From Candidatus Latescibacterota bacterium (GTDB lineage: Bacteria > Latescibacterota > UBA2968 > UBA8231): 64,000 nucleotides of DNA. A program made the position numbers and the translations under genes. Where the stretch lies: positions 608,001-672,000 of the forward strand of contig OZ220089.1 in assembly GCA_964291625.2 (NCBI GenBank), read 5' to 3'. This document shows, piece by piece, positions 1 to 64,000 of this stretch (positions within the stretch are counted from its first letter, which is position 1; every line of letters starts with the position of its first letter). The notes beneath the pieces were generated by a model. It ran no database searches, had not been told where the DNA came from, and saw only the letters and a list, made by a program, of their open reading frames with translations.

Positions 1-1362
1 CTGCGCTCCGCCCGCGAGGAACAGCACCGGCTGAGGGCCCGGCGGGAGCAGCAGCAGGCCCGTCTGGCCGCCACCGAGGGGAAGCTGCAGAAGCTGGCCG
101 GCAGCGCCCCCCGGGAGGAGGCCCGGCTGGCCGCGATCGAGGAGGAGATCTCGGAACTCGAAGGCCGGATCCAGGCCGGGGAGGAGCGGCTGAAAGCCGC
201 CGAGGGGGCTCGCCGGGAGCAGCAGGAGGCCCTCAACGGGTTGCGCCTGGAGAGCGTCCGGATCGACGCCGAGGCCAGGGCCCTGCGGGACGAGTGCGGG
301 CGCCTCGAGCGCCTCCACAAGAGCCACCAGACCTCGATCGAGCGGCTGCAGGACGAGGTCGCCCGGGCCGACCGGGAGAGGGCCCGCCTGGGGGCGGAGG
401 AAGAGGCGATCACCACCCAGCTGGCCGTCCGGCACAAGGAACGCGAGGGCCTGGAAGGCGAGCGTCAGGAGCGCCACCGCCAGTGGCAGGACCGCACCAC
501 CGGAGCCCGCGGACTGGAGGAGGAGATCGGCCGCCTGCAGCGGGAACTGGGCGCCGATCAGGAGCGCCGCCATCGGCAGGAGCTGCAGCTGGCGGAGATG
601 AAGGCCGAGTGCCGCCGGATCGAGGGGCGCCTGAACGAGGAGTACGAGGTTGCCGTAGCCTCCCTCGGCCCCCTGGACGAGACCGACTTCGACGCCGCCG
701 CCGCCGCCGAGCGGCTGGAGCGCATCCGCCGCTCCATCGCCCGGCTGGGCTCGGTTGACGTGGGGGTGCTGCAGGACTACGAGGAGCAGAAGGAGCGCTA
801 CGACTTCCTCTGCCGGCAGCGCGACGACCTCGAGTCGGCCGCCGAGGATCTGCGCAAGGCCCTTCAGCGCATCGACCGCGTCGCCCGGAGCAAGTTCCGC
901 GAGACCTTCGCCGAGATCCGCGAGAAGTTCCGCGAGACCTTCGCCAGGTTCTTTCCCGGCGGCGAGGCCGATCTGTCACTGGAGGCGGACGTAGACCCCC
1001 TGGAGTCGAACATCGAGATCACCGCCCGGCCCCGCGGCAAGCGCCTGCAGAGCATCGGCCTGCTCTCCGGCGGCGAGCGTGCCCTGACGGCGATCTCCCT
1101 GCTCTTCGCCATCTACCTGGTCAAGCCGAGTCCCTGGTGCATCCTCGACGAGGTCGACGCGCCTCTGGACGACGCCAACACCGAGCGCTTCCTGCGGGTG
1201 CTGCGGGAGTTCGCACGCACCACCCAGTTCATCCTGGTGACCCACAACAAGCTGTCCATGGCATCGGCCGACTCCCTGCACGGCGTGACCATGCCGGAGG
1301 AGGGCGTGTCGCAGCTGGTCTCGGTGCAGGTTGTGGAGGAGATGCTCGAAGCGGCGGGCTGA
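1..1362 (+). CDS. smc: Chromosome segregation protein SMC, C-terminal part (5' truncated by window)
   Basis: Frame is open from base 1; coiled coil followed by ABC signature LSGGE, Walker B ILDEVDAPLD and QFILVTHNK. Confidence 0.95.
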   Translation: MRSAREEQHRLRARREQQQARLAATEGKLQKLAGSAPREEARLAAIEEEISELEGRIQAGEERLKAAEGARREQQEALNGLRLESVRIDAEARALRDECGRLERLHKSHQTSIERLQDEVARADRERARLGAEEEAITTQLAVRHKEREGLEGERQERHRQWQDRTTGARGLEEEIGRLQRELGADQERRHRQELQLAEMKAECRRIEGRLNEEYEVAVASLGPLDETDFDAAAAAERLERIRRSIARLGSVDVGVLQDYEEQKERYDFLCRQRDDLESAAEDLRKALQRIDRVARSKFRETFAEIREKFRETFARFFPGGEADLSLEADVDPLESNIEITARPRGKRLQSIGLLSGGERALTAISLLFAIYLVKPSPWCILDEVDAPLDDANTERFLRVLREFARTTQFILVTHNKLSMASADSLHGVTMPEEGVSQLVSVQVVEEMLEAAG

Positions 1363-1369
1363 GGCGGCC

Positions 1370-2224
1370 TCAGCCTTCCCGCAACCCGTACGGGTCCTGC
1401 TCCACCAGCATCCGAGCCCGTTGAGCGGTCCGCTCGTCCTTCGAGCCCAGGGCCTCCCGCAGGAAGGCCGGATTCTCCACGAGGAAACGGCGCATGGCCC
1501 CGCCGGGGTCGCCGAGGTAGTCGGCGAGCACGGCGTGCTGGGCGGCACTGATCAGGCCGCGGCGGTGCAGCTCGGCGAACAGCGCCCCGTCGACGCGCAG
1601 GCACGCCTCGGCGTCGACTCCGCAGGCGGCGATCACCTCCATCCCCCCCTGTCCGCGGTCGACGACGTTGGCGCTCACCGCCATGTCGCCGCCGCGGCCT
1701 CGCAAGGCCGGGATCCAGGCGCGCGTGTAGGAGGAGGCCTCGGTCACCAGGTCGGCCACGTGGGCGGTACGCCGTCCCCTCAGGTCCTCCACCGGGGCCA
1801 GGAGGTTCCCCTCGGCCATCAGGGCGCCGCTGTCCTTGTAGAGGTAGAGGTGCGGCAGCCCGGTCCTCAGGGCGGCGCCCGTGGAGAAGAACCAGTCCCG
1901 CCGCTCCCCTCCCGAGACCCAGTCGACCCCACCCTCGGGCTCACGTCCGCGGATCGAGGCGGCGAGAGCGTCGATCACCCCGGCATAGCCCGGGTCCGAA
2001 GCCAGTTGCGAGGAGACGCGCTCCTGCAGGCGGGCGTGGAAGTCGGCGGATCTCGACTCGGCATCGATGAAGGCGAGCAGCTCCCCGGCGCGCTCCGGGC
2101 CGCCGAAGAGGAAGTGGGTGTTGATGTAGTACGGTCCAACCGTGCCGGAGGTGTACCAGAACACCTGCCCCGGGGGCGCGATGCGCAACGCCTCGGAGCG
2201 CACGAGGGACTCGAGCAGGTCCAT
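1370..2224 (-). CDS. Type I phosphoribosyltransferase (orotate PRTase-like)
   Basis: Start MDLLESLV overlaps the rmlC stop (TGATG); YTSGTVGPYYINTH; PRPP loop-like AHVADLVTEASS; NVVDRGQGG. Confidence 0.7.
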   Translation of the reverse strand: MDLLESLVRSEALRIAPPGQVFWYTSGTVGPYYINTHFLFGGPERAGELLAFIDAESRSADFHARLQERVSSQLASDPGYAGVIDALAASIRGREPEGGVDWVSGGERRDWFFSTGAALRTGLPHLYLYKDSGALMAEGNLLAPVEDLRGRRTAHVADLVTEASSYTRAWIPALRGRGGDMAVSANVVDRGQGGMEVIAACGVDAEACLRVDGALFAELHRRGLISAAQHAVLADYLGDPGGAMRRFLVENPAFLREALGSKDERTAQRARMLVEQDPYGLREG

Positions 2225-2763
2225 CAGGGCAGGTCGGCCTCGTCGAGATCGCACAGCCGCGGATTGACGGCGTCCCGGTGGGAGATCACCGGAGGCCGGC
2301 CGGGGTCGACGCCCCAGTCGAGACCGAGGCCGGGATCGTCCCAGGCCAGGCCGTGCTCGTCGGCTCCCGTGTAGTACTGGTCGACGACGTAGAGGAAGGT
2401 CGCCTCGGAGAGGGTGTGGTAGCCGTGGGCGACCCCCGGCGGGATGAAGAGGGTGCGGAAGGACTCGCCGGCGAGCTGCAAGGTCTCGCCCAGGCCGCGG
2501 GTCGGAGAGCCCCGCCGCAGGTCGTACAGACCGACGCGCAGGGAGCCGGCCACACAGTGCCAGCAGTCGGCCTGGAGGTGGTGGAAGTGCAGGCCGCGGA
2601 GGACCCCGGGACCCGAGTGCGAGCGGTTGACCTGGAGCCGGTCCCAGGCGCGCCCGGGGAACCACTCGCGGCGGAAGATCTCGGCGAACCGGCCGCGGTC
2701 GTCGCCGAAGACGTCCAGCTCGACGGTGAAGACGCCGGCGATCCGACCTTCCTTGCGCTCCAC
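2224..2763 (-). CDS. rmlC: dTDP-4-dehydrorhamnose 3,5-epimerase
   Basis: DDRGRFAE, QVNRSHS..GVLRGLHFH, DLRRGSPT, IPPGVAHGY, WDDPGLGLDW. Confidence 0.9.
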   Translation of the reverse strand: MERKEGRIAGVFTVELDVFGDDRGRFAEIFRREWFPGRAWDRLQVNRSHSGPGVLRGLHFHHLQADCWHCVAGSLRVGLYDLRRGSPTRGLGETLQLAGESFRTLFIPPGVAHGYHTLSEATFLYVVDQYYTGADEHGLAWDDPGLGLDWGVDPGRPPVISHRDAVNPRLCDLDEADLP

Positions 2764-2767
2764 CCCC

Positions 2768-3403
2768 TCAGCCTCCTCGGCCGCAGCACTTCTTGTGCTT
2801 GCGGCCGCTGCCGCAGGGGCAGGGGTCGTTGCGCCCCACCTTGGGCTGCTCTCGCCGGAAGGTGACCACCCGCTCCGGCAGCAGCCGCTCTCCCTCCAGC
2901 ATCTCGGCGGGGCGCCGGCCGTCGAGACCGTCTCGCGGCGTCTGCAGCCACTCGTCGTGGAGCCGGTGCAGTTCCTCCTCGCCGGGGGACTCGTGGCCGC
3001 GCTCCTGGCAGAACAGGCCGAAGTCGGCCATCAGCCGCCCCCGCGGCGAGTCGAGGACCTGCTGCAGCTGCGCGGGGTCGACACCGGGGGGAAGCGCCTG
3101 CCCGAGGGCGGCCAACTGCCCCTCGATGTCGATGCCGGGACCGGCGGCCGCTTCCGCGGGGTCCCGCGCCTCTTCCGCCGGATCTGCTTCCTCGACCGCG
3201 GCCGGACGAACCCGCGGCGCCAGCTCCGCGAGCAGGACGGCGAGGGGCTCCGCCGAGCCGGGGCGGTCGGCCGCCGCCTGCGAGGCGATCCACTCGGGAT
3301 CTTCCCCGTCCGCCAGCAGCTCCAGGATCTCCTCCGCCTCGAGCCGCCGGATGCCGTTGGTCTCGCAGAACTCCTGCAGGGTCCGTGCGGCGTCCGCCTC
3401 CAT
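2768..3403 (-). CDS. SEC-C motif-containing protein
   Basis: C-terminal [21 protein letters not shown]; acidic N-terminal region. Confidence 0.85.
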
Positions 3404-3470
3404 CTCTCTCCGCTCCTGAATGGCCGCCCGAATCTAGGCCGCGTCCCTGGCTGGTCAAAGCGGGCGGGCG

Positions 3471-3505
3471 CTCAGAACTCTGACGGAGATCCTCAGAATC
3501 CTGAG
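3471..3505. promoter_or_regulatory. Two tandem TCAG-N4-CTGA palindromes, candidate operator
   Basis: ctcagaactctgac (3471) and ctcagaatcctgag (3492), 21 bp apart, in the divergent intergenic region. Confidence 0.4.
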
Positions 3506-3528
3506 CCGAAAGACCTGTCCCCGGCCTT

Positions 3529-3556
3529 GGAACCGGATTCGTCCGGGTGTTCACAA
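3529..3556 (+). promoter_or_regulatory. Putative ECF sigma-type promoter upstream of the ECF sigma gene
   Basis: GGAACC-16 bp-TCACAA resembles the sigmaE-type GGAAC/TCAAA consensus. Confidence 0.45.
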
Positions 3557-3665
3557 TTCCTTCGGAGACAGCTGCTTACAACAGTTCCCCGAATCCTGGC
3601 ACGATGATTGCCACCAGGAGACCAGACCAGATCCCCATCAGCCCCGTCAACCGATGGAGGCAGTC

Positions 3666-4279
3666 ATGGATGCCAAGCAAGCCCTCGCTGATCGCAACCT
3701 GCTGCGGCAGGCCGCCCACGACACCAACCATCTCGCGGCCCTCGTGCGGCGCTACCGCGCCCCCTGTTCAGCTTCGTCTATCGCTTCGTGGGCGACCGCG
3801 AGACCGCCGAGGACATCGTGCAGGAGACCTTCCTGCGATGCCTGCGGCACAAGCACCAGTATCCCGCCATCGAGCAGGTCTCGACCTGGCTCTATACGAT
3901 CGCCGGCAACCTGGCCAAGACCGAGCTGCGCCGGCGCAAGCGCTGGCACTGGGTCCCCATCGGCCCGATGCCCGAGGAGGAGGAGCGCGTCTCCTGCTAC
4001 GAGCCAGTGGACTCGGACCCGCTTCCTGGCGAGTATACGGATGCGCGCAAGGTCCACTCCTCGGTGGCCCGAGCGATCGACGAGCTGCCCGCCGAGTTCC
4101 GGGAGGCGGTGGAGCTGCGCGACCTCAACGGCCTCTCCTACGAGGAGATCGCCAAGATCATCGACTGCCCGGTGGGCACGGTGAAGTCCCGCGTCAACCG
4201 GGGACGCCTGCGGCTGCAGAAGCGTCTGCGCTCCCTGGCCGACGAGTTCCTCGGAGAGCTCATGCCGGCCGCCGCCTGA
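3666..4279 (+). pseudogene. ECF RNA polymerase sigma-70 factor (RpoE-like), split by a 1-bp frameshift that may be a sequencing error
   Basis: GGAGG RBS then MDAKQ..LVRRYRAP; adding one C to the C5 run at 3760-3764 gives LFSFVYRFVGDRETAEDIVQETF..WLYTIAGN..LSYEEIA..PVGTVKSRVNRGR. Confidence 0.85.
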
Positions 4280-4298
4280 GTCCGCGAAAGGACCCGAC

Positions 4299-5348
4299 GT
4301 GAACGTCGACCGCTCCCTCCTGCTCTCCGACCTCGAACGCCTGCTGGTGGCTCACGGACCCTCCGGGGTCGAGGAGGAGGTCGACGCTCTGCTCCGTGAG
4401 ATGCTCCACTCCTGCGGCGAGATCCGTCAGGATGCCGCCGGCAGCCTGGTCCTCCACTTCCCGGGCCGCCGGAGCGGCGGCGCCGTCGCCGTCACCGCCC
4501 ACAAGGACGAGATCTGCATGATCGTCAAGCGGGTCGAGGCGGAGGGACGCCTGCGCGTGCAGCCCGTGGGCGGGCTCCATCCCTGGGCCGTGGGCGAGAC
4601 CCCGGTGGAGATTCTCGCCGACGAAGCGGTCCCCGGGGTGCTGTCCATCGGCTCCAAGCACGTCTCGGGCGAGAGCCCCGCCGGCGCCCTGAAGTCCGGC
4701 GCCGCCCTGACCTGGGAGAAGATGCACGTGGAGACGAAGCTCGACGCCGAGAGCCTGGAGCGCCTCGGCGTGCGGCCCGGGCGGCGCGTCGTCCTGGCGC
4801 GGGGGCGCAAGACCCCCATGTGGCTGGGAGAGGAGTTCCTGTGCGGCTACAACCTCGACTGCCGGGCGGGACTCGCCGTGCTCGTGGCCGCCGCGCGCCA
4901 GCTGCAGCGGGAGCCGCCGGACCGGGACGTCTACCTCGTGGCCAGCGCCGAGGAGGAGATCGGCGGACTCGGCGCCATCTGGTCGGTGGGCCAGCTGGCG
5001 GCGGAGACCGTCATCGCCCTCGACCTGGCCCCCGTGGCCGACGAGTACCAGATCGTCAACAGCGCCGACCCGGTCCTGCCCTGCAAGGATGTCTCCGGGC
5101 TCTACAGCCAACCCCTGATCGACCACCTGACGGGGCTGGCCGACGGTCTCGGCTTCGGCGTGCAGACCGCCGTCCTCACCAGCTACGCCAGCGACGCCAC
5201 CCTGGCCAAGGCCGCGGGATCGGCCGGCCGCGCCGCCTTGGTCGCCTATCCCGGCGACAACACCCACGGTTACGAGATCTGTCACGCCGGCGCCATCGTC
5301 AACTGCGCGCGGCTGCTGCTGGCCCTCCTGTACGACCCTCGGGGCTGA
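4299..5348 (+). CDS. M42 family metallopeptidase (TET/FrvX-like)
   Basis: HGPSGVE, AHKDEI, LDCRAG, AEEEIG, HGYE metal-binding motifs. Confidence 0.85.
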   Translation: MNVDRSLLLSDLERLLVAHGPSGVEEEVDALLREMLHSCGEIRQDAAGSLVLHFPGRRSGGAVAVTAHKDEICMIVKRVEAEGRLRVQPVGGLHPWAVGETPVEILADEAVPGVLSIGSKHVSGESPAGALKSGAALTWEKMHVETKLDAESLERLGVRPGRRVVLARGRKTPMWLGEEFLCGYNLDCRAGLAVLVAAARQLQREPPDRDVYLVASAEEEIGGLGAIWSVGQLAAETVIALDLAPVADEYQIVNSADPVLPCKDVSGLYSQPLIDHLTGLADGLGFGVQTAVLTSYASDATLAKAAGSAGRAALVAYPGDNTHGYEICHAGAIVNCARLLLALLYDPRG

Positions 5349-5372
5349 AGACCCGACGCCGGCGGGGCGCCT

Positions 5373-6425
5373 TCAGTAGGCCCGGCGCACGAAGAACTCC
5401 AGCATCTCCCGCAGAAGGTCCCGCTCCTCCGTCGCCGGCAGTTCCTCCAGCAGGGCGCGGGCTTCCTGCCCGCGCCGGTCCGCCACCTCGGAGGCGTAGG
5501 CGATCGAGCCGTGCTCGTCGGCCATGCCGATGACGGTCTCGATCTGCTCCGGTGTGGTCTCCTCGCGGGCCGTGTGCAGGATCTCGAGAACGCAGCGGCG
5601 GTCGTCGCCGCCGCACTTGCGCAGCAGGTCGATGATGATCAGGGTGCGCTTGCCCTCGGCGATGTCGCCTCCCCGCTCCTTGCCGTAGGCCCCCGCCGTC
5701 AGGCCCGGAGCCTGGGCCGCGTCGCCGGCGGCGGACATCAGGTTCAGCAGGTCGTCGCGGATCTGGAAGGCGATGGCCATGGCCTCGCCGAAGTCGCCGA
5801 TGGCGCGCTGCTGCTCCTCCGGCGCCCCGGCGATGATCGCCCCCGCCGTGCAGGGCCCCCGCCCGGTGTACCAGCCGGTCTTCTTCCGCAGCATGGTCAT
5901 GAACTCCGCCTCGTCGGGGACCGTGCGGCTGCGGATCCAGCCGATGTCGTAGGCCTGCCCCTCGAAGGTCTCCCGGGAGCCGCGGAGCATCTCCTCGATC
6001 AGGGTCAGGGTCATCTCGCACCCGAGGAGCGGTCCGTTGGCGGCGAGCATCTCGAAGACCTTGGCGTACAGGGCGTCGCCGATGTTGATGCTCAGAGGCA
6101 CCCCGTGGAGGCGGTGCATGCAGGGCTCGCCGCGGCGCATCTCCGAATCGTCCTCGATGTCGTCGTGGAGCAGGGCGAAGGACTGGAACATCTCGAAGGC
6201 GGCGGCGGTGCGCGTGGCCCGGCGCAGATCGCCGCCGAGGGCAGCGCACGACAGCATCACCAGGGCCGGCCGGGAGCGCTTGCCGCCGCGCTCCGGGTAG
6301 ACGCGCATCGGGCCGTAGAGATACGCCTCGGGCTCGCGCGCGGGGAGGAAGGAGAACAGTTCCTCCTCCATGAGGGGGATGTAGCTCTCGAGGAAGGCAC
6401 GCAGCCGGGGGGATACGTCGGCCAT
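5373..6425 (-). CDS. Polyprenyl diphosphate synthase (short-chain, GGPP synthase-like)
   Basis: GGKRSRP, FARM LLHDDIEDDSEMRRG, GQAYD, KKTG, SARM FQIRDDLL. Confidence 0.9.
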   Translation of the reverse strand: MADVSPRLRAFLESYIPLMEEELFSFLPAREPEAYLYGPMRVYPERGGKRSRPALVMLSCAALGGDLRRATRTAAAFEMFQSFALLHDDIEDDSEMRRGEPCMHRLHGVPLSINIGDALYAKVFEMLAANGPLLGCEMTLTLIEEMLRGSRETFEGQAYDIGWIRSRTVPDEAEFMTMLRKKTGWYTGRGPCTAGAIIAGAPEEQQRAIGDFGEAMAIAFQIRDDLLNLMSAAGDAAQAPGLTAGAYGKERGGDIAEGKRTLIIIDLLRKCGGDDRRCVLEILHTAREETTPEQIETVIGMADEHGSIAYASEVADRRGQEARALLEELPATEERDLLREMLEFFVRRAY

Positions 6426-6438
6426 TCGGCCCCCCTCC

Positions 6439-6840
6439 CTACTGGCTCGGACCGGCCACCCGGAGGCGGGTCAGGGCCCTCAGCAGGGCTGCCCGGGCGC
6501 GGTCGGCGTCGATGTCGACCTGCGAGCTCAGCCGTTGCCGCGCCCGGTCGCGGGCGGCCTCGGCCCGCGTCACGTCGATCTCGGAGTCGTACTCGGCGGT
6601 CTCGGCCAGCACCGCGACGCCCTCGCCGGAGACCTCGACGAAGCCGCCGCTCACCGCCATGGACCGGCGCCCCGCCTCCTCCACGAAGGACAGGGGGCCC
6701 GCCGTCAGGGCCGCCACCATGGGGGCGTGGCGCGCCAGCACGCCGAAGGAGCCCTCGCTCCCGGGCGCCTGGAGGCTCGACACGGACCCGGAGAACAGGA
6801 CGCGCTCGGGGGTGACGATGCGCAGGGGGTAGTCGGCCAT
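6439..6840 (-). CDS. atpC: F1 ATP synthase epsilon subunit
   Basis: IVTPER, GSFGVLARHAP, AVSGGFVEV; operon position. Confidence 0.95.
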   Translation of the reverse strand: MADYPLRIVTPERVLFSGSVSSLQAPGSEGSFGVLARHAPMVAALTAGPLSFVEEAGRRSMAVSGGFVEVSGEGVAVLAETAEYDSEIDVTRAEAARDRARQRLSSQVDIDADRARAALLRALTRLRVAGPSQ

Positions 6841-6843
6841 GGG

Positions 6844-10642
<3,799 letters not shown>

Positions 10643-10688
10643 TCGGCTCTCTCGTTCCTGAATTGGTTGCAGTTGGCTGCGGCCGGCC

Positions 10689-11231
10689 TCAGGCGCTCAC
10701 CAGGCGGTCCCGGAGGCGTCGCAGCTGGGTGTCGACGGAGGCGTCGAAGACGATGTCGCCGACGCGGGCGACGAGACCGCCGCGGAGCGACTCGTCCACC
10801 TCGGCCCGGACGCTTACCCGGCGGCCGGTGTAGCGCGACAGGCGGCTGCCCAGGGCCTCGACCTGCCCGGGCGTCAGGGCCGTTGCGCTGCGGACCTCGG
10901 CGGTATCGACCCCGGCGCGCTCGTCGAGCATGGCCAGGGCCGCGTCGATCATGTCGGCCAGAGCATGGCTACGGCCCCGTGAGGCCACCAGGCGCGTGAA
11001 GTTGAGGGTGAGAGGCTGCACCTTGCCGGCCAGGACGGCCTCCAGCGCCTTCGACGCCGTGGCCCCGTCGGCGAGGCGGTTGCCGAGGAACTCCCGCAAC
11101 TCCCCGGAGGCGCGCAGGGTGGCCGCCAGCCCTTCCAGGTCGCGGCGCACCTCTACGGTGACACCGGTCTCCTCCGCCGCTTCGAGGAGGGTTACGCCGT
11201 AGCGCCGGACCAGCTCGGTTGCCTTGGCCAT
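10689..11231 (-). CDS. atpH: ATP synthase delta subunit
   Basis: Start [11 protein letters not shown]; [31 protein letters not shown]. Confidence 0.9.
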
Positions 11232-11235
11232 CGGC

Positions 11236-11739
11236 TCAGGCGGACGGCTGCGACTGCGGCAGGCGTCCGATGAAGTCGTCGGCGAGCTTGCGGTTGCGCT
11301 CGCCATCGAGCTCGGCGTCGAGGATGGCGCCGGCGGCCTGTACTGCCATGTCGGCCGCCGCCTCGCGCAGCTCGACCAGGGCGGCGCGCTTCTCCGCCTC
11401 GATGCTCTCGGATGCCCGCTCGGCGGTCCGCTGCGCCTCCTGGCGGGCCTCCTCGACGATGCGGGCGCCCACCTGCTCGGCGGCCTCCCGCGCCTCGGCC
11501 ACGATCCGCCGCGCCTCGGACTCGGCCCCGGCGAGCCTCTCCTCGTGCTCTGCCAGCCGTGCCTCGGCCTCCTGGCGGGCCCGGTCGGCGCTCTCGAGAG
11601 AGTCGCGGATGCGTTTCTCCCGCTCGTCCAGGGCCGCCAGCAGCGGACCCCACACCTTCGCCCTGAGGATGAGGAGCACCACCGCAAAGGTGATGATCGT
11701 CCAAAGGATGAGGCCGGGATGGGGGCTGAGCAGATCCAT
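11236..11739 (-). CDS. atpF: Fo subunit b
   Basis: N-terminal TM (WTIITF..KVWGP), then LDEREKRI coiled coil. Confidence 0.95.
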   Translation of the reverse strand: MDLLSPHPGLILWTIITFAVVLLILRAKVWGPLLAALDEREKRIRDSLESADRARQEAEARLAEHEERLAGAESEARRIVAEAREAAEQVGARIVEEARQEAQRTAERASESIEAEKRAALVELREAAADMAVQAAGAILDAELDGERNRKLADDFIGRLPQSQPSA

Positions 11740-11740
11740 G

Positions 11741-11977
<237 letters not shown>

Positions 11978-12832
11978 TCAGTGTTCCGGGTGGGCGGCCA
12001 TGTTCACGAACAGGGCCGTGAGCAGCGTGAAGATGAAGGCCTGTATGCAGGCGATGAAGATGTCCAGAAGGTAGAGAGCCGCCGCCAGCGCCACCGAGGC
12101 CGGCGCCACCCAGTAGCTCTTGAGCATGATGATCATGCCCAGGAAGACGAGGATGGCGACGTGGCCGGCGATCATGTTGGCGAAGAGGCGGATGCACAGG
12201 GCGAAGGGCCTGGCCAGCATGCCGATGATCTCGATCGGCACGAGGATGATCAGCAGCGGCGCCGGCACCCCCGACGGCACCAGGTTCTTCCAGTGGCCGA
12301 AGAAGCCGTTGTTGAGGATGCCGGCCCCCTGGGCGACGGCGAAGGAGATCAGGGCGAGGGCGGCGGTGACGCTGATGTTCCCCGTCGCCGTGGCGCTGTA
12401 CGGCAGCAGGCCGAAGAGGTTGCAGTACAGGATGAAGAAGAAGACGGTGAGCAGGAACGGGAGGTAGGCGCGGCCGCCCTCTCCCATGACCGGCAGGACG
12501 ACCTCGTCGCGCAGGAAGAGGACGATCGTCTCGAGAAGGTTGGCCAGGCCCGACGGCACCAGGGCGGGGCGGCGGAAGCAGGCCAGCATGGTGAGGACGA
12601 GGAGCCCGCTCGCCAGCCACATGACCAGCACGTGGCGGGTGATGGACATGTCGACGCCGAGGATCGGCTCGGCCAGTCCGAGCGCCTCGGACAGGCCCCT
12701 CAGATCGATGTGACCGTCGAAGATGTGGTGGGCGTTGACGAAGGGCACCTCCAGGTAATCGTGGTCCAGGACGTGCCCGATTACGTCTACTTGATTGTCC
12801 GCGCCGTCGGCGGCGGACGCCTCTCCTGCCAT
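11978..12832 (-). CDS. atpB: Fo subunit a
   Basis: NLFGLLP, TATGNISVT, IRLFANMIAGH, IQAFIFTLL; start MAGEASA. Confidence 0.95.
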   Translation of the reverse strand: MAGEASAADGADNQVDVIGHVLDHDYLEVPFVNAHHIFDGHIDLRGLSEALGLAEPILGVDMSITRHVLVMWLASGLLVLTMLACFRRPALVPSGLANLLETIVLFLRDEVVLPVMGEGGRAYLPFLLTVFFFILYCNLFGLLPYSATATGNISVTAALALISFAVAQGAGILNNGFFGHWKNLVPSGVPAPLLIILVPIEIIGMLARPFALCIRLFANMIAGHVAILVFLGMIIMLKSYWVAPASVALAAALYLLDIFIACIQAFIFTLLTALFVNMAAHPEH

Positions 12833-12922
12833 TGACTCCACCCGGGAGTGGCCAGGGGTACTGGGAACAAGACTTGAGAAGTTGCGGAACTTGGCGGTTG
12901 GCCCTGTTGCGCGGCCGGGAGA

Positions 12923-12951
12923 AAAATGTGTGTGCCCCGAGGTCTTGTCAA
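12923..12951 (-). promoter_or_regulatory. Possible internal sigma70 promoter upstream of atpB
   Basis: Perfect TTGACA (12946-12951) in a 125-bp, less GC-rich gap; weak -10 (CATTTT) at 17 bp. Confidence 0.4.
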
Positions 12952-12957
12952 CAGCAC

Positions 12958-13254
12958 TCAGGGCCGCGGGGGGCGGCCGGCGCCGCGGGCCACGAGGACC
13001 ACCTCCAGGGCGAGAAAGACCAGGTAGGCCACGATCAGGCCGGCGGCGTACCCGGTCCTGTGGGTATCCGTGAACCACAGCAGAACGAGGGAGACGGCGG
13101 CCACCAGCAGCAGCCTGGCCGCGGTGCCTCCGAGGATGGCGACCACGAGGGCCCGGGGGTGCCTCGCGCCGAGGCGCAGACCGATCCAGGCGATGACGGC
13201 ACTGGCGGCGGCCACCAGGACTCCGGCCGCGGCGGCGATCCATGGATCCTGCAT
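12958..13254 (-). CDS. atpI: ATP synthase protein I-like membrane protein
   Basis: 98 aa, about three hydrophobic segments, GTAARLLL motif, upstream of atpB. Confidence 0.65.
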   Translation of the reverse strand: MQDPWIAAAAGVLVAAASAVIAWIGLRLGARHPRALVVAILGGTAARLLLVAAVSLVLLWFTDTHRTGYAAGLIVAYLVFLALEVVLVARGAGRPPRP

Positions 13255-13256
13255 GA

Positions 13257-13505
13257 TCAATCCCCTTCCTCGAGATCGTTCGGACGATCGCCGGAGACCA
13301 GGGCCCGGCAGACCTGGTAGAAGGCGGCCACGGCGCCGACGAAGGCCCCCGCGAGCAGCAGCCACGGCGACGTGTCGAGCTCGCCGTCGGCCCACCACCC
13401 GGCGGCGGCGCACACGACCACGGTCACCGCGAACTGCACGCCGAGACCGGCCAGGCGGCCGACCTCTCGAAGCGCCCCCGGCTGCCCGCCGTCCCCGGGA
13501 CTCAC
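13257..13505 (-). CDS. atpZ: AtpZ/AtpI family small membrane protein
   Basis: GLGVQFAV..AGWWADGELDTSPWLLLAGAFVG; GTG start overlaps the nuoN-like stop. Confidence 0.8.
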   Translation of the reverse strand: MSPGDGGQPGALREVGRLAGLGVQFAVTVVVCAAAGWWADGELDTSPWLLLAGAFVGAVAAFYQVCRALVSGDRPNDLEEGD

Positions 13506-14908
13506 CGGAACCCCGCCGCCGCCCCGGCGATCTCCGCCGCCCGGGCCACGGGCGCCGGCCACAGGCCCAGCAGCAGCAGCAGCCCGGCGCTCAGGAGCGC
13601 CGCCGAAAGGCTCCCCGCATCCGGCGCCGATGTCCCCGCGGTCTGCTCCCGCCCCCAGGCGACGTGGGCCGCGAAGCGGAGGAAGACCCAGGCGCTGAGC
13701 AGAGCGTTGGCCAGCAGCAGCACGGAGCCCGCCGACGGGGTCTCGACCAGACCTGCGAACAGCGCCGCGCGGGCGGGAAAGGCAGCCGTGGGCGGCAGGC
13801 CTGCGAGGGCGATGAGGCAGACGCACAGGGCGCCGCCGGCCAGCGGCTCGCGGCGGGCCAGTCCGGCCGCCGTCCCTCCCCGGGCGATGGAGCCGCTCAC
13901 CGCCAGCCCTCCCCCGAGGGCGAGGACCGCCGCCGTGAGTTGCAGCCACAGGCCGGGAGACGGGCCGGGGCCCGCCGCCAGGGCCGCCAGGCCGTATCCC
14001 GCCTGGATTACCACGCCGTACCCGAGCAGCGCCGTGAGCCTCCGCCGCCACAGGGCCAGCAGGTTGCCGGCCGTCACCGTCACCAGCGAGGCCGCCAGCA
14101 GCAGCGACGGCAGGTCCGGACGGACCTCCGCAAGGATCTCCACCAGCCGGCCCCCGACCACCAGGGCCGGCACCACGGAAACAGTCACCGTCAGCATCAC
14201 CGCCGAGGGTGCGCATCCGGCGCTGATCCCGCCCACCCAGTAGTGGAAGGGCACGACTCCGGCGCGCACGGCGAGGCCCGTCAGCAACAGACCTCCCCCG
14301 GTGACGGTCATCGCCGCGGACCCGGCGTCCATGCCCCTCGTCAGTTGTTCCCACTGGGAGGTGCCGGCTCCCGCCCACAGGCAGGCGATGCCCAGGAGGG
14401 TCAGACCCGTGGCGGCGGCCATGGGACCGGCCTGGCGCAGGGCGGCGCGGCTGGCGGCGGCGGGTCCGAGGGCGTTGCCGGCGATCAGACTCGCGGAGGA
14501 CAGCTCCAGACCGACGAACAGGACCACGAGATCCCGGGCGGAGACGGCTACCATGGCGCCCAGGACCCCCAGGGCCGTCAGGACGCCGGCCGCCGCCCGG
14601 ACACCGGCCGGGGCGGGAGAGCCCGCCGCCAGCAGGCCCGCGAGCACGGCTCCCCCCAGGATCAGCAGGTCGGCGAAGGCGGCCACCGGATCGGCGTACA
14701 GCAGTCCGTGCCGCCCCAGGGAGACGGGGTCCCAGGCCTGCAGCGACAGGGACAGGGCCACCAGCAGGCCCCCGAGGGTGAGAACGGCGGGCGCGCGGCC
14801 GGGACGACGGGGCCAGAGCACGGCGTCGAGCAGGGCCAGGCCGATGGCCAGCAGTCCCAGGCTCGTCTCCGGCGCCAGGTCCGGGCCCGCCAGGTCCGTC
14901 CATCTCAC
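13502..14908 (-). CDS. nuoN: Divergent NuoN-like antiporter-type subunit
   Basis: DLVVLFVGLEL, RAGVVPFHYW, LAGLPPTAAF; GTGA overlap with the upstream stop. Confidence 0.75.
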   Translation of the reverse strand: MRWTDLAGPDLAPETSLGLLAIGLALLDAVLWPRRPGRAPAVLTLGGLLVALSLSLQAWDPVSLGRHGLLYADPVAAFADLLILGGAVLAGLLAAGSPAPAGVRAAAGVLTALGVLGAMVAVSARDLVVLFVGLELSSASLIAGNALGPAAASRAALRQAGPMAAATGLTLLGIACLWAGAGTSQWEQLTRGMDAGSAAMTVTGGGLLLTGLAVRAGVVPFHYWVGGISAGCAPSAVMLTVTVSVVPALVVGGRLVEILAEVRPDLPSLLLAASLVTVTAGNLLALWRRRLTALLGYGVVIQAGYGLAALAAGPGPSPGLWLQLTAAVLALGGGLAVSGSIARGGTAAGLARREPLAGGALCVCLIALAGLPPTAAFPARAALFAGLVETPSAGSVLLLANALLSAWVFLRFAAHVAWGREQTAGTSAPDAGSLSAALLSAGLLLLLGLWPAPVARAAEIAGAAAGFR

Positions 14909-16362
14909 GGGCGGATGCCCTTCACCTGCGCGGCCGGGGCCGCCTTCACCCCCGGCTCGCCGGAGGTCGGGGGACCCGGCCGCATGCGCTCGATGACCGG
15001 CCGGGCCCCGGACAGCAGCGGCTCCGGGCGCAGACCGACGACCCCGGCGGTGACGATGAGCAGCGCCAGAACCCGGCCCAGGGCCCCGCGGCCGGACGAA
15101 ACCGGTCTCCGCGCCAGATCCACCACCGGATCGAGGAGCGCCACCGCGAGGACTCCCGATGAGAGGATGAGGAGCCAGCCCAGGCCCGGGTGGACTGACA
15201 GGACCCCCGCCACCAAGGTCAGCCAACCGGGCAAGGCCCCGCCCCCCGGGACGGCGGCCACGGTCAGACCCAGGGCCAGCCAGGCCCACGCGGTGCGCAG
15301 ACCGCCCGCTCCCCGGTCCTCGATCCACAGGGCGAGAAGGAGCAGGGAGGCGCGCGGCAGGGCGATGCCCGCGGCCAGGGCCGCGGCTCCCAGAGCCTGG
15401 AGGCTGCCTGGCGCGAAGAGACCGGCAGCCACCAGGCCGCCGGTGGAGGCCACGGCCAGGGCCGCCCGCGGGGACAGGCCGGGACGGGGCTGGACAACCG
15501 CCAGCATCGCCGTCCAAAGGGAGCTCGAGCCGGCCCACAGGACCAGCCACGTCGAGGCCGCCAGGGCTTCGGCCGGAAACAGGGCCAGCCAGAATCGCAG
15601 CAGACCGAAGGCTCCCACCGCGCACCAGGCGCCGGAGATCAGGATCCGCCCGGAGAGGGCGCCGGACGTGCACACCGGGACCAGCCAGGTATGGAACGGC
15701 ACCAGGGGGATCTGCATGGCCAGGGCCGCCGCCGCCAGCGCCGCCGCCGGCCCCCCGTGGGAGACGTCCGCGGCGGCGAGCTTGTCAACGAGGGTGCAGC
15801 CGTTCCCGGCGCCGCACAGGGCCGCGGCGGCGGCCAGCATCAGGGACCCGCTCGCCGCCCAGTGGGCGAAGCGGCGGCCGGCGCGCCCGCTGCCCGCTTC
15901 CCGGTCCAGGCCGAGGACCGCCGCCAGGGCCAGACCGGCGAGACCGTGGCCGGCGGCGGCGACCATCAGATCGCGGGTGGTCAGCACCAGGGCCATCCCG
16001 CCAGCGCCCGTCAGGGCCAGGGCCAGCCGGGCCCGGCTGGGCGCCCCCCCGAAGCGGCCCTCCACGCTCACCGCCAGCAGCAGCACCGCCGCCAGGGCCA
16101 GCAGGGCGTAGCGGTTGAGGCCGTCGATGGCCAGCGCCAGCCCGGAGCCCGTCGTCGCCAGCCACGGGGCGGTAGACCCCCAGGAGAGCTCCCGGCCGTG
16201 GGCGGCCTCCAGACATGAGAGGCCGGCGAGGAGCAGCAGACCCGCCGCGGCGGCGGTGGAGACCCTTCTTGCGGCGAGCCCCCGCAGCGGCGCCAGGGCG
16301 AGGCCCAGGGCCGCGCACAGAGGCAGCAGGACGATGCCCAGGGTCACGAAGGAGACGTCCAC
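14905..16362 (-). CDS. nuoM: Divergent NuoM-like subunit
   Basis: LAIDGLN, QIPLVPFHTWL, GAFGLLRF. Confidence 0.75.
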   Translation of the reverse strand: MDVSFVTLGIVLLPLCAALGLALAPLRGLAARRVSTAAAAGLLLLAGLSCLEAAHGRELSWGSTAPWLATTGSGLALAIDGLNRYALLALAAVLLLAVSVEGRFGGAPSRARLALALTGAGGMALVLTTRDLMVAAAGHGLAGLALAAVLGLDREAGSGRAGRRFAHWAASGSLMLAAAAALCGAGNGCTLVDKLAAADVSHGGPAAALAAAALAMQIPLVPFHTWLVPVCTSGALSGRILISGAWCAVGAFGLLRFWLALFPAEALAASTWLVLWAGSSSLWTAMLAVVQPRPGLSPRAALAVASTGGLVAAGLFAPGSLQALGAAALAAGIALPRASLLLLALWIEDRGAGGLRTAWAWLALGLTVAAVPGGGALPGWLTLVAGVLSVHPGLGWLLILSSGVLAVALLDPVVDLARRPVSSGRGALGRVLALLIVTAGVVGLRPEPLLSGARPVIERMRPGPPTSGEPGVKAAPAAQVKGIRP

Positions 16363-16363
16363 C

Positions 16364-18043
16364 TCAGCGGCCCTCCATGCACCACAGGACCACGAGCACC
16401 ACCCCCGCGGCCAGGGCCGCCGGCCAGAGCCGCCGACTGGCGTGCTCCGCCCACGCCAGCGCCCAGCCCGCGCCGCGGAGAGCCAGGCCCAGGGCGCCCC
16501 AGGCGGCGCCGAGGACGGCGCCGTCGACGAAGGTCCACAGCCCCCGGCCCAGGGAGATGGCCGCCACGGCGACCCCCTGCTGAGCGGCGCCGGCGCCAAA
16601 CCCGCCGGCGGCAAACCGGCGCGCGGCCGAGGCCGGCCGCAGGGCCGGGTTCAGACCCCGGCGCCAGATCAGGACGGAGATCCCCACGGCCGCGGCGTTG
16701 GCCGCGGCGGCCAGTCCGAATCCGTCCAACGGGGGCGCGGGCAGGCTCATCCAGGCGAGGACGGGCAGAGCCGCGAAGACCAGCCCGGCCGAGATCGATC
16801 CGGCCGCGGTCGGGAGAGCCGGCCGGACCACCTCCTTCGCGGCGGCCCGTGGAACCGCCCCTGCAAAGGGGGCGAGGGCGAGCCGGCCCATGGCGAGGAC
16901 CGACAGGGCGAATGGGGCCAGGACGGCGGCCATCCCCGCGGGTCCGTAGCCGCCATAGGCATGCTTCAGCAGGAGTGCCTGACCCCAGAGCCCGGTGAGG
17001 GAGAGGACCGGGACCAGGACGGCGGCCAGGCACATCCACCGGGCCGCCGGCAGGGAGCCGCCCAGGCCGCCGAGCTGGTTTAGCCGCACCACCGCCGGGA
17101 GGGCGGCCCTGACCAGACCGAGGCCCGCGGCCAGGCAGAGCCGGGCGCCCAGGGCCGTGCCCAGCACCAGCCATCCCGCGATTGGATCGGCTGCGGCCGC
17201 CGCCGCCGCCAACCCGGCCTGGGCCGCCGCGATCCAACCCGGGATCCGCCGCAGTCCGCCGCTTGCCAGGGCCGCCGCCGAGGCGGCTGCGGCCGCCGCT
17301 AGGCCGACGCCGAAGACCACCTCCTGCAGGGGTCCCGCCAGTGGGCCGGACCGGGACAACAGGGATGCGCCGGCCACGGCCAGAACGCTCGCCGCGGCGC
17401 CGGAGGCCGGGCAGGACGACACCTCCAGGATCCACTGGTGGAGCGGCCAGGCGCCGAGGCCGATGACGGCGGCGAGGATGAGCAGACCTGCGGCCGGTTC
17501 CGCGTTCCAGGCGATGCCTTCGTGAGGGCCGCCTCCCGCCATTGAGGCAGCGGTTGCGGCCAGCAGGGCCACCGAACCGATTCGAGTCAGCAGCAGCAGG
17601 CGGCGGGCTCCGGCTTCGGAGACGTCCCCGGACCTGGCGGCCGTCACCAGGAGGGCGGCGACGGCGATCTCCCATCCCAGCAGCAGGGGCAGCCAGTCGG
17701 CGGCGCACGACAGCAGGACCACTCCCATGGCGGCCACCGTGACCATGGCCCGGTGGACTCCGTCGATGGCCGGCTGAGCCAGCGGATACAGCAGACCGGC
17801 GACGGCGGCGGCCCCCAGGGCAGCCGCCGCGGTCCCGTCGGCGCGCAGGCCGAACCCGAGGCTGGCGCCGCCCGCGGGACCGGCGCCGACCGCTCCCCCT
17901 GCGAACCCGGCGGCGGCAAGGCATGCGAGGAGCCGCAGAGCGTGGGCGGGCCTCGGCCGTCCGGCAAGGTCGGCGGCGGCGGCTCCGGCGAAGGCCAGGA
18001 GGACGGCGGCGAGGGCCGCACCGAGAGTCTGCGCGTCGGTCAT
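16364..18043 (-). CDS. nuoL: Divergent NuoL-like subunit
   Basis: LGWEIA, TRIG, WPLHQW, LGGL, FVDGAV; start MTDAQT overlaps the nuoK-like stop (ATGA). Confidence 0.75.
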   Translation of the reverse strand: MTDAQTLGAALAAVLLAFAGAAAADLAGRPRPAHALRLLACLAAAGFAGGAVGAGPAGGASLGFGLRADGTAAAALGAAAVAGLLYPLAQPAIDGVHRAMVTVAAMGVVLLSCAADWLPLLLGWEIAVAALLVTAARSGDVSEAGARRLLLLTRIGSVALLAATAASMAGGGPHEGIAWNAEPAAGLLILAAVIGLGAWPLHQWILEVSSCPASGAAASVLAVAGASLLSRSGPLAGPLQEVVFGVGLAAAAAASAAALASGGLRRIPGWIAAAQAGLAAAAAAADPIAGWLVLGTALGARLCLAAGLGLVRAALPAVVRLNQLGGLGGSLPAARWMCLAAVLVPVLSLTGLWGQALLLKHAYGGYGPAGMAAVLAPFALSVLAMGRLALAPFAGAVPRAAAKEVVRPALPTAAGSISAGLVFAALPVLAWMSLPAPPLDGFGLAAAANAAAVGISVLIWRRGLNPALRPASAARRFAAGGFGAGAAQQGVAVAAISLGRGLWTFVDGAVLGAAWGALGLALRGAGWALAWAEHASRRLWPAALAAGVVLVVLWCMEGR

Positions 18044-18312
18044 GGGTGGGGCGCCTGTCCTGACTTGCCGGCAGCCTCCCGGCGGACCAGCGCCAGCACG
18101 AGGCCGGCCTGGGCCCCCGCCGCGGCGACCGCGGCGACGGCCAGCACGCGCCCCTCCCCGCCGAGGAGCGTCACCACGGCCAGCACCCCTCCGAGGATCC
18201 CCACCTGCCCGGCCACCAGCGGCGCCAGGGCATGAGGCCGGAGCAGCGCGGCCCCGACGCCGGCGGCCAGGAGCAACGCCGCCAGCGCCAGGACCCATGC
18301 GGTTGCGGTCAC
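18040..18312 (-). CDS. nuoK: Divergent NuoK-like subunit
   Basis: 90 aa, three hydrophobic segments, VAAAGAQAGLVL echoes [10 protein letters not shown]; operon position. Confidence 0.6.
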   Translation of the reverse strand: MTATAWVLALAALLLAAGVGAALLRPHALAPLVAGQVGILGGVLAVVTLLGGEGRVLAVAAVAAAGAQAGLVLALVRREAAGKSGQAPHP

Positions 18313-18758
18313 GAGGCTTCCATGCCGGGACCCGGCCGCCGCGAGAGGGCGCCGACCCCGACCACCGCCGAGAGCAGCAACAGGGCTCCGAGGGCGAGGA
18401 CCAGAACGCCGCTGCGCGGCGGCTCCGCGGCAGGGGATGGTCCAGCAGCCAGGCCGGCGGACAGGGCCATGGCCAGGACCACCCCCAGCCCCGCGACCAC
18501 GACCGCCGACAGCAGCCGCGTCGGACGGCTCGCGGCGCTGGCGGCCAGCGCCGCCGGGGACGAGGCCGCCAGTCCCACCGCCGCCTGCACCAGGAGCACG
18601 GCGGCGGCGGTGAAGGCGTCGTGCACGGCGGCGATGGCCGCCACCCCGGCGGCGGCGAGACCGAGGCCGACGCAGGCGCCGTGGGCGGAGCGCCAGCAGG
18701 CGGCGGCGAGGGCGCCTCCACCGGCGGCGGCGGTCGAGGCAAGCAGGATCAGTTCCAC
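18309..18758 (-). CDS. nuoJ: Divergent NuoJ-like subunit
   Basis: Hydrophobic 149 aa from GTG (VELILLA), LLLSAVVGVGAL at the C-terminus; position. Confidence 0.55.
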   Translation of the reverse strand: MELILLASTAAAGGGALAAACWRSAHGACVGLGLAAAGVAAIAAVHDAFTAAAVLLVQAAVGLAASSPAALAASAASRPTRLLSAVVVAGLGVVLAMALSAGLAAGPSPAAEPPRSGVLVLALGALLLLSAVVGVGALSRRPGPGMEAS

Positions 18759-19681
18759 GGCAGCCACCCCGCGGAGCGGAGGACCGAGAGGGCGAGGTCG
18801 ACCAGGGCGAGGGGGACGATGCGCGTCCAGGCCGTGCGCGCGAGCCCGGCGGGCGTGCCGTCCGACAGGCTGGGACCGATGGCCACCGCCGAGGCCAGCA
18901 CCGCGGCGGCGGTCACAGCGGGCAGGATCTCCACCCATCCGGCCGCCCCCGGCAGGCCGCCGCCGAACAGGTGGCAGGCGAGGAGGGCGGCCGCCCCCAG
19001 CTGCAGATGCCGCGACAGGGACAGCCACAGCGGGCCCGTCCCGGAGGCCGGACGCAGTCCGGCCCGGCGCCCGCCGAGCACCGATCCGGTGCAGCGGCAG
19101 AGGACGGCGAGGGCCCCGACCCAGGCCGCCACCCCCGCGGGATGGGACCACAGGGGCCAGTCCCCCGGGGCGCGGGAGTACGCCGCCAGCACCGGAACGC
19201 CGTCGGTGACCAGCGCCGCCGCCACCAGCAGAAAGGCCAGGTGGCAGCCCATGATGGTCACGGCGCCCGCGCTCAGGGACCGGCGCCCCTCGGCCCCGGC
19301 GAAGGCCGCCGGCAGCATCCAGGCCTGGGCCGAAACCCCCAGCAGGGCCACCAGCACCAGCGCCTGCACCGCTCCCCCCGCGGTGGCCGCCCCCTGGGGA
19401 AACAGCCCTCCCACCCCCGCGCCGGGGGGCAGAAGAGCGACCAGGGCAAGGGCGGGCAGCAGGGCGGCGAAGGCCGCGGCACCCGCTCCGGGGGCCGGCC
19501 TCCCCGATCGTGCCATCACCTTTGCTGCGTCGGCCACGGGACCGAGGAGCGGCGGACGGCGCAGGCCGGTGACTCGGGCCCTCGCCGCACGCTCGACGAT
19601 GGCGCTGCCGTAGGCGAGACCGAGGCTGCCGAGGAGAGCGAGGAAGGCGCCGCCGGAAGAGATGTCGGCGGATGAGGTCAC
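18749..19681 (-). CDS. nuoH: Divergent NuoH-like subunit
   Basis: IVER..GPVADAAK, AWTRIVPLAL; about eight hydrophobic segments; position. Confidence 0.65.
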   Translation of the reverse strand: MTSSADISSGGAFLALLGSLGLAYGSAIVERAARARVTGLRRPPLLGPVADAAKVMARSGRPAPGAGAAAFAALLPALALVALLPPGAGVGGLFPQGAATAGGAVQALVLVALLGVSAQAWMLPAAFAGAEGRRSLSAGAVTIMGCHLAFLLVAAALVTDGVPVLAAYSRAPGDWPLWSHPAGVAAWVGALAVLCRCTGSVLGGRRAGLRPASGTGPLWLSLSRHLQLGAAALLACHLFGGGLPGAAGWVEILPAVTAAAVLASAVAIGPSLSDGTPAGLARTAWTRIVPLALVDLALSVLRSAGWLPWN

Positions 19682-21288
19682 GGCCGGCTGACGAGGTCGG
19701 CGGCGGGGACCTGGCCGGAGCGCCGCAGCCAGCTCGTCCAGCCGCCGCCGAAGGCGGGCCCCGGCGTCGGATGGTCATCCCCGTCGAGGGTTTGGTAGTC
19801 GAGTCCGGCGAAAGGTTCGTGACGGGTCCGGGCCAGCCGCGCGAAGAACTGGTCGGCCGAATCGCGGTTCGGACCGCCGTGCCAGAGGGCGCTGAGGATC
19901 CACAGGTCCGGTCTGGCGTCGCCGGGGGGCTCGACGGCGGAGCGGACCCGCCGCACCCGTCCGAGGCCGTCGACGAAGGTGCCCTCCTTCTCGGTCCAGG
20001 CGCTCCCGCCCGCCAGGGCGATGACGGCGCCATCCACCAGCGGCGACGGGGTGAGGTCGTGGGAGATGAGCCGCGTCTCCCGGCCCCGGAGGATGCCCGG
20101 GCCCTCTCCGCACAGCGAGCCTCCCACGGCGTACACCACGTCGAGGCCGGCGGGGAGGTCGGGCGCCGGAAGCGGGGACGATCCCGTCGCCCGGGCGACG
20201 GCCCGGACGCCGGCGGCGTTCGGCCCTTTGGAGGCGCTGATCGTGAACCCTCCGGGAAAGACGCGGTCTCCCCCGGGATCCGCCTCCTCCCACAAGTAGA
20301 GCTCCGCCTTCCAGCGGCGGGCGAGCTGGATGAGCAGGAAGGCCTCCTCGTTGGTCAGGTAGGGGCTCAGGATCACCGCGGAGCGGCGCCCCTGCTCCAT
20401 CTCTTCGGCAACACCGGCCAGGGCCGTGTCCCAACCCGCCTCCCGGCCCTCCCGGCGCGGAGCCAGCAGGCGTTCGCCCTGCGGCTGCCAGCCGTAGCGG
20501 CCGTGATCGCACAGCCAGAAGCCGCCGGCCGGATCCTCCGGCCGGGGCTTGACCCTCCACACGCGGCCGTCGTGCACGTCCACCCGGGTGGCGCAGCCGC
20601 TGGCGCACCCGGCGCAAACGCTGGAGACCCCCGTCAGCCGCCACGGCGGCGGCGCCTCTCGTTCATCGGGATCGCTCAGGGCGCCCGCCGGGCACAGGTC
20701 CAGGAGGTTGCCGGTCATGGCCCCTGCGATCCGATCACCGGCGCCGGCGCCGATGCGGGCGCCGGCCCCGCCGCCTTCGACGGCCAGGCCCGGCTCCCCG
20801 GAGACCTCTTCGCCGAAGCGGACACAGCGGGTGCACAGGATGCACCGACGGCGGTCGAGGATCAGCCTCGGCCCGAGGACGAGGCGCTCCGGCTCTCCCG
20901 GCCCCACCGACGGCGTTCGGCCGCCCCCGGCAACCCGCACCGCTTCCTGCAGCTCGCACTCGCCGGCCCGCTCGCAGACGGCGCAGTCCGCCGGGTGGCG
21001 CAGCAGCAGGTCGTCGAGCACGCGCTCGCGCGCCGCCGCCGCTTCGGGCGCATCGAGGGAGACCGACATCCCCCCGCGGACCCCCTGGTTGCAGACGGTG
21101 ATCAGCTCCGGACCCCCCGGCCCCTCCAGGGAGGCGACGCACAGACGGCAGGAGGCCGGTGCCGAGAGGGCCGGATGGAAGCAGGGGTGCGGCAGCTCGC
21201 GGCCAGCCGACAGCAGGGTCGTCAGGAGGTTCGCCCCCTCCCGAGCCTCCACGGCCTCCCCGTCCACATGGATGGTGACGATGGCCAT
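19678..21288 (-). CDS. nuoG: NuoG-like Fe-S subunit
   Basis: Start MAIVTIHVDG; CFHPALSAPASCRLC, HPADCAVCERAGEC, RCILCTRC..CPAGAL, CAGCASGC..LCDHGRY. Confidence 0.9.
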   Translation of the reverse strand: MAIVTIHVDGEAVEAREGANLLTTLLSAGRELPHPCFHPALSAPASCRLCVASLEGPGGPELITVCNQGVRGGMSVSLDAPEAAAARERVLDDLLLRHPADCAVCERAGECELQEAVRVAGGGRTPSVGPGEPERLVLGPRLILDRRRCILCTRCVRFGEEVSGEPGLAVEGGGAGARIGAGAGDRIAGAMTGNLLDLCPAGALSDPDEREAPPPWRLTGVSSVCAGCASGCATRVDVHDGRVWRVKPRPEDPAGGFWLCDHGRYGWQPQGERLLAPRREGREAGWDTALAGVAEEMEQGRRSAVILSPYLTNEEAFLLIQLARRWKAELYLWEEADPGGDRVFPGGFTISASKGPNAAGVRAVARATGSSPLPAPDLPAGLDVVYAVGGSLCGEGPGILRGRETRLISHDLTPSPLVDGAVIALAGGSAWTEKEGTFVDGLGRVRRVRSAVEPPGDARPDLWILSALWHGGPNRDSADQFFARLARTRHEPFAGLDYQTLDGDDHPTPGPAFGGGWTSWLRRSGQVPAADLVSRP

Positions 21289-22602
21289 CAGAACCGCACG
21301 TGGATGCTCTCGGGGGACTTCATGGACAGATCCTTGGCCACCGGGCAGCCGCCGTCCAGATGGGCCTCGAACTCCTCGGCGAAGGCGGTGGCCAGGGCGC
21401 TGATCGGCGGAACTTCCGAGGGGTCCGTGCCCGCACAGAGCCAGGGGCGAGGTGAGGGACGCGGCCCTGGAGCGCAGCTGCTCCAGCTCCCCGGCCTTCG
21501 AGGCTCCGGCCTCGAGCCGATGGAGGACGCCGGCGGCCCAGGCGAGGCCCTCGCGGCATGGCGGGCACTGGGCGCAGGACGCGCCGGCCAGGTAGGCCGC
21601 CACCAGCCGGGCCGTGTCCACGGCGCAGACCGTCTCGTCGGCGACGATGACGGCGCCCGAGCCGAAGTCGCCTTCGAGGCCGCCGCCGCCGGGGCTGCTC
21701 CAGGCCCCGGGATCGACGGGCCGGTCGAGATCGGCCTCGCGCAGCACGGGCCGGGAGCCGTACCCGGAGTGGAGGACGAACTTCAGGGGCCGGCCATCGA
21801 GCGTACCTCCCGCGAGCCCCTCCACGAGACCGCGGAAGGTGCCCGAACCGAGGGCCACCTCGTACAGGCCCGGACGGCGCACGAGGCCGCTGATGCAGAA
21901 GACCTGGGTCCCCGGCGCCGAGGCGCTGCCCACGGCGCGGAAGGCGGCGCTCCCCCCCGCCAGCACCTGCGGCAGGTAGCCGAGGGTGGAGGCGGTATGC
22001 ACGGCGGCGGGCTCGCCGAAGAGGCTGGTGGCCGGCCCCCGGGTGCCGTCCGCTGCCCTTGGCTCGGGGCGGCCGCCTTCGATCAGGTTCAGGGCCAGGC
22101 TGTCGCCCGCGGCGACCGGGAGGGATCCGGGCACGGGGTGCAGGTGAATGGACAGACCGTGGCCGCCGACCTCTCCCGACTCGCGCAGCTCCGAGAGGGC
22201 CGCGGTCAGGGCCTTCCGGGCCCGCACCGCGTCGGCGCGGATGCAGAGGAAGGCCGCCGAGGCGCCGGTGGCCAGGGCGGCGATGCGCACGCCCTCCAGG
22301 AGCCGGTGCGGGTGCCGCTCCGCCAGCTTGCGGTCGCGGAAACGGGCCGGCTCCGGCTCGAGCAGGTCGGCCACCAGGTAGCGGGCGCCGCCGCGCTCCC
22401 GCAGGGCCTTCCAGCGCTCCCCCACCGGCCGCCAGGAGCCGCCGCGGCCGCGCAGACCGGAGGCCGTCACCTCCTCGACCACCCCGTCCGCTCCCAGGGC
22501 CAGGGCCCGGGCGAGGCCGCCGCCGCCGCGCCGGCGGTAGATGTGGTAGCGGTCGACGTCGGGTACGTCGATGCCCTCGAAGAGCAGGCGGTGCTCGTTC
22601 AC
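21288..22602 (-). CDS. nuoF: Divergent NuoF-like subunit with a frameshift near 21405-21412
   Basis: SGLRGRGG, SCAQCPPCREG, ALCGHG; the expected C-terminus PISALATAFAEEFEAHLDGGCP..* lies in another frame and ends in a TGATG overlap with nuoG. Confidence 0.85.
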
Positions 22603-23018
22603 GCCGCCTCTCCGGAGACAAGGTCGTCGAGACGCGCGGGGGTCAGCCCGTCGAAGAGGCGCCCCCCCCGCTCGAAGGCGGGCGCCGCCGAGCAGACGCC
22701 GAGGCAGGGGGCGGGGATCACCAGGTCCCCGAGACGTTCCCGCAGCCGGCGGCCGACCTCGTCGCCCCCCATGAGCCTGCAGCTCAACCCCGCGCAGACC
22801 CGCACCCGGTCCGCGGAACGGCCGCCGCCGCGGCTGGAGGCGATACCGGCGACGGCGGCGGCCGACAGTCCCGTGAGCCCGGCGATCCAGCGCGCCGCCT
22901 CGGGCTCGCAGGCGCCGCGGTCGGTCAGCACCAGGTCGATGAGGGGCATCAGGGCCCCGGAGGGGCGGGGGTAGCGGCTCAGCAGCTGCCGGGCGCGCTG
23001 CTCCAGGGCCTCGGTCAC
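22599..23018 (-). CDS. nuoE: NuoE-like [2Fe-2S] subunit
   Basis: SRYP..ALMPL, CAGLSC..CLGVC..AP. Confidence 0.85.
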   Translation of the reverse strand: MTEALEQRARQLLSRYPRPSGALMPLIDLVLTDRGACEPEAARWIAGLTGLSAAAVAGIASSRGGGRSADRVRVCAGLSCRLMGGDEVGRRLRERLGDLVIPAPCLGVCSAAPAFERGGRLFDGLTPARLDDLVSGEAA

Positions 23019-24541
23019 CGGTCCATCTCGGAAGCGATGACGTTGAGGCTGGCCACCACCTGCGGTGCCTGGTCGTACCCGAGCCCGGCCAGCAGCGCCG
23101 GGAGGAGGCGGAAGTGGTACAGCGACGGAGAGCGCATGTGGACCCGGGCCGGTCCGCCGGTGCCGTCGGAGACCAGGTAGAAGGCCAGCTCGCCGTCGGC
23201 GGACTCGATGGGGAGGTAGATGTCGTGCCGGACGGGACGATACCCGTGCCCGTCCATCCAGCGCCCGAAGTGGTCGATCAGCTCGGCGGGCTCCGTGGAG
23301 CGCTCCGTCGGCCGGGGGGTCTCGTGCGCCAGGGTCGGTCCGCCGGGGGCTCCGGTCACGCACTGCCGGGCGATGGAGAGGGACTCCCCCATCTCCTCGA
23401 GACGGACCCGCGTGCGGTCGACGATGTCGCCCGAGTCCGCCGTGGGCACGCGGAACCGGACCTCCCCGTACGCGAGATAGGGATCGGTGCGCCGCACGTC
23501 CAGGTCGATACCCGCGGCGCGGGCCACCGGCCCCGTGGCCCCGGCGCCCAAGGCCTCGGCGGCGTCGAGAGCCCCGGCGCCGGAGAAGCGGCGGCGCCAG
23601 TGCCGGTGGTCCACGGTGCTGCGCAGGGCATCCGAGCGCAGCCGGTCGACGGCGCTTCCCAGGTCGGCCAGCAAGCGGATGGCGCCGGCGGGCACGTCGG
23701 CGGCGATCCCGCCGAGGCGCTGGGTGCCGGTGGCCCAGCGGCTGCCGCTGGCGGCGGAGAGGAAGCGCGCCGCCGCCTCCCGGGCGGTCAGGGCCTGGCC
23801 CCACAGGGCGGAATCAGGCCCCGCCAGGTTGGCCAGCCAGGCGCAGTGGGCGCCGACGCGGCCGATCTCGGCCAGCAGCATTCGCACCCAGTTGCACCGG
23901 GGCGGCGGCGTGATCCCCAGCAGGGCCTCGGCGGCGAGGACCGCCGCCAGCCCGGGCGCGGACGGCGCCTGCTCGTTGAGGCTCTCGGCCAGCACCGGCA
24001 GCTGGGCCCATGTGCGGCCCTCGGCGAGTCTCTCGAAGCCGCTGTGGAGCCGTCCCGGGCGGGCCGTGGCGGTCTCGATCCGGCCGCCGCGCAGGCGCGC
24101 CCCGAGGTCGAGCCGGAAGGGGGTGGCCAGGGAGGGATCGTGGATCGGCACCTCCCCCTCCGGCGGCGTTGGAGGCATCTCTCCGGGGACCATGGCCTGC
24201 GAGGCGGAGAAGAGGGGCCGCAGGTCATCCCGCCCCCCGATGCGCATCCCGAAGCGGCCGGCCATCTCCCGCTCCGGCCAGTCGGCGGCTGGCCAGACGT
24301 GGGCCAGCCCCGGCAGCTCGCCGGTGCCGGCGGCGGTCAGCCGGGTGCGGTTGCCCGCCGCCGAGCGGAGCTGGTAGACCGCCCGGAACCGAGGATCGGG
24401 GCTCGCGCCGCCCACGGCGGTGAGGTCGACGAGATGCAGGGTCGGGTCCGCGGCGAGCAGGGCCGCCGCCTGCGCCTCCAGCCGGCCGGCGGAGACCTCC
24501 AGGACCGCCGCCGCGGCCTCCGGCGGGGCGGTGGCCGTCAC
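23015..24541 (-). CDS. nuoCD: Divergent fused NuoC/D-like subunit
   Basis: DLTAV, WPAADWPEREMAGRFG (NuoC part); LHSGFERLAE, DVRRTDPY, ESADGEL, MRSPS, EMDR (NuoD part). Confidence 0.85.
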   Translation of the reverse strand: MTATAPPEAAAAVLEVSAGRLEAQAAALLAADPTLHLVDLTAVGGASPDPRFRAVYQLRSAAGNRTRLTAAGTGELPGLAHVWPAADWPEREMAGRFGMRIGGRDDLRPLFSASQAMVPGEMPPTPPEGEVPIHDPSLATPFRLDLGARLRGGRIETATARPGRLHSGFERLAEGRTWAQLPVLAESLNEQAPSAPGLAAVLAAEALLGITPPPRCNWVRMLLAEIGRVGAHCAWLANLAGPDSALWGQALTAREAAARFLSAASGSRWATGTQRLGGIAADVPAGAIRLLADLGSAVDRLRSDALRSTVDHRHWRRRFSGAGALDAAEALGAGATGPVARAAGIDLDVRRTDPYLAYGEVRFRVPTADSGDIVDRTRVRLEEMGESLSIARQCVTGAPGGPTLAHETPRPTERSTEPAELIDHFGRWMDGHGYRPVRHDIYLPIESADGELAFYLVSDGTGGPARVHMRSPSLYHFRLLPALLAGLGYDQAPQVVASLNVIASEMDR

Positions 24542-24876
24542 GTTGACTCCGCCGGGGAGGGCCGGCCTTCCCGGCGCCCGACGTGGATCAGGGCGATGAC
24601 GACGACCAGGAGGAGGAGCAGCATCGGGAGAACGGCTCCGGCGCCTTCGGGCCCCGCGGCGAGAAGCACGAGCAGCAGGACGGCGCCGGAAAGGGCCGGG
24701 GCGAGCCAGGCGAGGGGGCGCCACGAGTCCTCGGTCTCCACCTCGCCGCCGCCGGCCATGGCGGACGACGGGGGCTTCCTGGCGGGGCCGGCGAGGGCGC
24801 GCCTCAGCAGCGCGGCCAGGACCCCCAGCAGCAGCCAGAGACCGAGATAGGTGACGAGGGGCAGGTAAGCGGTCAA
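24538..24876 (-). CDS. nuoA: Divergent NuoA-like subunit
   Basis: 112 aa, three hydrophobic segments, YLPLV..K..REG pattern; first gene of the nuo-like run. Confidence 0.55.
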   Translation of the reverse strand: MTAYLPLVTYLGLWLLLGVLAALLRRALAGPARKPPSSAMAGGGEVETEDSWRPLAWLAPALSGAVLLLVLLAAGPEGAGAVLPMLLLLLVVVIALIHVGRREGRPSPAEST

Positions 24877-24934
24877 CGACCGGCCTCCCGGGGTTGGAGG
24901 TGGTCCCGGCGCCGCGGGAAACCGCCCTTCGGCT

Positions 24935-25195
24935 TCAGACGGTGGCCTTCTCGCGGACCTCCCGGAGTGGCCCCGCGGCGGGGGCCGCGGCCGGGTCGAA
25001 GCGGCCCTCGCGGCCGGTGCCGCAGGAGTCGCCGGGCCGGGCTCCGCACTCGCACATGGGCTCGCCGTCCCCGGTCTGCAGGTTGGCCAGGCCGCCGCAG
25101 GAGCCGGTGATCCTGCGGTTGCCGAGGATCACCCCCACGGCCATGCCGGCGATCACCAGGGTGAAGACGACGAGGGCTGATAGAAAGAGGGTCAT
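24935..25195 (-). CDS. nqrM: Na+-NQR maturation factor NqrM (DUF539)
   Basis: TM segment, then [18 protein letters not shown], directly after nqrF. Confidence 0.85.
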
Positions 25196-25226
25196 GGGGG
25201 ACGTGCAAGCACTCGCGGAGGGAGCC

Positions 25227-26465
25227 TCAGCTGCCGAAGTCGTCGAAGCGGATCATCTCCTCTTCGACGCCCAGATCGTCGAGCATGGCGAGGACCGCCG
25301 TGAGCATCATGGGAGGGCCGCAGAGGTAGTACTCGATGTCCTCCGGCGCCGGGTGCTTGCTGAGGTACTCGTCGAGCACGACCTGGTGGATGAACCCGGT
25401 GGGTCCGGTCCAGTTGTCCTCGGGCAGGGGCTCGGACATGGCCACGTGGAAGGAGAAGTTCGGGAACTTCTCCTCCAGGTCGCGGAAGTGGTCCTCGTAG
25501 AACAGCTCCTTGCTCGACCGCGCCCCGTACCAGTAGGAGACCTTGCGCTGCGTGCTCTCGGTGTGGAACAGGTGAAACAGGTGCGAGCGCAGGGGCGCCA
25601 TGCCGGCGCCGCCGCCGATGTAGCACATCTCGCGGTCGGTCTCCTGGATGTAGAACTCCCCGTAGGGTCCGGAGATCGTCACCTTGTCCCCCGGGTCGAG
25701 GGCGAAGGTGTACGACGAGGCCAGCCCCGGGTTGACCTTCTCCCAGCCGCCGGCCTTGCGGTCGATGGGCGGCGTGGCGATGCGGATGTTGAGCATGACC
25801 ATGTCGCCCTCGGCCGGGTGGTTGGCCATGGAGTAGGCCCGCACCACCGTCTCGGTCCCCACCGTCTGCAGGTCCCAGACCTTGAACCGGTCCCAGTCCT
25901 CGTGGAAGCGCGCGTCGATGTCGAAGTCGCGGAAGCTGCACCGGAAGGGCGGCACCTCGATCTGGATGAAGCCGCCGGACTGGAAGTCGAGGGTTTCGCC
26001 CTCGGGCAGCTTGAGGACCAGCTCCTTGATGAAGGTCGCCACGTTGTCGTTGGAGACGACCTCGCACTCCATGCGCTTCACCGAGAACACCTCGGGCGGG
26101 ACCTCGATCTGCATGTCCTGCTTGACCGTGACCTGGCACGAGAGGCGCTCCCCCTCCTTCTCCTCGCGCCGGGTGATGTGCTCCTTCTCGGTGGCCAGGA
26201 TCTCGCCGCCGCCGTCGTGGACCTTGACCCGGCACTGGGCGCAGGTGCCGCCGCCGCCGCAGGCCGAGGAGACGAAGAGTCCGTTGTCGGCGAGCACGTT
26301 CAGCAGCTTGCCGCCCGCCGGGGTGACCAGGTCGCGCTCGCCGTTGACCTCGATGTTGACGTCCCCCGTGGCCACCAGCTTCGAGCGCGCCGCCAGGATG
26401 ACGGCCACCAGGGCCAGGACCACGCCGGTGAACATGCTCACGCCGCCGAGGACGCTGTCGATCAT
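25227..26465 (-). CDS. nqrF: Na+-NQR subunit F
   Basis: [38 protein letters not shown]. Confidence 0.97.
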
Positions 26466-26479
26466 GAGTCGTCCGCTTC

Positions 26480-27094
26480 CTACAGCTGGATGCCGGAGAA
26501 GGCCATGAAGGCCATGGCCATGAGGCCCACGGTCATGAAGGTGATGCCCAGGCCGCGCAGGCCATGGGGTATGTCGGCGTAGCGCAGCTTCTCGCGGATG
26601 CCGGCGAGGCCGACGATGGCCAGGGCCCAGCCGACGCCGGAGCCGAAGCCGAAGACGACGCTCTCGCCGAAGCCGTAATCGCGCTCGACCATGAACAGGG
26701 AGCCGCCGAGGATGGCGCAGTTCACCGTGATCAGGGGCAGGAAGATGCCCAGGGCGTTGTACAGGGCCGGCACGTACTTGTCGAGGAACATCTCGAGGAT
26801 CTGAACGCTGGCGGCGATGACGCCGATGTAGCTGATGAGCCCCACGAAGGTGAGGTCGACGCCCCCGAGGCCGAGGGCGGCCAGGGCCTCCTCGCGCAGC
26901 AAGTGGCGGTAGACCAGGTTGTTCAGGGGCACGGTGATCGTCTGCACGACGACGACGGCGATGCCGAGGCCGAAGGAGGTGGAGACGCGCTTGGAGACGG
27001 CCAGGAAGGTGCACATGCCGAGGAAGAAGGCGAGGGCGATGTTCTCGACGAAGACCGCCTTGACGAAGAGGTTGAGGCCGGCCTCGAACATCAC
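26480..27094 (-). CDS. nqrE: Na+-NQR subunit E
   Basis: [28 protein letters not shown]. Confidence 0.95.
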
Positions 27095-27744
27095 ACCCCC
27101 TCCTCAAGCGGCTGATCGACCGCAGGATCTTTGGTGATCTGCCTGGGTTTGAACCATCGCAGCACCCAGATGAAGGCGCCGATGATGAAGAAGGCGCTCG
27201 GCGGCAGCAGCATCAGGCCGTTGGGCACGTACCAGCCGCCCTCCGAGGCCAGGGCCAGGATCTCGGCGCCGAAGAGCATGCCCGAGCCGAAGAGCTCGCG
27301 GAAGACGCCCACCACCAGCAGGATCAGGCTGTAGCCGAGGGCGTTGCCGAGGCCGTCGAGCATGCTCAGCCCGACGCCCTCCTTCATGGCGAAGGCCTCG
27401 GCCCGCCCCATGATGATGCAGTTGGTGATGATGAGCCCCACGAAGACCGACAACTGCTTGCTCATGCCGAAGGCATAGGCGCGCAGAAACTGGTCGACGA
27501 TGATCACCAGGGAGGCGATGACCGTCATGTGCACGATCATGCGGATGTTGGTGGGTATGTGCTGGCGGATCAGGCTGATGGCGCCGTTGGAGAACACGAG
27601 GACGAAGATCACCGCCAGGCACATGGTGACCGACGTCTCGAGCTTGCTGGTCACCGCCAGGGCCGAGCAGATCCCGAGGATCTGCAGGGCGATGGGGTTG
27701 TCCTCGAAGACGGGGGCCAGCAGGGTGTCTCGGGCCTTGCCCAT
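27091..27744 (-). CDS. nqrD: Na+-NQR subunit D
   Basis: [31 protein letters not shown]. Confidence 0.95.
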
Positions 27745-27747
27745 GGT

Positions 27748-28524
27748 TCAAGCCTCTCCTTCGTCCCGCAAGCGCTCCAGGAAGGGGCCGTAGCCCTCCC
27801 CGCCGAGCCAGTAGTGGAGCATGTCCTGCACGCCGCGCGAGGTGATGGTGGCCCCCGACAGCCCGTCGACGCTGTGCACCGCATCCGGGGCGCCGGCGGC
27901 GACGGCGCCCCGCGGGATGCGGACCGCCACCCGGCCGTCGTCGCCGAAGGCGCGCTTGCCGTTCCACTGCGCCTTCCAGGCCGGGTTGTCGACCTCGCCG
28001 CCGAGGCCGGGGGTCTCGCCGTGCTGGTAATATACGAGGCTGCGGATCGTGTTGAGGTCGTCCCGGTCGAGGGCGACGAAGCCGTAGAGGGTCGACCACA
28101 GGCCCCGGCCGAAGATCGGCATGATCACCTTGTCCACCTCTCCACGGCGGCTGACCAGGTAGACGGGCATCAGCCTGGCGCGGCGCCGGATGCCGGCGCG
28201 GCTGCCCAGCTCGGAGGTGTCCACGCCCTGCTCGGGATCGGCGGCGGCGGCGATGTAGTCGTAGGTGCCGGGATCGATGCCGTCGACGTAGCCGCCGGTG
28301 GCCAGGTCGACGACGCGGACGTCGATGCGCTCGAAGAGCTCGTCGACGCTGCCGTCCTGCTCGGAGAGGCCCGCCGCCATCAGGATGTTGCGCTTCTTGT
28401 CCAGCAGCTTGTTGATCTCCTGGGTGGGCCGCAGCACCACGGCCGCCCCGGAGACGAGGACCGAGCAGACGACGCACAGCAGGAAGGCGACGGTGAAGGT
28501 CTGGCCGATGGTCTCTCGGGCCAT
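27748..28524 (-). CDS. nqrC: Na+-NQR subunit C
   Basis: GLWSTLYG, GETPGLGGEV, FMN-attachment motif DGLSGATITS. Confidence 0.95.
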   Translation of the reverse strand: MARETIGQTFTVAFLLCVVCSVLVSGAAVVLRPTQEINKLLDKKRNILMAAGLSEQDGSVDELFERIDVRVVDLATGGYVDGIDPGTYDYIAAAADPEQGVDTSELGSRAGIRRRARLMPVYLVSRRGEVDKVIMPIFGRGLWSTLYGFVALDRDDLNTIRSLVYYQHGETPGLGGEVDNPAWKAQWNGKRAFGDDGRVAVRIPRGAVAAGAPDAVHSVDGLSGATITSRGVQDMLHYWLGGEGYGPFLERLRDEGEA

Positions 28525-28535
28525 GGGGCCGTCTC

Positions 28536-29744
28536 CTACGAAACGGCGGTGCGCAGGGCGCGCCGGCGGATGTTGGCCTGCACCACGAGGTAGTCGAAGA
28601 CCGGGGCGAAGATGTTGCCGAAGAGGATGGCGAGCATCACCCCCTCCGGGAAGGCCGGATTGACGACCCGGATGAGCACGGTCATGACTCCGATGAGGGC
28701 GCCGTAGAGCCACTTGCCGAGGTTGGTGAAGGAGGCCGACACGGGGTCGGTGGCCATGTATACGCAACCGAAGGCGAAGCCTCCGAGCAACAGGTGCCAG
28801 ACGGGGTCCAGGGCGAACATGTGGTTGGTCTGGCTGTCGACCTGGTGCAGCAGCCACGCCAGCAGGAAGGTGGTGGCCGTCATGCTGGCCATGATCCGCC
28901 ACGAGCCGATGCCGGTGGCGATGAGGATGACGGCGCCGATGAGGCAGGCTAGGACCGAGGTCTCGCCCATCGACCCGGGGAGCACCCCGAGGAAGGCCTG
29001 CATCTTGGTCAGGCCCGCCTCCATGGGGGCGATGCCGTCGGCCGGCACCTGGCCGAGGGGGGTGGCCCGGGAGTAGCCGTCGACGGCGACCCAGATGCGG
29101 TCGCCCGTGATCTCCACCGGGTAGGCGAAGTAGAGGAAGGCCCGGGCCGTGAGGGCGGGGTTGAGGAAGTTCTTGCCCGTGCCCCCGAAGATCTCCTTGC
29201 CGATGACGACGCCGAAGGTGATGCCCACGGCGACCTGCCACAGGGGGATCGTCGGCGGCAGGGTGAGAGGGAAGAGCATGCCCGTCACCAGGAAGCCCTC
29301 GTTCACCTCGTGGCGGCGGATCGTCGAGAACAGGGCCTCCCAGAAGCCGCCCACGGCGTTGCAGACCAGGAAGACCGGCAGGAACCAGAGGGCGCCGTGG
29401 ACGACGTTGGCCACCAGGCTGCCCGGGTCGACGCCGACCCCGAGGACCGTGAGGACGACCCCGCGCCAGCCGTCGGCGGAGGTGCGGCCGAGCTCGGCCA
29501 GGGCCAGGTTCGCCTGGTACCCCGTGTTCCACATGGCCATGAAGATGCACGGCACCATGGCCAGGACGACGGTGATCATCATGCGCTTCAGGTCGAGCCC
29601 GTCGCGCACGTGGGCGGCGTTGCCGGTGACGTCGGAGGGGGTGTAGAGGAAGGTGTCGACGAGCTCGTAGAGCGGGTAGAGGCGCTCGAGCCGGCCGCCC
29701 CGCTCGAAGTGGGGCTCCACGGAGTCGAGGAGCTGGCGCAGCAC
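28536..29744 (-). CDS. nqrB: Na+-NQR subunit B
   Basis: [38 protein letters not shown]. Confidence 0.95.
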
Positions 29745-29746
29745 GA

Positions 29747-31105
29747 TCAGAAATCCCTCTCGATGAGTTCGAGGTTCTGCCGCAGCAGCGGCCCGTACTC
29801 GGTCTTGCCCGGGCAGACGAAGGTGCACAGCCCGAGATCTTCCTCGTCGAGCTCCAGCGCGCCCAGCTCGACGGCGCGCTCGGCGTCGCCGGTGATCAGG
29901 GCCCGCAGCAGGAAGGTGGGCAGGATGTCGAGGGGCATGACCGCCTCGTAGGAGCCCACCGGCACCATGGCCCGCGGCGAGCCGTTGGTGCTGGTGTCGA
30001 AGGCGAACCGCCGCCGGGGGAGCATGGCCGAGGCGAAGACCCGCTTCACCGAGAACCTGTCGGCTCCCGGGGACTGCCAGCCGAGGAGCTCGCGCTCGCG
30101 GTTCTCGCGCACCGCCGAGACCTGCAGGTGCCAGCGGCCGAGGTAGTCGAGGGGCCCGGAGGCCTGGCGCCCGGCGAGCAGCGATCCGGAGACGACGCGC
30201 GCCTCCACCCCGGAGGTCAGCTCCCCGGCGACGAGATCGCCGATGCAGGCGCCCATGCGCGTGCGCAGGAGACGGGGCCGCTCGACCACCGGCCCGCCGA
30301 GGGCGACGACGCGCTCGTGGTTGATGCGCCCCGTCAGGAAGAGGTCGCCCACGGCGGCCACGTCCTGGTAGTTGATCCAGAACACCTGCTTCTGCAGGCC
30401 GGCGCCGTCGAGGAAGTGGATGTGGGTCCCGGCGAGGCCCGCCGGGTGGGGCCCGCCGAACTCGGCCACGGTGACGTCGGCGCCGTCCACCGGGATGGCG
30501 GCGCCCGGGGCCTTGCACAGGTAGATCTCGCCGGCGCCCAGACGGCCGAGGGCGGCCAGGCCGGCGCGGAAGGCGTCCTCGCGGCCGGCGAGGGCGGCGG
30601 CGGGGTCGGCGCACAGCGGGTTGGTGTCGATGGCGGTGACGAAAATCGAGTGGGGCCGGGTGTCGGGCAGGGGCACCTTGCTGTAGGGGCGCTGCCGCAG
30701 CCCGGTCCACAGGCCGGACTGGACGAGGGCGCCGCGGACCTGCTCGGGACTCAGATCCTCGGGGCGGCGGCCGCCGACATCGAAGGTCTCCTCGCCGCCG
30801 CGGTCGTCCAGCTCGACGATGACCGAGAGCAGCCTGCGCTTGTCGCCGCGGTGCACGCCGACCACCTTGCCGGCCCCGGGGGAGGTGAAGCGCAGGCCGG
30901 GCCTCCGCTTGTCCTCGAACAGCAACTGGCCGGCGCGGACGCTGTCGCCCTCCTGCACCGCCATGGTCGGCCGCAGGTCGTGGTAGTCGAGGCCGACGAG
31001 GGCCACCCGCTCCGGGGGCCGAGCGTCCTCCACGACCTGCCGGCACTCGCCCGTGATCGGCAGGTCGAGACCCTTGCGGAGGGTGAAGGAGCGCTTCTCA
31101 GCCAT
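29747..31105 (-). CDS. nqrA: Na+-NQR subunit A
   Basis: [33 protein letters not shown]. Confidence 0.95.
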
Positions 31106-31281
31106 GGCGGGGCGGAACGGCTGGACGTGGAGTGGCGCCCCGGAGGGCCCGATCTGGAGGCAGGGCGCAACCCGGTCGCGTCGGGTGGAAGTACAAGGCT
31201 TGCTGTCGGCGATCCGTGGGGGAGGTGTGGACTGGATACGCACCGGGAACCGGCGCTGTGACATCGTCCTGAAGTTGAGTT

Positions 31282-31310
31282 AGGTTAGGGCCGCCGCCGA
31301 GGACTGTCAA
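31282..31310 (-). promoter_or_regulatory. Sigma70 promoter for the nqr(-nuo-atp) cluster
   Basis: TTGACA-17 bp-TAACCT on the minus strand, about 175 bp upstream of nqrA. Confidence 0.75.
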
Positions 31311-31390
31311 GGATTCCCGCACACCCGTCGAGATGCCATGAAAACGAGCCCGTCGGCGCCGGCCGATTGGCAGCCGAAGGTGGTGAATCG

Positions 31391-32626
31391 GTGAGCCGGA
31401 GGGTCGTCGTCACCGGCCTCGGGGCGGTGACGCCTCTCGGCTCCGGTGCGGCGCGTTTCTGGGACCGGTTGTGCGCCGGCCGGTCCGGGGTCGGGCCGAT
31501 CACCCTCTTCGATGCCGGGGCCTTCCCGGTGCGCATCGCCGGCGAGGTCGCCGGCTTCAGCCTGCCCGCCGGGATCGACCGCAAGCGCCTCCGGCGCCTG
31601 GACCGCTACGCCCTGTTCGGAGTCTCGGCGGCGCTGCAGGCCTGGCGCGACGCCGGCGTCGAGGACCACGATCCCTGGCAGGCGGGGATCGTCCTCGGTT
31701 CCAGCCACGGCGGCGAGAGCACGGCCATCCAGGCCGCGGCGGCCCTCGGTCCCCGGCCCTCGCCGAAAGCGGCCAGCCCCCTGGTGATCCCGCGCATGCT
31801 CAACAACATGGCCGCCGCCCAGGCGGCGATGCTCCTCGACCTGCGCGGCCCGGGCTTCGCCCTCGCCTCGGCGTGCGCCACCGGCGGACACGCCCTCGGC
31901 GAGGCATCCGAGATCATCCGCAGGGGGGATGCCGAGGTGATGGTCGCCGGCGCCGCCGAGGCCTGCATCACCCCCCTTACCTTGGCCGGCGACAACGCCC
32001 TCGGAGCCCTGTCGCGGCGCAACGCCGAACCGCACCGGGCCTGTCGCCCCTTCGACCGCGACCGCGACGGCTTCGTCCTCGCCGAAGGTGCGGCCGCCCT
32101 GGTTCTGGAGGAGCGGGAGCGCGCCCGCGGACGCGGCGCCCGCGTCTACGCCGAGCTCTCCGGGTACGGAGCGACGACGGACGCCGTCCACGAGACGCGC
32201 CCCGACCCGACGGGTGCGGCCGCGGCCCGGGCGATCACCCGGGCCCTGGAGAAGTCCGGGACCGGCCCCCGCGAGGTCGACGCGGTCTTTGCCCACGCCG
32301 CCGGCACGCGGGCGGGCGACGCCGCCGAGGGCCGCGCCCTCGGCACCTCTCTCGGGGCGGCCCTCGGCGCCATCCCGGTGACCGCGGTCAAGTCGATGAC
32401 GGGCCACATGTTCGCCGCCTCCGGAGCGGCCCAGGCGGTGGCCGCGGTCAAGGCGATCGAGGCGGGGGCCGTCCCCCCCACGATCAACTGCGGGCGCATC
32501 GACGTGACCGAGGTCGCCTGCGTGCCCGGCGAGGTGCTGCGGAAGCCGCTGTCGCGGGCGCTTTCGAACTCCTTCGGTTTCGGCGGCCACAACGCCGCCC
32601 TCCTCTTCTCGGCGGCGGCCGCCTGA
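31391..32626 (+). CDS. fabF: Beta-ketoacyl-ACP synthase II-like protein
   Basis: RVVVTGLG, ASACATG (Cys), HAAGT, KSMTGH, SNSFGFGGHNA. Confidence 0.88.
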   Translation: MSRRVVVTGLGAVTPLGSGAARFWDRLCAGRSGVGPITLFDAGAFPVRIAGEVAGFSLPAGIDRKRLRRLDRYALFGVSAALQAWRDAGVEDHDPWQAGIVLGSSHGGESTAIQAAAALGPRPSPKAASPLVIPRMLNNMAAAQAAMLLDLRGPGFALASACATGGHALGEASEIIRRGDAEVMVAGAAEACITPLTLAGDNALGALSRRNAEPHRACRPFDRDRDGFVLAEGAAALVLEERERARGRGARVYAELSGYGATTDAVHETRPDPTGAAAARAITRALEKSGTGPREVDAVFAHAAGTRAGDAAEGRALGTSLGAALGAIPVTAVKSMTGHMFAASGAAQAVAAVKAIEAGAVPPTINCGRIDVTEVACVPGEVLRKPLSRALSNSFGFGGHNAALLFSAAAA

Positions 32627-32653
32627 AGGGCCGCTGATCCCACTGCATACCCA

Positions 32654-33642
32654 ATGGTTGAAACCGCCACCCTTCCCGCCTTCTCCACCCTCGCCGACAA
32701 GGCCATCGCCGGCGATCCACTGACCCCCGAGGAGTGCCGCGCGGTGCTCGCCGCCCCCGACGAGGAAGTGCCCGGTCTGCTCGCCGAGACCCACCGGGTG
32801 CGCCGCCGCTTCTGCGGCGACAAGGTGCACCTGCACGTCCTGATGAACGCCAAGAGCGGCCTCTGTCCCGAGGACTGCGGCTACTGCTCGCAGTCGCGCC
32901 TCTCGGAAGCGGCGATCGAGAAGTACCCCATGGTCAGCCGGGAGCGGCTCCTCGAAGAAGCACACGCCGCCCGCCGCTCCCGGGCCAGGCGTTTCTGCAT
33001 CGTCACCAGCGGCCGGGGCGCCACCTGGGGCGAGGTGGAATACCTGGCCGACGCCGTGCGCGCCATCCGGGAGGAGGTCGGTATCGGGATCTGCGCCTGC
33101 GTCGGTCTCCTCGACGAAGCGAAGGCGAAGGCCCTGAAGGAGGCCGGTGTCGACCGGTTGAACCACAATCTCAATACCAGCGAGCGGTTCACCCCCGGCA
33201 TCGTCACCACCCACGGATATGACGACCGCGTGAAGACGCTGGAGGCGGCGCGCAAGGCGGGCCTCGACCTGTGCAGCGGCGCCATCTTCGGCATGGGGGA
33301 AACCGACGACGACGTGATCGACGTCCTCATGGCGCTGCGCGACCTCGACCCGCAGTCGATACCGGTCAACTTCCTCCACCCCATCGACGGTACCCCGCTC
33401 GAGGGGACCTGGAGGCTGACCCCCCTGCACTGCCTGCGGATCCTGTGCCTGGCGCGGCTGCTGCATCCGCACCGGGAGATCCGCGTCGCCGGCGGGCGCG
33501 AGCTGCATCTGCGGTCGCTGCAGCCGCTGGCTCTCTACGCGGCGAACTCGATCTTCGTCGAGGGCTACCTCACCACCCCCGGACAGGGCACGAGGGAGGC
33601 CCTGCAGATGATCGAGGACATGGGGTTCGAGGTCGAAGAGGC

Positions 33643-33646
<4 letters not shown>
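32654..33646 (+). CDS. bioB: Biotin synthase
   Basis: CPEDCGYCSQS radical SAM motif, NHNLNTS, IPVNFL. Confidence 0.95.
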
Positions 33647-34968
<1,322 letters not shown>

Positions 34969-36098
34969 CTTCCTGCGCTCGGAGCGCGGCCGTCTCGAGC
35001 GGCTCGGCCTGCGCCGGTCGGTGGTGACCCCCGAGAGCCGCGCCGGGGTCCGGGCCTCCCTCCGGGGCCGCGAGTACGTCCTGTTCACCTCGAACGACTA
35101 TCTCGGGCTCGCGGCCCACCCGGAGGTGACCGCAGCCGCCGCCGAGGCGGCCGGCCGGTTCGGCGCCGGGGCGGCGGCGGCGCGGCTGCTGCACGGCTCC
35201 ACGCCCCTCCACGAGGAGCTTCAGGAACGCCTGGCGCGGCTCACGGGGAAGCCCTCCTCCCTGCTGTTCAGCTCGGGGTACATGGCCAACCTCGGGCTGC
35301 TCCCGGCCCTGGCCGGGAACGGGGACGCCGTCTTCTACGACGAGCGCGCCCACGCCTCGATCATCGACGGGGCCAGGTTGTCGCGCGCGGCGGCCCTGCC
35401 CTATCCGCACAACGACGCCGGCCGCCTGGAGGTACTTCTGCGGCGGACCCCCGCCCGGCGCCGGCTGGTCGTCACCGAGAGCGTCTTCAGCATGGACGGC
35501 GACCTGGCGCCCCTCGAGGCCCTGGGGGAAACGGCCAGGCGCCACGATGCCCTGCTGGTCGTCGACGAGGCCCACGCCATCGGGGTCTTCGGAGAGGGCT
35601 CCGGCCTCCTGGGGGGCCTGGAGCTCGACGTCCCGGCCGTCGTCACCGGGACCCTCTCCAAGGCCCTGGGCTCGATCGGCGGTTTCGTCGCCGGCGACCG
35701 GGCTCTCACCGACTTCCTCGTCGACCGGGCGCGCACCTTCATCTTCGACACCGCCCTGCCCCCGTCGGCGGTCGCCGCCGCCGCCGCCGCCCTCGGCGTG
35801 GCGCGGAAGGAGCCGTGGCGCCGGCAGCGGGCCCTCGACCTCGGCGGGACCCTGCGCTCCGGTCTGCAGGGGTCGGGCTTCCCCGCCCCATGCTCCGAAT
35901 CGCAGATCGTGCCCCTGCTCCTCGGCAGGCCGGCCGCCGCGGTCGCCGCGGAGGAGCACCTGAAGGCGCACGGCATCCTGGCGAGGGCCGTGCGTCCCCC
36001 GGCGGTGCCCCGGGGGACGTCGCGGATCCGCTTCGGGTTGACGGCGGCCCACGAGGAGGAGCACCTGGAGCGGGTCGCCGCGGCGATGGAGTGCTTCG

Positions 36099-36800
36099 GT
36101 GGGTAGGATCGTCCTCGTCACCGGGACCGACACCGGCGTCGGCAAGACGGTCGCCTGCGCCTGGCTCGCCTGGAAGGCGTCGAGGGCGGGAAGGGTGGCC
36201 CTGCTCAAGGCGGTCCAGACCGGGGCCGATCCCGGGATCGACGGCGACGAGGCGTTCTACCGCGACGCCCTCGGGGGCACCGACGTGACCCTGGGGACGC
36301 TGGCCTCCTTCCCCGAACCGCTGGCTCCCCTGATCGCCGGGCGCCGCGCCGGGCGGCCCCTCGACTTCGAGAGCCTGGCGCGGCGGTGCGAGTCCGCGGC
36401 CGCGGCCCACGACCTCACCCTCGTGGAGGGATCGGGGGGGCTCCTGGTGCCGCTCGACGAGGAGCGGGACTTCGCCGACCTCGCCATGCGCCTGGACGCC
36501 TCGCTGGCCATCGTCGTCCGCCCCGGCCTGGGGACGCTGAACCACACCGCCCTCACCCTCGAGGCGGCGGAGCGGCGGGGCCTGGAGGTCCCCCTGCTGA
36601 TCTGCAGCGGGGCCTCGCCGGACCCGGACGTTGTGGAGGGCGAGAACCTGCGTTTCTTCGCGGCCCTGGGGGAGGCGCGCCAGGCGCGCGCGCCGATGGC
36701 GCTGATGGTGATCGAGCGCGCCCTCGAAGGCGACGCCTCCAGGCCGGAGCGGCTCGCCGTCAGGATCGAGGGACCGTCGCCGGAGTGGCTGCCCGGTTGA
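36099..36800 (+). CDS. bioD: Dethiobiotin synthase
   Basis: TGTDTGVGKT, KAVQTG, VEGSGG, LGTLNHT. Confidence 0.93.
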   Translation: MGRIVLVTGTDTGVGKTVACAWLAWKASRAGRVALLKAVQTGADPGIDGDEAFYRDALGGTDVTLGTLASFPEPLAPLIAGRRAGRPLDFESLARRCESAAAAHDLTLVEGSGGLLVPLDEERDFADLAMRLDASLAIVVRPGLGTLNHTALTLEAAERRGLEVPLLICSGASPDPDVVEGENLRFFAALGEARQARAPMALMVIERALEGDASRPERLAVRIEGPSPEWLPG

Positions 36801-36822
36801 GCACGCCCCGGCCTTGATTCCC

Positions 36823-36852
36823 TTGATGGCCCGCCGCCCCGCCGCGTATACT
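36823..36852 (+). promoter_or_regulatory. Sigma70-like promoter of the AGCS symporter
   Basis: TTGATG-18 bp-TATACT; strong RBS AGGAGG before the ATG at 36885. Confidence 0.55.
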
Positions 36853-36884
36853 GACCCGAACCAACCGATGAAGAGGAGGAATCC

Positions 36885-38408
36885 ATGGGCAGAGCCATGG
36901 GAGCCCTGTTCCTGGTAGGCGCGATGGCCTCCGGGGCCCGGGCGGAGGACGACACCTGGAAGGGCGCGATCCAGGGTCAGATGGACCGCCTGGACGCGCT
37001 CTTCGCCGACACCGTCAAGCTGCTGGAGACCTTCCTCTTCGTCGACTTCGGCACCGGCGTCCCCCTCATCGTCGCCGTCCTCGTCGCCGGCGGGGTCTAC
37101 TTCAGCTTCTACTTCGGCTGGCTGTCGATCCGCGGGTTCAAGCACTCCATCGACATCATCCGCGGCCGCTACGACAACCCCGACGACCCGGGCGAGATCT
37201 CCCACTTCCAGGCCCTCACCAGCGCCCTGTCGGCGACGATCGGCCTCGGCAACATCGCCGGCGTGGCGATCGCCGTCAGCGTCGGCGGTCCCGGGGCCGT
37301 GTTCTGGATGCTCCTCACGGCCCTCATCGGCATGTCCTCCAAGCTGGCGTCCTGCACCCTGGCGGTGATGTACCGCAACGTCCACCCCGACGGCCGCGTC
37401 TCCGGCGGGCCGATGTACTACCTCGAGAAGGGGCTGGCGACGATCGGTCTGGCCCAGTTCGGCCGCACCCTGGCGGTGATCTTCGCCTTCCTCACCATCG
37501 GCGGCTCCCTGGGCGGCGGCAACATGTTCCAGGCCAACCAGACCCTCGAGATCCTCGGTACCGTGTCGCCCTGGTTCAAGAGCTACAACTGGGCCATGGG
37601 CATGATCATGGCCGGCCTCGTGGCCCTGGTCATCATCGGCGGCATCCGCCGCATCGGCCGGGTGACCTCGCGCATCGTCCCCGGCATGTGTCTGCTCTAC
37701 GCCATCACCGCGGTCTTCATCATCGTGTGGAACATCCAGGCGGTGCCGGCCACCCTCGCCCGCATCGTCTCCGACGCCTTCACCGGACCGGCAATGTACG
37801 GCGGCTTCCTCGGGGTCCTGGTCATGGGCGTCCGGCGCGCCGCCTTCTCCAACGAGGCCGGCCTCGGCTCGGCCGCCTTCGCCCACGCCGCGGCCAAGAC
37901 CGACGAGCCCGCGCGGGAGGGCATGGTGGCGATGATCGGCCCCTTCATCGACACCATCGTCATCTGCCTGATGACGGCCCTGGTCTGCACCATCACCGGC
38001 GTCTTCGAGCAGCCCGAGTTCCAGTCGGGGGGCGGCAGCATCGTCGGCGTGCGCATGACCGCCGCCGCCTTCGACTCCTTCATCCCCGGGGCCCGCTACG
38101 TGCTGGCCGTGGCCGTCCTGCTCTTCGCCTACTCGACGATGATCTCCTGGTCCTACTACGGCGAGCGCGCCTGGGAGTACCTCTTCGGCCAGGGCTCGGT
38201 CCTCGTCTACCGCCTGATCTTCGTGTTCTTCGTCTTCGCCGGATCGGTGATCACCCTGGGCAACGTCATCGGGTTCTCGGACATGATGATCCTGGGGATG
38301 GCCTTCCCCAACATCATCGGCGGGGTGCTGCTGAGCCCGCAGATCAAGGCGACGCTGAACGAGTACTGGGGACGGCTGCAGCGCGGCGAAATGAAGGTCT
38401 ACCGCTGA
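36885..38408 (+). CDS. Alanine/glycine:cation symporter (AGCS family)
   Basis: ATIGLGNIAGVA, GGPGAVFWM, GGPMYY, FSNEAGLGSA, IDTIVIC. Confidence 0.93.
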   Translation: MGRAMGALFLVGAMASGARAEDDTWKGAIQGQMDRLDALFADTVKLLETFLFVDFGTGVPLIVAVLVAGGVYFSFYFGWLSIRGFKHSIDIIRGRYDNPDDPGEISHFQALTSALSATIGLGNIAGVAIAVSVGGPGAVFWMLLTALIGMSSKLASCTLAVMYRNVHPDGRVSGGPMYYLEKGLATIGLAQFGRTLAVIFAFLTIGGSLGGGNMFQANQTLEILGTVSPWFKSYNWAMGMIMAGLVALVIIGGIRRIGRVTSRIVPGMCLLYAITAVFIIVWNIQAVPATLARIVSDAFTGPAMYGGFLGVLVMGVRRAAFSNEAGLGSAAFAHAAAKTDEPAREGMVAMIGPFIDTIVICLMTALVCTITGVFEQPEFQSGGGSIVGVRMTAAAFDSFIPGARYVLAVAVLLFAYSTMISWSYYGERAWEYLFGQGSVLVYRLIFVFFVFAGSVITLGNVIGFSDMMILGMAFPNIIGGVLLSPQIKATLNEYWGRLQRGEMKVYR

Positions 38409-38412
38409 AAGG

Positions 38413-38435
38413 CCGGGCGGCTTCGGCCGCCCCGG
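38413..38435. terminator. GC hairpin with C(UUCG)G loop between convergent genes
   Basis: GGGCGGC-TTCG-GCCGCCC just after the symporter stop; no U-tract. Confidence 0.5.
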
Positions 38436-38441
38436 ATCCGG

Positions 38442-40235
38442 TCAGTCGAGGGCGGGCGCCTCGCCGTCCTGAAGGAAGTCCTCCTCGAGGAGCAGGTCGG
38501 AGAACGACCGCCTCCAGGCCTCCGGAAACACCTGGTCGGCCTGGACCTCGAGCCTGATCCGCGACAGCATGGCGAGGCGGCTGACGCCGAAGGTCACGGT
38601 CGCCACCCTCCCGCCCCGGAGCCGCACCTCCAGGCCCTCCTTCACGCCCCGGTGCTCGACCTCGATCCAGTGGGTTCCGGCGGCGAGGTTGTGGAGCACC
38701 ACCCCCTGCAGGTCCGGGCGCAGCAGGTCGATCCGGTAGCGGCCGTCGATGCGCACCGAGACCCCCCCGGGGCCGAAGCTCTCCCCCAGGGGAGAGCGCA
38801 GCACCGCCACCGAGCCGTCGAGGGCGTCGTCCAGGGACGGGTCCACCTCGGAGGCCTCGGCCAGGGCGGCCGGGTCGCCGAGTGGCAGGATGCCGGCGGC
38901 GGCCACCCGCGGCCGGTTGCGGAACCAGGCCGGCTGCTCCTGGCGGCTGGCGAGGGTCCCGGTCCGGGTGAGGGCGTGGACGACCAGGTTGACCCCGGCC
39001 ACCAGGGCCGGTCCCGACCAGCTCGGAGGCGGCGGCTCCTCCCCCTCCTCCGCCGGCTCCCCCTCATCGGCCATATCCGCCCAGGCGCCGTGCAGCGGCA
39101 GATCGCTGACGATGGCCACCAGGGTGTCGCCGAGGGAGACGCCCCACAGGCCGTTGCGCCGGACGGCGTCGGCGGGGTCCACCAGCTCCGGATCGACGTT
39201 GGGCGGCGGCGGAGGAGCCGGAAGCTCCGGCGTCGGGTAGCTCCACGACTGCCCGAGGTCCTCGAGGTAGTCCCACCGTTCCTTGTCCTCGCCGGGAAAG
39301 CCGCCCGGAAAGCTGTAGAACGAGTGATAGAGGGGGTGCCCGGACGGGACCGGCCTTATCCCCGGGGCCTCGGGGAGGAGCTCGCGCAGGAGGGTCACGG
39401 CCTCCTTCAGGAACAGACCGCCCCCCTCGATGTAGAGCAGGCCGCCGCCGCGCAGATACTCCTCGAGGAGCGCCCTCTCCTCCGGGGAGAGCTGCAGCCG
39501 CGGCCAGTCCCCTACCGTCGGCAGGCCTTCGCCCTGCACCAGGAAGTGGACGGGGTCCCGCAGCAGCTGCGGGGTCGTGAAGTAGTGGATCGGCTCGGGC
39601 CGCACCCGCACCAGCAGCGAGGTGCGATCTCGCATGAAGCGCGACAGGTAGTCCAGCCCCCGTCCGCCGCCGGCGCCCCGGGTGTAGACGCGGGTCAGGT
39701 TGACGAAGCCGGTCATGTGCCGGCGGTTGTCGGGGTCGGAGCGGACGATGGCCCGCTCGCGGCCCTGCGCCAGGTCCCAGATCCGCATCAGGTCGAGGGA
39801 CTGGCGGCGGATGGAGTCGCCCAGGGCCTGGGCGGCGGCCAGGGACCTGACGAGATCGGGCTCGGTCTCGGACCGGAAGGAGTCCGCCCGCGCGGCGATA
39901 TCGAAGGAGCGCAGGGCCACCGGGGCGTCCGGCGCCGGCGCCGGACGGTGCGGCAGCGTCGGCTCCTCGAGCCGCGGCCGGGGGAGGAGCCCGGCGCGCC
40001 GGTACTCCATCTCCGTCCGCGGCCGGACCTCCTCCGGGCCGGCGGCCGTGAAGCGCTCGGGCTCGAAACGCAGCACCCGGCTCAGGCGGGCGCGGAAGGC
40101 CTCGGCCTCGCGCTCACCGCGGCGCCAGTCGTCGATGGTCAGCAGCACCGCGAGGTGCAGAATCAGGGAGAGGAGAAGGCTGCCGGAGAGGCGCAGGCCG
40201 GGGCGGCGGCGGGGCTTGCGGGGTCCCTCGTTCAC
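38442..40235 (-). CDS. Membrane-anchored DUF4159-like domain protein
   Basis: N-terminal SLLLSLILH anchor; LEEYLRGGGLLYIE, HPLYHSFY, GVNLVVHALT. Confidence 0.7.
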   Translation of the reverse strand: MNEGPRKPRRRPGLRLSGSLLLSLILHLAVLLTIDDWRRGEREAEAFRARLSRVLRFEPERFTAAGPEEVRPRTEMEYRRAGLLPRPRLEEPTLPHRPAPAPDAPVALRSFDIAARADSFRSETEPDLVRSLAAAQALGDSIRRQSLDLMRIWDLAQGRERAIVRSDPDNRRHMTGFVNLTRVYTRGAGGGRGLDYLSRFMRDRTSLLVRVRPEPIHYFTTPQLLRDPVHFLVQGEGLPTVGDWPRLQLSPEERALLEEYLRGGGLLYIEGGGLFLKEAVTLLRELLPEAPGIRPVPSGHPLYHSFYSFPGGFPGEDKERWDYLEDLGQSWSYPTPELPAPPPPPNVDPELVDPADAVRRNGLWGVSLGDTLVAIVSDLPLHGAWADMADEGEPAEEGEEPPPPSWSGPALVAGVNLVVHALTRTGTLASRQEQPAWFRNRPRVAAAGILPLGDPAALAEASEVDPSLDDALDGSVAVLRSPLGESFGPGGVSVRIDGRYRIDLLRPDLQGVVLHNLAAGTHWIEVEHRGVKEGLEVRLRGGRVATVTFGVSRLAMLSRIRLEVQADQVFPEAWRRSFSDLLLEEDFLQDGEAPALD

Positions 40236-40374
40236 GTCCTCTGGAGGCCTCCTCCCCGGGTCGAGGCAGGGCGGCCGCCGGAGTTGGCCCTCCGGGCGGC
40301 TTTCCCTATTTTACTCATTCCGGTTCCGATCCGCTTTCCCTCCCGGAACCGCCACTCCCACCTCAGAGAATCCC

Positions 40375-43065
<2,691 letters not shown>

Positions 43066-43073
43066 GGGGACCC

Positions 43074-44408
43074 GTGGCCGAGTTCAAGCTGCCCGACCTG
43101 GGCGAGAACATCGAATCGGGCGAGGTCATCAACGTCCTCGTCGCCGAGGGCGACGCCCTGTCCGAGGACCAGCCCGTGATCGAGCTGGAGACCGACAAGG
43201 CGGTCATCGAGGTGCCCTCCACGGTGAGCGGCACCGTGTCGAGGGTGCTGGTGGCCGAGGGCGACCGCGCCCAGGTGGGCCAGGTGATCCTCACCGTCGA
43301 GGAGACCGGCGCCGACGCCGTTGCGGCCGCCCCCGCCGCTGAGCCTCCGGCCGCCGCCCCGGCCTTCGAGCGGCAGGTCCAGGAGACGGCCGAGCCCGTT
43401 GCGGCTCCCCCGCCCCAGGAGAGCTCCCCCGCGCCTGGCGGGGACCGGGACGCAGCCGACGGCGGCGAGCCCGCCGAGACCGCGCCTGCCGCCGCAGAGC
43501 CCGAGGCGAAGCTGATCCCGGCGGCGCCCTCGGTGCGCCGGCTGGCGCGCGAGATCGGCGTCGACATCGGCCGGGCGGAGGGCACGGGCCCCGGAGGGCG
43601 CATCCGCGAGGAAGACGTGAAGACCCTCTCCCGGCGGCTTCACGAGAGCCCCGCCGCGGCGCCAGGCCCGGCCGCCGCGGCTCCCCTGCCCGACTTCTCG
43701 CGCTGGGGCGAGATCGAGGTCGAGCCCTTCAGCAACGTGCGCCGCATCACGGCACAGCGCATGGCCGCGGCCTGGTCGGCGATCCCCCACGTGACCCAGC
43801 ACGACCAGGCCGACATCACCGGGCTGGAGGCCTGGCGCAAGGGCTACGCCCCCGAGGTGGAGAAGGCCGGCGCCAAGCTGACGCCCACGGCGCTCCTCCT
43901 CAAGGTGGCGGCCTCGGCCCTGCGCGCCTTCCCGAGCTTCAACGCCAGCATCGACATGGCCGGCGAGCAGATCATCTTCAAGAACTACGTGCACATCGGC
44001 GTCGCCGTGGACACGCCCCGGGGGCTGCTGGTGCCGGTCATCCGCGACGTCGACCGCAAGTCGGTGACCGAGATCTCCCTCGAGCTGGGGGAGATGGCGG
44101 AGCGGACCCGCACCGGCAAGGTGGCCGTGGCCGACCTCGAGGGCGGCACCTTCACGGTGAGCAACCTCGGCGGCCTGGGGGGCACCGCCTTCACGCCGAT
44201 CGTCAACGCGCCGGAGGTGGCCATCCTCGGCGCCGCCCGCAGCCGCACCGAGCCCGTCTACGTCGACGGCGAGCTGCAGCCACGCCTGATCCTGCCCCTC
44301 TCCCTGTCCTACGACCACCGGCTGATCGACGGCGCCGACGGGGTCCGCTTCCTGCGCTACCTCTGCCAGGGTCTCGAGAACCCCTGGTTCCTCGCCTTCG
44401 AGAGCTGA
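43074..44408 (+). CDS. aceF: Dihydrolipoamide acetyltransferase E2, single lipoyl domain
   Basis: ETDKA, PSVRRLARE, DHRLIDG. Confidence 0.95.
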   Translation: MAEFKLPDLGENIESGEVINVLVAEGDALSEDQPVIELETDKAVIEVPSTVSGTVSRVLVAEGDRAQVGQVILTVEETGADAVAAAPAAEPPAAAPAFERQVQETAEPVAAPPPQESSPAPGGDRDAADGGEPAETAPAAAEPEAKLIPAAPSVRRLAREIGVDIGRAEGTGPGGRIREEDVKTLSRRLHESPAAAPGPAAAAPLPDFSRWGEIEVEPFSNVRRITAQRMAAAWSAIPHVTQHDQADITGLEAWRKGYAPEVEKAGAKLTPTALLLKVAASALRAFPSFNASIDMAGEQIIFKNYVHIGVAVDTPRGLLVPVIRDVDRKSVTEISLELGEMAERTRTGKVAVADLEGGTFTVSNLGGLGGTAFTPIVNAPEVAILGAARSRTEPVYVDGELQPRLILPLSLSYDHRLIDGADGVRFLRYLCQGLENPWFLAFES

Positions 44409-44412
44409 ACCG

Positions 44413-45831
44413 ATGGCCGAGCGCACACAAGTCGCCGTGATCGGCGGCGGGCCCGGAGGCTACGTGGCCGCCTTCCGCGCCGCCGACCTGGGTCTGCGGG
44501 TCACCCTCGTCGACCCGGAGGAGCGCCCCGGCGGCGTCTGCCTCTACCGCGGCTGCATCCCCTCCAAGGCGCTGCTGCACGTGGGCCGGCTGCTGTCCGA
44601 GGCGCGGGAAGCGGAGGAGTGGGGGGTCTCCTTCGGCGAGCCCCGGATCGACCTGGGGAAGCTGCGCGCCCACCGGGACCGCGTGGTGGCGAACATGTCC
44701 GGGGGCCTCGGCCAGCTCTCCAGGGGACGGGGCGTAACCCTCGTGCGGGGCCTGGCGCGCCTCACCGGCCCGCAGTCGCTGCGGGTCGAAGCCGCCGACG
44801 GCGGGTCCCGCGAGATCGGCTTCGAGCACGCCGTGCTGGCCACGGGATCGCGGCCGATCCCGCTGCCCGCCTTCGACATCGGCAGCGACCGCGTCATGGA
44901 CTCCACCGGGGCCCTGGAGCTGACCGGCGTGCCCGAGCGGCTGCTCGTGGTGGGCGGCGGCATCATCGGCCTCGAGCTCGGCCAGGTCTACGCGGCCCTG
45001 GGCTCGCGGGTGACGGTGGTGGAGATGACCGACGGCCTCGTCCCCGGCGCCGACCGCGACCTCGTGCGCGTCCTGCACAAACGGCTCGAGGAGCAGTTCG
45101 AGGCGATCCACCTCGGCAGCGCGGTGACCGCGGCGGCCGAGACCGCCGACGGCCTCGCCGTGACCTGGGAGCCGACGGCCGCGGGGACTGCCGAGACGCG
45201 GACCTTCGACGGCGTCCTGCAGTCGGTCGGCCGGCGCCCGAACACCGAGGAGATCGGCCTGGAGACGACGGCTGTCGCCCTCGACCCGAAGGGGTTCGTC
45301 GAGGTCGATGCGCAGCGCCGCACGGCGGAGCCCTCGATCTTCGCCGTGGGCGACGTCATCGGCTCGGCCTTGGCCCACACCGCCTCCCACGAGGGCACGA
45401 TCGCCGCCGACGTCATCGCCGGCCGGCGCGCCGCCTTCGAGCCCAACGCCATCCCGAGTGTCGTCTACACCGACCCGGAGATCGCCTGGTGCGGCCTCAC
45501 CGAGACCGAGGCCCAGGCCCGGAACCTCGACGTCTCGATCGCGCGCTTCCCCTGGTCCGCCTCGGGGCGCGCCATCACCCTCGGCCGCAGCGACGGCGTG
45601 ACCAAGCTCCTCGTCGAGCCCGCCACCGAGCGCATCCTGGGCGTCGGCGTGGCCGGCCCCGGCGCCGGCGAGCTGATCGCCGAGGGCGTGCTGGCCGTGG
45701 AGATGGCCGCCGTGGTGCAGGACCTGGCCCTCTCCATCCATCCCCACCCCACCCTCTCCGAGACCCTGATGGAGGCGGCCGAGGCCTACCACGGGCTCAG
45801 CTCCCACATCATCGCTCCCAAACGACCCTAG
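44413..45831 (+). CDS. lpdA: Dihydrolipoamide dehydrogenase
   Basis: GGGPGGY, CLYRGCIPSK, HPHPTLSE. Confidence 0.96.
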   Translation: MAERTQVAVIGGGPGGYVAAFRAADLGLRVTLVDPEERPGGVCLYRGCIPSKALLHVGRLLSEAREAEEWGVSFGEPRIDLGKLRAHRDRVVANMSGGLGQLSRGRGVTLVRGLARLTGPQSLRVEAADGGSREIGFEHAVLATGSRPIPLPAFDIGSDRVMDSTGALELTGVPERLLVVGGGIIGLELGQVYAALGSRVTVVEMTDGLVPGADRDLVRVLHKRLEEQFEAIHLGSAVTAAAETADGLAVTWEPTAAGTAETRTFDGVLQSVGRRPNTEEIGLETTAVALDPKGFVEVDAQRRTAEPSIFAVGDVIGSALAHTASHEGTIAADVIAGRRAAFEPNAIPSVVYTDPEIAWCGLTETEAQARNLDVSIARFPWSASGRAITLGRSDGVTKLLVEPATERILGVGVAGPGAGELIAEGVLAVEMAAVVQDLALSIHPHPTLSETLMEAAEAYHGLSSHIIAPKRP

Positions 45832-45928
45832 ACGCCGGCTCCGGTTGCCGGCCGCCGGAGTCCCTGGCTATCTTGTGGGGACTCCCCGCCCGGCCCCGCT
45901 CAACACCACACTCCAGCTACTGTCCCGC

Positions 45929-48076
45929 ATGTCCGTCAAGCTCCGTCAGGCGCTCGGGTCCGCCGTTCTGGCCGGGCTCCTGCTGCTGCCCTTCGCCGCC
46001 CGGCTCTACCGGGAGAGCCCGCCACCGTCGCCGCCGCCGCCACCACCGCTTCCGGCTCTGACGGCGCCCTCCGAGGTGGTGGTCCTGATCCGCCGCCACC
46101 GCTACGAGGAAGCCTACGCCTCCCTTCGCAGGTCCGGCCCCCCGGCGGACCCGGCCCCCGCCACCCTCTACCAGTTCCGCCTGGCCGTGTGCGAGCGCGC
46201 CCTGGGGTTGGCCGACAGCGCCCATGCGCGCCTGCTGCGCCTCGAGGGCCGGCGCCCCGAGATCGAGGCCTACCGCCGTCTGTGGCTGGCCCACACCCTG
46301 CAGTCGCTGGACCGGCGGGAGGAGGCGATCGCAGGCTATGAAGCGCTGCTCGTGGAGGGCGGCAACGAGGCCGTGGCCGACTCCGCCCGCCTCTACCTGG
46401 CCCGGCTCTTCGTGGCCGGCGGGGACCACCGCAGGGCCCTCGCCCTCTACCGCGCTCAGCGCGCCGCCGTGGGTCCCAGCGCGCCGCTGCTGCACAGCAT
46501 CGCCGAGGGGCTGAAGCGCAGCGGCGACGAGGCGGGGCACCGCGAGACCTTGATGGAGCTGATGGAGCGCTACGCCGCCAGCCGCATGGCCCTCCGGGTG
46601 GCGGCGCGCTTTCGGCCGCGCACCATCGACGAGCGTTACACCCGGGCCCAGGTCTACGCCCGCCACGGGGACGACCGTGCCATCTCCGACCTGCAGCAGG
46701 TGGTCCGCAACGCCCCGGGCCACGACCTGGCCCCCCACGCCGCCTACGCCCTAGGCCGCGCCCTGGGGCGCTCCGGACAGTTCGACCGCGCCCGGGCGAC
46801 CTACAGGCGCCTGTACGACGACCACGGCTGGGCCCCCGCCCTCTACCGGATCGCCGGACTCGACGTCCGCGCCGGCCGCGACCAGGAGGCGATCGAGGCC
46901 TACATGGACCTCTCGCGGAAACATCCGCGCCACGCCCTCGCCGACGACGCCCTGTGGCAGGCCGCCAAGGCCGCCGAGCGCAAGGGCCACTTCGAGCGCG
47001 CCGGCAGCATCCACGCCGAGCTGGCCAGTCGGTTCCCCTCGAGCGAGCACGCCGAGGACGCCTCCTGGGGGGCCGGGTTCAGCCTCTACTGCCGGGAGCG
47101 GTTCGAGGAGGCCGCCGCCGGGTTCGCCGAGCTGAGCCGCAAGGCCCGCCAGCCGCACCTGGTAGACCAGAGCCTCTACTGGGCCGGCAAGAGCGCCTGG
47201 CGCCTGGGCCGGGAGGACGAGGCCGGCGGCCACTTCACCGACGCGGCCCTCGGCTTTCCGCGCTCGTACTACTCGGCGCGCGCCGTGAGCCTCGGCTACG
47301 GCGAGGCCCGCCTGCCGGCCCCGGTCCTGGTGTCGAAGGCGCCGGCCCGCGGCGTTCTGCGGGAGGTCGATCACCTGCGGCGGGCCCTGTCCCTCGGCGA
47401 GCTGGGCCTGGCCTCCACCGCCGAGCGCGAGCTGCGCCTGGCGGAGCGGGCCAACGAGGGAGAGAGGGGGGCCCTGCGGGTCCTGCGCGAGGCCTACGAG
47501 TCGCTGGGGCTGCACACGCGCGCCATGCAGCTGACGGCGCGGATCGGCGACGGCGGCGGCAACACCACCCGCCTCTATCCGAGCTACTACTGGGAGGAGG
47601 TCGAGGCCGCCTCGAAGAAGGCCCAGGTCGACCCCTTCCTGGTGCTGTCGGTGATCCGCCAGGAGAGCTTCTTCAACGAGTCCGCCGTCTCCCGGGCCGG
47701 CGCCGTGGGCCTGATGCAGATCATGCCCAAGACGGGCCGCAAGCTCGCCCGCCGCTTCGGCCTGCAGCCGTTCCACCGGCGCCAGCTCTTCGACCCCGGA
47801 CTGTCGATCCAGCTCGGAACCCGCTACCTGGCCGACCAGATGCGCGCCTTCGAGAACGCCGGCGGCGGCGGGCTCCGGTTCCAGCTCGGTCTGGCCGCCT
47901 ACAACGCCGGACCTCACGTGGCCAGGCGCTGGGTGGAGCGCTTCCCCCTCGAGGACGAGGACGTCTTCGTGGAGCGCATCCCCTACCGCGAGACCCGGCT
48001 CTACGTGAAGAAGGTCCTCAAGAGCTACACCATCTACAAGGCTCTCCACCGGAGCCGGGACGCCGACAGGGCATGA
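45929..48076 (+). CDS. Soluble lytic transglycosylase-like protein with TPR repeats
   Basis: N-terminal TM, Pro-rich linker, TPR-like helices; IRQES, GLMQIMP, AAYNAG, ETRLYV. Confidence 0.9.
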   Translation: MSVKLRQALGSAVLAGLLLLPFAARLYRESPPPSPPPPPPLPALTAPSEVVVLIRRHRYEEAYASLRRSGPPADPAPATLYQFRLAVCERALGLADSAHARLLRLEGRRPEIEAYRRLWLAHTLQSLDRREEAIAGYEALLVEGGNEAVADSARLYLARLFVAGGDHRRALALYRAQRAAVGPSAPLLHSIAEGLKRSGDEAGHRETLMELMERYAASRMALRVAARFRPRTIDERYTRAQVYARHGDDRAISDLQQVVRNAPGHDLAPHAAYALGRALGRSGQFDRARATYRRLYDDHGWAPALYRIAGLDVRAGRDQEAIEAYMDLSRKHPRHALADDALWQAAKAAERKGHFERAGSIHAELASRFPSSEHAEDASWGAGFSLYCRERFEEAAAGFAELSRKARQPHLVDQSLYWAGKSAWRLGREDEAGGHFTDAALGFPRSYYSARAVSLGYGEARLPAPVLVSKAPARGVLREVDHLRRALSLGELGLASTAERELRLAERANEGERGALRVLREAYESLGLHTRAMQLTARIGDGGGNTTRLYPSYYWEEVEAASKKAQVDPFLVLSVIRQESFFNESAVSRAGAVGLMQIMPKTGRKLARRFGLQPFHRRQLFDPGLSIQLGTRYLADQMRAFENAGGGGLRFQLGLAAYNAGPHVARRWVERFPLEDEDVFVERIPYRETRLYVKKVLKSYTIYKALHRSRDADRA

Positions 48077-48303
48077 TCCCCTCCCCTTCCGATCCGCAGA
48101 AGCCCGACCCCGGCCGCCGGGGCCGCCTCGCGGAGGACATCTTCATCCTCCTCTGCATCCTGAGCCTGTGGCCGGTGATCCTCGGCTGGAGCCACCCGGC
48201 CTTCGAGTTCCTGCTCTACGCCGCCCTGGCGGGGCTGGTCCTCATCCTCGTCCGGCGCGTGCGCCGCTTCACCCAGGCCCGCCGCGAGGCCGACGGGGAC
48301 TGA
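48073..48303 (+). CDS. Small two-TM membrane protein (76 aa)
   Basis: ATGA overlap with the transglycosylase stop; two hydrophobic helices and a basic tail. Confidence 0.65.
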   Translation: MIPSPSDPQKPDPGRRGRLAEDIFILLCILSLWPVILGWSHPAFEFLLYAALAGLVLILVRRVRRFTQARREADGD

Positions 48304-48307
48304 CCCT

Positions 48308-48946
48308 TCAGAACCACTCCCCGGCCGCGTAGAGACCCCCCAGAAGCAGGACCACGAAGAGCACGGCCAGCAGGTCGAAGCGGCGGTCGATGAAGTCGCG
48401 CACCGGCTCGCCGTACTTCCACAGCAGCCCGGCCACCAGGAAGAACCGCGCCGACCGGCTCACCAGCGAAGCGCTGACGAAGACCGGGAAGGAGATGTCG
48501 AAGGCCCCGGCCGAGATGGTGATCACCTTGTAGGGCAGGGGCGTGAAGCCGGCGGTGAAGACGACCCAGAACCCCCAGCTCCCGTACTGGGCCTGGACGC
48601 GCTCGAACTTCTCCACGGTGAAGCCCGGGACGCGGTCGAAGAAGAGCTGGGCCACCTGGGACAGCTCCCCCGGCCCCGCCCACCACAGCCAGTGGCCGAT
48701 GCCGTACCCGGCGATGCCGCCGAGGACGGAGGCGGCCGAGGCGATGAGGGCGAAGCGCCAGGCCCGGCTGCGGGCGCCCAGGACCATGGCGATGAGGAAG
48801 GCGTCGGGCGGGATCGGGAAGACCGAGGACTCGAAGAAGGCCCAGAGGAACAGGACGAGGCCGCCGTATGGGGTCCCGGACCAGCCCAGAAGGCCGTCGT
48901 AGAGGCGCCGGAGGGGACCGGCCCGCGAGGTCCGCCCATCAGCCAC
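48308..48946 (-). CDS. DedA/YqaA (VTT) family membrane protein
   Basis: ESSVFPIPPD, GFTPLPYKV, SRSARFF. Confidence 0.9.
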   Translation of the reverse strand: MADGRTSRAGPLRRLYDGLLGWSGTPYGGLVLFLWAFFESSVFPIPPDAFLIAMVLGARSRAWRFALIASAASVLGGIAGYGIGHWLWWAGPGELSQVAQLFFDRVPGFTVEKFERVQAQYGSWGFWVVFTAGFTPLPYKVITISAGAFDISFPVFVSASLVSRSARFFLVAGLLWKYGEPVRDFIDRRFDLLAVLFVVLLLGGLYAAGEWF

Positions 48947-50075
48947 CGAGCCAGCCCTCCGTGCGGAAGTGCCCGCGCCGGCGCCCCTCCCACCCGAGGC
49001 GGGCGATGACCTTGCGGTCGGCCCGCGGCATGGCGTAGCCGTCGAGGCCGCCCGGCGAGACCCAGGCCCAGTCGGCGCAGCCGAGGGCGCGGACCCGGCC
49101 GCCGAGGCAGCGGGCGGCGAAGGCGTGGAGCCGGATCGAGCGGTGCGAGTAATCGTGGTCGACGACCGTCAGGGGGCGCTCCACCTCGATGTCGAGGGCC
49201 AGCTCCTCCCGGACCTCCCGGCGCAGGCAGGCGGGCAGGCTCTCCCCCGGCTCCTGCTTGCCGCCGGGGAACTCCCACATCCCCGCGAGCATGCCGCCGG
49301 GCGGGCGCTGGGCCAGCAGCAGGCGGTTCCCCCGGCGGATCAGGCCCGCCGCCACCTCCAGGTGGGGCCGCGGCCGGCGCTCCGGCCGCACGGGCAGCGC
49401 CGACGGGTCGTCCAGCTCGGACCGGGCGCGGCAGTCGCCCCCCCACGGGCAGTCGCCGCAGCGCGGGCTCGACGGCGTGCAGACGCGGCCTCCCAACTCC
49501 ATCAGGGCCTGGTTGAACTCCCCCGGGCGGGACCTCGGCATGAGGGCCTCGCCGGCGGCGATCAGCCGGGCCCGCACCGAGGCGCGCGCCGGGTCGTCCT
49601 CGACCCGCAGGAGCCGGCAGAGGAGGCGGGTCACGTTGCCGTCGAGCACGGGATGGGGCCGGTCGAAGGCGATGGAGCTGACCGCCGCCGCCGTGTACGG
49701 TCCGACCCCGGGCAGGTCGAGGAGGCCGTCGTAGGTGTCGGGCAGCCGGCCGCCGTGCTCCCCGGCGACGGCGCGAGCCGCCCGGTGCAGGTTGCGGGCC
49801 CGGGAGTAGTAGCCCATCCCCTCCCACGCCTTGAGGACCTCGCCCTCGCCGGCGGCGGCCAGGGCCTCGACCGTCGGGAAGCGCTCCAGGAAGCGCTCGT
49901 AGTACCCCCGCGCCGTCTCCACCCGGGTCTGCTGCAGCATCACCTCCGAGACCCAGACCGCGTACGGGTCCGCCGTGCGGCGCCAAGGCAGGTCGCGGCG
50001 GTGGCGGCGGTACCAGGCCAGCAGCCGCCGCCTCAGGCCGGCGCGCCGGCGGGCGTCTCCGAGGTCGCCGGTCAC
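48939..50075 (-). CDS. mutY: A/G-specific adenine glycosylase
   Basis: WVSEVMLQQT, GYYSRARN, LPGVGPYTA, CTPSSPRCGDCPWGGDC, C-terminal NUDIX-like WEFPGGK. Confidence 0.95.
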   Translation of the reverse strand: MTGDLGDARRRAGLRRRLLAWYRRHRRDLPWRRTADPYAVWVSEVMLQQTRVETARGYYERFLERFPTVEALAAAGEGEVLKAWEGMGYYSRARNLHRAARAVAGEHGGRLPDTYDGLLDLPGVGPYTAAAVSSIAFDRPHPVLDGNVTRLLCRLLRVEDDPARASVRARLIAAGEALMPRSRPGEFNQALMELGGRVCTPSSPRCGDCPWGGDCRARSELDDPSALPVRPERRPRPHLEVAAGLIRRGNRLLLAQRPPGGMLAGMWEFPGGKQEPGESLPACLRREVREELALDIEVERPLTVVDHDYSHRSIRLHAFAARCLGGRVRALGCADWAWVSPGGLDGYAMPRADRKVIARLGWEGRRRGHFRTEGWLGG

Positions 50076-51082
50076 CGGTCCGCTCCCAGGCGATCGGCGG
50101 GCAGGGGCGGGGAGCCGTCGAGGGAGGGCTGATCGCTGGCCGCCACCACGGCGTTGAGGACGGCTTCCTCGCAGCTCTCGGCGGCGGCGGCGAACAGCTC
50201 CGGCAGCTCTCCCTCGGCGGTAGCGGCCGCCGTCACCGCTCCCGGTCCGGCCGGGGTGTCGTCGCGCAGCGCCGTGGTGGACAGGGCGAGGATGGTGCCG
50301 CCGGAGGTGTTCCCGTCGAGCAGCCCCACCCGTACCAGGCCGAAGGAGGCCCGCGAGGCCAGGCGGTCGAGCTGGACCGGCAGCAGGGGGGCGTCGGTGG
50401 CGACCACGGCGGCGAAGGTGCGGCGCCGCTCCGGCGCCAGGGGCTCCAACCCAAGCCGCGGGCCGACGCGCTCGCCGTCGACGGTCAGGGACCCCGGCTC
50501 GCCGCCGTTGGCGGCCAGCAGGACGCCCACCACACCGCCGCCGGTCAGCCGCCGCGAGGCGGTGCCGACGCCGGCCCGCGCCCCGAAGGCGGCCAGGCCG
50601 CGGCCGACGCCGGACTGGCCCTCGGCGGGCGGCTCCCCGGAAGCGGCGGAGAGGGCGGCGGCCGCGTGCTCCTCCGTGAGGCCGGCGTGGAGGGACGCCG
50701 CCGGGGCCGGCACGCCGTCCACGGCGATCAGTCCGGGCGGCCAGCCGGCGTCCTCGGGGAGACCCGCGTCGAGTCCGAAGCCGTAGGCCAGCAGGCCGTC
50801 GTAGATCCGTCCGGCGGCCTGGGGCGGGGCCAGCACCAGCGGCGTGGAGAGGGCGCCGAAGTCCTCGGTCATGGCCAGGCCGCCGATCAGCTCGTCGCCG
50901 CCGTCGAGGGACCAGCGGCCGGCGAAGAACCGCCGCGGCGCCCCGGGGAAGGGGACCAGCGCGGTCACGCCGCTCTGGCCTCCCGCCGCGTGCCCCACGC
51001 GCACGCCTGGCACGTCGGTGACCGCGTTTGCGGCGCCCGGCCCCAGGCGGCCGACGGCGAGGCCGAGGTCGCGCAGCCTCAT
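50072..51082 (-). CDS. P1/S58 (DmpA-like) family protein, divergent paralog
   Basis: MRLRDLG, NAVTDVPGVRVGH, GTASR, ATDAPL, EEAVLNA. Confidence 0.75.
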   Translation of the reverse strand: MRLRDLGLAVGRLGPGAANAVTDVPGVRVGHAAGGQSGVTALVPFPGAPRRFFAGRWSLDGGDELIGGLAMTEDFGALSTPLVLAPPQAAGRIYDGLLAYGFGLDAGLPEDAGWPPGLIAVDGVPAPAASLHAGLTEEHAAAALSAASGEPPAEGQSGVGRGLAAFGARAGVGTASRRLTGGGVVGVLLAANGGEPGSLTVDGERVGPRLGLEPLAPERRRTFAAVVATDAPLLPVQLDRLASRASFGLVRVGLLDGNTSGGTILALSTTALRDDTPAGPGAVTAAATAEGELPELFAAAAESCEEAVLNAVVAASDQPSLDGSPPLPADRLGADR

Positions 51083-52323
51083 CCGCCGCTGGCCTCCTCG
51101 TAGCGCTCCATGACCTCGACGAGTTCCTCCAGGGGCAGGCCGTGGATGGTGTTGCCGTCGCGGCCGACCATGGTCCCGGCCGCGGTCAGGGCGTTCAGGA
51201 TCGCCTCCTCGGCGGCCTCCACGACGCCGGCGAAGAGGCGGCTCATGTGGGAGTAGTGCAGGAGCTGGAGCGAGCCCGCCGCCGAGGCCGGATCGTTGCC
51301 GGTGGAGAAGGCGATCACCAGGTCGCCGCTGCCGTGGGTGGAGATCCCCCCGGTGCGGGCCATGCCGACGAGGGCCCGCTTGCACAGACGCTGCAGCTGC
51401 ACAGGGATCAGCGGCGCGTCGGTGGCCGCCACCATGAGCAGCGAGTTGCCGGGGGCCCCGGCCGACGCCGGCGCTCCTCGCTCGGGGAGGCGGTCCGTCA
51501 GCCGGCGTCCCACGGGCACGCCCTTCACCCGCAGCTGCGGCCGGCGGCCGAAGTTCGCCTGCACCAGGAGGCCCACGGTGTACTCGCCGCCGTCGCGGCC
51601 GACGGGGATGCGCCGCGAGGCGGTGCCGATGCCGGCCTTGAACTGGAAGGCGCGCATGCCGGTGCCGCCGCCCACCGAGCCCTCGGCCACCGGCCCGCCC
51701 GAGGCCCCGTCCAGGGCCCTGGCCACGTGGGCGGGGCCCAGGTGGCCGCCGGCGGTGTCGTGCAGGAATCCGGCCCACGTCTCCCCCACCACGGGGTCCG
51801 GCCGGAAAGGGGCGTCGTAGGCGGCCGGATCCTGGTCCAGGGCCCAGCCGACGGCGCCGTCGTACGCGCGGCCGACGCTGCCGGTGTCGGTGAGCAGGAC
51901 GGGGGCGGCCAGGACGCCGGTGCGGCGCACCGGTCCCAGGCCGGTGAGCTCGCCGTTGCCGTTGATCGTCAGGTCGGCGGCGAAGACCGGCCGGCGCCAG
52001 GGCAGGTCCGGGCGGGGCAGGACGGCGGTGACGCCGGTGCGCACGGGACCGCGGCCGACGACGAGGGGGCCCTGCCCCTGGATGAGGGTGACGTGGCCGA
52101 CGCGCACCCCCGGCACGTCGGTGATGGCGTTGGCCGCTCCGGGCGGCAGTTGGCCGATGACGATGCCGAGGTCGCGCAGCCGCGGGCGGGCCGTGGTGCC
52201 CGGGGCCGCCGGCCCAGCCACCGCGGAAGCCAGGCCGGGAGAGGCCACGGCCGGCAGGGCCGCGGCGGTCAGGCCGAGGCCGAGGAACCGCCTCCGCGAG
52301 AGGGCCGGTCCGGGAGGGCTCAC
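51079..52323 (-). CDS. DmpA-like aminopeptidase/esterase with Tat signal
   Basis: SRRRFL Tat motif; NGNGELTG, EGSVGGGTGM, GNSLL..ATDAPL, HGSGD. Confidence 0.88.
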   Translation of the reverse strand: MSPPGPALSRRRFLGLGLTAAALPAVASPGLASAVAGPAAPGTTARPRLRDLGIVIGQLPPGAANAITDVPGVRVGHVTLIQGQGPLVVGRGPVRTGVTAVLPRPDLPWRRPVFAADLTINGNGELTGLGPVRRTGVLAAPVLLTDTGSVGRAYDGAVGWALDQDPAAYDAPFRPDPVVGETWAGFLHDTAGGHLGPAHVARALDGASGGPVAEGSVGGGTGMRAFQFKAGIGTASRRIPVGRDGGEYTVGLLVQANFGRRPQLRVKGVPVGRRLTDRLPERGAPASAGAPGNSLLMVAATDAPLIPVQLQRLCKRALVGMARTGGISTHGSGDLVIAFSTGNDPASAAGSLQLLHYSHMSRLFAGVVEAAEEAILNALTAAGTMVGRDGNTIHGLPLEELVEVMERYEEASGG

Positions 52324-53183
52324 GCCTCGCGCTGGTCGGCGATCGCCTTGCACTGGCGCAGGCCGACGCCGGACCGGTCCTCCAGCCCCTTCCAGGCGTA
52401 GGGGTCCTCGCCGCAGATCATGACGATGTCGCGGAAGTCGGCCCGGGCCGGGCTCTCGCCCTCGAGCGGGTGCCACGGCAGCCGCGACCAGGCGTTCATG
52501 TAGTGGTTCACCAGCACGCGGCGGTAGTCGCCGCTGCGGTTCTTCCGCGAGCGGTGCAGCAGGTAGCCGTTGAAGAACACCGCGTCCCCCGTCTTCGCCT
52601 CCACCGGCACCTCCCCGGAGTCGTCGAAGCCGTAGGACTCGGGGGCGCTGTCGAACTCCTCGGGATCGTCGTGGGGGCGCTGGTCGTAGAGGGCCCACTT
52701 GTGGGAGCCGGGGAGCACCCACATGCAGCCGTTCTCGAGGGTGGCGTCGTCGAGGGCGATCCAGCCGCCGGTGAGCGAGCGGTCGCGGGTGGGGATGAAG
52801 ATCTCGTCCTGGTGCCAGGCCTGGCCCTGGAAGCCGGGCGGCTTGACGAAGAGCATGGACTGCATGCACTTCACGTCCGGCCCGATGAGGCGCGACAGGA
52901 CCCGGGCGAGGCCGGCGTGGCGGACGCCGCGGTCGAGCATCACCGGGGAGATCTTGTGGGGCTGGTGGATGCACAGGAACCCGCGCAGCACCTCGTCGTC
53001 GGTCAGCCCCTCCGGCATCGGCTCCAGGCTCGGGTGGGGGTACTCGCCGCGGCAGACGCGCAGGGCGTCGGCGCGCAGCACCTCCACCTCCTCGGGGCTC
53101 ACCAGCCCCGGCACCACGAGGTAGCCCTGCTCGCGATAGGATTGCACGTCGGCGTCGCTCACCAGTCCGTTCTTCATCTCCAA
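52320..53183 (-). CDS. Phytanoyl-CoA dioxygenase (PhyH) family Fe/2OG enzyme
   Basis: QSMLFVKPPG, WHQD, WIALDDAT..NGC..PGSH, LLHRS. Confidence 0.9.
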   Translation of the reverse strand: MEMKNGLVSDADVQSYREQGYLVVPGLVSPEEVEVLRADALRVCRGEYPHPSLEPMPEGLTDDEVLRGFLCIHQPHKISPVMLDRGVRHAGLARVLSRLIGPDVKCMQSMLFVKPPGFQGQAWHQDEIFIPTRDRSLTGGWIALDDATLENGCMWVLPGSHKWALYDQRPHDDPEEFDSAPESYGFDDSGEVPVEAKTGDAVFFNGYLLHRSRKNRSGDYRRVLVNHYMNAWSRLPWHPLEGESPARADFRDIVMICGEDPYAWKGLEDRSGVGLRQCKAIADQREA

Positions 53184-53191
53184 GCTCTCCT

Positions 53192-54280
53192 TCAGGTCTC
53201 CACGGCCTGCGCCACCGCCCGGCCCAGCTCTTCCGTGGTCATGGCGCCGCCGATGTCGGGGGTGCCCGTGCCCGCCTCGGCCAGGACGGCGGCCACGGCC
53301 GCGTCGATGCGGGAGGCGGCGGCCCGGGCTTCGTCGTCGTCGTGGCGGTCTCCCAACCAGCGCAGCATCATCGCCGCCGAGAGGATGGCGGCCACCGGGT
53401 TGGCGATCCCCCGGCCGGCGATGTCGGGCGCCGTGCCGTGGGAGGGCTGGAAGACGGCGGCCTCCTCGCCGATGTCGCCGGAAGGGGCCATGCCGAGGCC
53501 GCCGATGAGGCCGGCGCCGAGGTCGGAGAGAATGTCGCCGTACATGTTCTCGGTGACCATCACGTCCCAGCTCTCCGGCTGGCGCACGAGGTAGAGGGCC
53601 ATGGCGTCCACGTAGGCGTGGCCGGCGTCGACGTCGAAGCCGGCGGCCACCTCGTCGAAGACCTGGCGGAAGAACGCCATGGAGCGGAAGACGTTCGCCT
53701 TGTCCACCAGGGTAACGCCGGCGGGGCGGTCGCCGCGGCGCCCCTCGAGCCGCTCGGAGCGGCGCTGCAGGGCCAGGCCGAAGGCGTAGCGGGAGATGCG
53801 CTCCGAGCCGGAGCGGGTGATCACCATGGTGTCCACGGCGGTCTCCTCGCGCAGCCGCACGCCGCCGTTCATCGAGGCGAAGAGGCCCTCCACGTTCTCG
53901 CGGAGGATGACGAAGTCGATGTCGCCGGCGCCGTAGCCCTTCAGCGGGCAGTGGTGGGCGGCGTGGAGGTAGATGGGCCGCACGCCGGCGTAGAGGTCGA
54001 GGAGGATGCGCAGGTCGATCTGGGGCCGCATCTCGGTGCCGTCGGGCCAGCGCACGTCGGGCAGACCCATCGCTCCGAGGATGACGGCGTCGGCCCGCCG
54101 GCAGGCATCCACCGTGGACTCCGGCAGGGGATCGCCCTGGTCCAGGTAGCAGCCGGCGCCGCAGGGATGCTCGGTGTACCTCAGCTCCGGCCCTCCGGCC
54201 GCGTCCAGCACGCGCTGAGCCTCGGCCACGACCTCCGGGGCGATGCCGTCCCCCGGCAGGACGGCGATCTCGTAGGCCAT
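53192..54280 (-). CDS. Isocitrate/isopropylmalate/tartrate dehydrogenase family protein
   Basis: LPGDGIAPEV, RENVEG, DKANV, NMYGDILSD, SHGTAPDIAG..ANP. Confidence 0.9.
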   Translation of the reverse strand: MAYEIAVLPGDGIAPEVVAEAQRVLDAAGGPELRYTEHPCGAGCYLDQGDPLPESTVDACRRADAVILGAMGLPDVRWPDGTEMRPQIDLRILLDLYAGVRPIYLHAAHHCPLKGYGAGDIDFVILRENVEGLFASMNGGVRLREETAVDTMVITRSGSERISRYAFGLALQRRSERLEGRRGDRPAGVTLVDKANVFRSMAFFRQVFDEVAAGFDVDAGHAYVDAMALYLVRQPESWDVMVTENMYGDILSDLGAGLIGGLGMAPSGDIGEEAAVFQPSHGTAPDIAGRGIANPVAAILSAAMMLRWLGDRHDDDEARAAASRIDAAVAAVLAEAGTGTPDIGGAMTTEELGRAVAQAVET

Positions 54281-54285
54281 CGCCC

Positions 54286-55551
54286 TCAGCTCCAGAGCCG
54301 GTCGCTGGAGGTCTCGGAGTTCCAACCCACGGTGGGCCCGAAGGGCTCCCCCGCCTCCGGATCGGCGAACTCGCGCAGCACCTCCTCGTTCAGGCCCTCG
54401 AAGCCGAGGCCCGGCGTCTCGGGCACGGCGATGTGGCCGTCCTCGATCAGCGGCACGGGCAGGCCCGTCACCAGGCTGCTCCAGCGCTCCAGGTCGTCCA
54501 CCGAGTGGTTCTCGAGGACGAGGAAGTTCTCCGTCGCCGCCGCCGCCTGCACCGAGGCCATGGCCGCCACCGGGCTCATGGCCATGTGCAGGGCCATGGC
54601 GATGCCGGCGTCCTGGGCGGCGTCGCCGATCTTCTTGGTCTCCAGGATGCCGCCCGACGAGGCCAGGTCCGGGTGGGCCACGGCGATGGCGCGGCGGCCG
54701 AAGAGGTCGGCGAAGCCCTCCTTCAAGTAGATGTCCTCGCCGGTGCAGACCGGCGTCTCCACCGACTCCGAGAGCCGCTGGTACTGGTCGGCGAGCTGCC
54801 ACGGGATCATGTCCTCGTACCAGGCGAGGCTGAACTGGTCCAGGGCGCGGCCCAGGCGGATGCACGACTCCAGGCCGAGGTGGCCGAAGTGGTCGGCCGC
54901 CAGGGGCACCTCGTAGCCGGTCTCCTCGCGCACGGCGGCGACGTACTCGCACAGCAGGCCGATCCCCCTCTCGGTGATCTGGATGCCGGTGAAGGGGTGC
55001 ATGACGGTGGTCGACTCCAGCATGCCCGGCGGCGCGATGACGCAGTCGGACCGCCCGCGCAGGGTCCTCAGCCCGATGTCCATCTTGAGGAAGGCGAAGC
55101 CGTCCTCCATGCGCTGCCGCAGGCGGCGGCCCATCTCGCGGCCGTCGTCGACGGTGGGAGTGTCGCAGTAGCACAGGACCTTGTCGCGGAAGCGGCCCCC
55201 CGCCAGTTGGTACGCTGGCACGCCGTAGGCCCGCCCCGCCAGGTCCATGAGGGCCATCTCCACGGCGCAGACGCCGCCGGCCTGGCGGGCGTGGTGGCCG
55301 AACTGCTTGATCCGCCGGAAGAGGCGGTCCACGTCGCAGGGGTTCTGCCCGAGGAGGCGGCTCTTGAGCATGAGGGCGTACGTGGGGCTGCCGCCGTCGC
55401 GGACCTCGCCGTACCCGGAGATCCCCTGGTCGGTGTCGATGCGGATGAGGGTGGAGTGGAACGGCGCCCCCTTGAGGCGGGCGACGCGCAGGTCGGTGAT
55501 CCTCAGGCTCGACGGGCGGGAGGCGGTGTGGACGTTGGCTTCCGGGCTCAC
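54286..55551 (-). CDS. Mandelate racemase/muconate lactonizing enzyme family protein
   Basis: DTDQGISGYGE, EMALMDLAGR, KMDIG, WYED, TGED, GGILETKKI. Confidence 0.88.
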   Translation of the reverse strand: MSPEANVHTASRPSSLRITDLRVARLKGAPFHSTLIRIDTDQGISGYGEVRDGGSPTYALMLKSRLLGQNPCDVDRLFRRIKQFGHHARQAGGVCAVEMALMDLAGRAYGVPAYQLAGGRFRDKVLCYCDTPTVDDGREMGRRLRQRMEDGFAFLKMDIGLRTLRGRSDCVIAPPGMLESTTVMHPFTGIQITERGIGLLCEYVAAVREETGYEVPLAADHFGHLGLESCIRLGRALDQFSLAWYEDMIPWQLADQYQRLSESVETPVCTGEDIYLKEGFADLFGRRAIAVAHPDLASSGGILETKKIGDAAQDAGIAMALHMAMSPVAAMASVQAAAATENFLVLENHSVDDLERWSSLVTGLPVPLIEDGHIAVPETPGLGFEGLNEEVLREFADPEAGEPFGPTVGWNSETSSDRLWS

Positions 55552-55662
55552 GTGGGGTTCCTGGCGGGTGTCGGTGAAGAAGAGGCTGGGCGGCGCTTCG
55601 AAGCGGGATAGGGTAGCCGGGGGCCGGGGCGGGCGCAACGCGGAGGGCACGACCACTTGCCG
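55519..55662 (+). repeat. Repeat A copy 1 (5' end and upstream region of the enolase-family gene)
   Basis: Aligns by eye with 57421-57559 (ggaggcggtg..ttggctt.cgggctcacg..cgaagcggga.agggtagccgg..cgcaacgcg). Confidence 0.85.
55610..55638 (-). promoter_or_regulatory. Putative sigma70 promoter of the enolase-family operon
   Basis: TTGCGC-17 bp-TACCCT; both boxes recur in the duplicated copy at 57510-57536 with a 15-bp spacer. Confidence 0.45.
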
Positions 55663-55787
55663 CCCGGCGCGATGCGGGGTTCTCCATCCACCGTTATCTT
55701 TCGCAGGCCTGCCTCCCCTCCCAGGACAGACCCTCTGGCTCGCTCCCCGGCGGGACGGTGACCAGCCTCACAACTGAAGCTCATACC

Positions 55788-57242
55788 ATGGGTTACGTCT
55801 GGACTCCCATCGAAGACTACGAGTCACACGAAGTGCTCGCACACAAGGAGCTCGGCGCCTTGGCCGAGGTCTGGCGAGAACGACGCCAACAGCTGACCAA
55901 TCAGCGGGAGTACCGTGACTTCGAGCAGCGGCTGAAGCGCGAGTGGGCCATCGAGACTGGCTTGATCGAGCGCCTCTACACGCTGGACCGCGGTATCACT
56001 CAACTACTCATCGAGCACGGCATTCAGGCGGCCTTGATCCCCCATGGGAGCGGTGCGAACCCGGAAGCGACCGTGGCCATGATCGAGGATCATGAAGCGG
56101 CGGTCGAAGGTGTGTTCCAGTTCGTGAAAGACCAGCGATCACTGTCCACGAGCTACATCAAGGAACTTCACGCCTTGATGACGCGGCACCAGTATACCGT
56201 GGAAGGTGTCGACCCCCGCGGGAGAAAGACGGAGGTCCCTCTCATCCGCGGCGATTACAAGCGGCTGCCGAACAATCCCAATCGGCCGGACGGCTCGGTC
56301 CATGAGTATTGCCCACCGGAGCAGGTCACCGCCGAGATGGACCGGCTCATCGCCATGCACGAGGCCCACGCCGGCGCCGCTCCCGAGGTGGAGGCGGCCT
56401 GGCTCCACCACCGGTTCACCCAGATCCATCCTTTCCAGGACGGCAACGGACGGATCGCCCGCGCCCTCGCCACCCTGGTGTTCATCAAGGGAGGTTGGTT
56501 CCCGCTCGTGGTCAGGGACCGGGACCGGGCCCGCTACATCGAAGCCTTGGAGCATGCCGATTCCGGCGACCTGAAACCCCTGGTGGGCTACTTCGCGCGC
56601 CTGCAGAAGGACGAGTTCGTCCGGGCTCTCAGCATTGCCGAGGACGTCAGGAGGTCACGCCGCGCCGAGGACGCGATCAGGTCCGTGCGGGAGCGGTTGC
56701 AGGCCCGCAGGGACGCGCTCGTCGCCGAATGGGAGACAGCGAAGTCCATCGCCTCCTCGCTGCGCGACCATGCCCAGGAGCGCCTCAATAGCGTTGCGGA
56801 CGAGTTGGGCCGCGAGATGGGCGATGTGCTGGAGCACGGCTCCTACTTCGCCGATGGCGCGGCCGAGGGTGGGGACAGGAGCCATTACTACCGCTACCAG
56901 ATCATCCAGACCGCAAGGCAGCTCGACTACTTCGCAGGTACCCACACATACCGTTCCTGGGCGCGCTTGGTGATGAGAAACGCCAATCAGACGGAGTTGT
57001 TGATCGCCTTCCACGGAATCGGGCACGAGTTTCAGGGGGTACTCGCATGCTCGGCGACGTGGTTCCAGCGCGTGGAGACGGAGCAGGGCGAGAGGGAGAT
57101 TGGCCCGGTGACACCGCTCTCGGACGACGTATTCCAGATCAACTACAAGGAACCTCACGAGGATGTCGAGGCCAGATTCTCGAACTGGCTGGAAGACGCC
57201 ATCGTCCGTGGTCTCAGTCTGTGGCAGGAGACGTCGTTGTGA
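55788..57242 (+). CDS. Fic family protein with C-terminal extension
   Basis: HPFQDGNGRIAR motif; N-terminal TGLIER resembles the inhibitory helix; lower GC than flanks. Confidence 0.9.
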   Translation: MGYVWTPIEDYESHEVLAHKELGALAEVWRERRQQLTNQREYRDFEQRLKREWAIETGLIERLYTLDRGITQLLIEHGIQAALIPHGSGANPEATVAMIEDHEAAVEGVFQFVKDQRSLSTSYIKELHALMTRHQYTVEGVDPRGRKTEVPLIRGDYKRLPNNPNRPDGSVHEYCPPEQVTAEMDRLIAMHEAHAGAAPEVEAAWLHHRFTQIHPFQDGNGRIARALATLVFIKGGWFPLVVRDRDRARYIEALEHADSGDLKPLVGYFARLQKDEFVRALSIAEDVRRSRRAEDAIRSVRERLQARRDALVAEWETAKSIASSLRDHAQERLNSVADELGREMGDVLEHGSYFADGAAEGGDRSHYYRYQIIQTARQLDYFAGTHTYRSWARLVMRNANQTELLIAFHGIGHEFQGVLACSATWFQRVETEQGEREIGPVTPLSDDVFQINYKEPHEDVEARFSNWLEDAIVRGLSLWQETSL

Positions 57243-57300
57243 CACCGGCGCCCCTTGTCCTGCCGTCGATGATCTGCCCGCTGGTCTCGGGCTGAGCCCA

Positions 57301-57422
57301 CCCCACCCGTCTGCCGAGAGGTCCCTCGCGCACCGTCACCGGCAGCCTGCGCGGCCGCAGGATCCCCGTCGGCTCGAGCCGCCAGGGGGACATCGGCGTC
57401 ACCCCGGGGCGCCTGAAGGAGG
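57301..57422 (+). pseudogene. Duplicated 5' fragment of rsmD (repeat B copy 1)
   Basis: Nearly identical to 60581-60702 (cgtcaccggcagcctgcg.ggccgcaggatccccgtc.gctcgagccgccagggggacatcggcgtcacc..cgcctgaaggagg). Confidence 0.9.
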
Positions 57423-57559
57423 AGGCGGTGCGGACCTTGGCTTGCGGGCTCACGCAGGGCTCCTGGGGGGGTGGGACGAGCCCCCCGGGCGGGGCGCTCG
57501 AAGCGGGACAGGGTAGCCGGGGCGAGGGCCCCGCAACGCGGCGGGTCAGGGGGCTGCCG
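57421..57559 (+). repeat. Repeat A copy 2, fused to the rsmD fragment
   Basis: Diverged copy of 55519-55662; junction at GGAGG(C) microhomology. Confidence 0.85.
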
Positions 57560-57599
57560 ATGTTCCGGCAGAGCGATCCAGGCGTGAAGCTGACCCCGT

Positions 57600-58760
57600 C
57601 TAGAAGTAGGTAGCGGCGCTGAAGAGCAGGGCCGCCCCCCGAACCTCGTTGTTCAGACGATCCCGCGTGCTCTCGCGCTGATAGTCCAGCTTGAAGACCG
57701 AGTCCGGGTGGGGACGGAAATTCAACCCGTACGTCAGGCGGCGCCGGCTGTCCCCCGCGGCGTCGGCGTCGAAGTCGACCCTTCCGTAGCGGAGCACCCC
57801 GGTGCACACCGACTCGGGAAGAGCGGAGAGGATCCCCCGGGCAAAGTGGGCGTTGGCCTGTATGTAGACCCCCGCCTGGCTCTCCTGCAGCAGGGCCATC
57901 TCCGCCGGCACCTCGATCGCGGCCCTCGCGTACTCGCCCAGCAGTTCGAGGCCGCGCCAGGATGCGTCCCAGTCCAGGGCCCAGATCGTCAGCCCGCGAG
58001 CGGTGTCGATGGCCAGACCATCCGCCTCCCACTCGTTGTAGGGACCCGTATGCAGGGATACTCCCAGCTCCCAGGCCGTCCGGGGACTGACGGCGAGGCG
58101 CCCGACCAGGGAAGGGCGATTGTTGTTGTCGGTGAGATTGCCCCTGCCCTCCGGGATCCTCGTGCCGTCTCCGCTGGCTTCTATCACCCCTTCGTCGAAC
58201 CCGTTCACAGCGTAGAGCTCGTAGGTGATCCGGGACGAGGCCCTCGGGTACCAGGCGCCATAGACGCCCATCCCCGCCTCCGACAAGGCCGTCGGGATGA
58301 TCTCGGTGCTGACCAGGGGCCGGTCCGTCAGATCGTTGGCCGGGCTGTCATGTGAGAGATTGAAACGCCCCAGGGGGGAGAGGATGATGCCGCCCCGGAA
58401 GGTCAGGGCCGGATGGAGCTCGAAATCGAGGACCGCGATCTCGAGCTTGATCTCCTCCCCGCCTTCCTCGAACTCGAGCTCCGAGGCCACCCGCAAGCGC
58501 TCGGTTACGGGCGTGTAGGAGAACAGGTTGAAGCGCTCGGCCACGAAGGAGAGTTCCTCGGTGATCCCGTCCTTCCGCCCGTAGCGGAGGTGGACCTCGG
58601 AATAGCCGCCGATGCGGGTCCGGCCCGGCCGGGCGCTCATGAAGGGCTTGTCACCGATCCCTCCCTCGACCAGGGGCCGCTCCTCCGCTGCGGCGCCGTC
58701 GGTCCACCAGAGAATCGCGCAGGCCAGAGAGGGGATCAGGGCCTTGCTGCCGTCGCGCAT
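57600..58760 (-). CDS. Outer-membrane porin-like beta-barrel protein
   Basis: Signal peptide, RIGGYSE, SELEFE, FKLDYQ, C-terminal ATYF. Confidence 0.75.
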   Translation of the reverse strand: MRDGSKALIPSLACAILWWTDGAAAEERPLVEGGIGDKPFMSARPGRTRIGGYSEVHLRYGRKDGITEELSFVAERFNLFSYTPVTERLRVASELEFEEGGEEIKLEIAVLDFELHPALTFRGGIILSPLGRFNLSHDSPANDLTDRPLVSTEIIPTALSEAGMGVYGAWYPRASSRITYELYAVNGFDEGVIEASGDGTRIPEGRGNLTDNNNRPSLVGRLAVSPRTAWELGVSLHTGPYNEWEADGLAIDTARGLTIWALDWDASWRGLELLGEYARAAIEVPAEMALLQESQAGVYIQANAHFARGILSALPESVCTGVLRYGRVDFDADAAGDSRRRLTYGLNFRPHPDSVFKLDYQRESTRDRLNNEVRGAALLFSAATYF

Positions 58761-58766
58761 GTTCCT

Positions 58767-59180
58767 CTATCTCACGGAGGCATGGATGGTTAAGCGATCT
58801 TCGGATACCGCCACCCGGTAGCTGGTGAGCGGCTTCTGGGCCGGCCCGCGCACCACCGCCCCCTGCCGGTCGAAGGTCGAGCCGTGGCAGGGGCAGACCA
58901 GGAACTCTCCCCCCGGCCGCACCTGGCAGCCCAGGTGGCTGCACGTCGTACCCAGGGCCCGCAGCGAACCGTCCTCGAGGCGCAGGAGGGCGATCTCCTC
59001 CACGAGGCCTGAAGCCCGTACCCGCACCGCATTCCCCTCCCCGAAGGTGCTTTCCACTTCGCCCCGATCCAGCTCGATGGCGCCGCCTTCGAGGGTTGCC
59101 AGGTAGGTCGGCAGACCCGCACAGCCGCACAGGCCCACCAGGCCGGCGCCCAGGCGCCCGAGCGCCTGCCGGCGGTCCAT
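58767..59180 (-). CDS. Rieske [2Fe-2S] protein with Tat-like signal
   Basis: MDRRQAL; CSHLGC..CPCHGSTFD..GPA. Confidence 0.9.
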   Translation of the reverse strand: MDRRQALGRLGAGLVGLCGCAGLPTYLATLEGGAIELDRGEVESTFGEGNAVRVRASGLVEEIALLRLEDGSLRALGTTCSHLGCQVRPGGEFLVCPCHGSTFDRQGAVVRGPAQKPLTSYRVAVSEDRLTIHASVR

Positions 59181-60424
59181 CACAGCGACCTCACAAAGGC
59201 CGCCACGGCCTGCTGCTCACCTGAATCGAGCGCCTCATAGCGCTCTCTCGGCCCTTCGGCCTCTCCGCCGTGCAGGCGAATCGCCTCGTCCACCGAGCGG
59301 GCCCGGCCGTCGTGCAGGTAGAACTCCTCGCCATCGAGAAAGTCGCCGACCAGGCGCGTTCCCCACAGCGGGGCCGTGCGCCATTCGCGGCCCGTGGCGT
59401 CTCCATCCGGCCGGTAGTCGGCCAGGTCTGCTCCCATGTCGTGCAGGAGCAGGTCCGAGTAGAGGTGGACGTCGACCGCGCTGAGCCCGGGTATGGGACC
59501 GGGCCCGGTCCGCATCGCCGGCACGTGGCAGCTGGCACAGCCTATCCGGCCGAACAGTTCCTCGCCGCGCAGCACTGCGGCCGTCTGTGGGCCCCGGGCC
59601 GGCGGCTTGAGCAGCCGCACGTACATGGTCGTTTCCAGAACCGTGGCGGCCGGGACCTCCGGATCGGCCACCCCGTCGCCCAGGGCCACCCCCCCGCCGG
59701 CCTGGGGATGCGTGTTCTCAAGGGGGATGAAGTCGCTGGTGATGCCCATGTCCTGGTGATAGGCCAGCGCCACCTGCTCGATCAGGGAAGAGACCTGGGC
59801 CTTGCGCGAGAAGCGGCCCAACTGGGGCCCGTCGCCGCCCCCGACGTGGTGAGAGGGAACGAAGTCGGGGGGGGTCACCCAGTGCGGGCGCCCCGAGATC
59901 CCGTCTCCGTCCTCGTCGTCCGGGTCGGCGTGGGCCAGGATCGCCGCCGCGGGAATCGCCTCGATGAGCCCTGCCCCGAACACCGGGGGCGGCATGCGGA
60001 AGGATACCTCGACCCCTTCGGGAACCCGCTCGGGGGGAATCCCCGCGATCGCCTTGTCCTGGTGCTGAGGTCCGCCGATATCCACGGCCGGGTCGGTCCC
60101 GCGACTGAAGCGGGTGAACCCCCGGTCCGGCGTGCCCCGGCCATCGCCGGGATGGCACCCCTCGCAGGACACGTTGTTGAAGATCGGGCCCAGGCCCTCG
60201 GCGACGGCAAACGCTTTTTCGAAGTTTTCGTCCCCTGCGACAAAGGCGGCGTTCAGGTCGCGGGACAAACCCTCCGGGGGGGACTCGAAATCGTCGCCCG
60301 CCGTGGGGAGCCGGGTCATCATCGCATCGCATCCCAGCCAGGCCATCCCGAGCAGACCCGCGAGGACGGGCCAGTGGATCGCGGTCGTCGTGCAGACCCT
60401 CTCCGGAAGCCGTATTAGTCTCAT
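59180..60424 (-). CDS. Di-heme oxidoreductase (DHOR/DUF1111-like) putative lipoprotein
   Basis: Two CxxCH (CEGCH, CASCH), GLGPIFN, DEDGDGISGR, YSDLLLHDMG, WRTAPLWG, LHDGRA; WLGC lipobox. Confidence 0.88.
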   Translation of the reverse strand: MRLIRLPERVCTTTAIHWPVLAGLLGMAWLGCDAMMTRLPTAGDDFESPPEGLSRDLNAAFVAGDENFEKAFAVAEGLGPIFNNVSCEGCHPGDGRGTPDRGFTRFSRGTDPAVDIGGPQHQDKAIAGIPPERVPEGVEVSFRMPPPVFGAGLIEAIPAAAILAHADPDDEDGDGISGRPHWVTPPDFVPSHHVGGGDGPQLGRFSRKAQVSSLIEQVALAYHQDMGITSDFIPLENTHPQAGGGVALGDGVADPEVPAATVLETTMYVRLLKPPARGPQTAAVLRGEELFGRIGCASCHVPAMRTGPGPIPGLSAVDVHLYSDLLLHDMGADLADYRPDGDATGREWRTAPLWGTRLVGDFLDGEEFYLHDGRARSVDEAIRLHGGEAEGPRERYEALDSGEQQAVAAFVRSL

Positions 60425-60435
60425 CTTAAGATTGT

Positions 60436-60451
60436 TTTAGTCAAGGCTAAA
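60436..60451. promoter_or_regulatory. AT-rich palindrome TTTAG-N6-CTAAA, candidate metal-regulator site
   Basis: tttagtcaaggctaaa in an AT-rich patch directly upstream of the di-heme gene. Confidence 0.45.
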
Positions 60452-60605
60452 TCAGATTACGGCACAGACCGGCCTGAAGCAAGGGGAAAGATCCTGGCGG
60501 CCCTGACCGGCCCGGCTTCGCCCGCCGGGTCCGCCGTTGCCGGGAGCCCGGAGAAGGCGTTCATTCCCGGAGACCCCTCCCCAGCTCCCGTCCGCCGAGG
60601 ATCCC

Positions 60606-61175
60606 TTGCGCATCGTCACCGGCAGCCTGCGAGGCCGCAGGATCCCCGTCAGCTCGAGCCGCCAGGGGGACATCGGCGTCACCTCGAGCCGCCTGAAGGA
60701 GGCCCTCTTCGACCGCCTCGGTCCGTCCCTGGAGGGGATCGCCTTCCTCGACCTGTGCGCCGGCTCCGGCCAGATCGCCCTGGAGGCGTACAGCCGCGGC
60801 GCCCGGGTGACCGCGGTGGAGCCCGACCGCCGGCGGCGCGAGGCCCTGCGCCGGCTCATGGAGAGCTGGGGCGTCAACCACCTCGAGCTGCTGGGCGGCC
60901 GCGCCCAGACGGTGATGAGGACGCTGGCCGCCGAGGGCCGGCGCTTCGACGTGGTCTACCTCGACCCGCCGTACCGGGCGCTGCACAACGGCCGCCCCCT
61001 GAGCCAGATCCTGCTCGCCGCCGCCGGCCGCTCGGGGATCCTCGCCGGCGGCGGCCGGCTCCTCGTGCAGCACCCGAAGAGCCTGGAGCTGCCCGAGTCC
61101 CCGGAGGGGCTGCGGCGGGTCGACGCCAGGCGGCACGGGACCACCGGGCTGAGCGAGTACCGCCCGGCCTCTTGA
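60606..61175 (+). CDS. rsmD: 16S rRNA m2G966 methyltransferase RsmD-like
   Basis: LRIVTGSLRGRRI, RLKEALF, LDLCAGSG..LEAYSRGA, VYLDPPY. Confidence 0.88.
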   Translation: MRIVTGSLRGRRIPVSSSRQGDIGVTSSRLKEALFDRLGPSLEGIAFLDLCAGSGQIALEAYSRGARVTAVEPDRRRREALRRLMESWGVNHLELLGGRAQTVMRTLAAEGRRFDVVYLDPPYRALHNGRPLSQILLAAAGRSGILAGGGRLLVQHPKSLELPESPEGLRRVDARRHGTTGLSEYRPAS

Positions 61176-61207
61176 CCCCCCTGTCGCCGGAGCTATCCTA
61201 GTCGGCC

Positions 61208-62065
61208 ATGGAGTTCACCCCCCTCACCGACCAACAGCGCCAGAGCTTCGACCGCGACGGCTTCCTCGTCGTGCCGGGGGCCCTGCCCGACGACCTGCTG
61301 CAACGGCTCGAGGCCGCCTGCGACCGCCTCTACGCCGAGGGCCGGGCCGCCGAGGGCCTCAACGACCGCGGCTTCTGGCAGATGCGCAACTGCCTGCCCC
61401 GGGACGACGCCTTCGTCGAGCTGCTCGACTGCCCGGCCACGGTCCCCCTCGTGGTTCAGCTCCTCACCCACAACGTGCAGCTCATCACCTCGCACCTCGT
61501 GGTGCGCCCGCCGAACGCCGACGGTCCCGGGGGCGACCACAAGGTCTCGGGCTGGCACCGCGACGGCGGCACCTCGCCCAGCGACCTGGGTCTGGCCCAG
61601 CCGCGCATGTTCATCAAGATCGCCTACTGGCTCTCGGACCTGTCCGAGCCCGGACGGGGCGCCATCCGCCTGCTGCCGGGAAGCAACGACACCTCCATGC
61701 CCAAGCCCGATGGCGACGCCGACGGCGAGCACCTCGAGATCCGCGCCCGTCCCGGCGACGCCGTGCTCTTCGAGAACCGCACCCTCCACGCCGTGGGCGA
61801 CAACTACTCGACGATCACGCGCAAGAGCGTGTTCTTCGGCTACGGGTACCGGTGGATCCGGCCCATGGACTACAGCGCCCACTCCGAGGAGCTGCTGGCC
61901 CGCTGCGACCCCATCCGCCGGCAGCTGCTCGGCGACAGCTCCGGCCCCATGGGCTTCCAGCTCCCCGAGCAGGGTGAGGTGCCGCTCAGGGAGTGGCTCG
62001 CCGAGCACACGGGCGAGGTCGTCTCGGCCCGGGCCGAGACCCCCGGCGTCTTCGCCACCCGCTGA
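61208..62065 (+). CDS. PhyH family Fe/2OG dioxygenase
   Basis: FDRDGFL, WHRDGG, LPGS, GDAVLFENRTLH. Confidence 0.88.
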   Translation: MEFTPLTDQQRQSFDRDGFLVVPGALPDDLLQRLEAACDRLYAEGRAAEGLNDRGFWQMRNCLPRDDAFVELLDCPATVPLVVQLLTHNVQLITSHLVVRPPNADGPGGDHKVSGWHRDGGTSPSDLGLAQPRMFIKIAYWLSDLSEPGRGAIRLLPGSNDTSMPKPDGDADGEHLEIRARPGDAVLFENRTLHAVGDNYSTITRKSVFFGYGYRWIRPMDYSAHSEELLARCDPIRRQLLGDSSGPMGFQLPEQGEVPLREWLAEHTGEVVSARAETPGVFATR

Positions 62066-62139
62066 GCCCCCTCCCCGAGGCCTGCTCCCCACGCCGGTCC
62101 CGGATTCCCGGGCCCGATCCGCGCCACCCCGGACCTGCC

Positions 62140-62919
62140 ATGCGCTTCCGCCCCTGCATCGACCTCCACGAAGGACGGGTGAAACAGATCGTCGGCGGCA
62201 GCCTGCGCGAGGGCCGGGCTCCGCGGACGAACTTCGACGCCGGGAGGCCCCCGGCGTACTACGCGGACCTCTACCGGCGGGACGGCCTGCCCGGCGGCCA
62301 CGTGATCATGCTCGGCCCGGGGAACGAGGCCGCCGCCGCCGAGGCCCTGGCCGCCTTCCCCGGCGGCCTGCAGGTGGGCGGCGGCATCGACCCCGCCAAC
62401 GCCGCCGCCTGGCTGGACCGGGGAGCCGCCGCGGTCATCGCCACCTCCTTCGTCTTCCACGGCGGCAGCTTCCGACCCGAGGCCCTGCGGGAGCTGTCCG
62501 CGGCCGTGGGCCGCGAGAGGCTGGTCCTCGACCTCAGCTGCGCCCCCCTGGAGGACGGCCGCTACGTGGTCGCCGCCGACCGCTGGCAGCGCCTGACCGA
62601 CTTCGAGATCACCGGGGAGGGACTCGAAGGCCTGGCGGCGTACTGCTCGGAGTTCCTCGTCCACGCCACCCAGGTGGAGGGCCTGCAGGAGGGCGTGGAC
62701 GAGCGCCTGATCGCCCTGCTGGCCGAGGTCTCCCCCCTGCCCACGACCTACGCCGGCGGGGTCCGCTCCCTGGCCGACGTGGACCGCATCGCCGAGCTGG
62801 GAGGCGGCCGCCTCGACTTCACCGTGGGCAGCGCCCTGGACCTGTTCGGGGGTTCGGGGGTGAGGTACGCGGAGTTGGTGGAGCGGGAGGGGAGGCGCCA
62901 AGGTGCCTGGAACCAGTAG
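62140..62919 (+). CDS. hisA: ProFAR isomerase, eukaryote-type (His6-like)
   Basis: FRPCIDLHEGRVKQIVGG, HVIMLG, LVLDLSC, EFLVHA..VEG, TYAGG, TVGSALD. Confidence 0.9.
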   Translation: MRFRPCIDLHEGRVKQIVGGSLREGRAPRTNFDAGRPPAYYADLYRRDGLPGGHVIMLGPGNEAAAAEALAAFPGGLQVGGGIDPANAAAWLDRGAAAVIATSFVFHGGSFRPEALRELSAAVGRERLVLDLSCAPLEDGRYVVAADRWQRLTDFEITGEGLEGLAAYCSEFLVHATQVEGLQEGVDERLIALLAEVSPLPTTYAGGVRSLADVDRIAELGGGRLDFTVGSALDLFGGSGVRYAELVEREGRRQGAWNQ

Positions 62920-62966
62920 GGGCCTCACACACAGCGCGGCTGTGAGATCGGTTCAGAAGCAATCGC

Positions 62967-62995
62967 TTGCATGGGCCACCCTTGGTCGGTAGTGT
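62967..62995 (+). promoter_or_regulatory. Putative sigma70 promoter of the cas operon
   Basis: TTGCAT-17 bp-TAGTGT, 55 bp upstream of the cas7 ATG. Confidence 0.5.
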
Positions 62996-63050
62996 GGTCC
63001 CCGAAGTGCCGCCGAAGTAGCAATCAGTCCACCGAATGGGAGATGGCCAC

Positions 63051-64000
63051 ATGGCTCGTACGATCAACCTCGAAGCGCTGCTGAAGGGCTGCGCCGACGA
63101 TTCCTTCGACGATGGGATCTGCATCGACACGCAGCTTGAGCCCCTGTCCGGCCCCGGGGGCATGGTGAAGCCCGCCGTCTACGAAGGGGGTACATACCAG
63201 ACGGACCGGCGTTGGGCTTCGCCTGACGACGACGGGCCGACTCCGGTGATCGTGATCGACAACGTGCCGTCGCAGGCCAACCGCCTGGAGGAAGCCCTCC
63301 GCCGGGACTCCGCGACGCCTGTTCCGGAGTTCGTGCTCGATCTGACCGGTTTGCCCAACATGCCCGCCCATCTGCCGAGACGTCTTTCGAGCCTGGAGTT
63401 TCCCCATCGCAACGCTGACGCCTATCTCCGGGATGCCAAGCTCGACGACCAGGACTTCATCAGGACCGACCTCGGCCGAGAGATCTTCGCAGCCACCGCC
63501 CACGAGTGCGGGCCCCTGATGGCCTGGTTCCCGCAGGCGTTGTTGTACGGATTCTGGCAGTCGCACCTCGGCAAGAAGCGCCACAATACCAAGCACGCTC
63601 GAGCCTGGGTCTCGGAGATCCTGGGCTGGAATCCGGCCACGACGGAAACCCGCGTTCTCGGACTGAAGGGCGACGCCCTGAACCTCAATACGGATGAAGC
63701 GATCACCTCCAACGAGGACGACCGCATCGAATGGGGAATCGGCCGGGAGCAGGGGATCGAGGGCGGCAAGAAGGACAAGCTCTCGGAGATCGGTCATGGC
63801 CAGGTGCCGTTCATGGGAGACGACGCCTCCGCCGCAGCCATCTCCTTCTCGCGCGTAACCCAGAGAGCCACCGTGTCATTTGCCCAGTTGCGACGAGTCA
63901 GCCTGGGACCAGACCGCAGCGAAGCCGATGCGGCGGCGCGCGCCCTTCTTGTGGCTCTCGGGCTGCACGCCCACCATCTCGCCTTTGGACGGGGCTTCGC
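63051..64000 (+). CDS. csb1: Type I-G (I-U) CRISPR-associated Cas7/Csb1 (3' truncated by window; absent from the ORF track)
   Basis: Hand translation: MARTINLEALL..VKPAVY..IDNVPSQANRLE..PHRNADAYLR..LLYGFWQS..KHARAWVSEI..LSEIGHGQVP..TVSFAQLRR; GGAGA RBS; no stop before the window end. Confidence 0.85.
   Translation, partial: MARTINLEALLKGCADDSFDDGICIDTQLEPLSGPGGMVKPAVYEGGTYQTDRRWASPDDDGPTPVIVIDNVPSQANRLEEALRRDSATPVPEFVLDLTGLPNMPAHLPRRLSSLEFPHRNADAYLRDAKLDDQDFIRTDLGREIFAATAHECGPLMAWFPQALLYGFWQSHLGKKRHNTKHARAWVSEILGWNPATTETRVLGLKGDALNLNTDEAITSNEDDRIEWGIGREQGIEGGKKDKLSEIGHGQVPFMGDDASAAAISFSRVTQRATVSFAQLRRVSLGPDRSEADAAARALLVALGLHAHHLAFGRGF

Follow-up and report, generated by a model that had tools for sequence, protein, structure and literature searches.

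A complex I-like operon in a Latescibacterota lineage with intact Fe-S ligands and replaced catalytic residues

Introduction

What does a complex I operon encode once its catalytic motifs have eroded and its reading frames have stayed open? The question is raised by a 64,000-nucleotide stretch of contig OZ220089.1 of a Candidatus Latescibacterota bacterium (assembly GCA_964291625.2, positions 608,001 to 672,000), hereafter the window, which carries a nuo-like operon (nuo') next to the genes for a Na+-NQR. A preliminary description of the locus proposed either a complex under relaxed selection after replacement by Na+-NQR or a repurposed complex. In complex I, the glutamates of NuoK, the lysines of the antiporter-type subunits and the Tyr/His pair of NuoD are regarded as invariant. 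Mutants made in the laboratory with Glu to Gln or Lys to Arg changes serve as the standard "assembled but dead" forms of the enzyme.

Results

The operon has the gene order nuoA-CD-E-F-G-H-J-K-L-M-N on the minus strand (13502-24876) and is flanked by nqrABCDEFM on one side and the ATP synthase operon on the other, the three forming one gene cluster. The features of the cluster and two unlinked genes of the same genome are as follows.

24935..31264, minus strand: nqrA-F and nqrM, Na+-NQR operon directly upstream of nuo' (context)
24538..24876, minus strand: nuoA' (112 aa), assigned by position, without Pfam signal
23015..24541, minus strand: nuoCD' (fused), Pfam Complex1_49kDa (203 bits) and Complex1_30kDa (47 bits)
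22599..23018, minus strand: nuoE' (139 aa), Pfam 2Fe-2S_thioredx
21294..22602, minus strand: nuoF', with a 1-nt insertion near 21407, Pfam Complex1_51K, SLBB and NADH_4Fe-4S
19678..21294, minus strand: nuoG' (538 aa, short form), Pfam Fer2_4, NADH-G_4Fe-4S_3, Fer4_Nqo3 and Molybdop_Fe4S4
18749..19681, minus strand: nuoH' (310 aa), hhalign to NuoH profile (92% probability, E 5.8e-7, 243 columns)
18309..18758, minus strand: nuoJ' (149 aa), assigned by position
18040..18312, minus strand: nuoK' (90 aa), assigned from alignments
16364..18043, minus strand: nuoL' (559 aa), profile of 5 sequences of genus g1 matches ND2 chains (E 8e-6)
14905..16362, minus strand: nuoM' (485 aa), Pfam Proton_antipo_M (27 bits)
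13502..14908, minus strand: nuoN' (468 aa), Pfam Proton_antipo_M (68 bits)
6439..13460, minus strand: ATP synthase operon (atpI-like, B, E, F, H, A, G, D, C), directly downstream, assigned by Pfam (context)
G000:C1:4614717-4615112: nuoB', between an apbC-like carrier gene and prmA
G000:C2:471560-471943: nuoI', after rny

Adjacent genes overlap by 4 nt (GTGA/ATGA) at the A/CD, CD/E, E/F, G/H, J/K, K/L and M/N junctions, nuoH' and nuoJ' overlap by 10 nt, and nuoL' and nuoM' are separated by 1 nt. As first described, these tight junctions leave no space for nuoB or nuoI between the genes of the operon. The upstream genes match the Pfam families NQRA_N/NQRA_2nd, NQR2_RnfD_RnfE, FMN_bind, Rnf-Nqr (twice), Fer2/FAD_binding_6/NAD_binding_1 and NqrM. 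The strong divergence and skewed composition reported for the nuo' proteins were both confirmed. NuoA', H', J', K' and L' had no Pfam match even at E<=10, NuoH' had none among the PDB profiles either, and NuoM' and NuoN' reached the 27 and 68 bits listed above. Unlike the subunits of canonical complex I, all nuo' proteins scored under the NCBIfam equivalog cut-offs; NuoN', for example, scored 123.5 bits against the NuoN subfamily (cut-off, 332.6). The identity of NuoA', NuoJ' and NuoK' rests on position and on graded similarity via intermediate sequences: orthologues of nuoA' in the same position in genus g10 and family f3 match Oxidored_q4, and the g10 orthologue of nuoJ' matches Oxidored_q3. 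The best PDB matches of NuoF' and NuoCD' were NuoF/HydB-type flavoproteins and Aquifex NuoCD (7q5y_B), respectively. The summed fraction of Gly, Ala, Arg and Pro is 0.45-0.48 in the nuo' proteins versus 0.31 for nqr, 0.33 for atp and 0.32 for the canonical nuo membrane subunits of the same genome.

From the lack of nuoB and nuoI in the operon, the preliminary description had argued that the complex has no electron path. This argument fails, because whole-genome HMM searches recovered, at separate loci, a further gene for NuoB and one resembling nuoI. The genome therefore encodes the complete set of 14 core subunits (NuoA-N), with 11 genes in the window (CD being fused) and nuoB' and nuoI' elsewhere. 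NuoB' retains its cluster cysteines (CC..C..CP) and exceeds the NCBIfam NuoB subfamily cut-off (131.7 > 116); NuoI' retains 8/8 cysteines in two CxxCxxCxxxCP motifs, and its best NCBIfam family is NuoI, at a score below the cut-off (76 < 113). Orthologues of both were present in 5/5 related genomes searched, with both gene neighborhoods conserved in all five and with identities (90/86/82/61/61% for NuoB' and 95/91/74/59/57% for NuoI') that track those of the operon proteins. Among 132 genomes of the class, a NuoI'-type gene (at least 49.8 bits) was found in 56/56 genomes with a CD-type operon (best match of at least 140 bits) and alone in 4; 72 had neither. In a NuoB tree, the proteins of 11-subunit operons formed a clade (93/89) with the B' genes outside it; like the operon-linked NuoB of CD-type operons, the B' proteins have an FGT.CC motif and no 3-residue insertion. 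One genome (G068; one contig, 93% complete) encodes a single CD-type operon, a single NuoB and a single NuoI, all mutually unlinked. Co-occurrence, rate and phylogeny thus suggest that NuoB' and NuoI' belong to the nuo' complex and would bind its other subunits. The genome searches also recovered an 11-subunit nuoABCDHIJKLMN operon without nuoEFG (C1:1608140-~1618000), and the sole other NuoEF-like genes of the genome are part of an FdsGBA-type formate dehydrogenase cluster.

Alignments bore out the view that Fe-S ligands were kept and catalytic motifs eroded. Every Cys/His ligand of N1a, N3, N1b, N4, N5, the N7-type site, N6a/b and N2 is retained, in every subunit, although the relatives are only 50-60% identical, and the ligand motifs of NuoE', F', G', B' and I' are intact in all relatives aligned. 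NuoE' carries the four N1a-type cysteines, NuoG' the N1b, N4, N5 and N7-type ligands as well as a clade-specific C-terminal extension, and NuoF' the N3 cysteines and the GRGG loop. We take GRGGAGFP, EPGT.KDR, GAGAYICGEE, PPFP and NNVET as the FMN/NADH signature of NuoF. In 5 aligned genus members, the window's in-frame portion included, only GRGG and an F(R/K)DR..PH..LEG block (FRDRKL..PH..LEG) remain of it, the CGEE, PPFP and NNVET-type motifs being replaced. The quinone site of NuoD presumably comprises His38, Tyr87 and Asp139 (T. thermophilus Nqo4 numbering), located in the beta1-beta2 loop, DR.DY and D.GA motifs, respectively. In the window's NuoCD', the His has no counterpart, the Tyr is a Glu and the Asp motif is absent; throughout the genus an acidic residue stands in place of the Tyr. 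In genomes of the class that lack Nqr, the homologues have the Tyr and Asp in 12/12 cases and the His in 9/9 fragments that cover it.

In the membrane arm we assume the roles assigned in the complex I literature to NuoK Glu36/Glu72 and to the TM5, TM7, TM8 and TM12 Glu/Lys of the antiporter-type subunits. The alignments, which for the most diverged membrane subunits depend on bridging sequences, show this chain of titratable residues broken in the NuoK pair, in NuoL/M/N and in the NuoH loop. Both membrane Glu of NuoK', invariant in 8/8 homologues encoded by class members without Nqr, are Gln. NuoL' has lost the TM7 Lys and has Arg for the TM12 Lys, but its TM5 Glu and the long-helix region at its C terminus are retained. 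All four key residues of NuoM' are replaced (TM5 Glu by His, TM7 Lys by Gln, TM8 Lys by Ala, TM12 Glu by Trp). NuoN' keeps the TM5 Glu, has Arg for the TM7 and TM12 Lys and lacks the TM8 Lys, and the acidic TM5-6 loop of NuoH' is gone. The replacements are often near-isosteric and non-titratable (Glu to Gln, Lys to Arg/Gln). That this is no canonical complex I is therefore supported on grounds other than missing subunits, namely the replaced quinone-site, NADH-site and proton-channel residues. Of the two findings that would have spoken for a conventional enzyme, matching nuoB and nuoI elsewhere and conserved catalytic residues in a proper alignment, the former was made and the latter was not. 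A role as Mrp-type Na+/H+ antiporter was rejected: MnhE, MrpF and MnhG are not in the operon, and the antiporter-type Lys/Glu are replaced in NuoL' and NuoM'.

The reading frames are open. No in-frame stop occurs in 3752 nuo' codons, compared with 76 and 6 in the other two frames and 53 after shuffling, and high GC, initially offered as a reason for the scarcity of stops, does not explain these frames. Nor did we find in-frame stops in 8 related genomes with the same operon; in four deep relatives (operon genes of 65-70% GC) the other frames hold 30-89. The single lesion found is the nuoF' frameshift already spotted in the preliminary description, an extra base near 21407 in the window's assembly relative to 4/4 close relatives (nucleotide alignment) that shifts the frame for the ~45 C-terminal residues of NuoF' and joins its ORF to nuoG'; an apparent break in L021 proved to be a stretch of 10 N.

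Estimates of omega by NG86, which is only approximate for genes with GC3 near 0.9, were 0.40 (bootstrap 0.36-0.46) and 0.39 (0.36-0.43) over ~3700 nuo' codons, 0.20-0.32 for nuoB', 0.17-0.23 for nuoI' and, at similar dS, 0.086 for the unaltered homologous operon of sister family f3. Purifying selection on nuo' is relaxed ~4.5-fold relative to this homologue. Selection nonetheless continues, as first suggested, and the signature of dN/dS near 1 with scattered stops in relatives was not seen. A pseudogene cluster in plain decay is rejected by the omega values (upper bounds 0.43-0.46), the absence of stops in 8 relatives and the confinement of the one frameshift to the window, which lends support to the repurposed-complex alternative. 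Members on either side of the deep division in the genus share 47-61% identity in the peripheral arm and 23-51% in the membrane arm. Raised omega and GC-linked amino-acid drift are what weak constraint predicts.

Erosion of the catalytic residues is confined to Nqr-bearing lineages, and NqrA was found in 0/22 genomes of family f3, which has the unaltered operon; this pattern and the ~4.5-fold relaxation support relaxed selection after replacement by Na+-NQR. The eroded form has open frames in genera g1, g5 and g10, and full-length CD' matches without stops were found in g4, g13 and g18. The operon has been cleanly lost in most genera of the same family, where nqr then adjoins atp, so it is dispensable. 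The class thus presents a series of stages, from an unaltered ancestor-like form through intermediate forms to complete loss. In most of its lineages nuoI lies outside the CD-type operon, as does nuoB in several. The unaltered operon of sister families (L054, G023) has the same A-CD-E-F-G-H-J-K-L-M architecture with nuoI outside; in G023 nuoB is outside as well, NuoB and NuoI being encoded elsewhere. In contrast to nuo', the L054-type operon has strong Pfam scores (NuoH, 422 bits), all catalytic residues examined and the low omega of 0.086, and it is evidently the evolutionary source of the window's operon.

Discussion

On balance, the comparisons favor a strongly derived, lineage-specific form of 14-subunit complex I, an Fe-S complex that is assembled but does not pump and on which selection, though relaxed, still acts. 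Such a complex would still be produced and assembled with its Fe-S clusters in place. Proton pumping would have been lost, NADH and quinone would no longer be used canonically, and NADH:quinone oxidation would have passed to the Na+-NQR encoded immediately upstream. Selection would most likely preserve a membrane-anchored module for Fe-S electron transfer or redox sensing, with the degenerate membrane arm serving mainly as anchor and assembly scaffold. Counting against this reading, the nuo' proteins showed no new conserved motif pointing to a new substrate. The window's nuoF' frameshift, an omega 4-5 times as high as in the functional homologue, and dispensability in the family also speak against it. 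More tentatively, the operon could encode a whole-complex-I "pseudo-enzyme", with 13 genes (two unlinked) maintained by selection over family-level time once NADH, quinone and pumping chemistry had been lost, and either a nine-cluster Fe-S wire exapted for electron transfer or redox sensing or a structural body beside Na+-NQR and ATP synthase.

It is less likely, though a serious contender, that nuo' is a functionless relic in slow decay after the Na+-NQR takeover. Its frames would be open only through indirect selection, against polarity of premature stops on the essential atp genes downstream in the same transcription unit or against toxic misfolded Fe-S or membrane proteins. The Nqr-linked erosion, the many genera in which nqr abuts atp, the 4.5-fold rise in omega, the drift to Gly/Ala/Arg/Pro and the nuoF' frameshift all suit a relic, and the 19.3 kb from nqr to the start of atp had no promoter-like or coding-strand terminator-like site, which fits one transcription unit but is weak evidence. 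Polarity alone, however, predicts an omega near 1 rather than 0.39-0.40, and it cannot constrain nuoI', which is unlinked and far from the atp operon, after rny, yet has an omega of 0.17-0.23 and 8/8 cysteines. Complete Fe-S ligands at 50-60% identity, open frames in g1, g5 and g10 (and, for CD', in g4, g13 and g18) and the finding of a single lesion also speak against a relic.

We consider it improbable that the complex works as an NADH (or NADPH):menaquinone oxidoreductase with unconventional residues, with or without ion pumping. The complete subunit set and Fe-S chain, the conserved NuoF' GRGG loop and FRDRKL..PH..LEG block, the TM5 Glu of NuoL' and NuoN' and the charge-preserving Lys to Arg changes speak for such an enzyme, but all three quinone-site residues, the NuoF motifs, both NuoK Glu, the NuoH loop and 4/4 key NuoM residues are replaced, the positions in NuoD (12/12) and NuoK (8/8) being invariant in the homologues of Nqr-negative genomes. 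Least probable is a main role in supplying an E'F'G' NADH-input module to the 11-subunit complex, which has no EFG of its own in a genome whose other NuoEF-like genes belong to the formate dehydrogenase cluster, since NuoF' has lost its NADH-site signature, the operon retains A, CD, H, J, K, L, M and N genes of its own under the same selection, and G068 has the eroded operon without an 11-subunit operon (single NuoD and NuoB matches).

The favored assembled, non-pumping complex resembles canonical 14-subunit complex I with fused NuoCD (E. coli 7p61, Aquifex aeolicus 7q5y) in subunit set, gene order, NuoC-D fusion and Fe-S ligand motifs. It differs from it in encoding nuoB and nuoI outside the operon and in the replacement of the NADH/FMN signature, the quinone-site His/Tyr/Asp, the NuoK Glu pair, the NuoH loop and most antiporter Lys/Glu. 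The Ehr complexes ascribed to Marreiros and colleagues in 2013 are reportedly kin of complex I and group 4 hydrogenases with catalytic residues missing and a function undescribed; they are said to lack NuoEFG and often Fe-S ligands, whereas nuo' retains the whole Fe-S chain. Two complex I operons are listed for Gemmatimonas aurantiaca (Spero et al., 2015; PMC4453560). Complex I-like enzymes of 11 subunits without NuoEFG (NDH-1-like or "ancestral") have also been described (Moparthi and Hagerhall, 2011, PMC3144371; Desulfitobacterium study, PMC11238625). These are, like nuo', non-standard complexes with a changed input side, and the window's genome has one too. They have no N-module but keep the quinone site, the pumping residues, NuoB and NuoI; nuo', by contrast, has an altered N-module and has lost the pumping residues.

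For annotation, the locus carries a warning: operon content alone is an unreliable guide here to which subunits are "missing". Most lineages of the class encode nuoI, and several encode nuoB, away from the CD-type operon. The kind of changes engineered in laboratory mutants has been made naturally throughout the complex of one uncultured, soil-type bacterial group, with Fe-S ligands and frames intact. If expressed, the nuo' complex would show either what use complex I can have without pumping or for how long a large multisubunit machine can outlast its replacement by Na+-NQR.

Gene content and layout of the nuo' operon

Codon-position GC and ORF tiling revealed a single minus-strand gene string in the window (G000:C1:608001-672000; GC content of 70-77%), in which eleven nuo-like genes (nuo') lie between nqr and atp genes:

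31264-24935, minus strand: nqrA-F and nqrM, first in the string
24876-13502, minus strand: A', CD' (fused), E', F', G', H', J', K', L', M' and N'
13460-6439, minus strand: F-type ATP synthase operon (Pfam)

The gene order, junctions, weak Pfam signal and lack of room for nuoB and nuoI agree with the preliminary description. Seven nuo' junctions are 4-nt overlaps, H' and J' overlap by 10 nt, a 1-nt gap parts L' from M', and the tiling leaves no space for nuoB or nuoI among the nuo' genes of the window. Pfam recognized CD', E', F' and G' and, weakly, M' and N'; with A', H', J', K' and L' as queries it returned nothing relevant even when the threshold was relaxed to E ≤ 10. Profile-profile comparison (hhalign; 92% probability, E 5.8e-7) together with synteny identifies H' as a remote NuoH homologue; a profile of six NuoH' sequences of the genus had no match at E ≤ 1 among PDB sequences. 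At another locus (L052), nuoH is intact. The L' profile matches ND2 chains (E 8e-6). The Gly/Ala-rich composition reported earlier was also evident, with a Gly+Ala+Arg+Pro fraction of 0.45-0.48 in nuo' proteins vs 0.31-0.33 in their neighbors.

Across the family, nqr and atp are same-strand neighbors (window positions 6439-31264; loci L076, L077 and L078), either parted by the eroded nuo operon alone or adjacent, with nqrM followed directly by atp in the three of three f1 genomes examined that lack nuo' (f1-f4 denote families of one class). A match to ATPase_gene1 suggested an N-type ATPase, a candidate ruled out by the ordinary F-type gene order (atpIBEFHAGDC). The c subunit (11741-11962) carries no Ser/Thr after its carboxylate, and we therefore read it as H+-type, although Nqr is a sodium pump.

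Relaxed but continuing selection

Eight species-level genomes (L014-L021) carry this operon, again between nqr and atp; across them, F'G' identity drops from 93% to 56% and the GC content of the locus reaches down to 63%. None of the 2711-3766 codons per genome is an in-frame stop, vs 30-89 stops in other frames and 53-73 in shuffles, and the suspicion that very high GC had kept the frames open was thus not borne out. The concatenated nuo' genes (~3700 codons) gave NG86 omega values of 0.40 against L014 (bootstrap 0.36-0.46) and 0.39 against L018 (0.36-0.43). Values were mostly 0.0-0.3, with a few up to 0.69, in the nqr and atp neighbors; in the unaltered operon of family f3 they were 0.086 at dS 0.34 and 0.11 at dS 1.4 (0.018 for H). 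Based on these values, selection on nuo' is relaxed by a factor of ~4.5, with a far stronger relaxation for the membrane subunits, yet is clearly present. The open frames and these omega values uphold the continuing selection proposed earlier and do not fit plain decay, with omega near 1 and scattered stops in relatives. Over the deep split inside the genus, identity is 47-61% in the peripheral arm and 23-51% in the membrane arm of nuo', 63-91% in Nqr and 58-95% in Atp. Among the competing accounts, a relic whose frames stay open through indirect selection ranks highest; the relaxation speaks for it and the persisting constraint against it, and we consider it less likely than the reading that we favor.

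F' and G' are joined into a single 974-codon ORF in the window; in six relatives, NuoF' ends in a conserved tail of ~45 residues and nuoG' starts at an overlapping ATG. The nuoF frameshift noted earlier was confirmed as one extra base near position 21407 compared to four of four close relatives, downstream of all four N3 cysteines. It may be an assembly error (the genome is in two contigs) or a real lesion. What looked like a frameshift in the L021 nuoG' proved to be a 10-N scaffold gap.

Catalytic residues are replaced and Fe-S ligands are kept

We aligned each subunit with orthologues from genus g1, the intermediate forms of genomes G075 and G068 (other genera of the family), the f3 form and the genome's own canonical operon. 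The alignments supported the claim of eroded catalytic motifs with retained Fe-S ligands. NuoD' has lost the loop His and the Asp of D.GA, and the Tyr of DR.DY is Glu (Asp in some relatives). Both membrane Glu of NuoK' are Gln. In NuoM', the TM5 Glu is His, the TM7 Lys is Gln, the TM8 Lys is Ala and the TM12 Glu is Trp. NuoN' keeps its Glu, with two Lys replaced by Arg and one lost, and NuoL' keeps its Glu, has lost the TM7 Lys and carries Arg for the TM12 Lys (Gln in relatives). The acidic TM5-6 loop of NuoH' is gone, and NuoF' retains GRGG and one further block, with CGEE-, PPFP- and NNVET-type motifs replaced. The roles of these NuoD, NuoK, NuoL, NuoM, NuoN, NuoH and NuoF residues follow the complex I literature. 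All Fe-S ligands of E', F', G' and of the unlinked NuoB' and NuoI' are kept in every aligned sequence. The G075 NuoK' query did not retrieve the NuoK' genes of genera g1 and g18, which were taken by position.

Judging from these alignments, nuo' does not encode a canonical enzyme; the earlier statement to this effect holds on the replaced residues rather than on missing NuoB and NuoI. With these residues replaced, residual canonical activity seems unlikely. A Na+/H+ antiporter converting the Nqr sodium gradient for an H+-type ATP synthase was ruled out by the loss of the antiporter Lys/Glu residues and by the absence of MrpEFG genes. The alignments revealed no new conserved motif pointing to a substrate in nuo'. 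In genera g1, g5 and g10, the eroded NuoG' proteins have a C-terminal extension in common (..GGGW(T/S)..L.RRG....D..KR; window 19678-19800), which f3 and outgroup NuoG lack.

Unlinked nuoB' and nuoI' genes

Whole-genome HMM searches recovered a conventional 11-subunit operon, nuoABCDHIJKLMN, with strong Pfam matches and without nuoEFG (C1:1608140-~1618000), a second NuoB-like gene, nuoB' (C1:4614717-4615112), and a NuoI-like gene, nuoI' (C2:471560-471943). Donation of the nuo' input module to the 11-subunit complex, which has no nuoEFG of its own, is highly improbable. In our alignment, NuoM of that operon has Leu at the expected TM7 Lys (L028, G000:C1:1607001-1620000, 8035-9510); this may reflect a shifted alignment or a genuine oddity of the operon type. 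The sole other NuoF homologue of the genome lies in an FdsGBA-type cluster of NuoE-like, NuoF-like and 973-aa molybdopterin proteins (L029, G000:C1:2583001-2596000, 3422-8053), read from domain content as an NAD-dependent formate dehydrogenase.

NuoB' (131 residues) keeps the CC...C...CP ligand pattern and scores above the NCBIfam NuoB subfamily cut-off; NuoI' keeps two CxxCxxCxxxCP motifs, and its best NCBIfam family is NuoI, with a score below the cut-off. The preliminary objection that no NuoB or NuoI, and hence no N2/N6 path, was encoded therefore fails; its two alternatives, relaxation after replacement by Nqr and repurposing, both remain. The context of each gene is kept in five of five relatives, nuoI' after rny and nuoB' flanked by prmA and the gene of an Fe-S carrier of the ApbC/Mrp type. 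The start of nuoB' coincides with the stop codon of the carrier gene (L030, G000:C1:4610001-4622000, 3914-5112; NCBIfam NF008669, 296.7 bits vs a cut-off of 348), and the order dnaJ, carrier, nuoB', prmA is shared by all five relatives. Ind1/NUBPL, an assembly factor of mitochondrial complex I, belongs to the same protein family as the carrier.

Each of the five relatives searched has, in addition to canonical copies, one orthologue of NuoB' (90, 86, 82, 61 and 61% identity) and one of NuoI' (95, 91, 74, 59 and 57%), identities that track those of the operon proteins. Omega is 0.20-0.32 for nuoB' and 0.17-0.23 for nuoI'. Canonical NuoB proteins of the same genomes are near-identical, with terminal branches of 0-0.015 vs 0.12-0.17 for NuoB'. 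B subunits from 11-subunit operons group in one clade (93/89) of the NuoB tree, with every NuoB' outside it, and NuoB' shares a motif and an indel state with NuoB genes inside CD-type operons (complex I operons with fused NuoCD plus NuoEFG) of other genera. A survey of 132 genomes of the class (best match to CD' of at least 140 bits for CD-type NuoD and at least 49.8 bits for the NuoI' type, both thresholds chosen after score gaps were seen and related genomes not being independent) found both features in 56, the CD-type operon alone in 0, the NuoI' type alone in 4 (76-92% complete) and neither in 72. Genome G068 (one contig, 93% complete) has single NuoD, NuoB and NuoI matches at three distant places. 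The f3 operon of G023 (L054; A-CD-E-F-G-H-J-K-L-M) also lacks B and I, with proteins that look fully canonical, and the unlinked NuoB of G023 is identical, at tree resolution, to the operon-linked NuoB of neighboring genera. Thus, unlinked nuoB and nuoI are an old habit of the CD-type operon, not a loss. Co-occurrence, rate and phylogeny make NuoB' and NuoI' putative partners of the complex encoded in the window.

The L054 operon (G023:C1:1354001-1374000, 1774-18937) is directly followed by MnhE, MrpF, MnhG, MbhD/E-like, MnhB, NuoK/MnhC-like and two Proton_antipo_M genes, with no separate nuoN recognized in between; the cluster may be a complex I-Mrp hybrid.

Association with Na+-NQR

NqrA is present in 67/75 genomes of f1 and 24/31 of f4, and in 0/22 of f3 and 0/3 of f2. 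NuoD homologues from 12/12 Nqr-negative genomes have the Tyr and the Asp motif; among 13 NuoD homologues from Nqr-positive f1 genomes, the Tyr is lost in 9 and the Asp motif in 12, the exception being G120 with its conventional operon. Both Glu of NuoK are present in 8/8 Nqr-negative genomes, and in eroded operons the second is missing in 11/11 and the first in 10/11. No NuoD match at all was found in 45 of the 75 f1 genomes. These patterns may trace to one or few events and therefore describe a history rather than a statistical test.

A proposed reading of the eroded complex

Spero et al. (2015; PMC4453560) reported a cultured member of the phylum with two complex I operons, and their remark on it is limited to the presence of the operons. 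At the level of abstracts, literature searches returned no description of an eroded complex I or of unlinked nuoB/nuoI in the phylum. Our favored reading, with moderate confidence, is that nuo' would encode a still-assembled, non-pumping Fe-S complex. Constraint at the amino-acid level argues for it, as do the even tighter constraint on the two unlinked putative partner genes, the retention of every cluster ligand and the near-isosteric nature of many membrane-arm replacements (Glu to Gln, Lys to Arg or Gln). The persistence of the eroded form in several genera likewise points to a complex that these bacteria would still assemble.
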